This document shows, one piece after another, positions 1 through 64,000 of a stretch of DNA of 64,000 nt. Made by a program: the position numbers and the translations under genes. The DNA is from an uncultured Pseudomonadales bacterium. Lineage in GTDB: Bacteria; Patescibacteriota; Microgenomatia; UBA1400; UBA12108. Each line of letters opens with the position of its first letter. Positions within the stretch are counted from its first letter, which is position 1. The notes below the pieces were generated by a model, which saw only the letters and a list, made by a program, of their open reading frames with translations, searched no databases and was not told the DNA's origin. The DNA is taken from the NCBI GenBank assembly GCA_964349305.1, contig CAYGFS010000001.1, forward strand, positions 15,209 through 79,208, written 5' to 3'.

Positions 1-1153
1 CGACAGTGGCATACTCTGGAGTGTTAATTTCGTCGACTAGACCAGTCAGGCCAGATGGAGCAGCTACGCGAGCCTGCATATTCAAAATTTTTCTGGCGGT
101 ATCACCCAAGCCATAGGTCAGCGCACCGCCACCCGTGAGGACAAGGCCAGCGGGAGTTTTGCCACCCATCCCGGCTTTGATCAGTTCAGATTTGATGAGC
201 TCAAAAATCTCGTTTAAACGGGGTCGCACGATTCCTTCCACAACTGCCTTGCGCGAGATTTTGCGCGGGGCGTCCTTGAGTCCGAGTTTGTGCAGATCTA
301 TTTCATCGGCTTGCTTTTTACTATTGACGTTTTTGGGGTCGAGTACTTTGGCGATCCGCTCATCCGGGGCCAAATTGCGTTTGATAAGCTCGGCAGAGTC
401 GAGTGAGACGCGCAGACCAATGGCGATATCATTGCTGATATTTTTGGCACCCACCGGAATCACGGCCGAGTGGGAGAGAGCCCCGTCAACGTAGACACAC
501 AAACTTGTAGTCCCCCCTCCAATATCGACCATGACCACCCCTAGTTCTTTTTCGGTGTCGTTTAAGGTAGCGACAGACGACGCCAGTCCGGCAAAAGTCA
601 CCGCGCGGGTGTCGACTCCGATTTCGCTCATGACTTTGCTCAAATTTTTGAGATTGACGGAAGAACCAGTGATGAGGTGAGCCTCGGCCTCGAGCCGGAC
701 TCCAGACATACCCACGGGGTCCTTGATCCCCTCTTGGTTGTCTACCAGGAAGAAGCGGGGGATGACATGGAGGATCTCTCTCTGGGGAGGGAGCGGGACG
801 GCTTTGGCGGCTTCGACCACGCGAGCGACGTCTTCACTCGAGATCTCGCCACCTTGATCTTGCACAGCAACTAGTCCTTTGGAGTTTTGTGATTCGATAT
901 GGAGGCCAGAGACTGAGACAGAGACGTCTTTGATAGAGAGTCCAGCCATGCGCTCGGCACTCTCGACGGCTTCGGTGACTGCTTCAATTGTGTCTTCGAT
1001 ATCGACGATTTGGCTTTTGCGGATACCTCGACTGGCCACACTGGCGACACCCACAACCCGGAGGGTACTATCTTCTTCACCTTTGACCGCAATTACGCAA
1101 GAAATTTTTGTCGAACCCAAATCGACCACAGAAAATTGGTTGGTTTTTTTCAT
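1..1153 (-). CDS. ftsA: cell division protein FtsA (actin-like ATPase); C-terminal end of gene runs off the window
   Basis: Minus-strand ATG at 1153..1151 gives MKKTNQFSVVDLGSTKISCVIAVKGEEDSTLRVVGVASV... Near coordinate 1 the same frame reads VLTGGGALTYGLGDTARKIL...PEYATV, typical FtsA C-terminal motifs. Absent from the ORF track because no stop codon lies inside the window. Confidence 0.85.
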   Translation of the reverse strand, partial: MKKTNQFSVVDLGSTKISCVIAVKGEEDSTLRVVGVASVASRGIRKSQIVDIEDTIEAVTEAVESAERMAGLSIKDVSVSVSGLHIESQNSKGLVAVQDQGGEISSEDVARVVEAAKAVPLPPQREILHVIPRFFLVDNQEGIKDPVGMSGVRLEAEAHLITGSSVNLKNLSKVMSEIGVDTRAVTFAGLASSVATLNDTEKELGVVMVDIGGGTTSLCVYVDGALSHSAVIPVGAKNISNDIAIGLRVSLDSAELIKRNLAPDERIAKVLDPKNVNSKKQADEIDLHKLGLKDAPRKISRKAVVEGIVRPRLNEIFELIKSELIKAGMGGKTPAGLVLTGGGALTYGLGDTARKILNMQARVAAPSGLTGLVDEINTPEYATV

Positions 1154-1156
1154 AAT

Positions 1157-1903
1157 TTATCTTAGCACAGGACGGCTAAAGCGCACATCAATAATCCGTG
1201 CACTCTCGCTAATTGTATCGTCGCTCAGGACCATCTGCAACAGGCGGAGCTGTTCGAGCTCGTCTTTTTTGGGAGTAAAAATGGCATTTTTACCGCCTTC
1301 GAGCGTGAGTTCGATGGTATTTTCGTCCATGAGAGTTAGCGATCTGATGGTAAAGAGCTCATCTGCCAGGCGCAACGCTAGTTTGAGTGAGGAGATCACC
1401 AGCGGATTGTCTGGAGTTTGGCCGATAATGACAGTCAGTGGACCAGGGACGATAACAGTCGGGACGTTGGGATCGGCAGACCTCGTAGCAATCACGCGGA
1501 AGCGATCGTCCATGACCACCCAGTTGGAGTCCCCCACAATTTGGAGAGCGACTACAGGATAAATGGACTGGAGGTTGACTGTGAGTGTGCCAGGCAAGGC
1601 GCGCTCGATCTTGACGTTTCTGATCGTAAAGTCGCCAGAAGTTAGGCGGGTAGTAATACTTTTAGTATCCAACGAGAAGATATTTTGCCCTTTGAGTTTG
1701 TCGAGCTCGGCCAACAAGACTGGGCTCTGACAATCCTGAAAGTCGAGTTTGCAGGTGATGGTATTGACTGCAAAAACAGGTGAGTAAAGCGTGAAGTAAC
1801 CCAGAAATAATACTCCCAGACAAATAAGCGCTGGCAAAATAAAGTCGGCAGTAATCACGAGATATTTGGATCTGGTAGGACGGAAAACTGGGGCTGTATC
1901 CAT
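1157..1903 (-). CDS. ftsQ: cell division protein FtsQ/DivIB (N-terminal TM segment + POTRA-like region)
   Basis: 248-aa ORF with one N-terminal TM helix, located between murG and ftsA as in canonical dcw clusters. Confidence 0.65.
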   Translation of the reverse strand: MDTAPVFRPTRSKYLVITADFILPALICLGVLFLGYFTLYSPVFAVNTITCKLDFQDCQSPVLLAELDKLKGQNIFSLDTKSITTRLTSGDFTIRNVKIERALPGTLTVNLQSIYPVVALQIVGDSNWVVMDDRFRVIATRSADPNVPTVIVPGPLTVIIGQTPDNPLVISSLKLALRLADELFTIRSLTLMDENTIELTLEGGKNAIFTPKKDELEQLRLLQMVLSDDTISESARIIDVRFSRPVLR

Positions 1904-1906
1904 ATA

Positions 1907-2971
1907 TTATTTTAAATCGTCTAAAAGATCGTCAACGAGGATTTTGGCGGCATTACTGGGGAGCTTCAAGGGCTTGGGTTTGAGTCCACGGACTACTTTT
2001 ACTGCTGAGATAAATTGGGCATGACTAAGCTCGCTTTGGGGCAAAATTACTCCCTGTTTGGCTTTGACTAAGATCTCGGCATTTTTATGTTGTTCGTGAT
2101 CGTGAGTAGACATAAGTGGGACTAGAATGCTTGGCAGCATAGTGACCGTCAGCTCGTAGGTGATATGGGCACCGGAGCGGCCAAAGTAGAGGTCGGTACT
2201 ATGGATATAAGTACCTATTTCACTTTCGCTGATATAGCCCACGGGGAGATATGAGTCGGCGAGGCTACCGAGGCTATTTTGGAGGGAGAGGGCGAGCTCG
2301 TAGTCGTGAGTAACTGAGCTCGTACCAGTCTGGTGGAGAATGTTAAACTCGGATATAAGCGCGCCTAGATGATTAAAAACAAATTGATTGATCACGTGAG
2401 CTCCCTGCTTCCCACCCATGATGAGTAAAGTGGGGCGGCGGCGGGTGAAAAATGATTTGGGCTTGGCACTCAGGATACCCTCCCGCAGCGGTAAGCCGAC
2501 TGCTTTCACTTTGACTCTGTCAAAATATTTGGCTGACTGAGCCCAAGTTAGGTACACCCTTCGCGCTAAGGCGCCAATCATTTTATTAGCGCGCCCGGCG
2601 GTAACGGTTTGCTCGTGGAGATAAATAGGGATACCCAGGGTTTTACCCGCGAGTGAAACTGTCCCGCCGAGATAGCCGCCAAAACTGAGGATGGCGGTAG
2701 GGCGGATTTTTTGCAATAAAGTAATCGTTTGGGCGAGGCCGCGCGGGAAGCGGATAAACTCGCGAATATCGAGCACTAGTCTGGCTGCAATCAGATCGTG
2801 AAAGGGGATTCCCGCCGCTTTGACTTCGATATATTCGGCACTATCGATGGTGTCTCCCCGACTGCTTTGGCGATGACCCAACCAAACAACCTGGTGTCCG
2901 CGGCTCATGAGTTCTTTGGCTACTACGAGGGCAGAGTTGTGGTGTCCGCCGGTAATGACAATTGTGTGCAT
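1907..2971 (-). CDS. murG: UDP-GlcNAc:MurNAc-pentapeptide-undecaprenol GlcNAc transferase MurG
   Basis: 354 aa starting MHTIVITGGHHNSALVVAKEL, GT28 fold motifs, canonical position after ftsW. Confidence 0.85.
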   Translation of the reverse strand: MHTIVITGGHHNSALVVAKELMSRGHQVVWLGHRQSSRGDTIDSAEYIEVKAAGIPFHDLIAARLVLDIREFIRFPRGLAQTITLLQKIRPTAILSFGGYLGGTVSLAGKTLGIPIYLHEQTVTAGRANKMIGALARRVYLTWAQSAKYFDRVKVKAVGLPLREGILSAKPKSFFTRRRPTLLIMGGKQGAHVINQFVFNHLGALISEFNILHQTGTSSVTHDYELALSLQNSLGSLADSYLPVGYISESEIGTYIHSTDLYFGRSGAHITYELTVTMLPSILVPLMSTHDHEQHKNAEILVKAKQGVILPQSELSHAQFISAVKVVRGLKPKPLKLPSNAAKILVDDLLDDLK

Positions 2972-2980
2972 AGCTTAATT

Positions 2981-4060
2981 CTAACCTTTTTGGTGGCGGG
3001 CGACGGAGAGGATGAGACCGACGCCGCCAAGCATAGTAATGAGAGCACTCCCGCCATAGGAAACGAGTGGGAGCGGGACGCCGGTCAAGGGAGTCAGGGC
3101 TACCATGGCTGCCAAATTGAGACAGACTTGAATACCGATCCAAGCTCCAATACCCGCAACCATAGTGGCGGCAAATTTATCTTTTTCGGCTGTCGCCACT
3201 TTAAAAATAAGCGATAAGTAATACAAAAAAGAGAGTATCAGGAGGGTCCCCCCGATAAAACCCAACTCCTCCCCTACGACTGCAAAAATAGAGTCGGTGG
3301 TAGCCTCTGGTAAGTAGGCATATTTTTGGCGGGAGCGGCCGATACCAAGACCAGAGACACCGCCAGAACCAAGCGATAACAGGACTTGGCGGATATGGTA
3401 AGAACTACCTTGGGTATCATGCAGGGGATCGAGAAAAGTTTTGACGCGCTCGAGGCGATAAGGGGCAGAGATTATGAGAATCGACCCAATGGTAAGTCCG
3501 ATCCCTCCGATAACCAGTAAATGCTTGACCGGATAGCCGGAAAGAAAGTAGAGGGTGACTGCCAAAATGGTGACTACGAGCGTCGTACCCATGTCGGGCT
3601 GGAGCATGATGAGCCCAGCTGTCAAAGCGATAAAGAACCCAAACTGGGGCAAACTAATTTTGCGTGCGTGCAACCAGGAGGAGAGATAGACTACTTCGAT
3701 TGCCTTGATTAGCTCAGATGGCTGGAGGGTCAGGCCGGGCAGGACGAGCCAGCGTCTAGCACCCTGAACCTTGGTACCAATCCCGGGGATCACGACTAAA
3801 AAAAGGAGGAGAAGTCCAACAATCATCATTAGAGGAGCAAGTTTTTCCCACGCTTTGGGGGGTATGAAGCTGGTCGCAATCATACCCAGAATTCCGACCC
3901 CTGCCCACTTGAGCTGAAGCTGCACAAAATACCATTTGTTGCCAAAATCGCGGGCACCTTCGGCGACACTCGCACTGTAAATCATAATCAGCCCAAATCC
4001 CAGCAAAATAATGGTCATAATAATAATGCGAGAAATAAGGGAAACGTGAATTTTGCGCAT
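2981..4060 (-). CDS. ftsW: SEDS-family peptidoglycan glycosyltransferase FtsW
   Basis: 359 aa polytopic membrane protein, FtsW/RodA family. Called FtsW from its position between murD and murG. Confidence 0.8.
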   Translation of the reverse strand: MRKIHVSLISRIIIMTIILLGFGLIMIYSASVAEGARDFGNKWYFVQLQLKWAGVGILGMIATSFIPPKAWEKLAPLMMIVGLLLLFLVVIPGIGTKVQGARRWLVLPGLTLQPSELIKAIEVVYLSSWLHARKISLPQFGFFIALTAGLIMLQPDMGTTLVVTILAVTLYFLSGYPVKHLLVIGGIGLTIGSILIISAPYRLERVKTFLDPLHDTQGSSYHIRQVLLSLGSGGVSGLGIGRSRQKYAYLPEATTDSIFAVVGEELGFIGGTLLILSFLYYLSLIFKVATAEKDKFAATMVAGIGAWIGIQVCLNLAAMVALTPLTGVPLPLVSYGGSALITMLGGVGLILSVARHQKG

Positions 4061-4078
4061 AATTTTAGACGTAAGACG

Positions 4079-5368
4079 CTAGATGCTAGACGCTAGTTTA
4101 CGAACAATATTGTTAAATTGGTCACCGCGATCAAATTCGTTTTTGAACAAATCAAATGAGGCAAAGCCGGGGGAAAGTAATACCGAGTCACCGGTGGTGG
4201 CTGACTGACTCGCTAGTTTGACTGCTTCCTGCATACTCGTAGCCGTGCCAATGATTTTGTCGCCGGCCACTTCCTGGATTTTGGCAATGTAGTCAGGAAT
4301 ATTTTGCGAGCCAAGAATAATTATTTTCTTTAAATTTGGATTAATTTTGACTTCAGCGATTAGCTCTTCGTAGGGTAGATTTTTGGTGTCACCGCCAGTA
4401 ATCCAGACGGTAGGGGCAGCCGCGGCCTGCAGTGCTTTGATCGCGGCAACCGGGGTGGTCGAGGTGGTGTCATTGATGTAGGTGACTCCGCCAACTACCG
4501 CTATCGTCTCCTGACGTGAGGGAACTCCTTTAAAATCCGCGATGACCTGCTTGACCAAAGTAGAATCCAGCTGCAGGACTTGGGCCAAAGCGGCGGCGGC
4601 GGCGATATTTTCTCGGTTGTGTAAACCCGGAAGTGGTGTAGTAAAAGTAGTCACATCCGATGCCGAGTAGGCAATTTTTTGGCCGGAAGAACCCCCTGAG
4701 ATGGCGAGTGATCCTGGGTTGTCGCGGTTGAACACGGTCACATCGGTCGAGTGCTGGTATGCGACGATTGCCTCTTTGTCGTGCTGGTACGCCAGCATAT
4801 CTGGATAGCGATTGAGATGATCGGGATAGAGATTGGTAATAACCGCAATACCGGGACTGACCTGGAGGTCGTGAAAATTGTGCAGCTGGAACGAAGAAAG
4901 TTCAAGGACTGCGTACTTTTTGTTTTCGAGTTGATCAAACAGAGACAGACAAGAAGTGCCCGCGATGTTGCCACCACTGATAATCTTGCCTGGATAAGCG
5001 GTTTCGAGGATGGCAGTAATTAGAGCAACTGTCGTAGATTTACCCCGAGTACCGGTTACGCCAATGGTTTTAATACCGCAATATTTAACAAAGACGGCGA
5101 TACTAGTCAGGACTGTTTTCCCCAGTGACATTGCATAGACAATTAGTTCATGACCATCGGGAACCCCGGGGTTTTTGATAAGAATATCTGCCCAATCTAC
5201 TTGCTCTTTGGTCTGTCCCTCCTGGACAAGCATGGTGTCTTTGTCAGAAAGTCGGACTATGGCCCCGTGCTTCTCGAGCCACAAGGCGTCCCCTGTCCCC
5301 CCTCCCTGCCTACCCAGGCCAAAAACAAGAACTCTTTTATCTTTGATCTCCTCTATAAATCTGTTCAT
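4079..5368 (-). CDS. murD: UDP-N-acetylmuramoylalanine--D-glutamate ligase MurD
   Basis: Mur ligase motifs (GVTGTRGKST). Start moved to the internal ATG (MNRFIEEIKDKRVLVFGLG); the 40-aa extension in the track overlaps murI and uses a non-ATG start. Confidence 0.8.
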   Translation of the reverse strand: MNRFIEEIKDKRVLVFGLGRQGGGTGDALWLEKHGAIVRLSDKDTMLVQEGQTKEQVDWADILIKNPGVPDGHELIVYAMSLGKTVLTSIAVFVKYCGIKTIGVTGTRGKSTTVALITAILETAYPGKIISGGNIAGTSCLSLFDQLENKKYAVLELSSFQLHNFHDLQVSPGIAVITNLYPDHLNRYPDMLAYQHDKEAIVAYQHSTDVTVFNRDNPGSLAISGGSSGQKIAYSASDVTTFTTPLPGLHNRENIAAAAALAQVLQLDSTLVKQVIADFKGVPSRQETIAVVGGVTYINDTTSTTPVAAIKALQAAAAPTVWITGGDTKNLPYEELIAEVKINPNLKKIIILGSQNIPDYIAKIQEVAGDKIIGTATSMQEAVKLASQSATTGDSVLLSPGFASFDLFKNEFDRGDQFNNIVRKLASSI

Positions 5369-5370
5369 AA

Positions 5371-6015
5371 CTACTTTAATCTTAACACTCTCATGACTTC
5401 TCTGACGACCGCGGCTGATGGGTCGATAAAGATGACCTTTGGCATGGCAGCGCGGAGAGCATTCAGAATGAGTGGGTAGTGAGTGCACGAAAGTCCAATG
5501 GCTTCGATTTTTTGCTTTTGCACAATGTTTTTGATCTCGTGAATATTCTTTTTCACTTGATCATAATCATTGAACTCTATGGCAAGAGCTAATCCTTTGG
5601 GTGTATAAACCTGAATATGTTTCCCGTATTGAGTAAGCAGTTTGGCGGTGGTAGTTGAGTCGGCGGTCGACTGAGTCATGAGGGCCAAAGCTGATTTGTA
5701 GATAGCTAAGGGTTTGATGACCGGTTCTACCCCGACCACAGGACAGCTGAGGTCGCTCCGGAGCTGGGTAATAATATTGGTGGTGGCGGTATTACAAGCT
5801 AGAACTAGCAACTTGGGATCCAAGGTTTTAAAGTCTGCTGCCAGCTGGGTGAAGCGCTGAGACAACCAGGCTGAGCTTTTGTCACCATAGGGGAAGTGAG
5901 CCGGATCGGAATAATAAACGATATTCTCTTTAGGTAAAACTTGTTTCAGTGGACGATAAATGCTCAGTCCGCCGATACCGGAGTCAAAGACAATAATTGG
6001 CCGGAGAGTACTCAT
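5371..6015 (-). CDS. murI: glutamate racemase MurI
   Basis: IVFDSGIGGLS signature near the N-terminus and a C-terminal cysteine motif (GLSCTHYP). Start set at MSTLRPIIVFDSGIGG; the longer track ORF overlaps mraY. Confidence 0.8.
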   Translation of the reverse strand: MSTLRPIIVFDSGIGGLSIYRPLKQVLPKENIVYYSDPAHFPYGDKSSAWLSQRFTQLAADFKTLDPKLLVLACNTATTNIITQLRSDLSCPVVGVEPVIKPLAIYKSALALMTQSTADSTTTAKLLTQYGKHIQVYTPKGLALAIEFNDYDQVKKNIHEIKNIVQKQKIEAIGLSCTHYPLILNALRAAMPKVIFIDPSAAVVREVMRVLRLK

Positions 6016-7043
6016 TACAAAAATGCTAGCCAGAGTCCAAGTAATGCCAGGATGATGGCGGCCAGCCATGCTCGGGTCACAATTTTGGGTTCCTCCCAGC
6101 CGATAGATTGCAGCCAGAGATGAACGGGCGAGAGTGGTAAGAGACGTCTACCGAGGTAGCGTTTACCAAACATTTGCAGCAAGCTAGAACAAATTTCGAG
6201 TACAAACAAACCCCCAATAATGGTGACCGCAATAATTTTGCCTAGCAAGAGCCCAATGACAGCGAGGGTGGCACCAAACGACAAGGCTCCCACATCCCCC
6301 ATCGTGATACGAGCAGGGTAAGTATTAAAGTAAAGAAAAGCTAAAATACCGCCCAACCACAGGGAGATAAAGAGCGTAATGGGAGTATCTAAAATAGAGG
6401 TGGCGAGGATAATCAGGGCAAACAAGGTAATCATGAGCAGTCCGCCCGCAAGACCGTCGAGTCCGTCAGTAATATTGACGGCGTTGCTAAAGGCAACAAT
6501 GATAAATGAGGAGAATGGGACAAAAAACCACCCTAGATTGATGACCCCAAAATAAGGCAAGTTGATAATACTGATCCCAAGTACGCGATAAAGATACCAA
6601 CCAATCCCAAGCCCAATCAAGGTCTGCACAATGAGTTTGAACCGCCAGGAAACCCCGACCAGGTGGGAGCTTTTGCCGAAAAACTTGATGATGTCGTCGT
6701 ATAAACCGAGTAGTCCAAATAAAATAAAAGTGGCAAATATAACATTGATTTCACCCCGATAATTGTAAACACTTTGGATATCGGCTCCGACTAATCTGAG
6801 CATGGCCATGACGAGCGCAAACAAGACAACGGTCGTCACAATGATGAGCAGGCCGCCGCCTACGGGCACCCCAGCTTTCTTTTTGTGGAGCTTGTTAAAG
6901 ATTGAGTTGACCGTCCCCATAAAATCGGCGGTTCCCCTGCCCGGCCGCTGGAATTTGAGGCTATAAAGCAAGTTGATAAAGGGAACAATCAGCGCGGCGT
7001 TGATGGTGAATGAAAAGAGGAGGAAGCCCAATAAATTGTTCAT
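6015..7043 (-). CDS. mraY: phospho-N-acetylmuramoyl-pentapeptide transferase MraY
   Basis: 342 aa polytopic membrane protein of the MraY/WecA family, in dcw context. Confidence 0.85.
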   Translation of the reverse strand: MNNLLGFLLFSFTINAALIVPFINLLYSLKFQRPGRGTADFMGTVNSIFNKLHKKKAGVPVGGGLLIIVTTVVLFALVMAMLRLVGADIQSVYNYRGEINVIFATFILFGLLGLYDDIIKFFGKSSHLVGVSWRFKLIVQTLIGLGIGWYLYRVLGISIINLPYFGVINLGWFFVPFSSFIIVAFSNAVNITDGLDGLAGGLLMITLFALIILATSILDTPITLFISLWLGGILAFLYFNTYPARITMGDVGALSFGATLAVIGLLLGKIIAVTIIGGLFVLEICSSLLQMFGKRYLGRRLLPLSPVHLWLQSIGWEEPKIVTRAWLAAIILALLGLWLAFL

Positions 7044-7387
7044 ATTAGCTTGGGAATAAAAACTACTAAACCAATGAGAGCAGCAAATATCGCTGAAATA
7101 AGTACAGCCCCAGCCGATACATCCTTCGCTCTTTTAATATTCTCGCTGTGTTCGAGCGTGACGGCGTCACATAAAAATTCGATAGAAGTATTGATCATCT
7201 CAGCCAACATGACGATTGAGATGGCGACCAGGAGATCTAAAATATGATCAAGGTCTATTTTGAGGTAGACAGCGGCAAAAATGACTAGCGAGGCGACGGC
7301 AAAGTGAATGCGGATATTGGCTTGGGTGGCAATAGCAGTCCAGATACCCCGAAAGGCATTTTGAAAGGAGATGGTGTGCTTTGACAT
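7040..7387 (-). CDS. dgkA: diacylglycerol kinase / undecaprenol kinase family protein (DgkA)
   Basis: 115 aa, three TM helices, DgkA motifs (EMINTSIE...). Embedded in the dcw operon. Confidence 0.7.
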   Translation of the reverse strand: MSKHTISFQNAFRGIWTAIATQANIRIHFAVASLVIFAAVYLKIDLDHILDLLVAISIVMLAEMINTSIEFLCDAVTLEHSENIKRAKDVSAGAVLISAIFAALIGLVVFIPKLI

Positions 7388-7411
7388 ATGACTATAATAT
7401 CACGCTTGTTG

Positions 7412-7489
7412 CCTGCAAGGACTGTCCTTGAAGCTGCCGCTTCGCCCTTCTCGGCTTGCAGCCGGGAATTCCTTTTAAGGACAGTCCTT
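7412..7489. repeat. structured palindromic element in the murA-dgkA spacer: CCTGCAAGG-led unit, palindromic 13-mers AAGGACTGTCCTT (7417-7429) and AAGGACAGTCCTT (7477-7489) flanking a GC-rich inner hairpin (GCTGCCGC..GCTTGCAGC)
   Basis: Direct reading: the two 13-mers are reverse complements of each other and each is self-complementary. The 3' copy overlaps the last codons and stop of murA. No T-tract follows, so this is not a classic intrinsic terminator. Confidence 0.6.
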
Positions 7490-8801
7490 AAATACGACGA
7501 ATATTTGCTGATAAATTCTGTAATCGCTCGTCGAAGCGTTCGTAGCCGCGATCGATTAGCTCAACGTTGTCGATCACAGACTCTCCCGTGGCCAAGATCG
7601 CAGCCATCACTAAAGTAGCACCGCCGCGAAGGTCTGGCACAGTCATGTGGGATCCGCGCAGAGGTGTGGGGCCCGTGACTTTGACGGCGTGGGGATAACT
7701 GGTAATTTCGGGATAGTTAAAATCGTAGAACTTTTCTGGGTTAACAGGTGAGGGATCGTAATACTCGATTTTGGCTCCCATCGCATTTAAATCTTTGGCA
7801 AATGCCAGGCGATGCTGGGTGACTGTTTCGACGATCTTGGATATACCTTGAGCTTGGGTCATCATAGTAGTCCAGAGTGGCTGCCAATCGGTCATGAAAC
7901 CGGGTTCAGGCGCAGTGGTGAGGTCGGCCGCAACCAAAGGTTTTTCATAATAAAAACGAATACCATAATCGGCAATGTCGTATTTACCGCCGATCTCGTC
8001 TAGCTTGGAGAGAAATGCCGTCAGATGGGCAGGGTTGGCACCCTCAACAATAATATCTCCGCGGGTAGCAATAGCCATCGTAGCGTAGGAAACGGCTTCA
8101 TTACGATCTGGCATGACAAAGTGGGTCGCGCCGTGGAGTTGGTTTACGCCGACGATCTCGACGTTGTCCCCTACTCTTTTGACTGATCCACCCATTTTGT
8201 TAAAGAATTCGATGAGATCATCAATTTCTGGTTCGTGGGCAGCATTCTCAATCACCGTTTTACCTTTGGCCAAGACAGCCGCGATAATGAGCGCTTCTGT
8301 TCCAGTGTGAGATTTTTTTTCAAAGCGATAGGTGGCGCCACGCAAACCATTCTCGGCGATCATTTGGATACCCTGGTCATCGCAAATAACGGTAGCTCCC
8401 ATAGCACGGAATCCGTCCAAGTGGCGGTCAATGGGGCGCTCTCCCAGAGCGCACCCGCCAGGGAGCGGGATAATGGCACGGCCTTTTTTGTTGAGGAGTA
8501 AACCGGCAAAGAGGGTGGCAGCCCGCGTCTTTTGCCCGGTGAAACTAGGGATTGTGTCGGTGGATAAACCATTACCCACAATATAGACCGTGTTATCTCC
8601 TGGCCGAGAGCATTTTACGCCGATGGCGTTTAGGGTTTGATAAGTTACGTCCACATCGCCGATTTGACTCATGTTGAGGAGACGCGATTCCCCGACCCCA
8701 CAGGCAGCCGCGATCATTAGCTTGAAACTAGCATTTTTGGCTCCTCCCAGACGAACTGCGCCTTTGAGGGGGGTACCGCCAATGATCTTAAAACTTGTCA
8801 T
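7488..8801 (-). CDS. murA: UDP-N-acetylglucosamine 1-carboxyvinyltransferase MurA
   Basis: 437 aa, MTSFKIIGGTPLKGAVRLGGAKNA... EPSP-synthase fold, catalytic Cys region (GGCALG). Confidence 0.9.
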   Translation of the reverse strand: MTSFKIIGGTPLKGAVRLGGAKNASFKLMIAAACGVGESRLLNMSQIGDVDVTYQTLNAIGVKCSRPGDNTVYIVGNGLSTDTIPSFTGQKTRAATLFAGLLLNKKGRAIIPLPGGCALGERPIDRHLDGFRAMGATVICDDQGIQMIAENGLRGATYRFEKKSHTGTEALIIAAVLAKGKTVIENAAHEPEIDDLIEFFNKMGGSVKRVGDNVEIVGVNQLHGATHFVMPDRNEAVSYATMAIATRGDIIVEGANPAHLTAFLSKLDEIGGKYDIADYGIRFYYEKPLVAADLTTAPEPGFMTDWQPLWTTMMTQAQGISKIVETVTQHRLAFAKDLNAMGAKIEYYDPSPVNPEKFYDFNYPEITSYPHAVKVTGPTPLRGSHMTVPDLRGGATLVMAAILATGESVIDNVELIDRGYERFDERLQNLSANIRRI

Positions 8802-8825
8802 GCGAACTAATTCTAACTGAGAAAA

Positions 8826-9800
8826 CTACTTTTGGCCAATAACAATGACTTCTTCCGTCAAGTCCACTCCGTATTTTGCTTTGATTTTGGTTTTAATTTC
8901 CTGAATTAATGTGAGGACGTCGGCTGAAGTGGCAGTACCATCGTTAACGATAAAATTGGCGTGGACCTCAGAGACTGAGGCGCCTCCGACCCGGAGCCCT
9001 TTGAGACCGGCTTTGTCCAGCAAATATCCAACGGATTGAATCGTATCGGGAGTGCCCAGACGCATGGCGTCGGCGAGCGGGATATTTTTGAACATACACC
9101 CAGAACTGGGAACCCCCAGCGGCTGGGTGGTGGCACGGCGTTTCACCGCGGCATTGGCGATTTCCCACAATTCACCTTTATTCCCTCTCTTCAATTGAAA
9201 TGAAGCTGAAAGAATAGTTTCTTTGGTCTTGTGAAAAATGCTGTAATCATAATCAAATTTGAGATCTTGTTGTGTATATTTTTTGATCTTTCCCTCTTGA
9301 TCAATCGCAGCTACTTCGATGATGTGGTCGCCAAAGAGCTTATCTAAATGATGGGAGTTGTTGTAGACGGCGCCCCCCACGGTACCGGGTAGCCCCAACA
9401 TATCCTCGAGTCCCTGTAAACCCTGATCTAGAGTGTAGCGGATGAGGAGATTGGCTGGGACACCTGAATCGGCTTGGACAATCGCTTCTTTAAGGTCGAG
9501 CTTGCCGTTTTCGACCCCACCAGCGAAACCTTTGAGTTGGATACCCGAAGTTTTGTTTTTGATAACTAATCCGCGAAAACCAGCGTCGGTGACCAAGATA
9601 TTGCTGCCACCACCAATGACTAGGTAGGGGACTTTGTACATAATGGCGGATTGGACCGATGCGGCAAGCTCGTCTGATGTTTTGGCTTCGTAGAGGAGGT
9701 CGGCAGGGCCGCCGAGTTTGAAATAGGTATGTTTGGCGAGCGGTTCGTCCATTTTGAGCCGATCGGAACCGAGGGATTGGATAATAAATGAGTAATTCAT
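8826..9800 (-). CDS. murB: UDP-N-acetylenolpyruvoylglucosamine reductase MurB
   Basis: 324 aa, FAD-binding N-terminal domain (YFKLGGPADLL, VIGGGSNIL) and MurB C-terminal domain. Confidence 0.85.
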   Translation of the reverse strand: MNYSFIIQSLGSDRLKMDEPLAKHTYFKLGGPADLLYEAKTSDELAASVQSAIMYKVPYLVIGGGSNILVTDAGFRGLVIKNKTSGIQLKGFAGGVENGKLDLKEAIVQADSGVPANLLIRYTLDQGLQGLEDMLGLPGTVGGAVYNNSHHLDKLFGDHIIEVAAIDQEGKIKKYTQQDLKFDYDYSIFHKTKETILSASFQLKRGNKGELWEIANAAVKRRATTQPLGVPSSGCMFKNIPLADAMRLGTPDTIQSVGYLLDKAGLKGLRVGGASVSEVHANFIVNDGTATSADVLTLIQEIKTKIKAKYGVDLTEEVIVIGQK

Positions 9801-9810
9801 AATTTACTTT

Positions 9811-9875
9811 AAGGTCAGACCTTCCCTCCTGATTGATTATGGTCGGGTTGGGCACTTCCTTCAAGGTCTGACCTT
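9811..9875. repeat. paired 13-bp palindromes AAGGTCAGACCTT (9811-9823) and AAGGTCTGACCTT (9863-9875) with a 39-bp spacer, spanning the murC stop codon and lying 10 nt upstream of the murB start
   Basis: Direct reading: the two 13-mers are mutual reverse complements. Same architecture as the AAGGACTGTCCTT/AAGGACAGTCCTT pair at 7417-7489. Confidence 0.6.
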
Positions 9876-11215
9876 GTAGCGTCGCCTATTTTCACCCATT
9901 TTTCATGGAGTTTGTAGACAAATCCCGCACCCATGGTGAGGATGAGATCGCCAGGTTTGGAGGCGGCCCAGACAATATCGGCGGCATTGTCCCACGTGAG
10001 CGCCATGGCCGCCGAGTTATGTTTAGCCACTTCGGCGGCGAAGGACTCCGGGGTAATTTGGTGAGCTACCCCTTTTTCCCTGGCTGATTCGAAAATAGGC
10101 ATGATGAAGGGAAGATCGGACAGGGCGATCGATTTAGCAAATTCGTCCAGCAATGCTTCGGTACGGCTATAGGTATGGGACTCGAACACGAGTAGAATGC
10201 GGGAGTCAGGAAAATGTGCTTTAAATGATTGAACTGTGAGCTCAATCTCGCGTGGATGATGGCCGTAATCGTCGTAAAGTAGGCGTCCAGCAACCTCTCC
10301 ATGGCTTTCCTGGCGTCTCCCTGCTCCATGGTAGGCCTTGATCGCTGCGAGTGCTTGCGATTCGCTTAAACCGGCCTCTATGGCGGCCAAGACGGCGGCC
10401 AGTGCATCCAACTTGTTTTGATCGCCAAACACGGAGAGCTGGAGTTGGGCATAGAGCGAGTGGTTTGATCCGTATGGTATCACTTTGATATCCTGCAGGG
10501 CCTGGCCCTGAAGGTCGAGAATTTGAGCGGTCAAAGGGTCGGAGGGATTACAGATCCAAGTACCACCTACAGGAATGGAGGCCACGAGGTCGGCAAACGC
10601 CTGACGGGTAGCGGAGGCGTCCGGATAAATATCGGGATGATCGTGGATGATATTGGTGGTAATCAGGATTTGGGGAGTAAGGAGCGCAAACTTTGGCCTG
10701 GAATCAGTCTTGCTAATGGCATACTCGTCTGATTCCACCACAAAGTAGGAATCATCCCCTGCATGACCGGGGGCACTGAGCCCAGCGATAGATCCAGTAC
10801 CGACATAATACCCGACATCACGCCCAGCTGCGTGAAAAAGTGCGGCCAGCATGGCGGATGTGGTGGTCTTACCCCCAACCCCAGCCACTGAGATGACTTT
10901 TTTATCACTGACAAACTCGGCCAGAGCTTCGGCGAGTGAGAGAGGGTCAGACACTCCCGGAGTGTGGGAGCCCTTCACTCCGGGAGTGATGGATGCAGTG
11001 GCTACATAAGCCCCAGAATAAATAATTTCATCAACGTCAGGGATCGGATCGGAAAAAGATTGAATTTTGATACCTCGCTTATTCAAAATATCGTCCGTGA
11101 TAAATGACTCATTTGTGTCTGACCCAGATATAGTCCAACCGGTATCTTGCATGGCGAGAGCCAGCGAACACATCCCTACACCCTTGATCCCGATATAATA
11201 CGCTGATTTGGTCAT
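9815..11215 (-). CDS. murC: UDP-N-acetylmuramate--L-alanine ligase MurC (carries two in-frame palindromic insertions)
   Basis: 466 aa, MTKSAYYIGIKGVGMCSLA..., Mur ligase P-loop (GVGGKTTTSAML). Confidence 0.9.
   Translation of the reverse strand: MTKSAYYIGIKGVGMCSLALAMQDTGWTISGSDTNESFITDDILNKRGIKIQSFSDPIPDVDEIIYSGAYVATASITPGVKGSHTPGVSDPLSLAEALAEFVSDKKVISVAGVGGKTTTSAMLAALFHAAGRDVGYYVGTGSIAGLSAPGHAGDDSYFVVESDEYAISKTDSRPKFALLTPQILITTNIIHDHPDIYPDASATRQAFADLVASIPVGGTWICNPSDPLTAQILDLQGQALQDIKVIPYGSNHSLYAQLQLSVFGDQNKLDALAAVLAAIEAGLSESQALAAIKAYHGAGRRQESHGEVAGRLLYDDYGHHPREIELTVQSFKAHFPDSRILLVFESHTYSRTEALLDEFAKSIALSDLPFIMPIFESAREKGVAHQITPESFAAEVAKHNSAAMALTWDNAADIVWAASKPGDLILTMGAGFVYKLHEKWVKIGDATRSDLEGSAQPDHNQSGGKV
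10492..10514. repeat. family-B in-frame palindromic element copy B1 (CCTGCAGGGCCTGGCCCTGAAGG) inside murC, encoding LQGQALQ
   Basis: 22/23 identical to 42573-42595 in an unrelated GT4 gene. 11-bp arms with a 1-nt loop. Confidence 0.7.
10952..10988. repeat. family-A in-frame palindromic element copy A1 (CACTCCCGGAGTG-TGGGAGCCCTT-CACTCCGGGAGTG; arms 13 bp) inside murC, encoding TPGVKGSHTPGV
   Basis: Second copy at about 36094-36130 in a GT4 gene with the same loop, stems changed in a compensatory way (T/A swaps), and an identical encoded peptide. Confidence 0.75.
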
Positions 11216-11216
11216 A

Positions 11217-11963
11217 TCATGGTTTTATTTTGGTTTGTGCTTTGGCAAAATCACTGCGATTGTTGACACCATGCCAGATAGAGTCATCTTTGACGAAGAA
11301 AGCCTCGACTTTCTTGCCATTTTTGAGCGCGATTTCGATCATGTCGGTCAAATAATATTCGCCTGAAAGCGGATTTTGTTGAATTTGGTCGATGTAGCTC
11401 TCTAGAAACTTTTTGTCAAAACAGTAAAACCCAGTATTAATTTCTTGGATCTGTTTCTCTCCGTCGGTCGCGTTTTTTTCTTCTACGATACGGAGGACTT
11501 TACCGTTTGCGTCCCGAATGATGCGACCTAAACCGGTGGGGTCTTCTTTGTGGATGGTGAGAAACAGGAGGTCGCAGCCGAGATCATTTTTCTTGGCGGC
11601 CATTTCGGAAAACAAGGCGGGGGGATAGAAAGCAGAGTCGTCGCCGTAGACTGTCAGGACTGTGGTGATATCTGAACCAAGATGTGGGATAGCGGTTTTG
11701 ATGGCGTCACCGGTGCCAAGCTGCTGATCCTGGACTGCGTAAGTTACTTTGTTGCCTAGTGCCGATCGAACTGAATCAGATTGGTAGCCGACCACGGCAA
11801 TCACCGTGGATATACCCGCCTGGTAGAGGTGGTCCACGGTACGGACAATCATTGGTTCGCCGCCGAGTTTGAAAACTACTTTGTTTTTGGTTTTGGCTTT
11901 CATCCGACTCCCACGGCCGGCGGCAAGGATGATAGCGGCGGTATTTGTTAAATCATAAATCAT
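11217..11963 (-). CDS. sugar-1-phosphate nucleotidyltransferase, GlmU N-terminal-domain-like (UDP-GlcNAc pyrophosphorylase-like); no acetyltransferase domain
   Basis: LAAGRGSRMK nucleotidyltransferase signature (as in GlmU VILAAGKGTRM), about 248 aa. Start set at MIYDLTNTAAIILAAG; the longer track ORF overlaps the murE 3' end. Confidence 0.6.
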   Translation of the reverse strand: MIYDLTNTAAIILAAGRGSRMKAKTKNKVVFKLGGEPMIVRTVDHLYQAGISTVIAVVGYQSDSVRSALGNKVTYAVQDQQLGTGDAIKTAIPHLGSDITTVLTVYGDDSAFYPPALFSEMAAKKNDLGCDLLFLTIHKEDPTGLGRIIRDANGKVLRIVEEKNATDGEKQIQEINTGFYCFDKKFLESYIDQIQQNPLSGEYYLTDMIEIALKNGKKVEAFFVKDDSIWHGVNNRSDFAKAQTKIKP

Positions 11964-11982
11964 AAATTCTTCAATTCTCAAA

Positions 11983-13269
11983 TTATTTCTTGTTGAGTGC
12001 TGCTTGTAATGCTTCGTGTTCGGACCAAGGTGTTTCAGTATATCCATCGAGGTTCATCGATTCTTCGTGTCCCTTGCCACAGGTTACTACCCAATCCCCT
12101 GGTTTGGCCAGTACATTGATAGCATAACTGATCGCTTTTTGCCGGTCGAGCTCGATCGTGACGCTCCCGCGCTTTTTCTTAGGGATACCGACCATAATTG
12201 CTTGGGCAATCTCGCCGGCATCTTCGACTCGCGGATCTTCGGAGGTCAAGACAATTTTATCCGCCAGTTCGGCGGCAGCTGCCCCCATCAAGGGGCGCTT
12301 GGAGGCATCTCTGAGTCCGGCGGAGCCAAAGACGACTATGAGCGACTCGCCCTCTCCTAGTTTGGAGCGCAAGTTGGTGAGAACCGAGCGCAAGGCATTG
12401 GGAGTGTGGGCAAAATCGACGAAGGCGTGAATACCTCTGGTATTATTAATCTCTTCGAGCCGACCGCGGACTCCGCGAAAACTAGAGAGAGCATGTTTGA
12501 TATCGATCGGACTAATCCCCAGCAGTAGTGCGGTAGAGATGGCAGCCAGAGTATTGTAGAGGTTGTACTCACCAGTGAGGGCGATCGTGTAGGTGGTAGA
12601 ACCCAGGGTAAAGACGGTCTTGTCGGCTAAGTATTCGATGTGGTCTGGCTTGATTTGTGAATCCGTCTGAATAGAATAAGTCGAGAACATTACCTTGGGG
12701 AGACGCGCATTGATGTCACCAAAAATCTCCAAATCTTTGTTGACGACGGCGTGGCGCGCATGCTTGAAAAGCTTGAGTTTAGCGTCGCGATAGGCGGCAA
12801 AGTTCGGGTGATAATCGAGATGTTCGTGAGTAATGTTGGTGAGGACAGCAATCTTCGGTCTGAGAGGGTAAACGCGGAATTGATCGAGGCCGTGGCTCGT
12901 GACTTCGAGGACTACGTAGCGGATTTTTTGTGAGCGCATGCGCCGCAGGAGCGCCTGGAGGGCAAAAGGATTGGGCGAAGTCACGTGGAATCCAGTTTTC
13001 AGGTTTTTGCGGCCTACTTTGGCATCGACGGTCGAGATGAGCGCGACCTTCTTTTTGGCAGTCTTTAAAATATGGTAAATGAGAGTAGAAGTGGTAGTTT
13101 TGCCGTCGGTCCCAGTAACCCCAATGATCTCCAAATCTCTCCCTGGATCACCGTACAGCCTCGCGGCCAAAAATGCCTTGGGAAGATGATAGGCATAATT
13201 GACGACAAACTGAGGAAAAAGCGGGCGAAGTTTTCGCGCTAAACTGAGGATAAGTCGCTTAATTTTCAT
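11983..13269 (-). CDS. murE: Mur ligase of the MurE/MurF type (UDP-MurNAc-tripeptide synthetase; MurE favoured), the only E/F-type ligase in the cluster
   Basis: GVTGTDGKTTTS P-loop, Mur ligase middle and C-terminal domains, C-terminal EDPR motif resembling the MurE DNPR. Start set at MKIKRLILS; the upstream extension overlaps ftsI. Confidence 0.65.
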   Translation of the reverse strand: MKIKRLILSLARKLRPLFPQFVVNYAYHLPKAFLAARLYGDPGRDLEIIGVTGTDGKTTTSTLIYHILKTAKKKVALISTVDAKVGRKNLKTGFHVTSPNPFALQALLRRMRSQKIRYVVLEVTSHGLDQFRVYPLRPKIAVLTNITHEHLDYHPNFAAYRDAKLKLFKHARHAVVNKDLEIFGDINARLPKVMFSTYSIQTDSQIKPDHIEYLADKTVFTLGSTTYTIALTGEYNLYNTLAAISTALLLGISPIDIKHALSSFRGVRGRLEEINNTRGIHAFVDFAHTPNALRSVLTNLRSKLGEGESLIVVFGSAGLRDASKRPLMGAAAAELADKIVLTSEDPRVEDAGEIAQAIMVGIPKKKRGSVTIELDRQKAISYAINVLAKPGDWVVTCGKGHEESMNLDGYTETPWSEHEALQAALNKK

Positions 13270-13295
13270 AGACTTTGATATTGTAACACTCTGAT

Positions 13296-15035
13296 CTAAT
13301 TTGACGGAGCGATGTTGTAACGGAGTAGCAGTTTTTTGGAGATGCCAAACCAAAGGGGGGCGGCGGTTTCGGCGGCCCACTGGCTGGTTTGGGGCTCTGA
13401 CAGTTTGACGATCATGACAAAACGCGGATTACCAGCGGGGGCAAAACCTACAAACGATGCCGTGGTCTTTTCGGAGTCGTAATGCCCTTCGACCGCGATT
13501 TGGGCGGTACCGGTCTTGCCGGCCACTTTGTACCCTTTGGGAGCGGCCCATTTGGCTTCACCCTGTTGAACGGCTTGGACCATAAGGTTGGTAATGCGCA
13601 AAGCGGACTCCTCTGAGACTACTTGTCCCCGGCTTTTGGGCGGGATCACGACCTCGGTATCGCCAATTACACTAGCGACGAGGTGTGGCTCCATGAGCTC
13701 TCCTTTGTTGGCGAGTGCCCCCACGGCCGAAAGCATTTGAATCGAGGTGACGGCGATACCCTGGCCAAAGGATGAGGTAGCGTAATCGATATCTCCCCAT
13801 TTACTGCGCAGCTTGGGGGTAATCTCCTCCTGGAGGTCGATACCCGTTTTTTGTCCGAAGCCAAACTTGTTGATATACTCGAGCATTTTCTCACCCCCAA
13901 GACGCTGCTCTGTCCACACCATCCCTACATTGTCGGAATGAACAATAATTTCTTCTGGAGTGGCATTGGGCCGATAAGTTTCGTCCCAGGTTTTGATGTT
14001 GTACTTGCCTATAGGGTAGGCCGCACTGCAAATATCGCAATGATCGTCTTCTTTGATTACCCCCTCATTAAAAGCTGCCGCCATGACCAAAACTTTAAAT
14101 GTACTGCCGGGCTCGTAAGAATTGGCGACGGCTGGATTTTTGTATAACCCGGTATCATAAAGATGAAATTTCTCTGGATCGTAGGAAGGCAAGCTGGCCA
14201 TAGCCAAGATACCACCAGTTTTAGGATCCATCACAATCACCTCTCCAGAACTGGCACCGTAGCGCTCCAAGCCCTTTTTGAGCTCCTCTTCGACGATATA
14301 TTGGGTACCACGCTCCAAGTGGAGCCGGAGTGAGCGGCCATTGCGTCCGGGCAGCAATTGAAAGTCACCGACCAGCAGCGGGTTGCCACCGGCATCTTTT
14401 TCTTGTTTTTCGATGCGGCTGCGGCCGGAGAGCTCGCGGTCATAAAAACCTTCGATTCCAAAGTAGCCAGTGGGTTTGCCCACGTCGTCCCTACCCACAA
14501 AACCAGTAAGCTGAGCTGACATGGAAGCCTCGGGATACTCCCGGACAAATGTTTGGTCAAAAGTCAGCCCTTTGATACCCTGCTGCTCGATACTGTCTTT
14601 TTCTTCCACGGAGAGGGATCTGGCCAGGACAGCGTAACCAGATCCCGTGAGCTTGTCGAGAATGGTGGATTTGGTGCTCTGTTTGAGCTCGTCGAGGGCG
14701 ACCTTGAGCTTGGCTTCATCGGTCGCGATAGCGGGATCATCGATGGTAAAACTGAGCCTGGACATGAGCTGATCGACGATCGAATTGGGCTTGTCGACCA
14801 CGGCCGGCAAGTAGACTCCGAGCGTGTAGACTGCTTGGTTGACGACGAGGGGGAAACCGTCGGATGTGATGATAGAACCACGCGTCCCCTCAACGACATC
14901 GCGGGAGGCATATTGATCATGAGCCTGGGCACTGAGCTCGTCGGTCCGGACAATCTGCCAATAGCTCAAGCGAATAATAATAAGGGCGAGGACGAATAGG
15001 AAACCGATATACAGTGTCTGAATTCGTGTATGCAT
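13296..15035 (-). CDS. ftsI: class B penicillin-binding protein / peptidoglycan D,D-transpeptidase FtsI
   Basis: N-terminal TM helix, PBP dimerisation domain, transpeptidase motifs STFK (EPGSTFKV), SDN (HSDNVG) and KTGT (AGKTGTAQ). Confidence 0.85.
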   Translation of the reverse strand: MHTRIQTLYIGFLFVLALIIIRLSYWQIVRTDELSAQAHDQYASRDVVEGTRGSIITSDGFPLVVNQAVYTLGVYLPAVVDKPNSIVDQLMSRLSFTIDDPAIATDEAKLKVALDELKQSTKSTILDKLTGSGYAVLARSLSVEEKDSIEQQGIKGLTFDQTFVREYPEASMSAQLTGFVGRDDVGKPTGYFGIEGFYDRELSGRSRIEKQEKDAGGNPLLVGDFQLLPGRNGRSLRLHLERGTQYIVEEELKKGLERYGASSGEVIVMDPKTGGILAMASLPSYDPEKFHLYDTGLYKNPAVANSYEPGSTFKVLVMAAAFNEGVIKEDDHCDICSAAYPIGKYNIKTWDETYRPNATPEEIIVHSDNVGMVWTEQRLGGEKMLEYINKFGFGQKTGIDLQEEITPKLRSKWGDIDYATSSFGQGIAVTSIQMLSAVGALANKGELMEPHLVASVIGDTEVVIPPKSRGQVVSEESALRITNLMVQAVQQGEAKWAAPKGYKVAGKTGTAQIAVEGHYDSEKTTASFVGFAPAGNPRFVMIVKLSEPQTSQWAAETAAPLWFGISKKLLLRYNIAPSN

Positions 15036-15049
15036 ACGTTAAATGTACA

Positions 15050-15319
15050 CTAGCGGGAAGCAACAGAGGCGGTGGTGGGAAGCGCGACCACTTTGGGACT
15101 CTCGACAAAGCCTAAATCGGCGAGTCTGGCACTCAAGCTGCCGAGTGACCCCGCACCGGCGACAGTGGCACGCATAATGGTGTTTTCATTTTGGATCTGG
15201 GCTATTTCGCTACTTAGCCGCGAAACCACGACTCCTTCATCAACCGCGGCATTGGTCAGGGTTACATTGCCGATCACGAGGGCAATTATGATGGCAAATA
15301 AGAATTTGATTAGTTTCAT
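15050..15319 (-). CDS. ftsL: small single-TM cell-division protein, FtsL-like
   Basis: 89 aa with an N-terminal TM helix, at the canonical position between rsmH and ftsI. Sequence is not diagnostic by itself. Confidence 0.45.
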   Translation of the reverse strand: MKLIKFLFAIIIALVIGNVTLTNAAVDEGVVVSRLSSEIAQIQNENTIMRATVAGAGSLGSLSARLADLGFVESPKVVALPTTASVASR

Positions 15320-16200
15320 GCGAGTCTCCTAGCAGCACGTAATTTAGCCGAGCGTGAGCGTGGGTTTTGACTTACCTCTTGCGAGGATGGTTCGACTGGC
15401 TTGTTGGTCAAAATTTCGATTTGGCCGGCTGACTCGGAGTCATTCATCCAGGTTTTGACAATGCGGTCTTCGAGGGAATGGAAAGCGATCGTGACTACTA
15501 CCCCACCCTCCTTTAAGCGGCTCAAAGCCGAGGGCAGTGCAGCTTTGAGCTCGCCTCTTTCGCCGTTGACGGCCATGCGAAGTGCTTGAAAAACCTTGGT
15601 AGCTGGGTGGATGCCGCGAGGTCGACCAACGACAGAGATAATGAGGTTGGCGAGTTGTTCGGTTGTTGAAATGGGGTTGATCAAGCGAACCCGACAGATT
15701 TCGTTCACAATGCGTTTGGCATTGCCATCTTCACCGAGGGTGGTGAAAAGCTCGACCAGTTCATTTTTACCTAGTCCATTGACCAGGTCGGCGGCGGTCA
15801 CCCCCAATTTGAGATCCATGCGCATATCGAGGGGAGCGTCGTAGCGGAAAGAGAAGCCGCGCTCTGGAGTATCGAGCTGATAGGAGCTAACCCCAAGGTC
15901 AAAAAGGATCCCGTCAAACTTGCCTTCTAAAGCTGGATTGTCTTTTTCCAGTGCTTCCGAAAATGCCAAGTTGATGGGCGTAAACTGCTCAATAAACCCT
16001 TCTTTAGTGATGCGCTCTATGGCAATATTTAACATGTCATTGTCGCGGTCGATGCCCACGACTTCGCTGCCGAGCTTGAGCAGCTCTAGCGTATGTCCGC
16101 CATAGCCGAGGGTGGCGTCAACATAGCGTTTACCCGGCTGGGGATCCAGGTAATGTACTACTTCGCTGAGCATGACTGGGGTGTGAATCGGATATGCCAT
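15316..16200 (-). CDS. rsmH: 16S rRNA (cytosine1402-N4)-methyltransferase RsmH (MraW)
   Basis: MAYPIHTPVMLSEVVHYL...DATLGYGGHT SAM-MTase signature, follows mraZ. Confidence 0.9.
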   Translation of the reverse strand: MAYPIHTPVMLSEVVHYLDPQPGKRYVDATLGYGGHTLELLKLGSEVVGIDRDNDMLNIAIERITKEGFIEQFTPINLAFSEALEKDNPALEGKFDGILFDLGVSSYQLDTPERGFSFRYDAPLDMRMDLKLGVTAADLVNGLGKNELVELFTTLGEDGNAKRIVNEICRVRLINPISTTEQLANLIISVVGRPRGIHPATKVFQALRMAVNGERGELKAALPSALSRLKEGGVVVTIAFHSLEDRIVKTWMNDSESAGQIEILTNKPVEPSSQEVSQNPRSRSAKLRAARRLA

Positions 16201-16202
16201 AG

Positions 16203-16634
16203 TTATATTCCTAGCTCCGACAAGGATGACTCGAGCTCACTTTCAGATGATGTTAGGCCGTCGACGTAGACGTGGTAGGCTGCTTTGCTCCAGATTTCGA
16301 CCCTACTGAGAGCCCCGGCAAAAACGACTTCTTTGGTAATACCTGCGAGGTTTATCAGATTTTCTGGTAGGTGGGTGCGGCCAAGTTTGTCGGTCTCTAG
16401 GGGCGCGGCATTGTAGGTAAGGAGACGGAGGAAATCTCGGGCAGGTTTGCTGGTGAGTGGCAAGGTTTGGAGCTTGTCGACAAGTTTGTTCCAGGACTCT
16501 GCCGTAAAGATAAAAAGACAGCCGTCTAGTCCTTTCGTGATGACTGAACCAGATGTAAGACTCTCACGGAATGATTTGGGTACAGAAACACGATTCTTTT
16601 CGTCGAGCTGATGATAATATGTACCAATAAACAT
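16203..16634 (-). CDS. mraZ: transcriptional regulator MraZ
   Basis: 143 aa, MFIGTYYHQLDEKNRVSVP... duplicated MraZ/SpoVT-AbrB-type fold, first gene of the dcw operon. Confidence 0.9.
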   Translation of the reverse strand: MFIGTYYHQLDEKNRVSVPKSFRESLTSGSVITKGLDGCLFIFTAESWNKLVDKLQTLPLTSKPARDFLRLLTYNAAPLETDKLGRTHLPENLINLAGITKEVVFAGALSRVEIWSKAAYHVYVDGLTSSESELESSLSELGI

Positions 16635-16644
16635 ATAAGACTAT

Positions 16645-16668
16645 CTCCCACATTTTCCCACTCACTTC
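16645..16668 (-). promoter_or_regulatory. putative MraZ operator: direct GTGGG repeats at 10-nt periodicity (minus-strand GTGAGTGGGAAAATGTGGGAGATAG) between the -10 box and the mraZ ATG
   Basis: Read on the minus strand 12-35 nt upstream of mraZ. Matches the E. coli pattern of MraZ boxes (GTGGG-type repeats, 10-bp phasing) lying between Pmra and mraZ. Confidence 0.45.
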
Positions 16669-16697
16669 ATTTAAGACCAAAGTGATACAGTTGTCAA
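16669..16697 (-). promoter_or_regulatory. sigma70-like promoter of the dcw operon: -35 TTGACA (16692-16697), 17-nt spacer, -10 TTAAAT (16669-16674)
   Basis: Minus-strand sequence ccgTTGACAactgtatcactttggtcTTAAATgaagtgagtggg...ATG. Perfect -35 hexamer and 17-bp spacing. Confidence 0.5.
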
Positions 16698-16781
16698 CGG
16701 TTTTGTACTAGGAAAATATGGTTTGTGCTATTTACCGAATGATACCCGAAATGTGAGTTATGGGACTATAAAATTATACCT

Positions 16782-17237
16782 TTAATTAAGCGCCTGCAAA
16801 CCATGTTCTAAAGATACGGAGATATTCAGGTGCCGGAAGTGGTCTTCGGTGCAGAAGGTGTCTCCTACCACAACTGAGAAACCCATCCTTGTTAATGACT
16901 CGAATAGTTCTCTACCGAACGCTGCTGTACTAGGGTTTCCCCCTTCAATCGTGACTGGCGGTCTTGCCCTGCCCCAAAATTCGGCTAGTTCCACTACATA
17001 TTCCGTGGCGCTTAGTGCCTGACTGGGCTCAAGATGTGTATATGTAGCTAATTTTTTTGATCTATCTAACGCAGATATGGCAAAACAACCTAAAAGATCG
17101 TTGTCAGTAATTCCCGTCCTGGGTCCCGAAAAGTCGAGTGATAGTATGTGATTTCTCCGAGTGTCGAATGAGTTATCGCTTAAAGCGCTGGCAGATATTT
17201 CCTTTACTGGATATTGTGCATGTTCACGGTGGACCAT
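16782..17237 (-). CDS. hypothetical protein; weak resemblance to RNase H-fold RuvC/YqgF-like nucleases
   Basis: 151 aa. ILSLDFSGPRTGIT resembles the RuvC/YqgF N-terminal IL(G)LD(P/L)G(S/T)(R/K)(T/V)(T/L)G motif, and PVTIEGG lines up with the RuvC catalytic AIEQVF region. Identification is tentative. Confidence 0.3.
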   Translation of the reverse strand: MVHREHAQYPVKEISASALSDNSFDTRRNHILSLDFSGPRTGITDNDLLGCFAISALDRSKKLATYTHLEPSQALSATEYVVELAEFWGRARPPVTIEGGNPSTAAFGRELFESLTRMGFSVVVGDTFCTEDHFRHLNISVSLEHGLQALN

Positions 17238-17239
17238 AT

Positions 17240-18040
17240 TTATTCCGCAGTGACAAGGAAGACATTGGCGGTGGCAGCAGCGGTGACAGTATCATCCTTG
17301 AGTTTGGAGATCAGTTTTTTCCAGGTCTTGCCGTCCCACTCGTAAATCGTGGGGTTGACATACTCGCCGGCGGGGAGCTTGAGCTCGACTGAGGCGCTAC
17401 CTTTGATTGCTGTCTGGGTGAAGTAGCCGTAGGGACCCGCGACTACCTTGGCACCGTCTGACAAGCCTTCTTTAGGGTAGCCAAAAGTTTTCATGGTAAT
17501 GATGACGGAGTCCTTTTTTAGGGCGGTCTTGGTCAGGGTCATGCTAAAACGTACATCGGTTGAACTAAAAATTGGGTCTTCGGGGTTGAAGTGGAGATAA
17601 TTCCAGCTTTCTTTAAGGCGAGTCTCGCCGTAGGTGACGGTCATACTCCCACCCGTGACGCCCTCATGATAAGTGATCTTGCCACCACCCGATTTACTGC
17701 CCAGAAGAATAGCTTTGAGAATGGGCTGCTGTTCGCTGCCCAAGAAAATGCTGCCCAGAGCCCCCTCTTGCTTGCCGCTAGCGTTGTAGATCATCTCGTA
17801 TTCGAGCTCACCCTCTGTGGGCGCACCAGAAAGCGAGATATCGAGGCTGCGGCCGGTTGAGTCAGGTGACAAAGTGATGAATGGTCGCTCCGCTAGAGGG
17901 AGAGTATTGATGGGGAGATCGAGTGGCGTATCGTCGACTACATCAGGACCTTTGTTGGATGATTTTTTGAAATAAAGCACGAGACCAACGATGATTACCA
18001 GTACGACAGCGATCGTCGCGATAAGGGCAGGTTTTTTCAT
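17240..18040 (-). CDS. hypothetical membrane-anchored (N-terminal TM) Gly/Thr-rich extracytoplasmic protein
   Basis: 266 aa with an N-terminal hydrophobic helix (IATIAVVLVIIVGLVLYF). Translationally coupled to glyS by an ATGA overlap. No recognisable domain. Confidence 0.5.
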   Translation of the reverse strand: MKKPALIATIAVVLVIIVGLVLYFKKSSNKGPDVVDDTPLDLPINTLPLAERPFITLSPDSTGRSLDISLSGAPTEGELEYEMIYNASGKQEGALGSIFLGSEQQPILKAILLGSKSGGGKITYHEGVTGGSMTVTYGETRLKESWNYLHFNPEDPIFSSTDVRFSMTLTKTALKKDSVIITMKTFGYPKEGLSDGAKVVAGPYGYFTQTAIKGSASVELKLPAGEYVNPTIYEWDGKTWKKLISKLKDDTVTAAATANVFLVTAE

Positions 18041-19428
18041 TGTTTTAGTTTAGCAGAAATATAACTTTGGAGTTTGTCGATAGATACGCGCTCTTGTTTG
18101 GTGGTGTCACGGTCACGGACAGTGACGGTTTGATCCTCGAGCGTTTGGTGGTCGATAGTCACACAAAATGGAGTCCCCATCTCGTCCTGGTAGAAGTAGC
18201 GCTTGCCGATGTTGCCGCGGTCATCCCAGGTCGTGTGATAGATAGATTTGAGAGCGTCAAAGACAGATTTAGCCTTGCCCACTAACTCCTCGTTGTTGCG
18301 TAGTAGGGGGAAAACGGCCACGGTGTAGGGAGCAAGATGTGGGGCGAGCTTGAGGACTATGCGGTGGTTCTCCTCGTCGTTCCAGTAAGCGTCGCAGAGC
18401 ACCATAAGGACTAGACGATCTATTCCTACGGCCGGCTCGATGACGTGAGGAACAAACTTTTTCAATGTGAATGGATCGGTGTAGCTCAAATCTTTGCCGC
18501 TGTGTTTGATGTGCTGACCAAGATCATAATCTGTGCGGTAGGCTAGCCCCCAAAGTTCTTTAAAGCCAAACGGAAAGTTGTATTCTAGGTCGACGGTTTT
18601 CTTGCTATAGAAGCTACGTTCCTGATCGTCGTGCTCGCGGACACGAAGATTTTTTGCTTGGATACCGAGTTTGTAGGTGACAAATCCCATCATTGCATTG
18701 AGCCACTGGTCAAATAGCTTTTCCCAGTTTTCAGTCTCGGGATTGAAGAAATATTCGATCTCTCCCTGTTCGAACTCCACGGTGCGGAAAGTTGCCTGAC
18801 CTTTGGTGATCTCATTGCGGAAACTTTTGCCCAATTGGCCTACCCCAAAGGGGAGTTTGAGGCGGGTAGAGTCCAAAATATTTTTAAAGTTGATGAAAAT
18901 GCCCTGCGCAGTCTCACCGCGCAAATATGCTAGGTCAGCGGTGGCCGCCAATATGCCCAGGTGGATAGGGAACAATTGGTTAAATGAGCGGGCTTCAGTT
19001 AAATCCTTATTGCCGCAAGTGGGACAAGGGATTTGGTTATCCTGGATAATTTGATTGAGTTCTGCCAAAGGTTTACCTTCAACCTTGGCTGGTTTACCCA
19101 CTTTTTCTAGATAATCTTCAATTAAATGATCGGCACGGGTACGAGCATGGCACGTTTTACACTCGACCATGGCGTCGGCAAAGCTAGCCACGTGACCGGA
19201 AGCCTCCCAGACTTTGGAGCTAGATATGACTGAGGAGTCAAGACCAATCATGTCATCCCGACCATTCACAAACATATCCCACCAGAGATCTTTGATTTTT
19301 TTCTTGAGCTCGGCACCGAGGGGACCGTAATCCCACGTATTGGCAAGGCCACCATAGATGTCGCTGCCGGGGAAAAGGAAGCCGCGACGTTTGGCGAGAC
19401 TGGTAATATCGGCAAGGGTAACTGTCAT
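18037..19428 (-). CDS. glyQS: glycine--tRNA ligase, alpha2 (eukaryote/archaeal-like) type
   Basis: 463 aa, MTVTLADITSLAKRRGFLFPGSDIYGGLANTWDYGPLG... class II aaRS motifs and anticodon-binding domain. Confidence 0.85.
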   Translation of the reverse strand: MTVTLADITSLAKRRGFLFPGSDIYGGLANTWDYGPLGAELKKKIKDLWWDMFVNGRDDMIGLDSSVISSSKVWEASGHVASFADAMVECKTCHARTRADHLIEDYLEKVGKPAKVEGKPLAELNQIIQDNQIPCPTCGNKDLTEARSFNQLFPIHLGILAATADLAYLRGETAQGIFINFKNILDSTRLKLPFGVGQLGKSFRNEITKGQATFRTVEFEQGEIEYFFNPETENWEKLFDQWLNAMMGFVTYKLGIQAKNLRVREHDDQERSFYSKKTVDLEYNFPFGFKELWGLAYRTDYDLGQHIKHSGKDLSYTDPFTLKKFVPHVIEPAVGIDRLVLMVLCDAYWNDEENHRIVLKLAPHLAPYTVAVFPLLRNNEELVGKAKSVFDALKSIYHTTWDDRGNIGKRYFYQDEMGTPFCVTIDHQTLEDQTVTVRDRDTTKQERVSIDKLQSYISAKLKQ

Positions 19429-19946
19429 GGACTTATTTTAGCACGGAGCGGACGCGCGACGAGGGTACCGATGTAGTCGTCGATTTCGTCAGTACTGAGC
19501 GGGCGATCGCCGTAACCCAAGATCTCCAACAGTTTCTTTTTGAAACGGTAGAGATATTCTGGTGTTTCAAAGCGGGAGAGATTGGCGAGAGCCGTCACCA
19601 GGAGCTCGTAGACTTCGGCGTGGGGATCGTGCTCGGGAGTCAGGGCGTCCACGAGCTCACCGATCTCAAATAGTCGCGAGATGTTGGCAAGCGTGGTTTT
19701 GCTCACATGGTGGCCATCGAGAAGCTCCACACTGGTCAACGTACGCCGGTCATTTTTTTCGAAAAGCTCAAACTTGATGTGGGAGAACAGATCGAGCTGG
19801 CTCCCCCGCTTGGATTTGACTGAACGCACACCGCGAGCGTAGACGGAAATTTTGCCTTCTTCCAGAGTATAGATCGTGAGGAAACGATCGGTTTCTTTGA
19901 CTACGTGTCGATTGATGATAATCCCAGAGAGTTTTTGGTACTTCAC
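19425..19946 (-). CDS. recO: DNA repair protein RecO (short form, N-terminal OB fold)
   Basis: 173 aa, MKYQKLSGIIINRHVVKETDRFLTIYTLEEGKISVYARGVRS... RecO N-terminal domain. recO-gly tRNA ligase adjacency is conserved in many Gram-positive-type genomes. Confidence 0.6.
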   Translation of the reverse strand: MKYQKLSGIIINRHVVKETDRFLTIYTLEEGKISVYARGVRSVKSKRGSQLDLFSHIKFELFEKNDRRTLTSVELLDGHHVSKTTLANISRLFEIGELVDALTPEHDPHAEVYELLVTALANLSRFETPEYLYRFKKKLLEILGYGDRPLSTDEIDDYIGTLVARPLRAKISP

Positions 19947-21898
19947 TTGGCTATTATAATCTCTTGGTCGGAGTTGAGATTGTAGACCTTGGGTTTACCA
20001 GAGCCGACTGTGATCGTGGTTTTGATTTCCTTGGTGCCGGGTTGTTTTTGAATCAACAGTTTGTAGTCGCTACCGGTAACCGTACCCGCGGGGGTGGTGT
20101 ATTCAACCTCGAGTTTTTTGACTGACTGGGGAGAGAGGGTAAAGAAGCCCTCAATGACTGTCTTGCCCAGATCTTCGGTTGTGGTCACGTCGAGCTCGTA
20201 TCCCTTGGCACTCTTGAGCACTGATCCTTTGGGGACATAAATGCGCTGCCAGTCACGCAGGATCCCGTTTAGACACAGCAGGCCAGCTTCGAGATTACAA
20301 TTGTCGCCCTTGCGCGGGTTTTTGTAGGTCAAAGTCAGTTTGGTGGTGGTAGAACCATCATCCCCGATACTCACGACAGCCTCTACCTCTTGGGTGACAA
20401 ACATGTTGGATTTGGCACCGGCAAAGTTGGTGTCGTTGATGTGGAGGTAATCGCCCACATAATCGTGGATGCGGCCGGCAGCACCCAGGACTTCTACGGC
20501 ATTTTGTTTATTTTCATCCCGGAAATACATCATTAGATGTTTTTCTTTGATCGTGTCGGTGAAGATATTGAAAAACTCAGCCCACTTGGCTTTGGGGGAA
20601 CCCATCATATTGGCTAGCATGGAGTTCATGAGTGGCCCGAGGATACTTTTGCGGCCTTCGCGAATCTCATAGGTCGGCCGGGTGATGATATTCTCTAGCT
20701 CATAGATGACTTGGGGACAGTCGCAGCGGGGATCGTTTTCGGCGGAGAATTTGCCACCATACCCAGGCACGCCAATAGGGCCTAAGACCTGGAGAATGCG
20801 GACAGGGACCTCGGTATCGATCGCAATAAGCGCATCAAACTCGGGAGCTCCCGATACTTCGCTCATATATCCCGTGAAGGTGTCCATGGAGTCTTTAAAG
20901 TCGGGGGAGAGGTTCATGTCGCGCAAGTTCCAGTTGTAGACGAGAGGGAGATATTTTTTGATGGGATCTGGGGCGGGAACTTTCTTTTTGAAGCCGGCGT
21001 CGAGCGTGTAGATATCCTCTGACACACCGGGCTCGATTTTGCCTTTGGTGATCTTCATGGTGGCATAGGCAGTCAGGAAACCGCCGGTAGGACGCAGCTC
21101 GGCATCGTTTTGGAACATGATCAAGTATTTTTTGGAGTCTGGATTGCCCAGGAGGTCGGGGAGTAATTTGACGATCGGTTGGAATTGACCGAGCGACTCG
21201 GCGGCACCGGCGACAGTAGTTTTGAGCGTAGTAATAGTTTCTCTGACTGGTTTGCCCAGAATCGATTTGGGGTAGCGCTTTTCATTGATAGCTTGGAACT
21301 CGGAACTCACTTCCTTTAATTTGGCGGACATTTGATCCATTTGGGGGGCTAATTTTTCTACCGTCTCGGCCACAAAGATAATCCTGTCTTCGGCAGTTGC
21401 CAACTGGAGATCGCCGGTTGTCGTACCAGTGAACCCCATAATGTCGGCGTAAGGTTCGATGGCCGCAATGATCATGTCGCCGATCTCCGTGCCCTTTTGT
21501 CCGGCGACAAAAACGTGATCGATATCTTTGAGGTAGAGTCCAAGCAGTGGGACGTAGCGCAGAGGCGCGGTGGATCCCCATGACTGTTTGGCGTCGGCGA
21601 GTGAGGTTTTGGTACTTTGCAGCTCCGATTTGGCGGCTTGCAGATCCCTGCTCTCAAAGGCGTTCATCATCGCCGTGGCGTGTGACTGGGTTTGCTGGAT
21701 CTTGGAGTACGTCGCACTGGCGGCAAGGCCAAGCCAAATGAGAATAGACGTAAGTAATAAGACGATAGACACCAGGATAATGAACCAGGGGCGCTTGTAA
21801 AATCTCTTTTTGGCGGGAGTTTCAAGAGATTCTGCTACGGCTTCGATTTGGGGTTCGCTACTTACCATTTCGAGATCATTGCCTGAGGTGTTTTCCAT
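19943..21898 (-). CDS. large membrane-anchored extracytoplasmic protein, DUF4012-like
   Basis: 651 aa with an N-terminal TM helix and a central QNDAELRPTGGF motif as recalled for DUF4012. This family commonly neighbours polyprenyl-P sugar transferases in Actinobacteria and CPR. Confidence 0.5.
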   Translation of the reverse strand: MENTSGNDLEMVSSEPQIEAVAESLETPAKKRFYKRPWFIILVSIVLLLTSILIWLGLAASATYSKIQQTQSHATAMMNAFESRDLQAAKSELQSTKTSLADAKQSWGSTAPLRYVPLLGLYLKDIDHVFVAGQKGTEIGDMIIAAIEPYADIMGFTGTTTGDLQLATAEDRIIFVAETVEKLAPQMDQMSAKLKEVSSEFQAINEKRYPKSILGKPVRETITTLKTTVAGAAESLGQFQPIVKLLPDLLGNPDSKKYLIMFQNDAELRPTGGFLTAYATMKITKGKIEPGVSEDIYTLDAGFKKKVPAPDPIKKYLPLVYNWNLRDMNLSPDFKDSMDTFTGYMSEVSGAPEFDALIAIDTEVPVRILQVLGPIGVPGYGGKFSAENDPRCDCPQVIYELENIITRPTYEIREGRKSILGPLMNSMLANMMGSPKAKWAEFFNIFTDTIKEKHLMMYFRDENKQNAVEVLGAAGRIHDYVGDYLHINDTNFAGAKSNMFVTQEVEAVVSIGDDGSTTTKLTLTYKNPRKGDNCNLEAGLLCLNGILRDWQRIYVPKGSVLKSAKGYELDVTTTEDLGKTVIEGFFTLSPQSVKKLEVEYTTPAGTVTGSDYKLLIQKQPGTKEIKTTITVGSGKPKVYNLNSDQEIIIAK

Positions 21899-22515
21899 AA
21901 GATTTTGAGATCATTCCAAAGTGAGCGAGTACTCACATATTGTGCGTCAAGGCCGACCCTTTTGTCAAACGTAACTTCGTTGCGACCAGAGACTTGCCAG
22001 AGGCCGGTCAAACCTGGTTTGGCGGTCAGAACAATTTTCATGAGCCTTGCGGTACCAGGGTAGCGCTTGACCTGCTCAGTCAATTCTTTTTCCAGGTAGG
22101 CACGGGGGCCGACCATGCTCATATCACCTCTTAACACGTTGTATAGCTGAGGGAATTCGTCGATCGTGAGGGCGCGCAGGATTCTACCAAGGGGTGTAAT
22201 GCGAGGATCATCCTTGGCTTCGAGTTTCCAATCCATGGCTTTGAATTTTTTGAGTAATTTCTTGTCGTGCTTGTGCAAAATATCGTCAGCGCCGATGACC
22301 ATAGAGCGGAATTTGTACATATCAAAACTCCGTCCGTTCTTGCCGACTCGCTTGTGCCGATAGACAATCGGGCCCGGAGAGCTCAAAACAATTAAAAATG
22401 GCACCGTAATCCAAATGGGCAAGAAAATAATGATCAAGAAACTGGCGACCAGAAGGTCTAGAATCCGCTTACCAGTGTCGTATGAGTACATCATAAATTT
22501 ACTGTTGAGACTCAA
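21862..22515 (-). CDS. polyprenyl-phosphate sugar phosphotransferase (bacterial sugar transferase, WbaP/WcaJ/CpsE C-terminal-domain type); initiating enzyme
   Basis: KFRSM, DE(F)PQLYNVLRGDMS(M)VGPR and LTAKPGLTGLWQVSGR motifs. The start may be the downstream Met (about 22497). Confidence 0.85.
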   Translation of the reverse strand: MSLNSKFMMYSYDTGKRILDLLVASFLIIIFLPIWITVPFLIVLSSPGPIVYRHKRVGKNGRSFDMYKFRSMVIGADDILHKHDKKLLKKFKAMDWKLEAKDDPRITPLGRILRALTIDEFPQLYNVLRGDMSMVGPRAYLEKELTEQVKRYPGTARLMKIVLTAKPGLTGLWQVSGRNEVTFDKRVGLDAQYVSTRSLWNDLKILWKTPQAMISKW

Positions 22516-23584
22516 TCATGACATAAAGATCTTTGACGAGAGGTGCTTGGCCAAGAGGAGCTACCAACATGTCGTCGTCCGTCTGGACTACGATCATCCC
22601 ATCTAGTCCGATCAGTCCCATGATGCCCGTTTTTTTGGAGACTATTAAAGAGTTTTTGACGTTAACCAGACTGGCTTGCCCAATTACGACGTTGCCGTTT
22701 TCGTCTTTGGCGAGGCCGTGATACAAAAGCTCCCAGGTACCAACATCGACCCAGCCAAACTCGGCGGGCATTTCCCACTGTGTGCTAGAAGGTAGTTTTT
22801 CATACAGTCCGTAATCGACAGATAATTTTTCAAATTTGGGATATTCGGCCTCTAAGACACTTTGGAATTTGGGGGTGTCGACATGGTTCGCAATTTTTTC
22901 GATAATTGCGTAAGTTTCTGGGGCGTACTCCCGGTAGAACTTGAGGAGGAGACTAGTTTTGGTCGCCATATAACCGGTGTGGATCAAATAATTATCCGAA
23001 CTATAAAATTCTTGGGCCTTGGTTATATCAGGCTTTTCTACCTGACGGATAAATTCGTAGACATCTGATCCTGCATGGGTAGCGATTTTTTTACCTATTT
23101 CAATCCAACCATTGTGGACACTGGGGTAAGTTGCGACCGCGTCTATTAATATCATTTTTTCATTGCTGCTGGCGAGACTGGCTGCTTTATTCAGCGCATC
23201 TAAAAAGACATCGACTTTTTTTACCAGGTGATCGGCACCCCAAAGCAAGACCATCACTGCTCCGGGATGTCGTTTTTCTATGATGGCAGTAGCAAGCCCT
23301 AGTGCGCCAAGATTGTCTCTCATGGCCGGTTCAAATATAAAATTTTCGGCTGGCACTTCTTTGGCTTGATTTTTGATCTGATCAGCAAATAAACCTGAAG
23401 TGGCAATATAGATATCTTTGGCGGCAAAAGTCTTTAATACCCGGTCAACTGTTTCACGGAACATTGAAGTATCACCCAAAATACTTTCAAACTGTTTGGG
23501 GTGAGCCATGTTGGAAATTGGCCACATCCGAGTGCCTTTACCACCACACATAATGAGTACTTTTACTTCTGGTTTGTCTGACAT
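22499..23584 (-). CDS. mannose-1-phosphate guanylyltransferase-like sugar nucleotidyltransferase
   Basis: VLIMCGGKGTRMWP nucleotidyltransferase signature and ManC-like length. Start uncertain: the track ORF extends to 23620 and overlaps the upstream GT4 gene. Confidence 0.75.
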   Translation of the reverse strand: MSDKPEVKVLIMCGGKGTRMWPISNMAHPKQFESILGDTSMFRETVDRVLKTFAAKDIYIATSGLFADQIKNQAKEVPAENFIFEPAMRDNLGALGLATAIIEKRHPGAVMVLLWGADHLVKKVDVFLDALNKAASLASSNEKMILIDAVATYPSVHNGWIEIGKKIATHAGSDVYEFIRQVEKPDITKAQEFYSSDNYLIHTGYMATKTSLLLKFYREYAPETYAIIEKIANHVDTPKFQSVLEAEYPKFEKLSVDYGLYEKLPSSTQWEMPAEFGWVDVGTWELLYHGLAKDENGNVVIGQASLVNVKNSLIVSKKTGIMGLIGLDGMIVVQTDDDMLVAPLGQAPLVKDLYVMIESQQ

Positions 23585-24654
23585 AGACTGTTGATCCTCT
23601 CCTTCATTTGTGTCGCCCAAATATTTTGATCAAACTGCTTCGCGCTGGCTACACAAACTGAGGGCACGAAAGTCATTGTATCAAACTGCTTGAGCGCTTT
23701 GGCAAATGAATCCACCGTCGCTTCCTCGAGTAAAATCCCCGCCTTGCCTGGAATAACAATATCGAGCGCACCACCCCGAGCATAAGCGATGACTGGCTTG
23801 CCGGCAGCTAACGCTTCACACATGGAGATCCCAAAATCCTCCTCATTGGCCTGGAGGTAGGCCAAACAATGCCGGTAGTAATTGGGTAATTCTGCGTCAT
23901 TGACGTGGCCGAGCAATTCGACAGTCGGACCAGCTATTTGCAGGAGACGCCCGTATTCGCTCCCCTGCCCAATAATTTTGAGCTTTACTTTCGCTTGGTT
24001 GGCAGCGCGGATCAACACGTCGATTTTTTTGTAGGGGACGAGGCGTGAGACCACGAGGAAGTAATTAGAATCTAGACTCCAGACTTTAGACTTTAGTGGG
24101 ACTGCAGAGAATTTTGTGGTATCGACAGGGGGGAATATTATTGCAGCATCACGATTGTAGATATTTTTTATACGTTTTTTCACTTGAGTACTTATTGCAA
24201 TCATTTCTTCTGGTCTACTAGCAGCGACCAAATCCCATTGACGCAAGTAATTGCCGACAAAGCGGTAGAGAGGATTTGAGAGGTATTCGCGAGCGTGTGA
24301 GTAGAGATAGCGAGTAGGAGTCAAGCAATAATATAGATGTTTGGTCCCAGGGCGAGTAATGACCCCCTTGGATTCGGCGCTGCCGATCGAGATAACTAAA
24401 TCGTAACTACGCAAATCGAAGGATTCAAAAATAAAAGGCATGAGAAACGGGATCCACTCGTGGTGCGTACGCAAGAATGGAACTCGATTAAGCCAAGAGG
24501 TATGGACGTGCCAATCTTTGGAAAAGGCCGCACGGATGGGATCCCAAACGCTGGTATACCAGTCTGCCTCAGGATACATCTTGTGAAAGGCGATCAAAAC
24601 CTGCTCGGCACCCCCTATTTTGTTTAGGCGATCATAAACTATGGCTACGCGCAT
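23563..24654 (-). CDS. glycosyltransferase family 4 (GT-B, retaining)
   Basis: 363 aa, MRVAIVYDRLNKIGGAEQV..., C-terminal E-x7-E-like GT4 region (LQANEEDFGISMCEALAAGKPVIA). Confidence 0.8.
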   Translation of the reverse strand: MRVAIVYDRLNKIGGAEQVLIAFHKMYPEADWYTSVWDPIRAAFSKDWHVHTSWLNRVPFLRTHHEWIPFLMPFIFESFDLRSYDLVISIGSAESKGVITRPGTKHLYYCLTPTRYLYSHAREYLSNPLYRFVGNYLRQWDLVAASRPEEMIAISTQVKKRIKNIYNRDAAIIFPPVDTTKFSAVPLKSKVWSLDSNYFLVVSRLVPYKKIDVLIRAANQAKVKLKIIGQGSEYGRLLQIAGPTVELLGHVNDAELPNYYRHCLAYLQANEEDFGISMCEALAAGKPVIAYARGGALDIVIPGKAGILLEEATVDSFAKALKQFDTMTFVPSVCVASAKQFDQNIWATQMKERINSLCQTNQK

Positions 24655-25708
24655 TGATCACCTCCGCAATATCTTTGGCTACATCGTCCCAGGTGCGGGG
24701 GAATTTCAGCGGGCGACTGCGTGAGACCGCTACAACGGATTTAATTTTGCTCACTAAATCGTCGACAGAATATGGATCAAAATAAGTGACTTTGTCGCCG
24801 TACACCTCGCGATATACGGGAATATTGCTGGCAATCACCGGTGTGCCGACCATGAGAGACTCTAGCCCCACGAGGCCGTATCCCTCCATCAGAGAAGGCG
24901 TGACAAGCAGCTGGGCGTGGCAATAGACTGAGACCAATTCTTCGTCGGAAAGCCCAGATAGAATGTGGATGCGGGTGCGGTCGTACGGCGCCAGGACTCT
25001 GGCTAAAAAAGGAGATTGTTGGGATACCATAACTAGCTCGTAGTCGGGAAACTGCTTGAGAGCTTCCAGTAATACCGGGAGGTTTTTGTGGGGATAAACA
25101 TTACCGACGAATAAAATATATTTGTTGGGAATCACAAATCTTAAATTCTCAAATTTCAAATTTTTGCGGAAAATCTCGTCCGGAGCCTCGGGGATAGAGT
25201 GGATATGTTCTGGTTTGAGACCCCCGAAACTGGCTAAAATGTCGTTCTTGACGGAGTTGGTCGGGACGATGATCTCTTGCGCGCTTGCTAGGGTGCGCTG
25301 GATAACCTGGTTGTAGCCAAAACGTTTGAGGGCATATAACCAAGGCGAGCGGGTAGTCGTGTCGCTGCCCGTAAAGTGGGTTTTGATCAAATCGTGAACA
25401 GTCACTATCTTGGGGATGCCCGACAAAATGGGAGTATTGAAGTGAAAAGTGTAGAGCAGATCACTCCCCAGAGATTTGAGCAATCTCGGCAGCTTGAGCT
25501 GTTCTGCCAGAGAATAATGGGGGATATCCGCATAGACCTTCTCTACGTTGTTCCCGCCCTCGAAGTGATCATATTCGGCAGTGCGAAGTAAGACCTGCAA
25601 GGTGTAACCTTGCAGGTGTTTGGGGAGGTATTTGAGGACATTGGTGGTGTAGCGGCCGAGACCCGTGTGACCGGAACCATAAAACCTGGCATCGATGGCG
25701 ATCTTCAT
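24632..25708 (-). CDS. glycosyltransferase family 4
   Basis: Start set at MKIAIDARFYG; C-terminal PSLMEGYGLVGLESLMVGTPVIAS. Carries family-B palindromic element copy B3. Confidence 0.8.
   Translation of the reverse strand: MKIAIDARFYGSGHTGLGRYTTNVLKYLPKHLQGYTLQVLLRTAEYDHFEGGNNVEKVYADIPHYSLAEQLKLPRLLKSLGSDLLYTFHFNTPILSGIPKIVTVHDLIKTHFTGSDTTTRSPWLYALKRFGYNQVIQRTLASAQEIIVPTNSVKNDILASFGGLKPEHIHSIPEAPDEIFRKNLKFENLRFVIPNKYILFVGNVYPHKNLPVLLEALKQFPDYELVMVSQQSPFLARVLAPYDRTRIHILSGLSDEELVSVYCHAQLLVTPSLMEGYGLVGLESLMVGTPVIASNIPVYREVYGDKVTYFDPYSVDDLVSKIKSVVAVSRSRPLKFPRTWDDVAKDIAEVINARSHSL
25593..25617. repeat. family-B in-frame palindromic element copy B3 (ACCTGCAAGGT-GTA-ACCTTGCAGGT) inside a GT4 gene, encoding HLQGYTLQV
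   Basis: 11-bp arms with a 3-nt loop. The outer CCTGCA..TGCAGG matches copies B1/B2, while the inner arms differ but stay complementary. Confidence 0.6.
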
Positions 25709-25715
25709 AGTTTGA

Positions 25716-26612
25716 TTATAGACTAAGTCTAGCGATCTTGAGGAGTTTGATCCCAAGATAAACGAACCAGCTCACAAAAAATGGATACTTGTTGGCGTAG
25801 TGTTTGCGATAGAAAATCTCCATCGCTTCGATTGACCAGAGTTTGACCTGGCGGGTGGTACTCCGCTCTGCTGTGGAAACCGTCCTGCTCTGCCTCGACA
25901 TGCCAGTCGTGATCCCCTTGTAGTGGAGCACAGACACAGCTGGATAGTACCAATTGCGATATCCTGCCTGTTTAAGTCGGTAACAGAGATCGAGATCTTC
26001 ACCGTAAAGGGGATAATCTTCATCCCACCAGCCAAGCTGGTTCCCGACCTCTTTGCGCACGAGCATAAACATGCCCCCAACGGCATCTATTTCATGCTCG
26101 GTCGCGTAGCCGAGATATCTTTTGGTGTAGCGATTAAATAGTGGTGTCGTGGGGAATAGCTTGGCTAATCCACTGAAATGGGTAAAGCTTGCCCAGGGGG
26201 TGGGGAAACCGCGATGGCTGGTCTCGTCGATACTGCCAGTGAGCGCCAAGTTGACCCTGGCGGTGAGGGCTCCAATCCGCTTGTCACTCCACAACTTGTC
26301 GTAACATTGTTTGAGATCATGATCCGCTTGGAAAGTCACGTCGGGATTGAGGAACAAAATAGTGTCGGCACCGGCGCGAGTAACCCCCAGATTGTTGGCA
26401 GCCGAGAAGCCGGTTGCGGTATCACGACTTACCCATATGACGGATTTAAATTCTTGTGCCACCATCAACTTGGAATCGTCAGAAGACGCGTTGTCGACGA
26501 CGATGATCTCGGTGCTAATCCCCTCTTGAGCTAAAACCGATTTAAGGGTTTCACGCAAAAAATCTTTGGCGTTGTGATTGACGATAATAACGGAGATATC
26601 GGGTTTACTCAT
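25716..26612 (-). CDS. glycosyltransferase family 2 (GT-A)
   Basis: ISVIIVNHNAKDFL...IIVVDNASSDDS and a DxD-type region. One of the few genes here with a canonical SD (GGAGA 7 nt upstream). Confidence 0.8.
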   Translation of the reverse strand: MSKPDISVIIVNHNAKDFLRETLKSVLAQEGISTEIIVVDNASSDDSKLMVAQEFKSVIWVSRDTATGFSAANNLGVTRAGADTILFLNPDVTFQADHDLKQCYDKLWSDKRIGALTARVNLALTGSIDETSHRGFPTPWASFTHFSGLAKLFPTTPLFNRYTKRYLGYATEHEIDAVGGMFMLVRKEVGNQLGWWDEDYPLYGEDLDLCYRLKQAGYRNWYYPAVSVLHYKGITTGMSRQSRTVSTAERSTTRQVKLWSIEAMEIFYRKHYANKYPFFVSWFVYLGIKLLKIARLSL

Positions 26613-26645
26613 AATTCTCCAATCTCAAATTATCAAATTCTCAAA

Positions 26646-27833
26646 TTAATTATTGAACTCGTTATAAACCGAGTCCAGCTCTTTGGCGATTATATCCCAG
26701 CTATAGCCGCGACGAACAATCTTTTGCCCGGCAGCCCCGAGCCTATTTTGAAGCGCGGTATCTTTGAGGAGTTTGACGGTGGCTCGCGACAATCCGTCGG
26801 GTGTATCGGCAATCAGTACGTCAATGCCGTTTTTGAGGTCGAGTCCCTCGGCAGCCAAAGTGGTTGCTACTACCGGGGTCCCGGTGATCATGGCTTCTAA
26901 TACTTTGTACCGCGTCCCCTTTCCGCTGCGGATGGGGGCCAGGAGGACGTGAGCGGTAGAGAAAGCCTTGCGGATGTCGTCGATACCACCGAGGACTTCG
27001 ATCGACGGTTCCTTAGCATACGCCTTGATTCTGTCGGTAGGGGAAAAACCCACAATTTTGAGCTTGGCATTTGGCAGCTCCCGCAAAATGAGCGGCCAGA
27101 TCTTTTTGACGATTTCTTCGACGGCTTCAATGTTGGGCAGCCACTTGAAAGTCCCAACAAACAAGACTGTGGGGTCTTTGGGTAAGTTCTTTTTGACCGC
27201 AGAGAAAAAGTCGAGATCGACCCCGTTGGCGACGACACTGGTATTGGTACGGGATCCCAGCTCGTGCTCAATAAAAACCTTGTCTTCGGCAGACATGGTG
27301 ATGAGCTTGTCGGCCTTTTTCCAAAAATAGCGCTCCCAATACTTGATTTTGGCGATGTCGATGGCGAGGATGGGACGCAAGAAGATGTTGGCTTTTTTCA
27401 TATAATCTTGATAGCCAAGATACTCGATGGTTTGCTCGGCCAGAATAATTGGGATGTTGGTGCTGGGGATATTGGGCATCATGTAGAAGGTCTCGGCGTG
27501 AATGAGGTCGTACTTGGCGTGCTGGAGTTCGCTCTCGACTGCTTTTTTCATTTCGAGCGGTAAATTGCGCGTGACGACGAAAGGATAAGAAGAAAAACCC
27601 GCCAAGAGGATATTGCGGAGCACAAAAGGATTTTTGGTGCGTTTGAACAGCTCGATTTTCTTACAATACTTTTGCAGCTCGGAGAGATGTTCCCGCTCGC
27701 GCTCGTCTTTGATGAGAGCAAACAAGGTAATATCGTGATTTTTGGATAAGTGCTTGAGGAGGTTGTAGGTGCGGATTTGACCGCCTGATACTAGGGGGTA
27801 CGGGAGATAGGGCGTGAGCATTAACACTTTCAT
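26646..27833 (-). CDS. glycosyltransferase family 4
   Basis: MKVLMLTPYLPYPLVSGGQIRTYNLLKHL N-terminal and GT4 C-terminal domain. Confidence 0.8.
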   Translation of the reverse strand: MKVLMLTPYLPYPLVSGGQIRTYNLLKHLSKNHDITLFALIKDEREREHLSELQKYCKKIELFKRTKNPFVLRNILLAGFSSYPFVVTRNLPLEMKKAVESELQHAKYDLIHAETFYMMPNIPSTNIPIILAEQTIEYLGYQDYMKKANIFLRPILAIDIAKIKYWERYFWKKADKLITMSAEDKVFIEHELGSRTNTSVVANGVDLDFFSAVKKNLPKDPTVLFVGTFKWLPNIEAVEEIVKKIWPLILRELPNAKLKIVGFSPTDRIKAYAKEPSIEVLGGIDDIRKAFSTAHVLLAPIRSGKGTRYKVLEAMITGTPVVATTLAAEGLDLKNGIDVLIADTPDGLSRATVKLLKDTALQNRLGAAGQKIVRRGYSWDIIAKELDSVYNEFNN

Positions 27834-29269
27834 GGATTCGTATCCCCGTTTGGAACAAGATGGACGATGGCATATAGATCGGTTTCATAAACTAGAGTGT
27901 ATTCTTTTTTGAGTCTGGCAAATTCGTCTTCCTTGCTGGTGGTGACGTAATAAGTCGCTCCGTGTTTCATGCGCATTTCGGCATCACCCCCGACCGGCCA
28001 GCCTCGACGATTAGTCTGATACAAGAAGCTGGGATCACCCTGATACGGAGCAATCACCAGGGCATCCTGGGGAGTAATTTCGTCGACTTTTTTACCTGCC
28101 TCGACGATGGCGGGATTGTTGATATTAAAGAAACCACGGACCTCGAACCAGCCAAGTGCCAAAGATAGAATTAAGAGTCCAGACACCAGAAGTAAGTTAA
28201 TAAAATATTGCAATTTGCTTTTTGCAATACCAAGCAGAGAAAAAGAGCCGATGGCAACTAGGACTACACCTGGGGCGACGATGGGTAGCTGATAATAATC
28301 GTGGTTGACGTTGCCTTTGGCGAAGATGGTCATGTAAAGCAAAATGGCGAGAGTCCAGACGAAAAAAAGCGAAGTATTTTTTTTGAGATGAGAAGTGAAT
28401 AACCCGGCAACAAAAAGTGCAAACCCGCCGGTGGCAAAAATGAGCCGGTTGAGACGATCAAAAATCAGCCAGCGGAAGAATGCACCTTTGAAACGGATGC
28501 CATCACCATTGAGGAGCCAGGTCGAGGCAAAAGACCCCTCGGGATGCAAGGAGAAGTGATATCGCCACAGCGCGAGGGGGATAAAAGATCCAAGCGCCAC
28601 GATATAGACGAGTGGTTTGCGAAAGGCTTTGGTACCCCAGTTAATCATCACCCAATAAAACATAGGGATACTCATAAAGATGGCGTAGGGTTTGACGAGC
28701 ATGGCGAGAGCAAAAGTGAACATGAGTGCGATACCGTAGCTATTTTTTTCGGTTTTGACCCACAGGACACACCAATAAAGCGAGATGATCGACAGGGCCA
28801 CGAATGAAGGATCGGGCATGAATACCCGGCTGTAGTAAATATTATATGGCAGCAATAAATAGTAGACCAGTGAAAGGAGGGCGGTGCCTCTGCCGATCAG
28901 CAGACGAACTATCCCGTAGAGCGCAAGTGCTCCCAGGATAGACATGGTAATACTGACTAGACGCCCGATGGACTCGTGAACCCCAAACTGGCGATAAAAC
29001 GAGGCGACCACGGCGTTGTAGAGCGGGAATTCGTTGATAAAGTAGCGGTTGGGGTTCGCAAGATTGTGCTCGTTGAGCGCCAGCAAACTATCGGACTGAG
29101 GATAGAGGAGGCTAAAGCCATCTTTGACAAAATTGCGCGCGACCGCAGCGGTGTCGGCTTGGCGCCAACTATGCCAATCGGCGAGGGGGGCATTGAGGCG
29201 GTATAAACGTACCAATATACCAATGGCCAACAAACTAATGACAAGGAGGATTTCAAGCTTTTTCCACAT
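27830..29269 (-). CDS. polytopic membrane glycosyltransferase, GT-C superfamily (ArnT/PMT/GT39-83-like)
   Basis: 479 aa, about 11 TM helices, ArnT/PMT-like N-terminal region (YRLNAPLADWHSWRQADTAAVARNF). Confidence 0.6.
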   Translation of the reverse strand: MWKKLEILLVISLLAIGILVRLYRLNAPLADWHSWRQADTAAVARNFVKDGFSLLYPQSDSLLALNEHNLANPNRYFINEFPLYNAVVASFYRQFGVHESIGRLVSITMSILGALALYGIVRLLIGRGTALLSLVYYLLLPYNIYYSRVFMPDPSFVALSIISLYWCVLWVKTEKNSYGIALMFTFALAMLVKPYAIFMSIPMFYWVMINWGTKAFRKPLVYIVALGSFIPLALWRYHFSLHPEGSFASTWLLNGDGIRFKGAFFRWLIFDRLNRLIFATGGFALFVAGLFTSHLKKNTSLFFVWTLAILLYMTIFAKGNVNHDYYQLPIVAPGVVLVAIGSFSLLGIAKSKLQYFINLLLVSGLLILSLALGWFEVRGFFNINNPAIVEAGKKVDEITPQDALVIAPYQGDPSFLYQTNRRGWPVGGDAEMRMKHGATYYVTTSKEDEFARLKKEYTLVYETDLYAIVHLVPNGDTNP

Positions 29270-30896
29270 GGGTATCCTCGATCTGTGTGGCTCGCACCAC
29301 TAAAGCGGCCAAAATCCAGAGTGTGTAGGCGACTTTACTGGATTCAAAGACGTCAATATACGTGGCGTTGACGAGGAGACCGACGATCGCGCCGATGGCG
29401 CCAAGGTAGATGATTTGATACAGCGGCGAGGAGGTCCGCTTGAGTTGGCCATAAACCAAGTACAGCAGGACGGCAAGAATGGAGAGGAATGAGAGGGTAC
29501 CAAGTAATCCCGTCTCGCCAAGCATGCGCAAATAATCATTGTCGGTCGACTCTGCCTGGGTAAACTCGTCGTTGAAAGTTTTGGTGAGAGTGGAATACCC
29601 TGTGCCCAAGAGCGGATTGCGTTTGAACCCTGCGATGGCGCGAGGCCAGAGGGCGTCCAAACGGATGGCCACTGAGAGACCGTATTTGAGCGCGTTTTCG
29701 CTATAGCCACCGCCGGTAGTTTTGGTGGTCGTACCGCTGGCGGTAGAGACTGTCACGCGGTTGGCATCTTCCTCAGCAGTGACATCGGGGGGTAAAGGTT
29801 TGACGGGAGAAGGCGGGATATCTGAGGGTACGGCAACAATGGCAAGCTCGTCGGTAGAAATTGCGTTTTGGGGAGGCTTGGGTTTAGCGGGGTTGAACCA
29901 ATTTCTTTGCCATGCTTGGAGAGCATACCAGCGATCTTTGACCTCAAAGATTTTTTCTTCAATTTTCCCTGTTTCCATCCAGGGAATAAACTGGTGGATC
30001 CTTTGCGCGGAATTGATAAATTGATAAAAGCGTGCGGATAAATCGCCAAAGAAAATCATAATAACCATGGAAACAGCCATGGTCAAAAACCACTGTTTGA
30101 GACTCCACTTGAACCCGCGGAACTTGACCAAGATTAAAGCGATGGCTGTGATCCCAACTAGATAGCCAATAAAGGAAGTACGGGAAGCTGTCAAAATAAA
30201 TGACCAGTAGGCCATAAGGGCTACGACAGCCAAGCCGATTTTGACAGCCTGGCGTTTGACCAACCAAATTGAAGAAACCAGGAAAGACAGCAGCATCATG
30301 AGGTAGGCACCATAGTCGTAGTGTCCGCCAAAGGTACTCATTACGCGAGAGGTCGGAGAAAGATAGAGCCGAATCCCTTTGCTAAACTCCCGATTCATGG
30401 TCGAGAATGCTGGCCAGTAGAGGTATTTTTGACCAAAGCCATAGAGCACGACAAGAACCAGGGTAATAAAACCAGTTTTGAGTAAATTGATCAGATCGCG
30501 ACGATTACGGACACCGCTATAAGCAATAAAGAATAGCGAGAAATACTCGAACCGGCGGAAAAGATGGAGAGCCAGTTTAAATAAATGCTCAGGAAAAAGC
30601 GGCACTGTTTTGGTCAGGAAAATGGCACTCAGTGAGGATAAAACCGCCACGCCCAAGTAGATCATGATCAACTTCGCTACCAAAGTACTGGGAAACTTGA
30701 TTTTGCGCCGCATGAGCTGGACTCCCCAGACTAAACAAGTGAATAGGATGAGGATGTCTTCGAGACGGAGGCGCACAATGTACCCCTCGATCAAGTCGGA
30801 CAAAGGAATCTTGGGGTAGAGCGGGATCACGACGATTAAAATGCCGGTGAGGAGCGTCAGGATGTTTTGGTCTAGCCACTTGAGTATTTTTTTCAT
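29253..30896 (-). CDS. O-antigen ligase/polymerase-like membrane protein (Wzy_C domain) with a Pro/Thr-rich insertion
   Basis: 547 aa polytopic. The TASRTSFIGYLVG and DNDYLRMLGETGLLG motifs are typical of the O-antigen ligase (Wzy_C) domain. Low-complexity segment PPSPVKPLPPD...STASGTTTKTTGGG. Confidence 0.6.
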   Translation of the reverse strand: MKKILKWLDQNILTLLTGILIVVIPLYPKIPLSDLIEGYIVRLRLEDILILFTCLVWGVQLMRRKIKFPSTLVAKLIMIYLGVAVLSSLSAIFLTKTVPLFPEHLFKLALHLFRRFEYFSLFFIAYSGVRNRRDLINLLKTGFITLVLVVLYGFGQKYLYWPAFSTMNREFSKGIRLYLSPTSRVMSTFGGHYDYGAYLMMLLSFLVSSIWLVKRQAVKIGLAVVALMAYWSFILTASRTSFIGYLVGITAIALILVKFRGFKWSLKQWFLTMAVSMVIMIFFGDLSARFYQFINSAQRIHQFIPWMETGKIEEKIFEVKDRWYALQAWQRNWFNPAKPKPPQNAISTDELAIVAVPSDIPPSPVKPLPPDVTAEEDANRVTVSTASGTTTKTTGGGYSENALKYGLSVAIRLDALWPRAIAGFKRNPLLGTGYSTLTKTFNDEFTQAESTDNDYLRMLGETGLLGTLSFLSILAVLLYLVYGQLKRTSSPLYQIIYLGAIGAIVGLLVNATYIDVFESSKVAYTLWILAALVVRATQIEDTHVEKA

Positions 30897-31810
30897 GATC
30901 TAGCTATAAAATATTTTTTGTATTCTAACACTGCCTGCCTGCGGCTAGGGATCAGGCTAAAGATCGCTATCCGCATTGTTACTCCAGTATAGATGATGAT
31001 GCGGATAATCCATAATAGAGCTGGCGAGTGCTTGCGATAGATATATTCTATCCCCTTGAGTTCGTTTAAGAGACGAGTGGCGGAAGATTTTTTGGTGCTG
31101 GCGCTGCCGAGATGAACAATTGATGAGGCAGAGACAAAATAGGCTGACCGACCGGTTGTCTCGGCCAGTCTTTGGAAGAGCTCGATCTCTTCGGCGTACA
31201 TGAAAATACTTTCGTCAAAGCCGCCAACCCGAAGGAAATCGGCACGCTTGAGCAATACGCAGGCTCCCATGAGCCAATCGACTGGACGGGAATGGGTATA
31301 CCAACGTGCGTCGTACAAGTGGTAGGGAGAAGCAAAGAGATACTTGATAAGGGGCAGTTTGTCAAAGCCCCACATCCATCCCACAACGGCCCAGGGGGTA
31401 GGGAAATAGCCGGCCGATTGCTGGAAACTGCCGTCCTCGTAGTGAAACCCTGGCCCAACAGCCGAGATTTGATCGTTTGACTGGATAGTTTTAACTAAGC
31501 TCGAGAGAGTAGTGGCCGATAAATAAGCATCGGTATTGAGTAAGAGCAGATACTCCCCCTGGGCTTGTTTAGCCCCGAGATTGTTGCCGGCACCAAACCC
31601 GAGATTGGCACGACTAGCGACTATTTTGACCTGCGGATACTTTGACTTGATGGCAGCCACGGTGCCGTCGCTGGAGTGATTGTCCACCACAATGACCTCT
31701 AATTCTTCTGATTTGAATCCGGTGGTGGCAAAAACGTGTTTGAGACAAGTTAAAGTTAGATCACGAGTATTGTAGGAAACGATTATGACAGAGACGAAGG
31801 GTTTATGCAT
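30893..31810 (-). CDS. glycosyltransferase family 2
   Basis: FVSVIIVSYNTRDLT...VIVVDNHSSDGT and a DxD-type region. Confidence 0.8.
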   Translation of the reverse strand: MHKPFVSVIIVSYNTRDLTLTCLKHVFATTGFKSEELEVIVVDNHSSDGTVAAIKSKYPQVKIVASRANLGFGAGNNLGAKQAQGEYLLLLNTDAYLSATTLSSLVKTIQSNDQISAVGPGFHYEDGSFQQSAGYFPTPWAVVGWMWGFDKLPLIKYLFASPYHLYDARWYTHSRPVDWLMGACVLLKRADFLRVGGFDESIFMYAEEIELFQRLAETTGRSAYFVSASSIVHLGSASTKKSSATRLLNELKGIEYIYRKHSPALLWIIRIIIYTGVTMRIAIFSLIPSRRQAVLEYKKYFIARS

Positions 31811-31845
31811 AATCTCAAATCATAAATTCTCAAATTCTCAAATAA

Positions 31846-32460
31846 CTATTGAAATAATTTGAAGCGGCCAAGACGATATTTTGGATTTTTGAGTCCACGC
31901 TCACCGATGAGTTTAGCTGGGACGCCACCCACAATGGAGTTTGGTGCCACGTCTTTGGTCACCACTGCCCCGGCCGCCACGACGGCACCGTCTCCAATTG
32001 TTACTCCAGGCAGGATAATGGCGCGCGGACCAATAAAGACGTAATCCCCGATGGTAACTGGCGCGCCTTGGGCGACAAAATCTGGCGAAGACAAGTCGTG
32101 TTCTTGGCTGTAAATCATGACCTGCGAGGCAATGTCGGTGTGATTCCCGATTGTGACCGGCTCCCGCCCATCGATGAAGGTGGCGTAGCCGACAATAGTT
32201 CCTTCGCCGATTTTGATCTGGCGTGGATCAAAAACTCTCACCCCGGTGTGGAGGGTGCTGTGCTGGCCGAGGTGCAGTCCGAAGGCGCGCCAAATACCGT
32301 TGCGGATAGTGTGCGAGGGAATATAGGTTGTCAGGTGTAACAACATGAGTCCAAAATCGAGAGCATAACTCTCCAGCCTGGGTAAAAACTTCTGGGTGAA
32401 GGCTTGACTCCAGGTGTATGATTTGCCGTGTTTATCGCGTAGGGGAAAGTCCATACGCAC
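31846..32460 (-). CDS. hexapeptide-repeat (LbH) sugar O-acetyltransferase, WcaF/WbbJ/maltose O-acetyltransferase-like
   Basis: Repeated [LIV]GxxxxI hexapeptide units ([31 protein letters not shown]). Confidence 0.7.
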
Positions 32461-32479
32461 ATTGTACTAGTCAGAGAGC

Positions 32480-32977
32480 TTATTTGACAATGATGGTGCC
32501 GGTTTGGGTAGAGTTTAGGTGATTGTGATATTTATAAGTTCCAGCCTTGTCAAAAGTGAGGGTCTGACTCTCCCCCGGTTTGAACATACCCAAGTTGAGG
32601 GGGGCATAGTCGGTGTGACTGGGATGAGGGTCGGAACTGACGTTGCTGGGTTTGGCAGCGCTACTGGTCCAGGTGATCGTATCGCCAACCTTGATGCTCA
32701 GGAGTGAGGGGGAATAGCCGGTGTCGGTGATGGCAATTTTGAACTCAGTGGCACCCTCAGCGGTCATGGCGGCTGGCGCGGCACTCCCAGTTACGGAGGT
32801 GGATGAGTCCGCGGGGGCTGGGCTAGCATACATCATGGTATCTGGAGTTTTTTGGTATCCGGCGTAGTAATAGTAGCCTGCATATACTGCCCCGCCAACT
32901 ACTAGATAAACGAGGAGCCAAAACCAGGGTGGTTTTTTGCTATATCCACTACTTTCATAATTCATACTGGTATCCAT
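32480..32977 (-). CDS. membrane-anchored cupredoxin-like domain protein (type-1 Cu ligands apparently absent)
   Basis: 165 aa with a TM helix, then a beta-rich region ending GTYKYHNHLNSTQTGTIIV, plastocyanin-like but without Cys. Confidence 0.35.
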   Translation of the reverse strand: MDTSMNYESSGYSKKPPWFWLLVYLVVGGAVYAGYYYYAGYQKTPDTMMYASPAPADSSTSVTGSAAPAAMTAEGATEFKIAITDTGYSPSLLSIKVGDTITWTSSAAKPSNVSSDPHPSHTDYAPLNLGMFKPGESQTLTFDKAGTYKYHNHLNSTQTGTIIVK

Positions 32978-33023
32978 ATAGGTATAAGTTAATCCATTGG
33001 CAAAACCTTGTCAACTGTACGGT

Positions 33024-34157
33024 TTACGACAGATTTTTCCATTTGAGGATGTAAAACCCGTAGAGAAGGAAGGTGTTCCAACCCACAAATAATCCAGTCA
33101 TGAGGTGCCGCTCTGCTGGTGTAAGACGGTCGTAGAGATAGGCAATGCCGATCCCAAAATAGGGTACTGCCGCAAAGGCGAGCCGCTGGCCAAACCCCGC
33201 CGTCATGGACGAGTGAGCGGACCAAAAAGACCCCAGCAGCCAGAGGGCTAGGATGGTGGCGAGGATGAGATATTTTTTCATTTTGAGGAGGCCAGACACG
33301 CCCAGTAAATAGAGCGGAGACCAGATAAACAGACCTTTTTGATAAGAAAAAAGATATTCAAACAGATGAACTAAGCGAAAGGACCATTGGTTGGAGCTCT
33401 CCGTGACATAGAAATTGCGGGTCACCGATTCATAATAGTAGGCTTGAGCCGCCATTTGGGGCGCAACCCCGACAATGATGCCCAGTCCCAGCAGCCACAA
33501 TTTGGGCACATCCCACTTCAGCAGCAGAAAAATGGGGAGGAGCAGCAAAGTGTCGGAGATCCGCGTGATATGCAGGAGCCCAAACAAGATGCCGAGCGCA
33601 ACAAGACGGAGGGGTGAATACCGAAAGTTGTAGGTCCAGGAGAGCAAAAAGGCAATGAGAAAAAATGCCAGCTGGTGAGAGAGCGCTGGCTCGAGCGCAG
33701 TGTAATAAAATACATTAGAGCCAAAAAACAACGCGAGAGTGGTGGCTGAGACAGATTTAGCGCTAAAGAAATGTCGGAGGTATTGCTCTAAAAAGTAAAG
33801 GCCTGCGAGCATGAGGATGATGCCAGTCAAACCCGGGGCGAGCTCGTGCCAGAGATCAAAGGGATTGCCACTGAAGACCGATGTGAGTGCCAGGGCAGGA
33901 AGCCAGGCCAAGCTCGTACCGACGGAGTAAGGATTGTGGGCAGGATCCCAGAATACCCGAGAAAAAACATAGTCCCGACCCGGGAAATTTTGGAGATAAT
34001 TGATGACTGGATCGGCTTTGAAGGTCCCCTCAGTCAAGAGACTGAGGCTGGTCACATAGTAACCATTGCCGTCGCCGTAGAGGGCGTGACGTGTGTAGAT
34101 GGCGTGAACGAGAAAAAGAGAGAGGGAGAGGGCGAAAAAGAAGAGATATTTTTTCAT
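33024..34157 (-). CDS. hypothetical polytopic membrane protein (possible GT-C glycosyltransferase or polymerase)
   Basis: 377 aa, about 10 predicted TM helices, no diagnostic soluble domain. Confidence 0.4.
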   Translation of the reverse strand: MKKYLFFFALSLSLFLVHAIYTRHALYGDGNGYYVTSLSLLTEGTFKADPVINYLQNFPGRDYVFSRVFWDPAHNPYSVGTSLAWLPALALTSVFSGNPFDLWHELAPGLTGIILMLAGLYFLEQYLRHFFSAKSVSATTLALFFGSNVFYYTALEPALSHQLAFFLIAFLLSWTYNFRYSPLRLVALGILFGLLHITRISDTLLLLPIFLLLKWDVPKLWLLGLGIIVGVAPQMAAQAYYYESVTRNFYVTESSNQWSFRLVHLFEYLFSYQKGLFIWSPLYLLGVSGLLKMKKYLILATILALWLLGSFWSAHSSMTAGFGQRLAFAAVPYFGIGIAYLYDRLTPAERHLMTGLFVGWNTFLLYGFYILKWKNLS

Positions 34158-34161
34158 TCGG

Positions 34162-34650
34162 TTAACCCAGAATCGGCAACGGGCGGGGCGATCTGAGGTG
34201 ATCGATATAGAGTGCTAAATCCTCACCGTGATCAAAGGCAATTTGGTCCATGGGCGGTAAATCGTCGAGCGGGAACCATTGAAGTCGTGAGATCTCGGCG
34301 TCATTTGTCCCGATTTGCTTGACTGCATCGGCAATAAAAATCATATCTACATTTTGCCGATCCTCCTTGGGACGATCTGGATTGTCATTAATGCGGAATA
34401 GACGCAGATTGGTTATTTCCCAGCCGCTCTCTTCCATAACTTCGCGTTTAACTGCGGTCTCGAGTTTTTCTCCAAACCCAAAGAACCCGCCAAGCAGCGC
34501 CCATTTGCCGGATTCCAGCATGGTCAAACCTTTGACTGGAGCACGTAATCCCATGAGCACTAGGCCATCTTTGATGACAATGGCGTTGACCGTAACGTGA
34601 CGTAATCCTGGACTGGCTAGATTACCATTTTCAAAGGTACAGGAGATCAT
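34162..34650 (-). CDS. NUDIX hydrolase
   Basis: Nudix box GGFFGFGEKLETAVKREVMEESG (GX5EX7REUXEEXGU). Confidence 0.8.
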   Translation of the reverse strand: MISCTFENGNLASPGLRHVTVNAIVIKDGLVLMGLRAPVKGLTMLESGKWALLGGFFGFGEKLETAVKREVMEESGWEITNLRLFRINDNPDRPKEDRQNVDMIFIADAVKQIGTNDAEISRLQWFPLDDLPPMDQIAFDHGEDLALYIDHLRSPRPLPILG

Positions 34651-35768
34651 TTTTGGTGTCCTCTAGCGGCAGTCATTTTGAGAATCTTGAGTGTTTCGGC
34701 GGCACATTTGTCCCAGGAGAAATGTTTGGCGCGCGCGAGGGATTTTTTGACCCATTGCTCCCGATCCCCCCTGATCTCGGTGATGGCCCGGGCAATGTCG
34801 GCCGGATCACTGGCGTTGAAGAGCACGCCAGCGTCGCCGACCACTTCGGGCAGCGAGGAGTTGCTCGCGACGGCTACCGGGGCGCCACACCCCATGGCCT
34901 CAATGGCTGGGACACCAAAACCTTCGTAAAGTGAAGGCAAAACGTAGACATCGGCGTAAGTGTAGAGAGTTTTGCGGGCTTCGTCGCTGACATACCCAGT
35001 GAGCACAATATCTTTGAATTCCGGTGAATTTTTGATTACATCGAGCGTATCGTCGGCGAGCCAGCCTATTTTGCCGGCAATGACGAGCTTGCCTTTGTAG
35101 CCCGATTGCTTGAGGAGGTGAAACGCCTGAACCAGCTTGATCGCGTTTTTGCGGGGCTGGATGGTACCTAGAAATAGAAGATAGTTTTTAGACTCCAGAC
35201 GATAGTTGGAAAGTAGTTGCGAGGATATTTTTGGACTCACGTTGAAAATATCGGAGTCGTAACCATTGTGGACGACAGAGATTTTATTTTCTGGGACTTC
35301 ATAAATAGTCATTAAATCTTTTTTGGTCGCCTCCGAAACGGCAATAACCGAGGTGGCATGATTCACGGCTGCGCGCGTCCAGTGCTTGAGTTTGTAGAGA
35401 TCGCTTGGTAGAAAAAGGTCGGGGAAATATTCGTAAGCTAAATCATGAATCGTCACTACGCTCGGGCTGCCAACATATGTAGGCATATAGTGAGCGGGAG
35501 ACCAAAATACGTCGTTTTTGGCATGAGTCATGAGATAGATCGGTAGGCCAAAACGAATCCAAGCTTTGGTAGGACCTACCTGCTGATATTGCCAATGATC
35601 AGATTCGGCGGGGAGATCGCCCTGCAAGGGATCACGGTGATAAAGGGTAAAGTCGATCTCGGTACCCTTGTACAAATGTTTGAGAATATGGAAACAATAC
35701 TGCCCAGTCCCGACCCTATTACTGGCGTTGGCTTCGTTGATGTCAATGCCGATTTGCAATCTTTTCAT
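34647..35768 (-). CDS. glycosyltransferase family 4
   Basis: Start set at MKRLQIGIDINEAN; the 30-aa TTG-initiated extension in the track was rejected. C-terminal PSLYEGFGVPAIEAMGCGAPV. Coordinates here may be off by 1 in my line counting. Confidence 0.8.
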   Translation of the reverse strand: MKRLQIGIDINEANASNRVGTGQYCFHILKHLYKGTEIDFTLYHRDPLQGDLPAESDHWQYQQVGPTKAWIRFGLPIYLMTHAKNDVFWSPAHYMPTYVGSPSVVTIHDLAYEYFPDLFLPSDLYKLKHWTRAAVNHATSVIAVSEATKKDLMTIYEVPENKISVVHNGYDSDIFNVSPKISSQLLSNYRLESKNYLLFLGTIQPRKNAIKLVQAFHLLKQSGYKGKLVIAGKIGWLADDTLDVIKNSPEFKDIVLTGYVSDEARKTLYTYADVYVLPSLYEGFGVPAIEAMGCGAPVAVASNSSLPEVVGDAGVLFNASDPADIARAITEIRGDREQWVKKSLARAKHFSWDKCAAETLKILKMTAARGHQK

Positions 35769-36849
35769 AGACCTCCAAGATATTTTTTGCGGTTGATTCC
35801 CAGGTAAATTGACTGGCTTGCTTGAGCCCACGAACTTTGAGAGTGGCATGGCTGGCAAGGGCGGTGGTGATGCCTAGTCTGATAGAGTCGATGTCGAGTG
35901 GATTGACGAGAATAGCGGCTTCGCCCGCAATTTCGGGGAGAGATGAGAGACTCGAGGTGACGACCGGCGTACCACAGGCCATGGCTTCGAGCACGGGGAA
36001 ACCAAAGCCTTCATAAAGTGAGGGGAAAGCAAAGACACTGGCGCCGCTATAGAGCCCGGGTAAGTCAGACTCGGGGACAAAACCTAACGCAATCACACCC
36101 GGTGTGTGGGAGCCCTTCACACCGGGTGTGTCGGGTACACCCCAGCCGTGCTTGCCCACAATGACAAGCGGCAGCTCCTGACCTTTGGCGGCTTCGGCTA
36201 AACGGTCAATATTTTTGCGAGGTTCTTGAGTACCTAATGAGAGAATATATTTTTCTGGTAACTTATATTTAGTTTTCACTCGATCTATTTCTTCCTTCGA
36301 TTGAGACAAATATTGTGGAGATACACCTGGATAAACTACGTCAATGCGCAGCGGTGAGAGATTGTATATTTCCACTAGATCATTTTTTGTACTCATTGAA
36401 TCTGCGATAATATGAGTGTCGGAACTGACAATCTTTTTGAGCCGTCTAGTTTGGGTTCCCAGGATGAGCGAGTCAACGGTCTCGGGATATTTGACAAATA
36501 CTAGGTCGTGAACGGTCGTGACAATTTTGGCTTTGGCACTGGGCTGGCTCCAATCCGATGCGTGTACCAAATCGACCGCGCCGGTTAAGAGCTCAAACGG
36601 AATCGAGGTATCGTTTAAGGCATAACCGGCTAGTTTAGGCGGAAGCGGGAAAATCTTCCAGGTAGCTTTGTCCCAGGGTGAGGTCTGACTGAGCCGCGTA
36701 AAAAATGCACGCTGGCGGAGCGTGCCGGCATAGAGCACAAATTCGTGAGGTGAATTTGAGTTTAATAATGCTTCGGTTAAACCCTTCACATATCTGGCTA
36801 CCCCAGTCCCTTCGTAACACATCTGAGAAACGTCGATCGCGATTTTCAT
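35743..36849 (-). CDS. glycosyltransferase family 4 (carries family-A palindromic insertion encoding TPGVKGSHTPGV)
   Basis: MKIAIDVSQMCYEGTGVARYV... C-terminal PSLYEGFGFPVLEAMACGTPVV. Confidence 0.8.
   Translation of the reverse strand: MKIAIDVSQMCYEGTGVARYVKGLTEALLNSNSPHEFVLYAGTLRQRAFFTRLSQTSPWDKATWKIFPLPPKLAGYALNDTSIPFELLTGAVDLVHASDWSQPSAKAKIVTTVHDLVFVKYPETVDSLILGTQTRRLKKIVSSDTHIIADSMSTKNDLVEIYNLSPLRIDVVYPGVSPQYLSQSKEEIDRVKTKYKLPEKYILSLGTQEPRKNIDRLAEAAKGQELPLVIVGKHGWGVPDTPGVKGSHTPGVIALGFVPESDLPGLYSGASVFAFPSLYEGFGFPVLEAMACGTPVVTSSLSSLPEIAGEAAILVNPLDIDSIRLGITTALASHATLKVRGLKQASQFTWESTAKNILEVYEKIANRH
36094..36130. repeat. family-A in-frame palindromic element copy A2 (CACACCCGGTGTG-TGGGAGCCCTT-CACACCGGGTGTG)
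   Basis: Same loop as copy A1 at 10952-10988. Both 13-bp arms differ from A1 at two positions yet remain perfectly complementary. Coordinates +/-2. Confidence 0.75.
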
Positions 36850-36852
36850 GAC

Positions 36853-38175
36853 TTATTGCTCATATATATCTACCTGGATGCCCGAGTAAACCTGCTGCTT
36901 GCTAATAGTATACCCAGAACGCTCAAAGTTTGCCCGACCGAGCCTGTGCACATCAAAGAGATCCTCGGCGTAGCGGATATAGTATACCCGCGCACCACTT
37001 AAATCCTCGTGACTGGGCTCGATGATTGGTCGAGTAATTGAGTAATAGAGTAACGGGGCAGATTGTGCACGAGAGGGCATCGCCAATGATGCCCCAACTG
37101 GTAAATCTTGAACCAGGGCCCGCCAATCTTCCCGGTGATAGCGGGGAGAAAACCAGAAGATTACCAAACATACTAACTGAATAACGACTAACATACTAGC
37201 GAATTTGGTAGATGCATGCTCAGAGCCGATTGCGAGGAGCAATAGGTAGGCGGGCAAAACAAAGAGGACGCGGAAATAGGAGTATACCGGTATTACTCCG
37301 GCTGTGATCAACCCCAAAATAACGGGGAAGACTGCCCACATGAGCAATATAAGATATTTTTTATAGTTGAGTCGGCGCAAAATATGGAGATGTAAAACCG
37401 CCATAACGGCGACGAGCGCAGCGTAGAGCCATTTGTTGTCAAAACCAATCCGACCGATATTGAATTTGACCCAAGTGAGTGGCAGTGATTTCCAGGTCAG
37501 ACCGCCGACCACTTGGCTCCACTCAGGACTACTGGTCATAGTCGAGCGGCCGATGTCCAAAGAAGCGATAAATGAAGGGAGCCAAAATAGCAGTGTAAGG
37601 GCAGAGCCTATTTGGATGGTGAGTAGATCAGAGCGCTTTTGCCAAATGACATAAATCCCTTGCGCGAGGAGAGCGAACCAAGAGAGATACGACGTCCAGA
37701 GAAATGCGGTAGTAAATAGAAGATAGGAGATAGATGCTAGTTTAGATGCATTTTTGTCTTTAACTAATTGAATAAAGTAGTAGAAGCTGGCCGTGACCAG
37801 GAAAGCCGTCAGAGCATAGGTGCGTCCCTCTTGGGAGTAGTAAATAAGGAGAGGATTGGTGGCGGCAAGGAGCCCAGCGATGAGGCCTACTTTGCGGCTG
37901 CCAACCAACTCCCCGATTTTGGCCACAAAATAAACGGTTAATACTCCGGCAAGCAGCGAGGGTAAGCGGAGGACAAGCTCGCTATAACCAAACAGCTGAG
38001 TGGTGGCGTAGCCAAGGAAATGGTAGAGCGGCGGCTGATAATCGGCCAGGGCGTACGAGAGGAGCGGGCCCATCCGACCCATGAGTGCTAGAGCCTGGAT
38101 AGCCTCGTCCAACCACAATGACTGGTTGATGAGCACTAGGCGAAGAAATAAGGCTAAAGCCAGGATATAACCCAT
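36853..38175 (-). CDS. polytopic membrane glycosyltransferase, GT-C superfamily (PMT/ArnT-like)
   Basis: 440 aa, about 11 TM helices, N-terminal LWLDEA motif (DE acidic loop typical of GT-C enzymes). Confidence 0.55.
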   Translation of the reverse strand: MGYILALALFLRLVLINQSLWLDEAIQALALMGRMGPLLSYALADYQPPLYHFLGYATTQLFGYSELVLRLPSLLAGVLTVYFVAKIGELVGSRKVGLIAGLLAATNPLLIYYSQEGRTYALTAFLVTASFYYFIQLVKDKNASKLASISYLLFTTAFLWTSYLSWFALLAQGIYVIWQKRSDLLTIQIGSALTLLFWLPSFIASLDIGRSTMTSSPEWSQVVGGLTWKSLPLTWVKFNIGRIGFDNKWLYAALVAVMAVLHLHILRRLNYKKYLILLMWAVFPVILGLITAGVIPVYSYFRVLFVLPAYLLLLAIGSEHASTKFASMLVVIQLVCLVIFWFSPRYHREDWRALVQDLPVGASLAMPSRAQSAPLLYYSITRPIIEPSHEDLSGARVYYIRYAEDLFDVHRLGRANFERSGYTISKQQVYSGIQVDIYEQ

Positions 38176-38210
38176 ACCACAATTGTACCAGGCCAGTGTA
38201 GTATTGAGTT

Positions 38211-39833
38211 ATGAAACATATCGTGAGATCGTTTGTGGCTCTGGCTATCCTCCTTATTTTGAGTTTCTTTATGCGGGACCTGGCGAGACCTGGACTCCCA
38301 ATGCTGCACGATAGCAACCCGCATATTTCGCGCATGATTGCCTTTCACACTGCCCTAGAAGACGGACAGTTCCCGCCGATGTGGGCAAAGGAAATGCTGG
38401 GTGGGATCGGCTCGCCAGTGATGATGCTCAACTACCAGCTCCCCTATTTTATGACAGAAGGCTTGGTCAGGATGGGACTGTCAGTTTTTGACAGTTACAA
38501 AGCAGTCCTTGGACTATCTTTTGTTGTGTCCGGGATACTGATGTATCTGGCGCTCGTGGGTAAGTATGGCCACCTGGCGGCCTGGGTTGGAGCCATGATC
38601 TATACGCTCGCACCCTACCGGTTTGTAGATATCTTTGTGCGGGGAGCACTGGGTGAATCCATCTCTTTTATTTTTCCTCCCCTTTTGATCTACGGTTTTT
38701 TGCACAAATCGACACCTATCATGGTTTTGGGTTGGGCCGGGTTGTTTTTGACTCACCCCGTGGCGGCTGCTACTTTTTCGGCGTTTTTCTTGGGCTATAC
38801 TTTGATGTTTGGGGGCAGTCATAGTTTGACGGCTAAACTGAAATATTTCTTTGGTCCATATTTTGTGGCTTTGGCTATCGCCATGTTCAATTTGCTGCCT
38901 ACGATCGCGCTGACTAAATATACGTATTACGATCCGAGTCTGTCAGATACTCTGCTGATGTTTCCGACACTCAATCAGTTGATATCCTCACCGTGGGGAT
39001 ACGGAGTCTCACTGCCGGGTACAAATGACGGAATGTCGTTTTCCCTAGGATTCGTAGCCTGGATAATACTGATAGGTGGGAGTATTTGGGCGATAGTTAG
39101 GAAAGATAAATTGATCGGATATTTGAGCACAGCATCCTGGCTGAGCCTGTTGCTAATCCTCCCGATCAGTCTACCGATCTATAAATTGTTCCTGGGACAG
39201 ATTATTGATTTCCCTTGGAGACTTTTGCTGTGTTTGGTATTTGCCGCAGCATGGATGGGGGCGATGCTAAGTAGCAAGATTCTAGATGCTAGATTCCAGT
39301 GGGGACTAGCTGCATTAATCACACTGATTCTCTTGGGGTCGTCACTGCCGATGGCACATACCAATACTTATTGGAGCAGCGATAAAGATACAACTTTTTT
39401 TGCGCGAGAGACAGGAGACAGCTACGGTGAGTATGCACCGCTCACGCGCGTGACCCGAGATAGTGCGCCATTTTGGCTGAGAGCGGAGTTTGTAGAAGGG
39501 AGTGGTGAGATCGCCACAATCAATAACCAATCCAATAGGCAGAAATATCAAGTACTGACTGAGACCGGCGGCAAGGTGCGGATTAATACAGCGTATTTCC
39601 CGGGCTGGAATATACCGGACAACTGCCAAGTTTCGAAGAGAACTTTGAGTCACATCGATGATTCGGGTCTAATAATCTGTGAAGTACCGCGCGGCGACTC
39701 CACTTTGGAAATTAAGTTTACGACCCCCCCTGTGCAGCGAGTCTCTAATCTGATAACATTGCTGGGAATAGGAGCATTTATATGGATTTTGTTTCGGTCA
39801 TTTTACCCACCTTTAACGAGCGCGAAGCGATAG
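38211..39833 (+). CDS. polytopic membrane protein, probable GT-C-type glycosyltransferase (YfhO/PTPS-related-like)
   Basis: 540 aa, 10 or more TM helices then a C-terminal beta-rich extracytoplasmic domain. Divergent from the 36853..38175 gene across a 35-bp spacer. 3' end overlaps the next gene by about 50 nt. Confidence 0.5.
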   Translation: MKHIVRSFVALAILLILSFFMRDLARPGLPMLHDSNPHISRMIAFHTALEDGQFPPMWAKEMLGGIGSPVMMLNYQLPYFMTEGLVRMGLSVFDSYKAVLGLSFVVSGILMYLALVGKYGHLAAWVGAMIYTLAPYRFVDIFVRGALGESISFIFPPLLIYGFLHKSTPIMVLGWAGLFLTHPVAAATFSAFFLGYTLMFGGSHSLTAKLKYFFGPYFVALAIAMFNLLPTIALTKYTYYDPSLSDTLLMFPTLNQLISSPWGYGVSLPGTNDGMSFSLGFVAWIILIGGSIWAIVRKDKLIGYLSTASWLSLLLILPISLPIYKLFLGQIIDFPWRLLLCLVFAAAWMGAMLSSKILDARFQWGLAALITLILLGSSLPMAHTNTYWSSDKDTTFFARETGDSYGEYAPLTRVTRDSAPFWLRAEFVEGSGEIATINNQSNRQKYQVLTETGGKVRINTAYFPGWNIPDNCQVSKRTLSHIDDSGLIICEVPRGDSTLEIKFTTPPVQRVSNLITLLGIGAFIWILFRSFYPPLTSAKR

Positions 39834-40480
39834 TTCCCCACGCCCAGCACGTATCCAAAGTGCTGAGCAAAGCTGGATACAAACATGAAGTGCTGGTGGT
39901 AGATGATGACTCTCCCGATGGTACTGCCGAAGTGGTGAGAGCAGCGGGTAAAAAAAATCCCAATATCAAAGTGCTCGTGCGCAAATCCAACCACGGTTTG
40001 GGCCTATCGATTGGGGACGGAGTAAGGAAAGCTAAAGGCAATATCATAATTGGGATGGATGCCGATGGCAACCATGATCCCGAGGATATGCCCAATATGC
40101 TCAAGCATTTGACTGGAGAACGACGACTAGTGATCGCCTCGAGGTTTAAGGGTAATGGTGGTATGTCTGGGTGGCGGATGCTGCCGACTTTCCTGTTTAA
40201 CGGCATGTTTAGATTGTTTGGGCTGCCTATCTGGGACAACACCAGTGGTTATTACGCTGTCCGTAAAACTGACTTAGAACAGCTTGGGTTAGCGCGAATT
40301 TACTACGGCTATGGTGATTACCATTTGAGACTTGTATTTTATGCCGCCCAGGCCGGATGGAAAATGATCGAGGTGCCAACTACCTACCAGGCCAGGCTGG
40401 GAGGACAGTCAAAATCGAAACTGCTCAAGATGGCGGTAGAGTACACCAAGGAGGCTGCGAGATTGAGATTTGGTCAGTGA
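39782..40480 (+). CDS. GT2 polyprenyl-phosphate glycosyltransferase (DPM1/ArnC/GtrB-like)
   Basis: VSVILPTFNEREAI...VLVVDDDSPDGT...MDADGNHDPEDM, about 230 aa, DPM1-like architecture. Confidence 0.8.
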   Translation: MDFVSVILPTFNEREAIVPHAQHVSKVLSKAGYKHEVLVVDDDSPDGTAEVVRAAGKKNPNIKVLVRKSNHGLGLSIGDGVRKAKGNIIIGMDADGNHDPEDMPNMLKHLTGERRLVIASRFKGNGGMSGWRMLPTFLFNGMFRLFGLPIWDNTSGYYAVRKTDLEQLGLARIYYGYGDYHLRLVFYAAQAGWKMIEVPTTYQARLGGQSKSKLLKMAVEYTKEAARLRFGQ

Positions 40481-40497
40481 ATGATATAATATAGGAC

Positions 40498-41010
40498 ATG
40501 AGTTTAGATCTTAGGGAAGCGAAAGCACAATTAAAACAGTCTTTGCATAATGAAGAGTTGGTTGCTGGATTATCAAATTCTTGCGAAGATCTCGACCCAT
40601 TATTGTTCTGGATTATGGGGGATGCAATCGGAATGGCGATGCTAAAGTCAGATTCAAAAGAAATATATAATTTTGTGGTAGGTTTGCAAGGTACTTTATT
40701 TAGTGGTAGCTGGGATTCACCAAAGAATATACATGAAGAGCAAATTGAACTTTTTTCAGATCAGGCAAAACAACGAATCGGTGCGGATAGGATCACTAGA
40801 GAAAATGTAGAAATTCGCTTATCTGAGATGAACTTAACTGATCTGTTGGTAATATTATATGAGCTAAGAACTTTTTCTATAGAAGATAGTACAAGAAAAA
40901 GAGTGGTTAGAAATATCGGTAAAACTATTAGAAATGAAAAAGGGCTTGAAAAATTAAGTGTACCCATTAAATACCTCAAGAAGATTATAGGTGACGAAAC
41001 TTATAACTAG
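40498..41010 (+). CDS. hypothetical protein, AT-rich orphan gene
   Basis: 170-aa ORF whose DNA is clearly more AT-rich than its flanks. No recognisable motifs. Confidence 0.4.
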   Translation: MSLDLREAKAQLKQSLHNEELVAGLSNSCEDLDPLLFWIMGDAIGMAMLKSDSKEIYNFVVGLQGTLFSGSWDSPKNIHEEQIELFSDQAKQRIGADRITRENVEIRLSEMNLTDLLVILYELRTFSIEDSTRKRVVRNIGKTIRNEKGLEKLSVPIKYLKKIIGDETYN

Positions 41011-41021
41011 TGCGCCACTAA

Positions 41022-41882
41022 TTATTTTGATAGTTTTCCAGTTAACAACATCTCGGTAATCCCAACAAAGCGACCGAAATCGTAGATTATTTTATAAATT
41101 AAGAAGAGAGGCTCATTGGGAGATTTGATCATTCCTAGGACTAGCGAAATGGGCATGGACGTGCGGGTGAGGGCGTAGAAGCTACCAAGGAGTCCGTATT
41201 TGTATGGCCGCTTGGCAGACCAGCGAGCCTGGCGGAAGACGGCTCCGAGCGTACCGGGATTGTGGTGGTAACAGATAGCGCGGGTGGCCAGTGGGCGCAC
41301 GCCGAGCTTATTAAACAAGCTCCAGGTATCGGTATAGCCGATGTTATCGAACCCCCCTACCCTGTCAAATTCGGATTTGAGGATGGCGCGAAAATCGGTG
41401 CCGTACGTGGGAGGGCCTGCCTGCGCAGGCAGGTTCGGTGGAAACCTTTTTTTGTCTTCCCACCCCTCTTCAATATTGAGACAGCGCGCCCAGACGTTGT
41501 CCCAATTGGCTACTCGCTCTTCCATGGTATATGTCCCGATCGCTTTCTTTGACTGAATTGGCTGGATTAAATCTTTAACATAATCTTTATCAAAAACCAT
41601 GTCGGCATCGACAAATAATAGGATGTCTGATTGCGCATGACTAGCACCCAAGTTGCGGGCGAGGGCCGGACCGCCATGGTTTTGTTTAATTAAAGTATAT
41701 TTGCGATCACCCATTACTTCGATAATTCGAATTATCGTAGTATCGGTACTACCATCGTCGACGACGATGACTTCGATTGGGACGGACTGCATAAGTAAAG
41801 ACTCTAGACAGGCTTGAATCGTTGACTCTGAGTTGTAAGCCGCGAGGATAGCAGAAGCAACTAATTTATTTGATGAGGTCAT
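41022..41882 (-). CDS. glycosyltransferase family 2
   Basis: ASAILAAYNSESTI...[12 protein letters not shown]...FVDADMVF. Contains the 18-bp perfect palindrome CCTGCCTGCGCAGGCAGG (41413-41430) in-frame (NLPAQAGPP). Confidence 0.8.
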   Translation of the reverse strand: MTSSNKLVASAILAAYNSESTIQACLESLLMQSVPIEVIVVDDGSTDTTIIRIIEVMGDRKYTLIKQNHGGPALARNLGASHAQSDILLFVDADMVFDKDYVKDLIQPIQSKKAIGTYTMEERVANWDNVWARCLNIEEGWEDKKRFPPNLPAQAGPPTYGTDFRAILKSEFDRVGGFDNIGYTDTWSLFNKLGVRPLATRAICYHHNPGTLGAVFRQARWSAKRPYKYGLLGSFYALTRTSMPISLVLGMIKSPNEPLFLIYKIIYDFGRFVGITEMLLTGKLSK

Positions 41883-42933
41883 GAAACTCCTGACTAATTT
41901 GTTTGACCACTGATTTTAACGCGTATGGTTTGAGCTGTGCGCCATAGTCGATTTTGCTGAGTGAGTGAGCTTGCTTGATCCCCTCGACGATGGCTGTGAT
42001 ATTGTGCGGATCGACATAGATACCCTGGTTGCCGATGATGTCACGACGGATGGGGTCGTCTGAGGCCACGATGGGGAGACCGGCAGCCATCGCTTCAAGG
42101 TACACCATCCCAAATGCTTCTTGAGGATCTGGTACAAAACAAAAGATATCACTGCCGCGATAGTAATCAGCTATCTCGCTATGTTCGACTTGTTTGATCC
42201 ATTTGAACTCACCGGGATAGTGACTGAGTTGCCTGGCAATATGACCCTGCTCTTCCCCGTCCCCCACTAAACAGAGTGATACTGACAGCTGGGAAGTGGC
42301 GGCAATCACCGAATCCACATTTTTGTATTTGGAAAGGGCGGAAACAGTGAGAACGACGGGGGACGGGAGTCCAGTAAGGGGTTTATGCTTGCCTCGGAAA
42401 GGTGTTGGATCGAACGGATTGGGGATATAGACGACTTTGGTGGATGAGGGAGCGATCCCACGAGCCCACACCTCTGCATCTGGTGTCAGAGCAACGAATA
42501 AATCTGGTATGGCGCGCAGGCTAGATTTGTCGTGATGACCAATACCGGCATGGCCAAAAGTGATTATCTTGGCCTGCAGGGCCTGGCCCTGCAGGATACG
42601 AACTTGGAGTGGACCGTTAATGGCTACGATAATGTCGGGCTTAAATAGAGCCAGCTGGGGAATGGAGGACTGGGTAAACTGGGCGACCAACCCACTCTCC
42701 TGGTCGACGTGGAGACGAAAAAGTAATTTCTCCCACATATTGCGGGGGGCAGAGGGCGGGATTTGACTAAGTGGGTTAACTCGTTTGACTAAGTAGGGCT
42801 TGGGCGATACAGGGCCTGATTGGATCATGAGGACGTCGTGATGTTTGGATAGTTCACTGGCGAGTTGATCGACCACGACCTCGCTACCTCTTTCGATAAG
42901 TCCCATGGTCATGTGCAAAAAAATTATTCTCAT
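41866..42933 (-). CDS. glycosyltransferase family 4
   Basis: C-terminal FGMVYLEAMAAGLPIVAS. Carries family-B element copy B2 encoding ILQGQALQA. Confidence 0.75.
   Translation of the reverse strand: MRIIFLHMTMGLIERGSEVVVDQLASELSKHHDVLMIQSGPVSPKPYLVKRVNPLSQIPPSAPRNMWEKLLFRLHVDQESGLVAQFTQSSIPQLALFKPDIIVAINGPLQVRILQGQALQAKIITFGHAGIGHHDKSSLRAIPDLFVALTPDAEVWARGIAPSSTKVVYIPNPFDPTPFRGKHKPLTGLPSPVVLTVSALSKYKNVDSVIAATSQLSVSLCLVGDGEEQGHIARQLSHYPGEFKWIKQVEHSEIADYYRGSDIFCFVPDPQEAFGMVYLEAMAAGLPIVASDDPIRRDIIGNQGIYVDPHNITAIVEGIKQAHSLSKIDYGAQLKPYALKSVVKQISQEFHDLIK
42573..42595. repeat. family-B in-frame palindromic element copy B2 (CCTGCAGGGCC-T-GGCCCTGCAGG), perfect 11-bp arms
   Basis: Near-identical (22/23) to copy B1 at 10492-10514 in murC. 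Confidence 0.7.
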
Positions 42934-43769
42934 AATTTTTTAGAATTAAGATTCAAGATTTTAGACGAAAGAAATCTTTTTGTTTGTTTGATTGGTGTAA
43001 TAATATAGGCTAAAGCTTCATATAGCATACTGCGATGAACCAGAGGATCTGGAACCAAATCAGGTCGAGGAAGTTTAAAAACTTCGGGCAGTGAACCCTC
43101 AATATTTATCCCCCGCTCAATTTTGTATTTACTGCGATTGAACATGGGCAGATTACCACCCATACTCGAGCGTTTTAAATACATGGCGTGATAGAGATAG
43201 GTCTGAGTGATATACCATTCTTTTGGATCATGGCTCAAAATAGAATAACCCTGTCCATCGTAAAATCCTTCGTTTGGGTAATCTCCCTGGTAAGCCAGTC
43301 CTTTGATTTTAGTTTTGTTGACTAGTCTGACGAGTAGGTGACCGTGATGACCAAACAAATTGTAACTCCCAACTGATTCGATTTGGCGGTGATAAACATC
43401 ACCCAGGAGATCAAACCGACGAACCACAATACCTTCATAGCGATCGGATTTGATGGCGGCAAGACATTCCTTGGCAGTATTATCGGGATAAACTTCGTCA
43501 CCGTCGACAATCCAAATCCATGATGTAGTCGTGAGGTCGAGCTGCTGTGATCTGATCGCTGTGACCTCTGCTGGTGTATTGGCAGTTGTTTGAGTGAGTT
43601 GGATTTTAGAAGACTTGATAGATTTAATCACTGCCACGGTATGGTCGGTAGAACCAGTATCGGTAATGAGAAACTTATCTACGTACGGAAGGATCGATTG
43701 GATCGCAAACCATACCCATTGATCTTCGTTTTTGACGATCATGTGAGCCGTGATTTGGGTAGCTGTCAT
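42930..43769 (-). CDS. glycosyltransferase family 2-like (GT-A)
   Basis: HMIVKNEDQWV...ITDTGSTDHT...WIVDGDEVY. GT-A/DxD architecture. Confidence 0.65.
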   Translation of the reverse strand: MTATQITAHMIVKNEDQWVWFAIQSILPYVDKFLITDTGSTDHTVAVIKSIKSSKIQLTQTTANTPAEVTAIRSQQLDLTTTSWIWIVDGDEVYPDNTAKECLAAIKSDRYEGIVVRRFDLLGDVYHRQIESVGSYNLFGHHGHLLVRLVNKTKIKGLAYQGDYPNEGFYDGQGYSILSHDPKEWYITQTYLYHAMYLKRSSMGGNLPMFNRSKYKIERGINIEGSLPEVFKLPRPDLVPDPLVHRSMLYEALAYIITPIKQTKRFLSSKILNLNSKKL

Positions 43770-45037
43770 AGCCTTTTATGACCCAGAAACTCTAGGTAAG
43801 TTTGGCGCACGTATAAAAGAGTAAAGGTGGTAACTGTGAGGCGGACGACAATCCTTACCATAGCAGCCCCGACCAGTCCATACTGCGGAATAAATAAGAG
43901 ATCTCCCACAATTAACACAACGGTTTGGATAATCCCTGTAATGGCATAGTACTGAGGTTTATCGAATAAATAGAAAAGCGCGATATAGGGTGAGGTCGCT
44001 CCGCTGATACCGGTGGCGAGCAACAATAATTGGAGCGGGAATGTACCAGAGAGATAAGCCGGCCCAATGGTCAAGTTAATGGCGAGACCCGCAAAGGGAA
44101 TGGTACAAATGAGCACAAACAAAACTAAGAGTGACAGCCGCCAAGCTTTGGACATATATTCTCTGAGATGTTTGGGATCACTGTACCGCGCCACCCGGAC
44201 ACTGAGAACCGAGCCGATCGACCAACCAATCACGCTGGCAAAAGTGGCAATGCGAGCGGCTCCAGACCAAATCCCGGTATCGTAGCTGCGCATAAAAGAC
44301 TGGACTATGAGCGTATCAACGTTGTCGGCGAGAGTAGCAGCGATGGCCGCAATGCTAGTCCATTTGGCAACACTCAGAATAATCCGCAGGTCTTTTTTCC
44401 AGGTATTTGGGAGCCTAAATGAAGAGAGGATCTGCCGATTCCATCCTAGTAAAGCACCAATGCCTGGCAGGAGACCATAAATCAAAAGCGCGCTCGTGGC
44501 GTGCAGCACTCCCTGCCAAATCAAAATCAACCCAAAGATAAGTTTGCCCAGTGCTTGGGCAATAGTAATCCGAGCCACCAGGGCAAAGCGGTGAGTTGAT
44601 TGCATGAGGGCCGTAGAATACTCAAAGAAGACCGTGCCAAGTGAAAGGACAAAGGCCAAACGGATTAAACTAATGTTCTCGAAATGGAGCAAAGTGTGAC
44701 TGATCCAGGGGGCTAGTATCCAGGCTGAGGTAATGGCGAGAGTAAAGCTAGCCAGTTTGAACCAAAGCGCGACTCGCATGAGCCTGTCAGCCAAGTCTCC
44801 GCTTTGATCGTGCACTCTCGCCACGGCCCGTTCAACGGCCATGTTGGTACCCAGGTCGGAGAGTCGTACCACAATTTGCATGGCCGCAAAAGCAGCGGAA
44901 AATAGTCCAAACTCCGTCGGCCCCATATAGCGCGAAAAAAGAATAAGGGCAATGGCGGAGGCGACCGTGCCAATAACATTACCAGACCCAAGCACAAAAA
45001 TGGATAATAACCCCGTCGATTTTACAAGTTGGGACAT
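43766..45037 (-). CDS. oligosaccharide/polysaccharide flippase, Wzx-like (MOP/PST family)
   Basis: 423 aa, about 12 TM helices, PST-family N-terminal pattern. Confidence 0.7.
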   Translation of the reverse strand: MSQLVKSTGLLSIFVLGSGNVIGTVASAIALILFSRYMGPTEFGLFSAAFAAMQIVVRLSDLGTNMAVERAVARVHDQSGDLADRLMRVALWFKLASFTLAITSAWILAPWISHTLLHFENISLIRLAFVLSLGTVFFEYSTALMQSTHRFALVARITIAQALGKLIFGLILIWQGVLHATSALLIYGLLPGIGALLGWNRQILSSFRLPNTWKKDLRIILSVAKWTSIAAIAATLADNVDTLIVQSFMRSYDTGIWSGAARIATFASVIGWSIGSVLSVRVARYSDPKHLREYMSKAWRLSLLVLFVLICTIPFAGLAINLTIGPAYLSGTFPLQLLLLATGISGATSPYIALFYLFDKPQYYAITGIIQTVVLIVGDLLFIPQYGLVGAAMVRIVVRLTVTTFTLLYVRQTYLEFLGHKRL

Positions 45038-46134
45038 ACAGCTCTTATTGTCTCACAGACAGTCCCTATTTGGTCATCGGTGATAGCCAAGCCAGATGGC
45101 AGGTAGCAGCCGTCCCTGGCAATCCTCTGTGTGACCGGGAATGACCCACCTCCCAAGCCTTTATCGGTGAGGGCTGGCTGGGTGCTGGGAGCATAAAAGA
45201 AATCGCGGGTATCGATCCCTTTGGACAGTAATTTGGCGCGAAACTCATCTTTATTGCAGCCAAATTTGGACTCGTCAATCAGGATGGCGTACATCCAGTA
45301 CACGTGAGTCGCCCAATTTCTTGTAGTAGGGAGGGTGATTCCAGGAATATCTTTTAATCCTGCTAGGTAAAGTTTGGCCATATGCTGTTTGGTGGCGAGA
45401 AATTCGCCGATGTGCTGGAGCTGACCGCTGCCGAGGGCTGCCTGCATGCTGGTCATGCGGTAGTTGTAGCCGAGGGCGTCGTGGATAAAGCGCTTGGCTG
45501 TACTGTGGGCTAAATCTTTCATCCTCCCCGCAAGTTCCGCCATCTGATCATTGTCGGTTGTCACCATGCCACCCTCGCCGGTGGTAATTATTTTGTTGGC
45601 GTAAAAACTAAAGGCATTCACGTCTCCGATAGATCCAGTCAGTTTGCCTTTGTAGGTAGCCCCGTGAGCTTCGGCGGCGTCTTCGATGACTACCAGGTCG
45701 TGTTTTTTGGCGATCGCCAAAATGGGATCCATATCGGCGGGATGACCGTAGATATGCACTGGCATGATGGCTTTGGTTTTAGCAGTAATTGCGGCCTCGA
45801 TGAGAGCAGGGTCAATCGTGTAGATATCCGGCTCGACATCGACAAAAATGGGAGTGGCCCCGGTATGCATGACCGCCATCCATGAGGCGGCCATGGTAAA
45901 TGCCGGTACGATGACTTCGTCCCCCTCGCCAATCCCGGCCGCCAGTAAGGCAATGTGGAGCGCAGCAGTACCGGTATTGACCGTGATGGCGTGTTTGACT
46001 CCCAGATACTCTGCAAATTCGTGCTCGAATTCGCTGAGGTAGGGTCCGGCAGAGGAGATCCAACCCTCTTCGAGTGCTTTGGCGACCAAGGACTTTGATT
46101 CTGGGGTAATGACGGGGGCGTTGACGGGTATCAT
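45022..46134 (-). CDS. DegT/DnrJ/EryC1/StrS-family PLP-dependent sugar aminotransferase
   Basis: 370 aa, VNTGTAALHIAL...VIVPAFTMAASW... and the conserved Lys region (SFYANKIITTGEGG). Confidence 0.85.
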   Translation of the reverse strand: MIPVNAPVITPESKSLVAKALEEGWISSAGPYLSEFEHEFAEYLGVKHAITVNTGTAALHIALLAAGIGEGDEVIVPAFTMAASWMAVMHTGATPIFVDVEPDIYTIDPALIEAAITAKTKAIMPVHIYGHPADMDPILAIAKKHDLVVIEDAAEAHGATYKGKLTGSIGDVNAFSFYANKIITTGEGGMVTTDNDQMAELAGRMKDLAHSTAKRFIHDALGYNYRMTSMQAALGSGQLQHIGEFLATKQHMAKLYLAGLKDIPGITLPTTRNWATHVYWMYAILIDESKFGCNKDEFRAKLLSKGIDTRDFFYAPSTQPALTDKGLGGGSFPVTQRIARDGCYLPSGLAITDDQIGTVCETIRAVCPNL

Positions 46135-46568
46135 AGGGCGATAGGGGGATCTTCCCGATAAAATTTCATCAGTTTGTCACCGGGGAATGGCCCTTGCTTG
46201 ACTTCAATCAAATAACATTGCTCGAGGACTTCAAAACCATGACCGCCCGATACCTGGAGGAGAATGTCTCCCTGCTCCAGCATAACTTCCTGCAAAATAT
46301 TCCAGCCGTAATCGTAGATGGTGGCTTTGATCTTGCCTTTTTCGACGTACAAAAACTCTTGGGTAGTATCTACTTTGTAATGGATGTGTGGGTTGTGGAC
46401 GTGATCGCGGATTCGCTTACCTGAGGGATGCCCAATCATACCGACCTGCAAGGTATAGTCGTCGGGGGTTAAAAAATTGACACCGTCAGGACGATGAGCT
46501 TTGCGGAAAACGAGGGCGAATATTTGGCCGTTGCGCTCGATGACTTCTTTGCCTTTTTCCATAGCCAC
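46131..46568 (-). CDS. small cupin-fold protein, possible NDP-sugar isomerase/epimerase (WxcM/FdtA-like)
   Basis: 145 aa beta-rich, immediately downstream of and overlapping the DegT aminotransferase. Contains a half-copy of the family-B element (GACCTGCAAGGT, encoding YTLQV). Confidence 0.4.
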   Translation of the reverse strand: MAMEKGKEVIERNGQIFALVFRKAHRPDGVNFLTPDDYTLQVGMIGHPSGKRIRDHVHNPHIHYKVDTTQEFLYVEKGKIKATIYDYGWNILQEVMLEQGDILLQVSGGHGFEVLEQCYLIEVKQGPFPGDKLMKFYREDPPIAL

Positions 46569-46581
46569 ATTTTACACTAAC

Positions 46582-46872
46582 TTAAACAAAGTTGATTTGG
46601 AGAGTTTTACCTAGAGCTCTGGCGATCCTGGTCGCCATTTGGAGGGTGGGACTGACACTGCGTGATTCGATACGAGAGATGACTGCCTGGGTAGTATTGG
46701 CCCTTTTGGCTAGTTCTTTTTGAGATACTTTGTGATCAATTCTGGCTTGGATGATTTGACGTCCGAGCTGATAGTCAGCTTCACCGTCTTCCCATATCTT
46801 GCGGAAGCCAGGTTCTTTCATCAATCTATCAATTGTCTTATCTAAGTCGTCTTTCTGCGGTTTTTTTATCAT
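46582..46872 (-). CDS. XRE-family helix-turn-helix transcriptional regulator
   Basis: HTH_3 signature VSQKELAKRANTTQAVISRIESRSVSPTLQMATRIARALG in a 96-aa protein. Confidence 0.75.
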   Translation of the reverse strand: MIKKPQKDDLDKTIDRLMKEPGFRKIWEDGEADYQLGRQIIQARIDHKVSQKELAKRANTTQAVISRIESRSVSPTLQMATRIARALGKTLQINFV

Positions 46873-46984
46873 GCACGTATGATATCTTATTAGATATATT
46901 TAGTCAATAGTCATTGCCTGTTTTTGGCCGAAAATTAAATCTCTCTTACTAGTATGATTGGATTTTTTCTTAAAAAGGTGGAGT

Positions 46985-47065
46985 ATGTATACGGTATTTC
47001 CTTTTTGGAGACAAAATATTCTTATATTATTTTTACCCAATATTCTGACCTCCCAAAAGTCGTAA
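46985..47065 (+). CDS. candidate small ORF (26 aa, hydrophobic: MYTVFPFWRQNILILFLPNILTSQKS) with a strong Shine-Dalgarno sequence, divergent from the XRE gene
   Basis: AAAAAGGTGGAGT precedes the ATG (GGTGGAG 3 nt upstream of it), a rare canonical SD in this window. Lies in a 275-bp AT-rich spacer. Below the ORF-track size cutoff. Confidence 0.25.
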   Translation: MYTVFPFWRQNILILFLPNILTSQKS

Positions 47066-47148
47066 CCATTTAATTTCTTCAGGTCAATAACTGATGATCG
47101 ATGTAAGTATCTATATCTATGAGGTATTTGATGTTATACATAAGAGGA

Positions 47149-47754
47149 TTATCTAAACTGAGCAATGAACTGCCAAATATTATCCCAAACAGAGCGAGGC
47201 GGACTGAGTGTTGCAGGAGTTTGGGGCAAATCGAGCTGACTGTAGGGAGTGAGACTTTCTACGCTCAAGACATTGGATGTGGCATGGTAAGTACCTACTA
47301 CGACGACTGGTTTCTCAGCCAATCTAGTGGTGTGGTTAAAACCGCCCGCGTAATCGATCACGTACACATCGGAGGTGGGCAAAACTAAAATGTCCCGTGG
47401 CGTACCCCCCATATTGACTTCGTGAATTACCCCTAGCTTGGACATGGGAATGTTCGCTCCCCTGCCCTGCCAAAGCAAATAAAGAACATAAAGAGCGATG
47501 GGTAAAACGAGTAGGGGTATGGTAAAGCGGAGAGAGATGATGGTATTTTGTGATTTCCAAATGCGTTTGAGCGCGAGCCACAGCCGCCCAATCGGATTGT
47601 TTAACTTGAGATTGATATCCACAATGGGATCGTTCAGGTTTTCTGATTGCTTTAAATCCAGATCAATGGCGTGAACCCCGTTGATCGACACTGAGCGGCC
47701 AATGGTCTTTTTACTTTCACTGGCGCGGTCTGAGAGATCGAGAGGATTGGGCAT
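47149..47754 (-). CDS. hypothetical membrane-anchored protein
   Basis: 201 aa with one internal TM helix (IPLLVLPIALYVLYLLW). No known domain. Confidence 0.4.
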   Translation of the reverse strand: MPNPLDLSDRASESKKTIGRSVSINGVHAIDLDLKQSENLNDPIVDINLKLNNPIGRLWLALKRIWKSQNTIISLRFTIPLLVLPIALYVLYLLWQGRGANIPMSKLGVIHEVNMGGTPRDILVLPTSDVYVIDYAGGFNHTTRLAEKPVVVVGTYHATSNVLSVESLTPYSQLDLPQTPATLSPPRSVWDNIWQFIAQFR

Positions 47755-48841
47755 GAATTAACTGTAGCAAATTTGGGAGAGTATGCAAGAGATAAACTAG
47801 GAAGAGGTAGAGACTAGGGAGTACTGGCAGCAGGTAGCGCGGGAACATGAGTCGGGAGGAGATAAAAAGCAGTAATACCGCGATGGTAACTAAGTGGATG
47901 AATACCCCTTGGTGTTGGCGCAGGTGGCTCAGACCTGTGACAAAGCTGGCGATAATTGCTGCCGGCCAGGCTACAGAATAAAAAGGCGAGGGAATTAACT
48001 CCTTGTTCCCCCACCAAGTCTGCCACTGTCCGCTAAATATGAGCCGAAAAATCTCCCCCTTGGGATACTCTGGGACATAGTCCTTGTACAGCCGCAGTGT
48101 TTGGTAGTGCAGTAAGAAGAAATCAGATAGGGTATGACCGTGCACAAAAAACATGATGTACCCTGCCAGATAGGTCAGGCCAGCGACTGCAAAAATTTTG
48201 AGGAGAATCTGAGTGAGGCGGGGTGTGTGGTAGCGGTACAAAATAATAATCGTAATCACGCCAAAGAGAACGCCGTAGGAGAAAGACTTGGAAAGGGCGA
48301 GTAATCCTAGGACCAGTCCGCCCCACCAAAAGTCTAAGCGATATTTATTACGAGTGAGAAACAACAGATAAAGTAAAGTCCAGAAGGTCAGCGAGAGATC
48401 CACGAAGGGGCGCATTAGTTGGTCACGAAAGAGTGGGTCGAGCGCGAGCAAGATAGGCGGGAACATGGCAGCGAAGCGACCCAGGATGGGCAGGGAAAGA
48501 TAATAAAGTAAGACAAGACTGAGGGCACCAAACACTAGCTGGGCGGGCAAAGCATTGCCCCACAATGTTGTGGATATACCAAAGAAATATTTAGTGAGAG
48601 GCTGGACTTCTGGACTGATCAGGGTTGGATCATTCCCCTGTATTGACCTGTAACCAGCAAGCGTAAACAGCTCCGGGTCGTCGATATTACCGCGGAATTC
48701 ACACTGGGGCACACAATATTGCGAATGATCATAAACCTCTTGCCAATGATCAACGTCAAATTTGGTTTGGTAGATCCCTTGATTCAAAAATAGATGGCCG
48801 ACAATAAAGATCGAGAGGATAAATATAAATATATTTTTCAT
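47717..48841 (-). CDS. hypothetical polytopic membrane protein (possible GT-C-type)
   Basis: 374 aa, about 9 TM helices. Confidence 0.4.
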   Translation of the reverse strand: MKNIFIFILSIFIVGHLFLNQGIYQTKFDVDHWQEVYDHSQYCVPQCEFRGNIDDPELFTLAGYRSIQGNDPTLISPEVQPLTKYFFGISTTLWGNALPAQLVFGALSLVLLYYLSLPILGRFAAMFPPILLALDPLFRDQLMRPFVDLSLTFWTLLYLLFLTRNKYRLDFWWGGLVLGLLALSKSFSYGVLFGVITIIILYRYHTPRLTQILLKIFAVAGLTYLAGYIMFFVHGHTLSDFFLLHYQTLRLYKDYVPEYPKGEIFRLIFSGQWQTWWGNKELIPSPFYSVAWPAAIIASFVTGLSHLRQHQGVFIHLVTIAVLLLFISSRLMFPRYLLPVLPSLYLFLVYLLHTLPNLLQLIHAQSSRSLRPRQ

Positions 48842-48843
48842 GC

Positions 48844-50400
48844 CTAACTAGATTTTCTTTGTATTTTAAAAGCAGAATACAGGAGAAAACAGAGCGAGAT
48901 CGCATAGACAATAATCCACAAATACCAAAAGTCTCCTTTGGCAAAAAATGGCTTGTACTGGCTGATTTGGGTAATGAAAGCGGTAAACGAGCTCAGATCG
49001 TAGTAACTGGAGAGCAGCCGCCACAATCCTCCCAGCTGCATCCAGATGATAAAAACTGTAACTCCCCGCAACAGCCAAGTACGTACTTTGCCCCTGCGGC
49101 TGAGGGAGAGAATCCCGATGAGTAACAATGCCATGTGTGAAGCAATGGTGGGGAAGAGGTAGCGCGCTTGGACACCGATAGAGTAGCCAACCGATTTGAC
49201 GTATTGGTAATCAAAATAATAAATCGCAGAGGCATATACAAGGCTGGCCAAAAGGAGAAAGATTACATTGGGCCAGGGAGTGATTACTTTGATACGACGG
49301 ATAACCTTGGATAAATAGAGCGCTAAACCAGCCACAGAGAGGAGAACTAAACGGTTGGCTACCTGCCAATAAACGCTCGGCAATACTACCCCTAGCCATT
49401 TGAATACTCCCCAATACCACACAATATTTTGTGCTACTAGTTGATTGAGGGAGAAGCGGAGATACTCGACCACACTAGCACCGTGGATATTACTCGACAT
49501 CAACCAACCCTTGTAGCGATTGCCGGGGCCAAAAATAACGGCGAGGCCGATTAGCGCCATCACAGCGAAGGAAAGAAGCAGCCGCCACTTTTTGTGCGCG
49601 ACTATGTGTACGAGTAATGCCAGAATAATTACAGGAATGGCGAGATAACCCTGTGGTTTGGTGAGGATATCGAGCGCGGCAACCAAAACGCTGATGGCAC
49701 CTAATCGCAGGGTGGGGCCGGAGCGAACCAGTCTTAACCCTAGATAGATCACCATGGCAAAGATTAGATTGTGGAGGTTATCGGAATTGATCCCAGCTGA
49801 GAGAAAACTATACATAGGCTGGAGCATAACTAAAAGAGTCAGCACAATGGCGGACTGGGTGGACGCAAATAAAATGACGCCCAGCCGATACACGATAATT
49901 GCGGTCAGCACGGCAATCAGACTATTGCCGATCCGCAAGACAAAGATGCGGGTGATAATATCGGAGCTGCCAACCACCCGGTACCAAACACTCAAATAGT
50001 CGTAGTAAAGCCGCGGGTAATGGGCGGCTTCCTGACCCACATAGAGACTACGGGACTGGCTAGTGTTGAGTGCTATGATGTCCGCTTCGTATTTACCTCT
50101 CAGTGAGTCAGTAAAATCGAGGCGGAACTCTGGGTGGTATGTCAGCTGGTTATGACCCAGCCCATCGCGTAACACTCCCAGATATTGCTGAGTCAAATTC
50201 ATCTCCTCTGTCATGTCCAGTTCTTGACCGCGGGGTGATCTCCCCTCTTGCACCAGGAAATTGACGGTGCCAACGTGAGCTTGCTCATCGGGGAACTCAA
50301 ACAGTGGGGTAGCTAAACTCCAGAACAAAATCGCGCCAAAAATGGCCAGGAAAAATTTAAACTTGCCGCTGAACATAGCTATTCCATCCATCACGAACAA
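48844..50400 (-). CDS. polytopic membrane protein, DUF2142-like (putative GT-C glycosyltransferase)
   Basis: 518 aa. N-terminal FPDEQAH motif after the first TM helix, as in DUF2142-type membrane proteins. Start may be a downstream Met, since the track ORF overlaps the galE 3' end. Confidence 0.45.
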   Translation of the reverse strand: MFVMDGIAMFSGKFKFFLAIFGAILFWSLATPLFEFPDEQAHVGTVNFLVQEGRSPRGQELDMTEEMNLTQQYLGVLRDGLGHNQLTYHPEFRLDFTDSLRGKYEADIIALNTSQSRSLYVGQEAAHYPRLYYDYLSVWYRVVGSSDIITRIFVLRIGNSLIAVLTAIIVYRLGVILFASTQSAIVLTLLVMLQPMYSFLSAGINSDNLHNLIFAMVIYLGLRLVRSGPTLRLGAISVLVAALDILTKPQGYLAIPVIILALLVHIVAHKKWRLLLSFAVMALIGLAVIFGPGNRYKGWLMSSNIHGASVVEYLRFSLNQLVAQNIVWYWGVFKWLGVVLPSVYWQVANRLVLLSVAGLALYLSKVIRRIKVITPWPNVIFLLLASLVYASAIYYFDYQYVKSVGYSIGVQARYLFPTIASHMALLLIGILSLSRRGKVRTWLLRGVTVFIIWMQLGGLWRLLSSYYDLSSFTAFITQISQYKPFFAKGDFWYLWIIVYAISLCFLLYSAFKIQRKSS

Positions 50401-51325
50401 TTAAGCGAAGGGTGCTGACTGGTTCCCAACCGAGGGTAGACTGGGCGAGGCTAATGTCAGCGAGAGAGTAGCTAATATCGCCAGCCACTCTGGGCCCATA
50501 AACGACCGGGACTTTTTGGTTGGTTACGATCTCGACTTCTTTGATGACCTCCCCGATGGTACGACCCTCCCCGGATCCGAGGTTGAGAGTAAAAGAGGGT
50601 TTGCCTGCACGCAAATGGTGGATGGCGAGGATAAAAGCCAGAGCAATATCTTCGACGTGTACATAATCCCTGACTACCGTCCCATCCTGAGTATCATAGT
50701 CGTGGCCGCTAACAATGACTGATTCATCTTCCCCACCCGCAACTGCGAACAATCGCTGCATAATAGCTCGGCTGCCGCGGCTCTGACCCAGCCGACCTTC
50801 TGCCTCCGCTCCTCCGACATTGAAAAAGCGGAAAATCCCATACGAGCCAGTTGGTTCAACTAATTCTTTAAGCGAATATTCTCCCGCTAGTTTGGTTTGA
50901 CCATAAACATTGGTCGGAGAACAGGGGTGTGATTCTTTAATTGGTGCTACCCCGCTGGGGGTACCATAAACTGCCGCCGAGCTGGCATAAAGAAACCGCT
51001 TAACCCCGACTTTGACCCCAGCCTGCCAAACATTGCGTGAACCCTGATCGTTGACCTCTGTGTAGAGCTCGGCGAGACTATTGCTTTCGGCCGCATTGAC
51101 GAGCGCGGCCAAGTGGATGATCTCGGTAATATCATGAGAGGCAAAAAGATTGTCCAAGGCGGCGATGTCTCTGATGTCACCAACCACCAGTTCTTCACTA
51201 TAAAGTAGCGCCTGCTTGTTGCCCTGAGTCAGATTGTCAAATACCACAACCTGCTCACCGGCCTCACTGAGGGCTTTGACCACATGGCTCCCGATATACC
51301 CACATCCACCCGTCACTAAGATCAT
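50357..51325 (-). CDS. galE: UDP-glucose 4-epimerase / NAD-dependent epimerase-dehydratase (GalE-like)
   Basis: [16 protein letters not shown] Rossmann motif, SAAVYG and YGQTK catalytic region. Confidence 0.8.
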
Positions 51326-51352
51326 GGAGCCATTATACGGTACAATATCCTC
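51326..51352. promoter_or_regulatory. compact divergent promoter region: TATAAT 6 nt upstream of the galE ATG (minus strand) and TACAAT 6 nt upstream of the GT2 ATG (plus strand), implying leaderless transcripts
   Basis: 27-bp spacer ggagccattatacggtacaatatcctc. Minus strand reads gaggatattgtaccgTATAATggctccATG. Confidence 0.4.
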
Positions 51353-52051
51353 ATGAAACAGTACGGCAGCGTGTCGATCGTAATCCCGGTTTATAACGAG
51401 AAAAAATCCCTACCCAAAATAATTACTAAAGTATTAGAAGCGCCAGTTGCGGGACTGAGTAGGCAAATCGTGGTGGTAGATGACGGGAGTACCGACGGTA
51501 CGTCAGAGCTGCTAAAGAAAATGCGAATAAAGGGGCTTAAAAAGATTTTTTTACCCACCAACAAAGGTAAAGGAGCCGCACTGCGCGCAGGATTTGCGGT
51601 TACAACGGGCGAGATCGTGATTGTGCAGGATGCAGATCTCGAATACAACCCGCAAGACTATCCCGTGCTCTTGTCGCCTATTTTGGCCGGGAGCAGCGGG
51701 GTAGTTTATGGGTCGCGCGAGCTGACAATTAATACCCATTCTTATCCGATATTTTTTTTGGGCGGCAAGATTGTCACGCTCGCCACTAAACTCTTATTTG
51801 GCGGGAAGCTAACCGATGTGCCGACGGGTTACAAAGTGTTTGACCGCCAAATCCTGATGAAACTGCCCCTGCGGTGCGTACGATTTGAGTTTTGCCCAGA
51901 AGTGACGGCGCTCTTATTGCAGCGAGGGATCCCTATTGTAGAGGTACCAATCCGCTATGCTCCTCGCACTATTACAGAAGGTAAAAAAATCAAATGGCAG
52001 GATGGCATTGAAGCAATCACGACACTGCTGCGAGTGAGGATTGGTTTATGA
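51353..52051 (+). CDS. GT2 polyprenyl-phosphate glycosyltransferase (DPM1/GtrB/ArnC-like)
   Basis: [14 protein letters not shown]...[12 protein letters not shown]...[12 protein letters not shown], 232 aa. Confidence 0.8.
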
Positions 52052-52614
52052 GACACCTAGCGTTTGGGGAAAGCAAAAGATCATGGCTAGACCATATCAT
52101 TGCCTACGTTCGCATCTCAGCTATCAAGCGTGAGATAGTCCAGGGCGGTAAGCTGCTAGACCTAGGATGCGGATACAACGGTGAGCTACTCCAAGAACTA
52201 AGCGGACAGATCAGCGGCGGAACAGGGATAGATTTGAGCGTGAACCCCAAAACAAAATTGATGAAAGGGAGAGTCGATCAAAAACTGCCGCTTGAGAGTA
52301 ATACGTTTGACGCGGTCTCGGCTCTAGCCATTATTGAGCACGTGGACTACCCGGAGATTATGCTGAATGAAAGCTACCGGGTACTCAAACCGGGCGGCAA
52401 ACTGCTGATTACTACCCCGTCGCTCATGGGTAAACTGCCTCTAGAAATCATGGCCTATTTAGGACTGATTAGTAAAGCTGAGATCGATGACCACAAACGC
52501 TATTACACGAGATCCTCACTTCGCCAGGCTTTGATGGATGTTGGGTATAAACAAGTAAAAGTAAAACATTTTGGGATCTTGTGGCTCAATTTGTTGGCAA
52601 AGGCAACCAAGTAA
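52048..52614 (+). CDS. class I SAM-dependent methyltransferase
   Basis: [16 protein letters not shown]-binding motif I and [12 protein letters not shown] post-I region. Translationally coupled to both flanking genes. Confidence 0.75.
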
Positions 52615-54462
52615 ATGTCGATCAGCGAGCTGGTGCAAGTGAGTGGATATTTTTTACTTTTTTTGTCGTGTGTAACTGGGCTAGGTATTTTTACCGTATC
52701 GATTATCACTAAACGGATCAATTTGGCGGATATCGGGGTGTACATTCTGATTGGCCTAGGCATGTTGGGCAACCTAGCTTTAGTCCTGGGACTTGGTGCT
52801 AGCTTCACTCGGACAAACATCCTGATCATCGCGAGCTTGGGGATAGTGCTGGGGGCTTGGCAGCTAGTCAGATTGCGACGGTTGACTGTTATACCTGGGA
52901 AGAACTTGATCAAAGCCATAAAAACAGATTTGCTGGCTACATTGTGCTTGGTATTTGCGGTGATCTCTACAGCGACCTTGTATTTCTCAGCCATGCAACC
53001 ACCCCATGCGACCGACGAACTGCATTATCATTTCCCCCAAGCTAGGCAAATTGCGCAAACCGCGACAATAAACTGGTCATTTGACGGACACTATTTTTAC
53101 GGCAATATTCCCAAGCTGGTAGATGTGCTGTTTGGAGTAGGTCTAACTGTGCAAGGATATCAGTTAGCACACTTGCTCAATTACACTTTTTTAATCGGCT
53201 TTGTCTTGTTAGTCATGTTGGTGGTTTACCGGAGATACGGATACCGCAGCGGCGTATTTGCCGTCCTACTATTGCTATTGTTTGAAGATTTTACCTGGAA
53301 CGCGACTGTCGGATTTGTGGACTCGGCCACGTCTACACTAGAGATAGGCTCACTCCTGTTACTCATAACCTGGCTAGACAAAAAGAAAAATGATCTGCTG
53401 CTGATGTCGGGACTCCTGATTGGATTCTCCCTGGGAGCCAAGTATTCTCCCCTCCCCACAGCCCTCTTCATGACCATAATCGTCCTGAGCGTGAGCATCC
53501 GTGATAAAACCGGAAAATATATGATGGTGTTCAGCGTGCCGGCACTCCTAGCTGGTGGTTATTGGTATGTCAAAAACTGGATTTTATTTGGTAATCCTTT
53601 TTATCCCATGTATTTTGGCCACAAAGGAGTAAGTGAAGAATCGTATCAGAGTCTAATGGAGGCGATCTGGCAATGGGAAGCCAAAACTGGATCTGTCTTT
53701 TTGGCTAAACTGAGCAGGTGGCGGACATATTCTGAGCTCAGTACTTATCTCGCGATTTGGGTGTCCCCGCTGGCGATATGGTGGGGTAAGAAAGATAAGT
53801 TTTTGGCCCTTCTGTCTCTATACTTTATGCTGTATGTGCCCTACTGGTTCTTTTTTGCTACACACCAAACACGATTTCTCTTGACCGCGTTGCTGGTGGC
53901 CAATATTGTCTTGGCGATCATGCTGGCCAAACTCCCCGCCAAGATAATTGGCTTGGGAATAATGGGGCTACTGGCGACTTTACTCTATATCCGCCCTTAC
54001 CCTGGTAGAACTTTGTTAGAGCATTACATCTGGATGAAACTACATACCGTCGAGCGACAGTACGGCCTAGGAAATGTCACTGAAACCGAGTATTTGCATA
54101 GGGAGTTTGGGTGTCAGTACGACGCCATCAACTATTTAAATCATCTAGAAGGAAAAGAAAAAGTCATCGATAATTGGAGCGTGTGGCATGCTCCGAGTCT
54201 AGGTTACTTTGCCGCTAAAAATAAATTTGTTATTTATACCCCCAGCGATACAGACTTAGATGAGATTTTCGCTGACTTGAAAGCAAATTCAATCGGATAT
54301 TTGTACGTGAATACCAATATCAGGAGCCAATATTTACAGAACACTGATTCGATAGTAGAGAAAACCAAACCGGGCAAACTAAGGGCAGATGAAGTATTTA
54401 TACCCAGATCTCAACTCGTTTTTGAAGTCGATACCTGCAAAGTATACAAATTGGTGTACTAG
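52615..54462 (+). CDS. polytopic membrane glycosyltransferase, GT-C-like
   Basis: 615 aa. About 12 TM helices followed by a C-terminal soluble domain. TDELHYH acidic motif in the first large loop. Confidence 0.5.
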   Translation: MSISELVQVSGYFLLFLSCVTGLGIFTVSIITKRINLADIGVYILIGLGMLGNLALVLGLGASFTRTNILIIASLGIVLGAWQLVRLRRLTVIPGKNLIKAIKTDLLATLCLVFAVISTATLYFSAMQPPHATDELHYHFPQARQIAQTATINWSFDGHYFYGNIPKLVDVLFGVGLTVQGYQLAHLLNYTFLIGFVLLVMLVVYRRYGYRSGVFAVLLLLLFEDFTWNATVGFVDSATSTLEIGSLLLLITWLDKKKNDLLLMSGLLIGFSLGAKYSPLPTALFMTIIVLSVSIRDKTGKYMMVFSVPALLAGGYWYVKNWILFGNPFYPMYFGHKGVSEESYQSLMEAIWQWEAKTGSVFLAKLSRWRTYSELSTYLAIWVSPLAIWWGKKDKFLALLSLYFMLYVPYWFFFATHQTRFLLTALLVANIVLAIMLAKLPAKIIGLGIMGLLATLLYIRPYPGRTLLEHYIWMKLHTVERQYGLGNVTETEYLHREFGCQYDAINYLNHLEGKEKVIDNWSVWHAPSLGYFAAKNKFVIYTPSDTDLDEIFADLKANSIGYLYVNTNIRSQYLQNTDSIVEKTKPGKLRADEVFIPRSQLVFEVDTCKVYKLVY

Positions 54463-56765
54463 TTAGCTTGCGACTCACGGACATATATCTCCCAGATATT
54501 ACCGGGCGAGACAGCAATATCTTTACGAAAATATTTTGGATTTTTAATGAACTGGACGAGACGGGTATTACTATCAAGCAAGTCAAATTTCGTAAGGGAT
54601 AAATCGTCCTGCGCTATCACAAGATAATCGACCTGATTGTCCACAAAGTATTGCATGATCTCAGCATCCGAAGAGTTTAGAATAGGAAATAGCTCTTTGA
54701 CACCATAGCCGGAATACATATTCCACGCGATTAATGCGGTTTGATAGGCAGTAGAGGTGGGTGGACCAAAGATTAATATTTTAGAACCTAGCCTAGCATG
54801 TGACTTGAGATAGGGTGAAACAAATTCTATTTCACCGGAGTTACCAAACAGCATTAGCTGTTCCCGTCTGGCAAAATCCCATGGTCTATAATGAGAGACG
54901 CGCACAATGATAAACAAATAAGGTAAAAGTAAAAAAACCAAGGCAGCGATAGATAGACTGACATATGTGGGTTTAATGTTTTTGATACGAAGAATGGTAT
55001 ATACCAAAAAGCTTGCGCCTAACCCTACAGCAATCATGAGCGGATATGGATTTTGCCCATCAGTGTGACCGGCAACCTGGCGAAGCCAGTAGTTGATTGT
55101 CTGTAGTGAATTTTTTACGACTTCTTCACTATTTTGAGTACTCACCACGACCGGATTGGCATTATTTAGTGTAGCTTGTAGATGGGAAAACGAGGGACCA
55201 AAGTTCCAGCCGATAAAATCAGATTGTGTCAGGGATAGTGCAGCAAAGGCGATAACTCCTACGAGTATTTTCTTGGGTTTTGTGGCAAACTTGACGATGC
55301 CAGATGTAATTGTAATTGCTATGATCGGGAATATGATCAGTAAATAGCGGTTGTTGGCACCCCCAAAAAAAGTCAAAGTGAGGAAGTATAGATAAAGTGA
55401 CCAAAATAGTGGGATTAGTAATAGTTTGTTCGTGATCAGCGAAAAAAAGCCAATTATTTTGGGAATGAGGTAAACAGTGCCAAATGTAGGTGCGAGCAAT
55501 AGTGCTAGAAAATCAGTGGCGGACAATTGCTCTACTTGGGTTTGCACAAGTCTTTGGATGACATAGAACTGGTGATAGTCGGAAGTGAGGGGAGTTGTTC
55601 CGCTCCCGTAGAGAGCGATGTTGCGGTAGAACCACGCCAAGCCAAGCCATGAAAGAGCTAGCGGAGCGAGACAGCAGAGAGCTGTCCAGCTATAGTGTCG
55701 TGCTTGATTCTTAGATATTGAAAACAAGGCAAGCGCGAGAGACAGTAGGGAAAAAATTACGAGCGCTGATAGGCTAGGGACGGCGTAGCCAAAGCCGGTG
55801 AGTCCGGTGAGTGGATGTCTGGTCAAGTAATAAGGAGCAATAATAAAAATTCCAAGAGGAAACCGAAGCCAAGCCCTAGCCCACGCCAACTTGATCGCAA
55901 TAATTATTAAGGAGATATAAACCAGCACTAATCCCTGACTTTTCAGCAGAATGCTGGCAGCTAAGATAATTCCGAGTGCAGCACTGAGATAAACCTGGCT
56001 GCGGGCTGATGATAAATTAAAATAGATGTATTCGAGGAAGTAGAATGTGGTGAGTCCGATAAACCCGTATATTACGTCAGGATATAGGCTCCAGTTGAAG
56101 AGCAAGCCGTCGATCCCTGGTAATGACAGTAAAATAATAATTGTGACAATTGAATTGAATTTAGATAAGTACTTTCGGGCATATAAATAGGTGAGCAGTA
56201 ATATCCCTATGAAAGCTGGCAAAGTCAAAAAGCGGAAATTTTCGGTAAATAGGGAATTTGAAAGGATATAGTTAGAGGCATACAAAATAGGTCCCCCAAT
56301 GGGGGGGATTGTCATGGGGTCGGCAGTATAGACATCTTTGAACGGGGCATGACCAGTTGTCACGATACTCCTGGCATAGGGTAAATACGAGTTAATTATG
56401 TCTGGATCAATGATTGGATGAACTGCGTATATAGTAATAACCTTAAATATCATAATAATGGTTATTAGCACGGCAAATTTTTCGATCCGCGATAATTTGG
56501 CTAGGTACAATACTTTGGATCTAAAAATTGTGCGAATACTTTGGAGAGTCAATATTCCTCCTAGTGTAGTGAGAATATAAACCGCCAATCGTATGTTAAT
56601 TTGCGAGAAAAGACTGCTCCAAGAGGCTAATACGATAAATAGACCCGAGCTAAGCGCCATGGAAAAAACTATTTTCTCAAAATTGTGCCACCCCTGTACC
56701 AATTTTGAATTCCAAATTACCCCAGTGAGAGAAAAGTAGAGAATAAGCGGGAAAATCAGACCCAT
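54459..56765 (-). CDS. large polytopic membrane protein (768 aa), probable GT-C-type glycosyltransferase/polymerase
   Basis: About 20 TM helices plus a C-terminal soluble domain. AT-rich gene. Tail-to-tail CTAG overlap with the 52615..54462 gene. Confidence 0.4.
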   Translation of the reverse strand: MGLIFPLILYFSLTGVIWNSKLVQGWHNFEKIVFSMALSSGLFIVLASWSSLFSQINIRLAVYILTTLGGILTLQSIRTIFRSKVLYLAKLSRIEKFAVLITIIMIFKVITIYAVHPIIDPDIINSYLPYARSIVTTGHAPFKDVYTADPMTIPPIGGPILYASNYILSNSLFTENFRFLTLPAFIGILLLTYLYARKYLSKFNSIVTIIILLSLPGIDGLLFNWSLYPDVIYGFIGLTTFYFLEYIYFNLSSARSQVYLSAALGIILAASILLKSQGLVLVYISLIIIAIKLAWARAWLRFPLGIFIIAPYYLTRHPLTGLTGFGYAVPSLSALVIFSLLSLALALFSISKNQARHYSWTALCCLAPLALSWLGLAWFYRNIALYGSGTTPLTSDYHQFYVIQRLVQTQVEQLSATDFLALLLAPTFGTVYLIPKIIGFFSLITNKLLLIPLFWSLYLYFLTLTFFGGANNRYLLIIFPIIAITITSGIVKFATKPKKILVGVIAFAALSLTQSDFIGWNFGPSFSHLQATLNNANPVVVSTQNSEEVVKNSLQTINYWLRQVAGHTDGQNPYPLMIAVGLGASFLVYTILRIKNIKPTYVSLSIAALVFLLLPYLFIIVRVSHYRPWDFARREQLMLFGNSGEIEFVSPYLKSHARLGSKILIFGPPTSTAYQTALIAWNMYSGYGVKELFPILNSSDAEIMQYFVDNQVDYLVIAQDDLSLTKFDLLDSNTRLVQFIKNPKYFRKDIAVSPGNIWEIYVRESQAN

Positions 56766-57847
56766 GGCGAGCCGTTAATAGCATGTGCGATTTGGACGAC
56801 CTCAGCTTTGGACAAATACGGACCACAAGGAATGGAGAGTATTTCTTTAGTCAGCTGACGCGAAACCGGCAAATTGAGATCTGCGTATTCACGATTAAAA
56901 AGAGGCTGGTCTGGGATCAGGATGGGATAATGAACGAGGGTGGGAATATTTAATTGTTGCAAATATGTTTGTAATTCATTACGCTTTTTGACTCTGATGA
57001 CAAACTGATGGTAATTGGCCTGGGTAGAGGGTAGTGGCAAAATTGGATCTATTTTGGATTTATCTAGGTTTTCTAGATAAATTTTGGCATTGGCGGATCG
57101 GCGACCATTGAGCTCGTTTAAGTGCTTGAGCTTTTCCCTCAGTAGGGCTGCCTGGAGTTCATCTAACCGACTATTTAAGCCATAGACGACGTGCTCGTAT
57201 TTCTTGGCCTGACCATAGTCACGGATTTGGCGGCATTTGGTGGCCAAAGCATCATCATTCGTCGTAATACATCCGGCGTCGCCAATGGCACCAAGATTTT
57301 TGGTCGGGTAGAAACTAAAACAACCAAGCTCACCAATCGTGCCAAGCATTTGCTGCTTGTACATTGAGCCGTGCGCCTGTGCAGCATCCTCGATGACGAA
57401 TAGGTTGTGGGTCTTCGCTATCTCTCGAATTGGCTCAATTGCACAAGCATTGCCATAGAGATGGACGGGCAAGATCGCACGGGTTTTAGGTGTAATGGCC
57501 GCTTTGATTAATGCTTCATCAATTTGTCCATCAAGCTTGGTGTCGACAAAAACTGGAGTGGCTCCGACCGCGATAATAGCCAAGGTTGTGGCAATGGCTG
57601 AAAGCGGAGTAGTAATAACTTCGTCCCCCGGCCCGATGCCGAGCGCCATCAGCGATATTTGGATGGCTTCTAAACCGTTTGATACGCCGATGACGTGCTT
57701 TGAACCCAAGTAGTCAGCAAATTCGGCTTCAAATGATTCGACCTCTTTGCCTAAAATATACCACCCTGAGTCGAGAGTCCTAGTAAAGGCGGCATGATAC
57801 AACTCGGAAAATTCCTTGGCTTCGGCTTTAAAATCGACAAATTGCAT
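56756..57847 (-). CDS. DegT/DnrJ/EryC1/StrS-family sugar aminotransferase
   Basis: 363 aa, VSNGLEAIQISL..., conserved Lys region (SFYPTKNLGAIGDAG). Confidence 0.85.
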   Translation of the reverse strand: MQFVDFKAEAKEFSELYHAAFTRTLDSGWYILGKEVESFEAEFADYLGSKHVIGVSNGLEAIQISLMALGIGPGDEVITTPLSAIATTLAIIAVGATPVFVDTKLDGQIDEALIKAAITPKTRAILPVHLYGNACAIEPIREIAKTHNLFVIEDAAQAHGSMYKQQMLGTIGELGCFSFYPTKNLGAIGDAGCITTNDDALATKCRQIRDYGQAKKYEHVVYGLNSRLDELQAALLREKLKHLNELNGRRSANAKIYLENLDKSKIDPILPLPSTQANYHQFVIRVKKRNELQTYLQQLNIPTLVHYPILIPDQPLFNREYADLNLPVSRQLTKEILSIPCGPYLSKAEVVQIAHAINGSPWV

Positions 57848-57852
57848 AGTAG

Positions 57853-58287
57853 TTATTTGTTTTTTAGATCGACTTGCTTCTTAAATTCGGCGTACTGCCG
57901 GATATAGTCAGACTCCTCATACTTGTCTGAGGCCAGTATAAGCATCACGGTGTCGCTGCCAATGTCGTGCATCTCGTGCCAGACCATAGGACGGAGAATG
58001 ACACCAATTGAGGGGTCGTCTAGGACTACTTCTTCCCGGTTGTAACCATTGTCGAGGATCATTTTCATACTCCCACGAATACAGAAAAAAACCTGTTCGA
58101 GTTTTTTGTGAGTATGATAACCTCTGGGTAAATTGGGCGCGTTATCGACCATGTAGTAAACCCGTTTAATCACGAAGGGGATCTGCTTGCCAGTTTCGGC
58201 CACACACATGAGACAATCATCATTGATTGTTTGCAAGATTACTTTTTCGATTAAGGGTTTTTTTGCCATAAGCCACGAACGTGCCAA
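57853..58287 (-). CDS. FdtA/QdtA-like (WxcM C-terminal domain) NDP-sugar 3,4-ketoisomerase, cupin fold
   Basis: 144 aa. IPFVIKRVYYMVDNAPNLPRGYHTHKKLEQVFFCIRGS matches the FdtA-family core. Adjacent to the DegT aminotransferase (FdtA-FdtB-type pair). Confidence 0.65.
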   Translation of the reverse strand: MARSWLMAKKPLIEKVILQTINDDCLMCVAETGKQIPFVIKRVYYMVDNAPNLPRGYHTHKKLEQVFFCIRGSMKMILDNGYNREEVVLDDPSIGVILRPMVWHEMHDIGSDTVMLILASDKYEESDYIRQYAEFKKQVDLKNK

Positions 58288-59234
58288 TATAATGGACCCA
58301 GATGCTTTGAGATCTTACTTCTGAGTATAGCAGATAGTTTCCTCTGCGGAGGATCGAGCTTAAAGGTTGGATCAATGGTTTGGACCAGTTTGAGTTGTTT
58401 ATTTAATTCTTGAATATATGGCTGATAAATATATTTGACGGTGTGTTTGTCAAATTGATATCCGTGTGCATAGTCGTAATTGGACGGATTCCAATATTCT
58501 AGTTGGTGGAAGTGATACACGACTAGTTTATCGCGATTGATATATACCTCGCCTTGGTTTTTGGTTACCTGGTACTGAGCAATATTCCAGGGGGCTGCAT
58601 TGACGCCTAAATTCTGGGAAATGGAGATACTCTGATATTTCTTGGGCCACTGGTTGAGATAAAGCTGATCGCCAAATCGCCCTGGTTCCTCTTTGAGATA
58701 GCACCACTCGTTACACCGCTCTCTCCACCAATTGATGCAAGCCCTCCCCTCTTTGTCATTTTTCCAAAACTGGACTGCGACATTAAATCGCCCCGAGATA
58801 TTGTCTCGGTATTTTTGATCTTGAGGATACCGATGCTCCACCATATAGATGGATTTGTCACCCATTTCTTGGATAATTGCACCAGGTGAGGAGTAAAAAT
58901 ACAGATCTGCGTCAAGATAGGAGACAACATCGATATCTTTATGGTGAGCCAAGACATATCGCGGCAGAGAGGGAGTACAAGTCCAAAAATATTCGACCAG
59001 ACTGCGATTAGATTTGGCCTTTTTCAAGGCAGAATCTTCAAAATCTGACAGGGCAATGGTGGTGACCCCTTTGAGATGCAAAGTATCCAAAATGTTCTGG
59101 GTATATGGGTCCATACACAGTACATCGAGTTTGGCGGTGGGATCGTGCCTAAGTAGGGAGGCGTGGAGTGCCAGTCCTTTGAGAAGGTAGTTTTTGTTAA
59201 AATAGGTACTATAGCGCAACTTGGGTGACTTCAT
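58251..59234 (-). CDS. nucleotide-diphospho-sugar transferase, GT-A fold with DxD (family uncertain)
   Basis: 327 aa with VVSYLDADLYFYS DxD motif. No further assignment possible. Confidence 0.4.
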   Translation of the reverse strand: MKSPKLRYSTYFNKNYLLKGLALHASLLRHDPTAKLDVLCMDPYTQNILDTLHLKGVTTIALSDFEDSALKKAKSNRSLVEYFWTCTPSLPRYVLAHHKDIDVVSYLDADLYFYSSPGAIIQEMGDKSIYMVEHRYPQDQKYRDNISGRFNVAVQFWKNDKEGRACINWWRERCNEWCYLKEEPGRFGDQLYLNQWPKKYQSISISQNLGVNAAPWNIAQYQVTKNQGEVYINRDKLVVYHFHQLEYWNPSNYDYAHGYQFDKHTVKYIYQPYIQELNKQLKLVQTIDPTFKLDPPQRKLSAILRSKISKHLGPLYWHVRGLWQKNP

Positions 59235-59236
59235 AA

Positions 59237-60109
59237 CTAATGATTGTACTGCGCTTTGATCCGCTTAAGCAATTTGTGAACCCCTGGGAATGGTAAGGTT
59301 AACAAGTAAGCCGTCTTAAGTATCAGTCTGAGGTAGTTGATTGTGCGGAATCTCGCCGGGCAAGCGAGGGTAATAAACCAGAATTGATCAATGATATTGA
59401 GTTTTGACCTCCGATCAAACATGAGTTCGAGTGATTGTTTGAGGCTAATTGTTTCTGAGAGAGAATCACCAATCCCAGTATTCCTGACGTCGTTGGTAAC
59501 TACACAATCATCTCTGACAACAAGGGTATAGCCTAGTCTTTTCGCGCGAATCGTCAGCTCGTAATCTGAGATATAGTGGGGAAGATGATGAGACAGGAGT
59601 CCGATGTGATGAAACATGGACACTGGGTAGAGCGTACCTTTGGTGGTGATCGCGTCGAGTGGATCAGATGACTTGGTTCTGCCCGCGATCTTCCCCCGAG
59701 ACCAATCGATCATAACGCCCAAGTCCCACAATTTGCCAGTCTTTTGATCGATTATTTTTGAGCCAACCACCATTTTCTCTTTGGCATACTTGGAAATCTG
59801 AGCAAGATATGATTCATCAATTTGACAATCGTTGTTAATAGTTAGGATATAGTCGTTGCCACTAGCATGCTGCAAAATGTATTGAATACCGATGTTGAGT
59901 GATCCTGTCCACCAGAGATTGCCGCTGCCTGTGATCACTTTGACTTGGGGGTAGTGCTGTTTGAGATAATTACCAGTACCATCGGTTGAGCCGTCATCAA
60001 CTACCACAATTTGAAAATTCTGATATTTTTGCTTTGCTAAACAGGTTAATAGCTGTTTGAGATTGGTCAAATCGTTGTGGACTGCGGTCAAAACGTAGAG
60101 TTGGTTCAT
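59237..60109 (-). CDS. glycosyltransferase family 2
   Basis: YVLTAVHNDLTNL...[12 protein letters not shown] and a DxD-type region. Confidence 0.8.
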   Translation of the reverse strand: MNQLYVLTAVHNDLTNLKQLLTCLAKQKYQNFQIVVVDDGSTDGTGNYLKQHYPQVKVITGSGNLWWTGSLNIGIQYILQHASGNDYILTINNDCQIDESYLAQISKYAKEKMVVGSKIIDQKTGKLWDLGVMIDWSRGKIAGRTKSSDPLDAITTKGTLYPVSMFHHIGLLSHHLPHYISDYELTIRAKRLGYTLVVRDDCVVTNDVRNTGIGDSLSETISLKQSLELMFDRRSKLNIIDQFWFITLACPARFRTINYLRLILKTAYLLTLPFPGVHKLLKRIKAQYNH

Positions 60110-61104
60110 TTGGTCGTTTTCTTTTGCAAAATAATCAAATAACTTTCTCCCATGCCAAGTGCATCAACCAGGCGGTTAATCGGCATCACTATCCAGACGG
60201 AGAAACGAACAGCTGCCACGATTACTCTGTGAAGCAAGGAGGTGGCTGTGGGAAGATTTTTTTTAGCCTTGTCACCTGTTGAGACAGCTTGTGTCCAGAT
60301 TGGATTTTGCCTCCCCTCTTGTATGGGTGTAAAGAGAGCTCGCAGCTGCATAATAGTCCACAAGTTAGGGGTAATCGTACGACAGGTGACAACTTCCAAT
60401 CCTGCTTGATCTGCAAGTAGCGATAATGATTTCCGAGTAAAAAAATTGAGATGATAGGGGATGTGCCAATGAATCCAACGTCGTCTAAAAATATGCCGGT
60501 AAAGGGCGTCGTAGTTTGGCAAACTCAAGACAAGTTGACCGGAAGCTACCAGCTTTTTACCCGCTGATCGCAAGAACTTTTTGGGGTCTGGCTCGTGTTC
60601 TAGGACTTGGCTACCGGTGATTAGATCAAACTGAATATTCTGGAACGGCAAATCGGTAATAAAACCTTGATGGACATTTAGTTTAAGCTGACGTGCAACA
60701 CGCGCACCATGTGGATCTGGCTCTACACCGTAAGCGATACCCCCTAGGGCTTTGATCTCCAGTAGTGAGACGCCGGAGGCAGAACCGATATCCAAGACTT
60801 TTTGACCTTTGCGGGTTTGCCAGTGGGTCGTATTGTCGACACCCTCAAACCAGGCTCTCCACGGGGAGATTAACCTTATCTGAGATTTGAGTGTTTTGGC
60901 ATCAACGACCGACAAGGGGTAATGGTCGGTATAGAACTGCCCTATTTTGGCGCGAGTGAGTCCCGGAGCTGTTTTGCCAAACCCACACGCAATGCAGCGG
61001 TAAATGTCATGCAATCCCGGGGCACCGTATCTATCGTCAAATAAACGTGATTGATTGAGCCGCATCGGCTGATGGCAAATCTGACAGGTCATTTTTTTAG
61101 CCAT
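60106..61104 (-). CDS. class I SAM-dependent methyltransferase with an N-terminal Cys4 zinc-ribbon
   Basis: CQICHQ...CIACGF zinc ribbon, then VLDIGSASGVSLL (motif I) and a Methyltransf_11/23-like core. Confidence 0.7.
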   Translation of the reverse strand: MAKKMTCQICHQPMRLNQSRLFDDRYGAPGLHDIYRCIACGFGKTAPGLTRAKIGQFYTDHYPLSVVDAKTLKSQIRLISPWRAWFEGVDNTTHWQTRKGQKVLDIGSASGVSLLEIKALGGIAYGVEPDPHGARVARQLKLNVHQGFITDLPFQNIQFDLITGSQVLEHEPDPKKFLRSAGKKLVASGQLVLSLPNYDALYRHIFRRRWIHWHIPYHLNFFTRKSLSLLADQAGLEVVTCRTITPNLWTIMQLRALFTPIQEGRQNPIWTQAVSTGDKAKKNLPTATSLLHRVIVAAVRFSVWIVMPINRLVDALGMGESYLIILQKKTTK

Positions 61105-62309
61105 ATTTTTTGACGAAAATTCAAGTAATTAGTGGATAAATAGTATAGGTAAAATAGCACGGCAACACTGGTCGAGAGATTGATGAACGATAAACTCATG
61201 CCGCTATCTACAAAAAGGTAATTAACAAAATCAACTGAGACACCCTGACCGAAGCGATAGAAGAGAAATAGATTTAAAAAGAGAATTGTCGAGATTCCGT
61301 AGTACCAAAATCGTGACTGTTTAGTCGGATACGCATGATACATAATCAGTGAGAGCATAAACGCGGGAAATAAGTGATTTTCGTGAGCTCCGGTAAACAA
61401 CATGGCATAGCTAAAGAGGATGGTTAGACTAGTTTTCATTACTCCTATCACCTTATCTTTAGTAATCATCATATTTAACAATGAAAGACCGGAGACTAGT
61501 ATAAACATAATTTTGCTCAGGTTGGAAATCCAGGATGGAGTAAGATTCTCTGGAATAAAAATCTGCCGAATGAGCCAGTGGAAGTTCATCGCATTGATCG
61601 AGAGGTACTTGCCATGACCTGCAGACATGATAATAATATTAACAAAATCTCTCAAGTCATACACCAGAAATACAATGGCTACCGTGAGTAAGCACCCTAG
61701 AGCAAATACTATGCCATGGCGAAATTTAAACTTTAACCGCAGCGGATTAAAACTTATTTCTACAAATGAAAGTAGGAATGCAGGTACCAGGAATATGGGA
61801 ATCAACTTGATAAGAAAAGTGATGGCCAAGTTGATACCAGAGAGAAAATATCGTTTTTGCTGGTAAAAATAATACGCAAGAATTAGAGAAGGGACAACAT
61901 AAATGTCGATGTATCCCAAGACCAGGGTGATCCAAATGAGGGCGGGATTGAGGAGGATTAGCAGTTTGTTGGTAACCGACGTTTTGAGCAGTAATACTGA
62001 GATAAGGAGGAAGAACAAAATACTATATTTAATCGGCAAATACTCCCTGCCAATAACTTCTGGTTTTTGATAATCTTCGAGCCAACTCTGATCATAATGG
62101 AAATCAGAAAGTTTGGCTGTGGACCAAATAATAAGCGACGATAAAGGTGGGTAGTACATGTTGTAGACCTTATATGCTCGGGTAGGGCCGTATTCTAGAT
62201 TGACCGATGCGCTACGGACCCAGGCGGCCATATCGGATGTGCCAAATAGTGGAAAACTAAAATAAATGGTCAAGCATGCCAATAAACCTAGTAGAACAGT
62301 GTGTTTCAT
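61089..62309 (-). CDS. hypothetical polytopic membrane protein (possible GT-C-type)
   Basis: 406 aa, about 11 TM helices, AT-rich. Confidence 0.4.
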   Translation of the reverse strand: MKHTVLLGLLACLTIYFSFPLFGTSDMAAWVRSASVNLEYGPTRAYKVYNMYYPPLSSLIIWSTAKLSDFHYDQSWLEDYQKPEVIGREYLPIKYSILFFLLISVLLLKTSVTNKLLILLNPALIWITLVLGYIDIYVVPSLILAYYFYQQKRYFLSGINLAITFLIKLIPIFLVPAFLLSFVEISFNPLRLKFKFRHGIVFALGCLLTVAIVFLVYDLRDFVNIIIMSAGHGKYLSINAMNFHWLIRQIFIPENLTPSWISNLSKIMFILVSGLSLLNMMITKDKVIGVMKTSLTILFSYAMLFTGAHENHLFPAFMLSLIMYHAYPTKQSRFWYYGISTILFLNLFLFYRFGQGVSVDFVNYLFVDSGMSLSFINLSTSVAVLFYLYYLSTNYLNFRQKIWLKK

Positions 62310-62881
62310 AAGTCTTTCTTTAACATAGTATTCCCATACGACGCGTAGACCTTATGATAACCGTTTTTGAGATAAAAATTGATGGCTTTAGTGTTGGATG
62401 TATAAGTATCAACATAAATGCAGCGCGGGATGTCCACAATAAACTTGTCGATAGATTGAATTAATTTTGAACCAATATTCTTCCTGCGATAGTTTTCGTC
62501 GACCGCGATAGTCATAATGCCGGGATACGACTTTGGCAGATATTTATTGCTCTGCAGCATGAACAGCCGATGATTGACTTGCAAAATGATCGTCCACGGG
62601 TGGATACACATACCCAGGACAACTTTACATAGTTCGGCTGGAGAAAATCGCTTGGCGATTTGGTCAACTACTGTAGGCAAATCGAGAGCGAAGGAAATAA
62701 TTCCAATTACTTGATTATGCTCTTTGTAGAGGATGACTTTGGCGGCTTTTGACTTGATGGTGCTTTCATAAAGCTTGCGGATCAGCCAGCTGCCAATCTG
62801 AGAGTTGGGAGTATTGCCGAGCGCCTGGAGATGGAGCTTGGTAATTTGATCTAAATCCTTGAGACTCGCTGTTACGATCAT
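62306..62881 (-). CDS. GNAT-family N-acetyltransferase
   Basis: Motif A IAVDENYRRKNIGSKLIQ. Start set at MIVTASLKDLD to avoid overlapping the upstream gene. Confidence 0.65.
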   Translation of the reverse strand: MIVTASLKDLDQITKLHLQALGNTPNSQIGSWLIRKLYESTIKSKAAKVILYKEHNQVIGIISFALDLPTVVDQIAKRFSPAELCKVVLGMCIHPWTIILQVNHRLFMLQSNKYLPKSYPGIMTIAVDENYRRKNIGSKLIQSIDKFIVDIPRCIYVDTYTSNTKAINFYLKNGYHKVYASYGNTMLKKDL

Positions 62882-62885
62882 AAAA

Positions 62886-63527
62886 TTACTTGGTGAGAAA
62901 TACCGCTGTACTAGCAAAGAGGTTGGGATAATTTTTGAGGACTATCTTGGTGCTACCGAATAAACTTTTTGGGAAAATATGGGATTCCTTCAATATTTTG
63001 AATTTGTTCCGGTCGCAAAAGTTGCGGAAATCCTGGATAGATAATTGATGGATATGACCGGTAGAATACCAGTCGTAACTAGGTATCATAGTTTTGGGCA
63101 TCACCCCTTTTATAAGCAGTTCTAACCGATTGAGTGCAAACGCAAAATTGGGAAAAGTCACAATTTGAAAGCGACTAATGCGGTGCATTTCTTGGAGGAG
63201 AATTTCTGGATACATGACCATCTGCAAGGTGACGTTACAGGTGGCATAATCAAATTGCTTGTCTTTGTAGGGCAGGAGTGTATCAATTTTGCCCTGCCGA
63301 ACTTTTAGACCTTTCTGCAGGGAAACTTTAACCCCGCTCCGGCTGATTTCTACCCCTTCTCCCTGAACTTTCTTGGAGTTTTTTAACAATAAAAGCAGGG
63401 AGCCATCCCCAGATCCCAGGTCAATAACTTTAGCGCGTGGTTTGTCGATCAGGTCAGCGATAATGGGATATTCATCGCGACTCGCGGTAGAGTCTGCGCT
63501 AAAATGATAATTGCGATTGTCATTCAT
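62886..63527 (-). CDS. class I SAM-dependent methyltransferase (MetW-like small MTase)
   Basis: VIDLGSGDGSLLLLL motif I, about 210 aa. Confidence 0.65.
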   Translation of the reverse strand: MNDNRNYHFSADSTASRDEYPIIADLIDKPRAKVIDLGSGDGSLLLLLKNSKKVQGEGVEISRSGVKVSLQKGLKVRQGKIDTLLPYKDKQFDYATCNVTLQMVMYPEILLQEMHRISRFQIVTFPNFAFALNRLELLIKGVMPKTMIPSYDWYSTGHIHQLSIQDFRNFCDRNKFKILKESHIFPKSLFGSTKIVLKNYPNLFASTAVFLTK

Positions 63528-64000
63528 AGATATTTTGCCAAGATATTACTTAGTTCCTGCATCCTATGTGTATAGGTATGTTCCTTCAAAGTGCGCTCCT
63601 GACCTGCCTGAGCAATCGAAGTTCGCTTTGCTGGGTTTTCCAGGTAGTATTGTAGGCTCCCAATCAGGTCTTGGCTATCTTTGTAAGAAACCAGTTCTTT
63701 GCCGACTTTAAATAGCTTGGAGAGATTTGATTTAGTGTCGGTGATAAGCATGGCTTCCATCCCGGTTGATTCGTACAATCTCATGTTGTTGGCATTGTTA
63801 AGCGCAGAACTGATATGTCGATTAATGACTATTTTGCTGCTGGCGAGGATTTGATACATGTCCCTGCCCCAAGCTTCGCCGTGGTAATGCTTGCGCAAGG
63901 GGGAGCGTGGCGACAAAAATTCTAGACCCTGTCCCCAAACATGAATGGGTACGTGCCTCGCAACTGTTTCAAGAACCTTAGTCCCACTCAAGTGGTACGG
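63524..64000 (-). CDS. C-terminal part of a GT-B glycosyltransferase (CgeB/GT1-4-like C-domain); N-terminus beyond window end
   Basis: The frame stays open to the window edge. The C-terminal region resembles glycosyltransferase Glyco_trans_1_2-type domains. Confidence 0.45.
   Translation of the reverse strand, partial: PYHLSGTKVLETVARHVPIHVWGQGLEFLSPRSPLRKHYHGEAWGRDMYQILASSKIVINRHISSALNNANNMRLYESTGMEAMLITDTKSNLSKLFKVGKELVSYKDSQDLIGSLQYYLENPAKRTSIAQAGQERTLKEHTYTHRMQELSNILAKYL

Follow-up and report, generated by a model that had tools for sequence, protein, structure and literature searches.

Organization of the locus

The genes studied here lie in an extensive island for cell-surface glycans, in an uncultivated bacterium of the Patescibacteria type. 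In the 64-kb stretch of DNA that was analysed, hereafter the window, a trio of plus-strand genes lies between a divergent GalE-type gene and a series of minus-strand genes, as listed below (the five genes from position 59237 onward being assigned by Pfam).

48844..50400, minus strand: membrane protein of 518 aa, about 8 predicted TM helices, DUF2142-type in homologues
50357..51325, minus strand: UDP-hexose 4-epimerase of the GalE type, transcribed away from the trio
51326..51352: divergent spacer of 27 bp, from the GalE ATG to the GT2 ATG
51353..52051, plus strand: GT2 of 232 aa (PF00535, E=1.6e-30; DAD motif; 0 TM)
52048..52614, plus strand: MT188, class I SAM methyltransferase of 188 aa (PF13489, 1.5e-17; PF08241, 1.5e-14)
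52615..54462, plus strand: GT-C615, polytopic membrane protein of 615 aa, GT-C fold
54459..56765, minus strand: membrane protein of 768 aa, about 16 predicted TM helices, last gene of the FdtA-DegT operon
56756..57847, minus strand: DegT-family PLP aminotransferase (PF01041, 6.8e-113)
57853..58287, minus strand: FdtA-type NDP-4-keto-6-deoxyhexose 3,4-ketoisomerase, a cupin (PF05523, 1.1e-39)
58251..59234, minus strand: GT8-like soluble glycosyltransferase of 327 aa (weak PF01501, E=0.006)
59237..60109, minus strand: GT2 of 290 aa
60106..61104, minus strand: methyltransferase of 332 aa
61089..62309, minus strand: GT87-like membrane protein of 406 aa
62306..62917, minus strand: GNAT acetyltransferase
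62886..63527, minus strand: MetW-like methyltransferase

A previous, sequence-only reading had named GT2, MT188, GT-C615, DegT and FdtA, and its coordinates and families for these five genes were reproduced by an ORF and Pfam check (GT-C615 by fold). The proposed translational coupling of the methyltransferase is also evident: the GT2 stop and the MT188 start share the tetranucleotide ATGA (52048-52051), while the MT188 stop TAA (52612-52614) is followed, with no gap, by the ATG of GT-C615 at 52615. GT-C615 does not abut the DegT gene as had been described; the two are separated by the 768-aa minus-strand membrane ORF, which overlaps the GT-C615 stop by 4 nt and the 3' end of DegT by 10 nt. 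This ORF was absent from the sequence-only reading.

A consensus scan revealed no full -35/-10 promoter in the 27-bp spacer. It does contain a -10-like hexamer for either strand, minus (TATAAT, 51337->51332) and plus (TACAAT, 51341-51346), both at 6 nt from the respective start codon, a spacing which suggests leaderless-type starts for both GalE and GT2.

The region between 52.6 and 62.3 kb had been regarded as an AT-rich, horizontally acquired sub-island. Its lower G+C content is real but mild (0.42-0.45 vs about 0.49); the GC3 values of the three plus-strand genes (0.52-0.53) are normal, and only the genes on the minus strand, beginning at 54.4 kb, have lowered values. Averaged over the genes from 52615 on, GC3 is 0.486, compared to 0.54-0.555 elsewhere (Mann-Whitney p = 4e-4). 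Acquisition as a recent event is contradicted by the collinearity of the block from 48.8 to 63.5 kb with the relative L021, in which the same 14-gene order is kept at 42-72% protein identity.

The plus-strand genes

GT2 is predicted to belong to the DPM1/ArnC/AglJ/PpgS-like clade and to synthesize a polyprenyl-phosphate sugar. Its best PDB matches are ArnC (8e-20), Pyrococcus DPMS (3e-18) and GtrB (6e-9), and the first two, as the closest solved structures, agree with the polyprenyl-phosphate glycosyltransferase previously proposed; its best NCBIfam matches, AglJ, ArnC and PpgS, all score far under their equivalog cutoffs. GtrB and ArnC possess C-terminal TM helices, which the window GT2 lacks. 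Orthologues with 56-67% identity were found in eight loci.

GT-C615 has no Pfam match and matches the LIC_10190 family of NCBIfam at 1e-10, under the cutoff. Its AF2 model is confident (pLDDT 90.7, pTM 0.91), and a Foldseek search with it retrieved ArnT at the top (5f15/5ezm, E=1.5e-6, TM 0.50-0.58), followed by STT3, ALG12 and PglB. On the basis of this model, GT-C615 has an ArnT-like GT-C fold and is a predicted glycosyltransferase, in keeping with the earlier assignment. The TDELHYH acidic loop noticed at that time is present, as part of an invariant PPxxxDELxYHxP loop that includes P129 and P130; across 34 homologues, D134, E135 and H139 never vary. Further invariant positions are the motif at 327-336 (family consensus NPFYPxYxGH), C500 and C608, and the C-terminal alpha/beta domain carries a conserved Cys pair.

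MT188 was modelled by AF2 as a class I methyltransferase fold (pLDDT 92.3) with SAM motif I intact, and the residues D38, G40, G42, E97, H98, E145, I146, D148, H149 and K150 are invariant in the family. With the SAM-binding motif, E97, H98, D148, H149 and K150 all invariant, MT188 is more likely to be a catalyst than a scaffold. Since the fold search returned generic class I relatives only, the fold does not distinguish O- from N-methylation, nor does it indicate the substrate; TylM1 and DesVI, sugar N,N-dimethyltransferases of solved structure, are not among its sequence matches at E<=0.01.

The association of MT188 with GT2 was assayed by searching 1.84 billion cluster representatives and examining the best 150 matches, 14 of which are longer than 400 aa. 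Ten of these 14 long proteins consist of an N-terminal GT2 and a C-terminal MT188-type domain, the same order as the genes of the window, and six of the ten match the window GT2 along its entire length, with 42-45% identity in the GT2 part. One fusion (P0251) has a GtrB-like GT2-TM-MT organization, and in two more of the long proteins (P0221, P0253) a PMT_2-type GT-C precedes the MT188-type domain. The fusions derive from MAGs of Patescibacteria, Dojkabacteria and Actinomycetota. MT188 relatives also occur with an N-terminal fusion partner other than a GT2 (P0305), joined to another methyltransferase (P0176), and in cytoplasmic sugar clusters (L015). Judged from these sequences, MT188 is an obligate partner of GT2, a partnership shown by coupled genes here and by a fused protein elsewhere; fusion and synteny prove the partnership, not the order of reaction. 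A methyltransferase between synthase and GT-C, which had been considered unusual, is thus a conserved and sometimes fused component in other genomes.

The minus-strand operon and its neighbours

The FdtA cupin has its best structural match in 2pa7 (6e-41), with PRGYHTHKK (H58, H60) aligning on PRGFHAHKK. Both catalytic histidines are therefore kept; they correspond to the two that are replaced in the FdtA mutant entries 2pae and 2pak. Among the PDB matches of DegT, DesV (2oga, 6e-96), WlaRG (5u1z, 5.5e-90), QdtB (3frk, 8e-86) and WbpE (2e-77) score well above ArnB (only 1e-43 to 1e-48), so that DegT resembles the sugar C-3 aminotransferases (FdtB/QdtB/DesV/WlaRG-like) and not ArnB. We propose that the operon, by means of FdtA and this putative C-3 aminotransferase, makes an NDP-3-amino-3,6-dideoxyhexose. 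The NDP-hexose 4,6-dehydratase held to be required for this route was found neither in the 64-kb window, where the sole SDR is the GalE-type epimerase, nor beside FdtA in any syntenic locus. The GalE gene itself was rejected as a dehydratase: it scores 289.6 bits with TIGR01179 (galE), over the 262.3 cutoff, its best PDB matches are all UDP-glucose 4-epimerases (e.g. 2c20, 3e-57), and it shows the motifs SSAAVYG and YGQTK without TDE.

The GT8-like gene accompanies DegT in all nine distinct DegT-bearing loci, and its orthologue in L019 carries an unmarked GT8 match; its product is a candidate for the cytoplasmic enzyme that consumes the NDP-3-amino sugar. The adjacent pair of 290-aa GT2 and 332-aa methyltransferase is kept in L001, L002, L006, L008, L016, L017, L019 and L021, and the GT87-like, GNAT and MetW-like genes are collinear in L021 (50-72% identity).

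Two membrane proteins are probably further GT-C-like enzymes. For the 768-aa protein, which has no Pfam or NCBIfam match, sequence comparison returned only six homologues, of which the least similar, at 27% identity, is annotated by NCBI as 'glycosyltransferase family 39 protein'; the gene has the same position in L021, and the N-terminus of the protein gave a weak hhalign match to the acidic-loop region of the GT-C615 profile (E=0.005, probability 7%). The 518-aa protein has no Pfam match in its window copy, whereas its orthologues in L001, L019 and L021 carry PF09913 DUF2142; its gene is collinear with the GalE neighbour in L001, L002, L019 and L021. The island also holds Wzx and Wzy_C-type genes. 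GtrA, SMR or MATE flippase genes were not found in the window, and no equivalents of ArnA, ArnB-type, ArnD or ArnE/F are present.

Conservation of gene order

All homologues of the trio members are metagenomic. The GT2-MT-GT-C order occurs in at least nine distinct loci and is kept in L001, L002, L005, L006, L013, L017, L019 and L021 at 35-67% identity. The trio and FdtA/DegT remain in one cluster in seven distinct related loci (L001, L002, L006, L016, L017, L019, L021). Specifically, L016 has one string of overlapping genes for an NTP-transferase, FdtA, DegT and a 233-aa GT2 (39% identical to that of the window), followed by an inverted SDR gene and then by MT-GT-C-GT-C, and L006 carries FdtA-DegT-GT2(320 aa)-GT2-MT-GT-C on a single strand. 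In L008, L009, L013, L014 and L020 a GT2-MT pair, trio or fusion occurs with neither FdtA nor DegT inside 7-10 kb; the L013 GT2 is 57% identical to that of the window, as close as the GT2s of FdtA-bearing loci, and its trio adjoins a Wzm/Wzt transporter that carries the cap-binding domain Wzt_C. GT-C615 and DegT2 homologues are adjacent also in Actinobacteria (L007, L018). Across the compared loci the cluster keeps methyltransferases, but no N-acyltransferase with any consistency.

A related arrangement is found in L006 and L016, where a DPM1-like GT2 carries a different methyltransferase at its N-terminus; the genes of an SMR/EamA-like small membrane protein and of a GtrC-like protein come next.

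Discussion

We propose, with moderate confidence, that the three plus-strand genes form a compact module which glycosylates by way of a lipid-linked monosaccharide and has a methyltransferase of its own, the glycan of the adjoining operon being the likely acceptor. Judging from its family, the TM-less GT2 would transfer a sugar from its nucleotide to polyprenyl phosphate at the cytoplasmic face. MT188 is predicted to methylate the sugar handled by GT2, in the cytoplasm and most likely when it is lipid-linked. The methyl-sugar would then be flipped, in a window with no dedicated flippase gene, and GT-C615 would move it to an acceptor outside the membrane through the D134-E135-H139 loop. This acceptor is most likely the glycan built by the conserved minus-strand operon, with its FdtA, C-3 aminotransferase, GT8-like transferase, GT2, additional methyltransferases and GT-C-like proteins. 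As for the sugar loaded on the lipid, we lean towards a common hexose, which the GalE-type epimerase could supply, and less favour the 3-amino sugar.

The latter choice is the core of the Arn-like route predicted by the sequence-only reading, in which the NDP-3-amino-3,6-dideoxyhexose is the GT2 donor, MT188 methylates the amino sugar (N-methylation, for instance, replacing an N-formyl or N-acetyl step) and GT-C615 delivers it outside, as ArnT does with Ara4N. The parts of a lipid-linked sugar module stand; the amino sugar as lipid cargo does not fare as well, and we consider this route rather unlikely. FdtA and the C-3 aminotransferase are genuine, they cluster with the trio in the window and seven loci, the L006 and L016 strings fit an amino-sugar donor as well as our preferred explanation, and both the Actinobacterial adjacency and the conservation of methyltransferases but not of an N-acyltransferase are in its favour. 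A precedent is found in Xanthomonas wxc region 3, where an aminotransferase, the WxcM isomerase, a GT2 (WxcL) and membrane proteins give Fuc3NAc side branches (partly echoed in PMC13133917). However, GT2-MT exists without FdtA/DegT in five loci, the soluble GT8-like transferase, always with DegT2, is a simpler consumer, MT188 shows no sequence relation at E<=0.01 to the solved sugar N,N-dimethyltransferases, and the 4,6-dehydratase is missing from the window and from the vicinity of FdtA in every locus.

It appears improbable that MT188, although a partner of GT2 and GT-C, has as its target not the transferred sugar but the growing cytoplasmic glycan (e.g. as a chain-terminating cap), or serves mainly to anchor or structurally support the TM-less GT2. 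Many cytoplasmic GTs and no fewer than three further methyltransferases are encoded in the cluster, the P0305 and P0176 fusions and L015 place MT188 relatives in other contexts, the L013 trio adjoins a cap-binding transporter, and human DPM1 requires membrane subunits; yet the invariant SAM motif and polar residues favour catalysis over a scaffold, and it is this particular GT2 that dominates among the fusion partners, in the order of the window. More doubtful still is that GT2 works as a common cytoplasmic transferase, with a pyrophosphate-linked repeat unit as its substrate, and GT-C615 as a polymerase, ligase or oligosaccharyltransferase-type enzyme moving whole glycans, as STT3 and PglB among its structural matches, the sub-cutoff GT2 scores and the Wzx and Wzy_C-type genes could suggest, since the top match of GT-C615, ArnT, is a monosaccharide transferase, the best solved or curated relatives of GT2 are all polyprenyl-phosphate monosaccharide synthases matched nearly full-length, and the tight GT2/GT-C coupling and the P0251 fusion fit a lipid-phosphate route.

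A lipid-linked monosaccharide module with its own methyltransferase, as we propose, has parallels in known pathways. ArnD and NaxD tailor a lipid-linked sugar between the synthase and the GT-C. Auxiliary epimerases do the same in three-component systems (PMC11127046).

In conclusion, the trio probably belongs with the Gtr, Arn and DPM/PMT systems, and its built-in methyltransferase is a recurring feature not yet described in this familiar type of system.

Gene organization of the trio and predicted activities of GT2 and GT-C615

The sequence-only reading had proposed an Arn-like amino-sugar module at 51353-58287, and the five genes that it named were recovered, in position as well as in family, by an ORF map combined with Pfam and NCBIfam scans.

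Genes of the trio and of the adjacent FdtA-DegT pair
51353-52051, plus strand: GT2 glycosyltransferase, 232 aa (PF00535, 1.6e-30)
52048-52614, plus strand: class I SAM methyltransferase MT188, 188 aa (PF13489 and PF08241)
52615-54462, plus strand: polytopic membrane protein GT-C615, 615 aa
56756-57847, minus strand: DegT2 aminotransferase (PF01041, 6.8e-113)
57853-58287, minus strand: FdtA cupin (PF05523, 1.1e-39; 135.7 bits against a cutoff of 23)

The translational coupling suggested for the methyltransferase is borne out by the junctions of the three plus-strand genes (the trio): the GT2 stop and the MT188 start overlap in an ATGA, and the TAA of MT188 directly abuts the ATG of GT-C615. Upstream, the start codons of GT2 and of the divergent GalE-type gene lie 27 bp apart (51326-51352). 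This spacer contains a TATAAT (minus strand) and a TACAAT (plus strand), both at 6 nt from the respective ATG, with no space for a Shine-Dalgarno sequence, a layout which suggests that the GalE and GT2 transcripts may be leaderless. The related metagenomic locus L001 has a similar AT-rich spacer of 35 bp. Around the divergent spacer and where genes converge, a scan for consensus promoters and terminators gave no signal beyond that expected by chance.

The window GT2 carries a GT-A catalytic domain with a DXD motif (PF00535 over residues 8-168, E=1.6e-30), including the motifs DDGSTDGT and QDADLEY. Its nearest solved structures are ArnC (8e-20, residues 6-211) and the Pyrococcus DPMS (3e-18, residues 6-214), matches which span about 205 of its 232 residues, the match to GtrB in the same PDB search being weaker. 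The top NCBIfam matches were AglJ, ArnC, PpgS and a dolichyl-phosphate hexose transferase; since the protein falls under every curated equivalog cutoff (AglJ, 106.6 bits vs 325; ArnC, 68.7 vs 529; PpgS, 51 vs 370), it is therefore an orthologue of no named enzyme. No TM segment was predicted in its 232 residues, so that C-terminal TM helices of the GtrB/ArnC type are lacking; a TM-less GT2 is the architecture of the DPM1/PpgS type. We infer from its sequence that GT2 is a putative polyprenyl-phosphate sugar synthase of the DPM1/GtrB/ArnC/AglJ/PpgS clade.

GT-C615 has no Pfam match at E<=0.01, and the NCBIfam family LIC_10190 reaches 40.8 bits, its cutoff being 100; some of its homologues carry PF26626 (DUF8201), PF09594 (GT87) or PF13231 (PMT_2). 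Its alignment-based AlphaFold (AF2) model (pLDDT 90.7, pTM 0.91) has as best Foldseek match ArnT (5f15, E=1.5e-6, TM 0.50/0.56; also 5ezm, 0.52/0.58), followed by STT3, ALG12, PglB, ALG9 and AftA. On this model, GT-C615 has the GT-C membrane fold. The acidic loop previously noticed at TDELHYH, an early loop behind a TM helix, proved to be a family feature, with P129, P130, D134, E135, H139 and P141 invariant across 34 homologues (27-51% identity), and is likely to face outward. The same 34 homologues share a second invariant motif (residues 327-336, family consensus NPFYPxYxGH) and an invariant Cys pair in the C-terminal domain.

The methyltransferase is a conserved and often fused partner

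The order GT2-MT-GT-C is kept, at 35-67% identity, in eight of the related loci (L001, L002, L005, L006, L013, L017, L019 and L021), and the Kaiserbacteria locus L014 retains the GT2-MT pair with another downstream partner. Querying MT188 against all 1.84 billion cluster representatives returned 26 matches below 1e-30 and 859 below 1e-10. Among the best 150 matches, 14 proteins exceed 400 aa in length, and in 10 of these Pfam and BLAST place an N-terminal GT2 ahead of MT188, the same order as that of the window genes. In six of the 10 fusions the GT2 part aligns with the whole of the window GT2 at 42-45% identity, and one fusion (P0251) has five TM segments between its two domains. Two further long proteins (P0221 and P0253) join a PMT_2-type GT-C to MT188, one (P0305) has another N-terminal domain ahead of the MT188-type domain, and another is an MT-MT protein. 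The named sources of the fusions are Patescibacteria, Dojkabacteria and Actinomycetota MAGs, and one carries the NCBI name 'bifunctional glycosyltransferase/class I SAM-dependent methyltransferase'.

With their C-terminal MT188-type domain, P0221 and P0253 depart from the usual GT-C arrangement, in which the C-terminal domain is on the outside. Since a SAM-dependent domain has to lie in the cytoplasm, these two GT-C proteins must end inside the cell.

In MT188 itself the SAM motif I is intact (LDLGCG, with D38, G40 and G42 invariant in the family), further family-invariant polar residues are E97, H98, D148, H149 and K150, and the AF2 model (pLDDT 92.3) shows a Rossmann-like class I fold. A fold search gave 1296 PDB matches at E<=0.001, and among the matches listed all are SAM-dependent methyltransferases. 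As to its substrate, PDB sequence and fold searches pointed to generic class I enzymes only; the sugar N,N-dimethyltransferases TylM1 and DesVI were not among the sequence matches of MT188 at E<=0.01. PDB searches with two other methyltransferases of the region, MT332 (332 aa, 60106-61104) and a MetW-like protein (62886-63527), likewise gave generic class I enzymes, from which no substrate could be deduced, and TylM1 and DesVI were absent from their matches at E<=0.001.

A paralogous four-part module was observed at L006 6319-9776 and L016 11560-14702 (both minus strand). Here a single polypeptide of 469-475 aa has a methyltransferase domain of a distinct subfamily at its N-terminus and a DPM1-like GT2 behind it, with an SMR/EamA-like membrane protein (116-121 aa) and then a GtrC-like protein (460-534 aa) downstream; by analogy with ArnE/F, the SMR/EamA-like protein is a candidate flippase. 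We considered these MT-GT2 fusions as direct evidence on MT188 and rejected them, because BLAST assigns their methyltransferase domain to a different subfamily; they support the general theme only. In these genomes, methyltransferases joined to predicted lipid-sugar synthases are thus a recurring theme rather than an oddity of this locus.

On a 671-kb Patescibacteria contig (L020, 160-12910), the gene for a GT2-MT188 fusion and, convergent to it, that for a PMT_2 GT-C directly adjoin a type IV pilus cluster, in which five pilin genes occur together with genes for a prepilin peptidase and a T2SSF-family protein. From this neighbourhood it is conceivable that GT2-MT188 modules act on pilins.

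The FdtA-DegT pair and its missing dehydratase

The FdtA cupin has the Aneurinibacillus FdtA (2pa7, 6e-41) as its nearest solved relative. Loss of the FdtA catalytic histidines had been named in advance as evidence against the assignment; they are kept as H58 and H60, PRGYHTHKK of the window aligning with PRGFHAHKK. In the FdtA mutant structures 2pae and 2pak it is these two aligned positions, which we take to be His49 and His51 of FdtA, that carry the substitutions. The best PDB matches of the adjacent aminotransferase, DegT2, are DesV (6e-96), WlaRG (5.5e-90), QdtB (8e-86) and WbpE (2e-77), ArnB being far weaker (1e-43 to 1e-48); DegT2 contains FYPTKNLG, presumably the conserved PLP lysine motif of the DegT family.

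The proposed route from FdtA and DegT to an NDP-3-amino-3,6-dideoxyhexose is thus well supported at the family level, but the window does not supply its 4,6-dehydratase step. No NDP-hexose 4,6-dehydratase was found within the 64 kb, where the sole SDR is of the GalE type (50357-51325). That divergent SDR was weighed as the dehydratase and rejected: it passes the GalE equivalog cutoff, contains SSAAVYG...YGQTK with no TDE, and its PDB matches are all epimerases. A TDE-type SDR beside FdtA was likewise not found in the syntenic loci from L001 to L019, and these absences, which concern the window and the syntenic loci, do not refute the route. In L006 and L016 an RmlA-like nucleotidyltransferase stands immediately ahead of FdtA.

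The island contains a second DegT (45022-46134, minus strand), whose best match is the perosamine synthase 3bn1 (7.5e-90), a C-4 enzyme, and a ManC-like GDP-mannose pyrophosphorylase (22499-23620, minus strand). A GDP-mannose 4,6-dehydratase was also not found in the window, and thus both aminotransferases stand without a local dehydratase.

Which sugar would be carried by the lipid

The model that we favour is one in which the trio would add a methylated common hexose to a glycan containing the 3-amino sugar. It is favoured because GT2-MT modules occur without FdtA and DegT, because a GT8-like enzyme stands beside DegT2, and because GalE is the divergent neighbour of the trio. Specifically, GT2-MT pairs, trios or fusions have no FdtA or DegT within 7-10 kb in L008, L009, L013, L014 and L020. 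The GT8-like soluble transferase (window 58251-59234), a candidate for the simplest consumer of the NDP-amino sugar, is present in every locus with a DegT2 orthologue, and the GalE-type epimerase is the divergent neighbour of the trio in the window and in L001, L002, L019 and L021.

These same observations weigh against an Arn-like arrangement, in which the lipid would carry the 3-amino sugar made by FdtA and DegT, and which we regard as unlikely, although several neighbourhoods speak for it. The trio is found in one cluster with FdtA/DegT in the window and in loci L001, L002, L006, L016, L017, L019 and L021; in L016 each gene of the string NTP-transferase-FdtA-DegT-GT2 overlaps the next, and in L006 FdtA-DegT-GT2-GT2-MT-GT-C all lie on the same strand. 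Homologues of DegT2 adjoin those of GT-C615 even in Actinobacteria (L007 and L018). The loci were gathered through GT-C or MT homology, and the locus counts are descriptive rather than statistical.

In conclusion, the sequence-only observation holds in its essentials, with corrections on two points (an ORF intervenes between GT-C615 and DegT2, and the compositional shift in GC3 spares the trio), and the interpretation is supported in part. The parts that stand are the ArnC- and ArnT-like character of GT2 and GT-C615 and the genuine FdtA and C-3 DegT, while the trio falls outside the Arn pathway proper and the amino sugar is the less favoured lipid cargo, the methylated common hexose being preferred.

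The surrounding glycan island: gene content, composition and origin

The first 17 kb of the window are a dcw cell-wall/division cluster, and from about 20 kb to its end extends one very large glycan island with many GT4 and GT2 enzymes (two of them TM-less DPM1-like GT2s), Wzx, a Wzy_C protein (29253) and the ManC-like nucleotidyltransferase. GT-C-like membrane proteins are unusually dense in it, at least seven in about 35 kb (27830-62309).

Starts of the GT-C-like membrane proteins
27830: PMT_2
36853: PMT_2
38211: 540-aa protein
48844: DUF2142-type
52615: 615-aa protein (GT-C615)
54459: 768-aa ORF
61089: GT87-like

This density, together with Wzy_C, implies extensive glycan assembly outside the membrane.

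The 768-aa ORF (54459-56765, minus strand), absent from the sequence-only reading, stands at the end of the FdtA-DegT string and has about 16 TM or hydrophobic segments. It intervenes between the GT-C and DegT groups, so that these do not abut in the window as had been described, although they do abut in the relative L001. The ORF has no Pfam or NCBIfam match and only six homologues among 5.8 billion proteins, one of which NCBI names GT39. Its N-terminus, three TM helices followed by '...HPIIDPDIINSYLPYARSIV', weakly parallels the acidic-loop region of GT-C615, and against the GT-C615 profile it gave a weak N-terminal alignment (E=0.005, probability 7%); the 518-aa DUF2142-type membrane ORF gave no match to the same profile.

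A second plus-strand module lies at 38211-41010. It comprises the 540-aa membrane protein (8 TM segments, no Pfam match), the second TM-less DPM1-like GT2 (232 aa, canonical motif GGQSK) and a soluble ORF of 170 aa which, at a G+C of 0.343 and a GC3 of 0.287, looks like a recent insertion. Amid the glycosyltransferases we also observed a cupredoxin/plastocyanin-like ORF (165 aa, 32480-32977, minus strand), with a hexapeptide acyltransferase on one side and a 377-aa ORF on the other.

As regards origin, the AT-richness reported for 52.6-62.3 kb is real, with a G+C of 0.42-0.45 beyond about 53 kb vs about 0.49 elsewhere, but it is mild, and GC3 in the trio is normal (0.52-0.53). GC3 is lower only in the minus-strand genes from the 768-aa ORF onward (mean 0.486 vs 0.54-0.555; p = 4e-4). 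Fourteen genes between 48.8 and 63.5 kb, including the 768-aa ORF, the GT87-like gene and a GNAT gene, are collinear with L021 at 42-72% protein identity, and the window contains no tRNA gene. The mild GC3 shift that spares the trio, the lack of a tRNA gene and the L021 collinearity lead us to reject the proposed horizontally acquired sub-island as a recent event: the 48.8-63.5 kb block is old, either vertically maintained or anciently shared.

Low GC3 also occurs outside the flagged stretch, in a GT2 at 42930-43769 (minus strand, 0.396) and in ManC at 22499-23620 (minus strand, 0.449), both below every gene of the flagged stretch other than the 768-aa ORF and the GT87-like gene; the glycan island is compositionally patchy. 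L021 has, at 18053-20477 (plus strand), a DUF2142 gene followed by an O-acetylation pair of MBOAT and an AlgX-like protein, a position at which the window has a 374-aa membrane ORF and a 201-aa ORF instead.

The homologues of GT-C615 and MT188 come from metagenomic sources only; those named are Paceibacterota, Patescibacteria, Shapirobacteria, Kaiserbacteria and a few Actinobacteria. The window itself most likely derives from a Patescibacteria (CPR) genome bin. A scan of GTDB representative genomes, the source genome not being among them, yielded 8 loci.

Implications of a proposed methyltransferase-coupled module

All together, sequence, structure prediction and gene context point to a methyltransferase-coupled module for lipid-linked sugar glycosylation, conserved in Patescibacteria and present as fusion proteins in several phyla. 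We tentatively put forward a joint reading, possible rather than probable, in which GT2-MT188(-GT-C) would be an undescribed class of extracytoplasmic glycosylation, with the methyltransferase as an integral subunit that methylates the polyprenyl-phosphate-linked sugar before flipping. The three proteins would form one membrane complex, GT-C anchoring the two TM-less enzymes; widespread in Patescibacteria and found also in Actinomycetota, the system would cap surface glycans, possibly type IV pilins, with methyl-sugars, and in the lineage of the window it could carry an N-methylated 3-amino-3,6-dideoxyhexose.

The Gtr, Arn and DPM/PMT systems and the mycobacterial routes all transfer single sugars from lipid phosphates, a general means of extracytoplasmic surface decoration, and the tailoring steps known for the lipid-linked sugar are deformylation, deacetylation and epimerisation. 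A dedicated methyltransferase, often in fused form, would extend this list by methylation and explain a route by which methyl-sugars could reach extracytoplasmic glycans, and the GT2-MT188 sequence signature would allow sugar methylation to be predicted in uncultivated bacteria. Patescibacteria rely on surface contacts with their hosts, and to our knowledge almost nothing is known of their surface glycans. The natural GT2-MT fusions offer simple soluble-domain targets for biochemistry. In addition, the case illustrates that an aminotransferase near a GT2/GT-C pair is by itself an insufficient basis for assigning an Arn-like amino-sugar route.

Comparison with known systems

Xanthomonas campestris wxc region 3 (the aminotransferase WxcK, the GT2 WxcL, the isomerase/acetyltransferase WxcM, WxcN and WxcO) combines an FdtA-type isomerase, an aminotransferase, a GT2 and membrane proteins to build Fuc3NAc side branches. 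Likened by description and not by sequence, it may be taken as the nearest precedent for the lipid-routed 3-amino-3,6-dideoxyhexose of the sequence-only reading; unlike the window, it has an acetyltransferase domain and no methyltransferase. FdtA/FdtB of Aneurinibacillus thermoaerophilus, QdtA/QdtB and WlaRA/WlaRG make dTDP-3-amino-3,6-dideoxyhexose, and the window resembles them in its cupin isomerase with both catalytic histidines and its adjacent C-3-like PLP aminotransferase. It differs in that no FdtC/QdtC-type LbH acetyltransferase or formyltransferase adjoins the pair and no RmlA or RmlB is present in the window; cytoplasmic transferases consume the product in the systems that have been characterised.

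The mycobacterial routes compared are Ppm1 with the PimE/Mpt enzymes (GT87), PpgS with Rv3779, and MtxS (Rv0539) with MtxT (Rv0541c). In these, as in the window, GT-C enzymes are partnered by a GT2 synthase that is TM-less or has a loose anchor, and there are several GT-C paralogues per island, although the sequence similarity of PpgS to the window GT2 is low (51 bits vs a cutoff of 370). The sugar that MtxS/MtxT deliver by way of a lipid donor bears a methyl group, for which the source in MTX is methylthioadenosine, whereas the trio has a dedicated SAM methyltransferase.

With the Arn pathway the trio shares ArnC as the closest solved relative of its GT2 (8e-20), ArnT as the closest solved fold of GT-C615, a nearby aminotransferase gene and, as a proposed parallel, the tailoring of the lipid-linked sugar before flipping, which in Arn is carried out by ArnD and in the trio would fall to a methyltransferase. 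However, DegT2 is of the C-3 type and not the ArnB-type C-4, and the sugar route is FdtA-type (6-deoxyhexose) instead of UDP-GlcA decarboxylation. Pfam scans of the major ORFs across the 64 kb found no ArnA, ArnD or ArnE/F, SMR-like genes occurring only in the paralogous modules of other loci. Given the different type of aminotransferase and the lack of ArnA, ArnD and ArnE/F, the trio is not a member of the Arn pathway, and lipid A is an unlikely acceptor.

Three-component systems, among them the pentofuranose systems of Citrobacter youngae (PMC11127046), consist of a synthase, a flippase and a GT-C; some also have tailoring enzymes for the lipid-linked sugar, for instance epimerases. GtrA/GtrB/GtrC (Shigella, Salmonella), CsbB/GtcA/YfhO, GacI/J/K/L and the C. 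youngae systems are alike to the trio in that a GT2-type polyprenyl-phosphate synthase is genetically coupled to a GT-C, which in those systems adds a single sugar outside the membrane. The trio differs in having no GtrA, SMR or MATE flippase gene, in a GT2 without TM helices, and in a SAM methyltransferase at its middle position, fused to GT2 or GT-C in other genomes. No GtrA_DPMS_TM match was found in the window, and a GtrA-domain protein stands ahead of GT2-MT only in L014; since GtrA is absent and GT2 has no TM anchor, this is not a canonical Gtr system. An embedded methyltransferase had been called unusual, which holds for characterised systems: literature text searches found no case of one embedded or fused in such glycosylation systems, and we know of no characterised system that has it; as a feature that recurs in these genomes, it is nevertheless not peculiar to the locus. 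In conclusion, the trio would work like the three-component systems and like ArnC/ArnD/ArnT, the functional steps being those predicted from its sequences, structural models and gene context.
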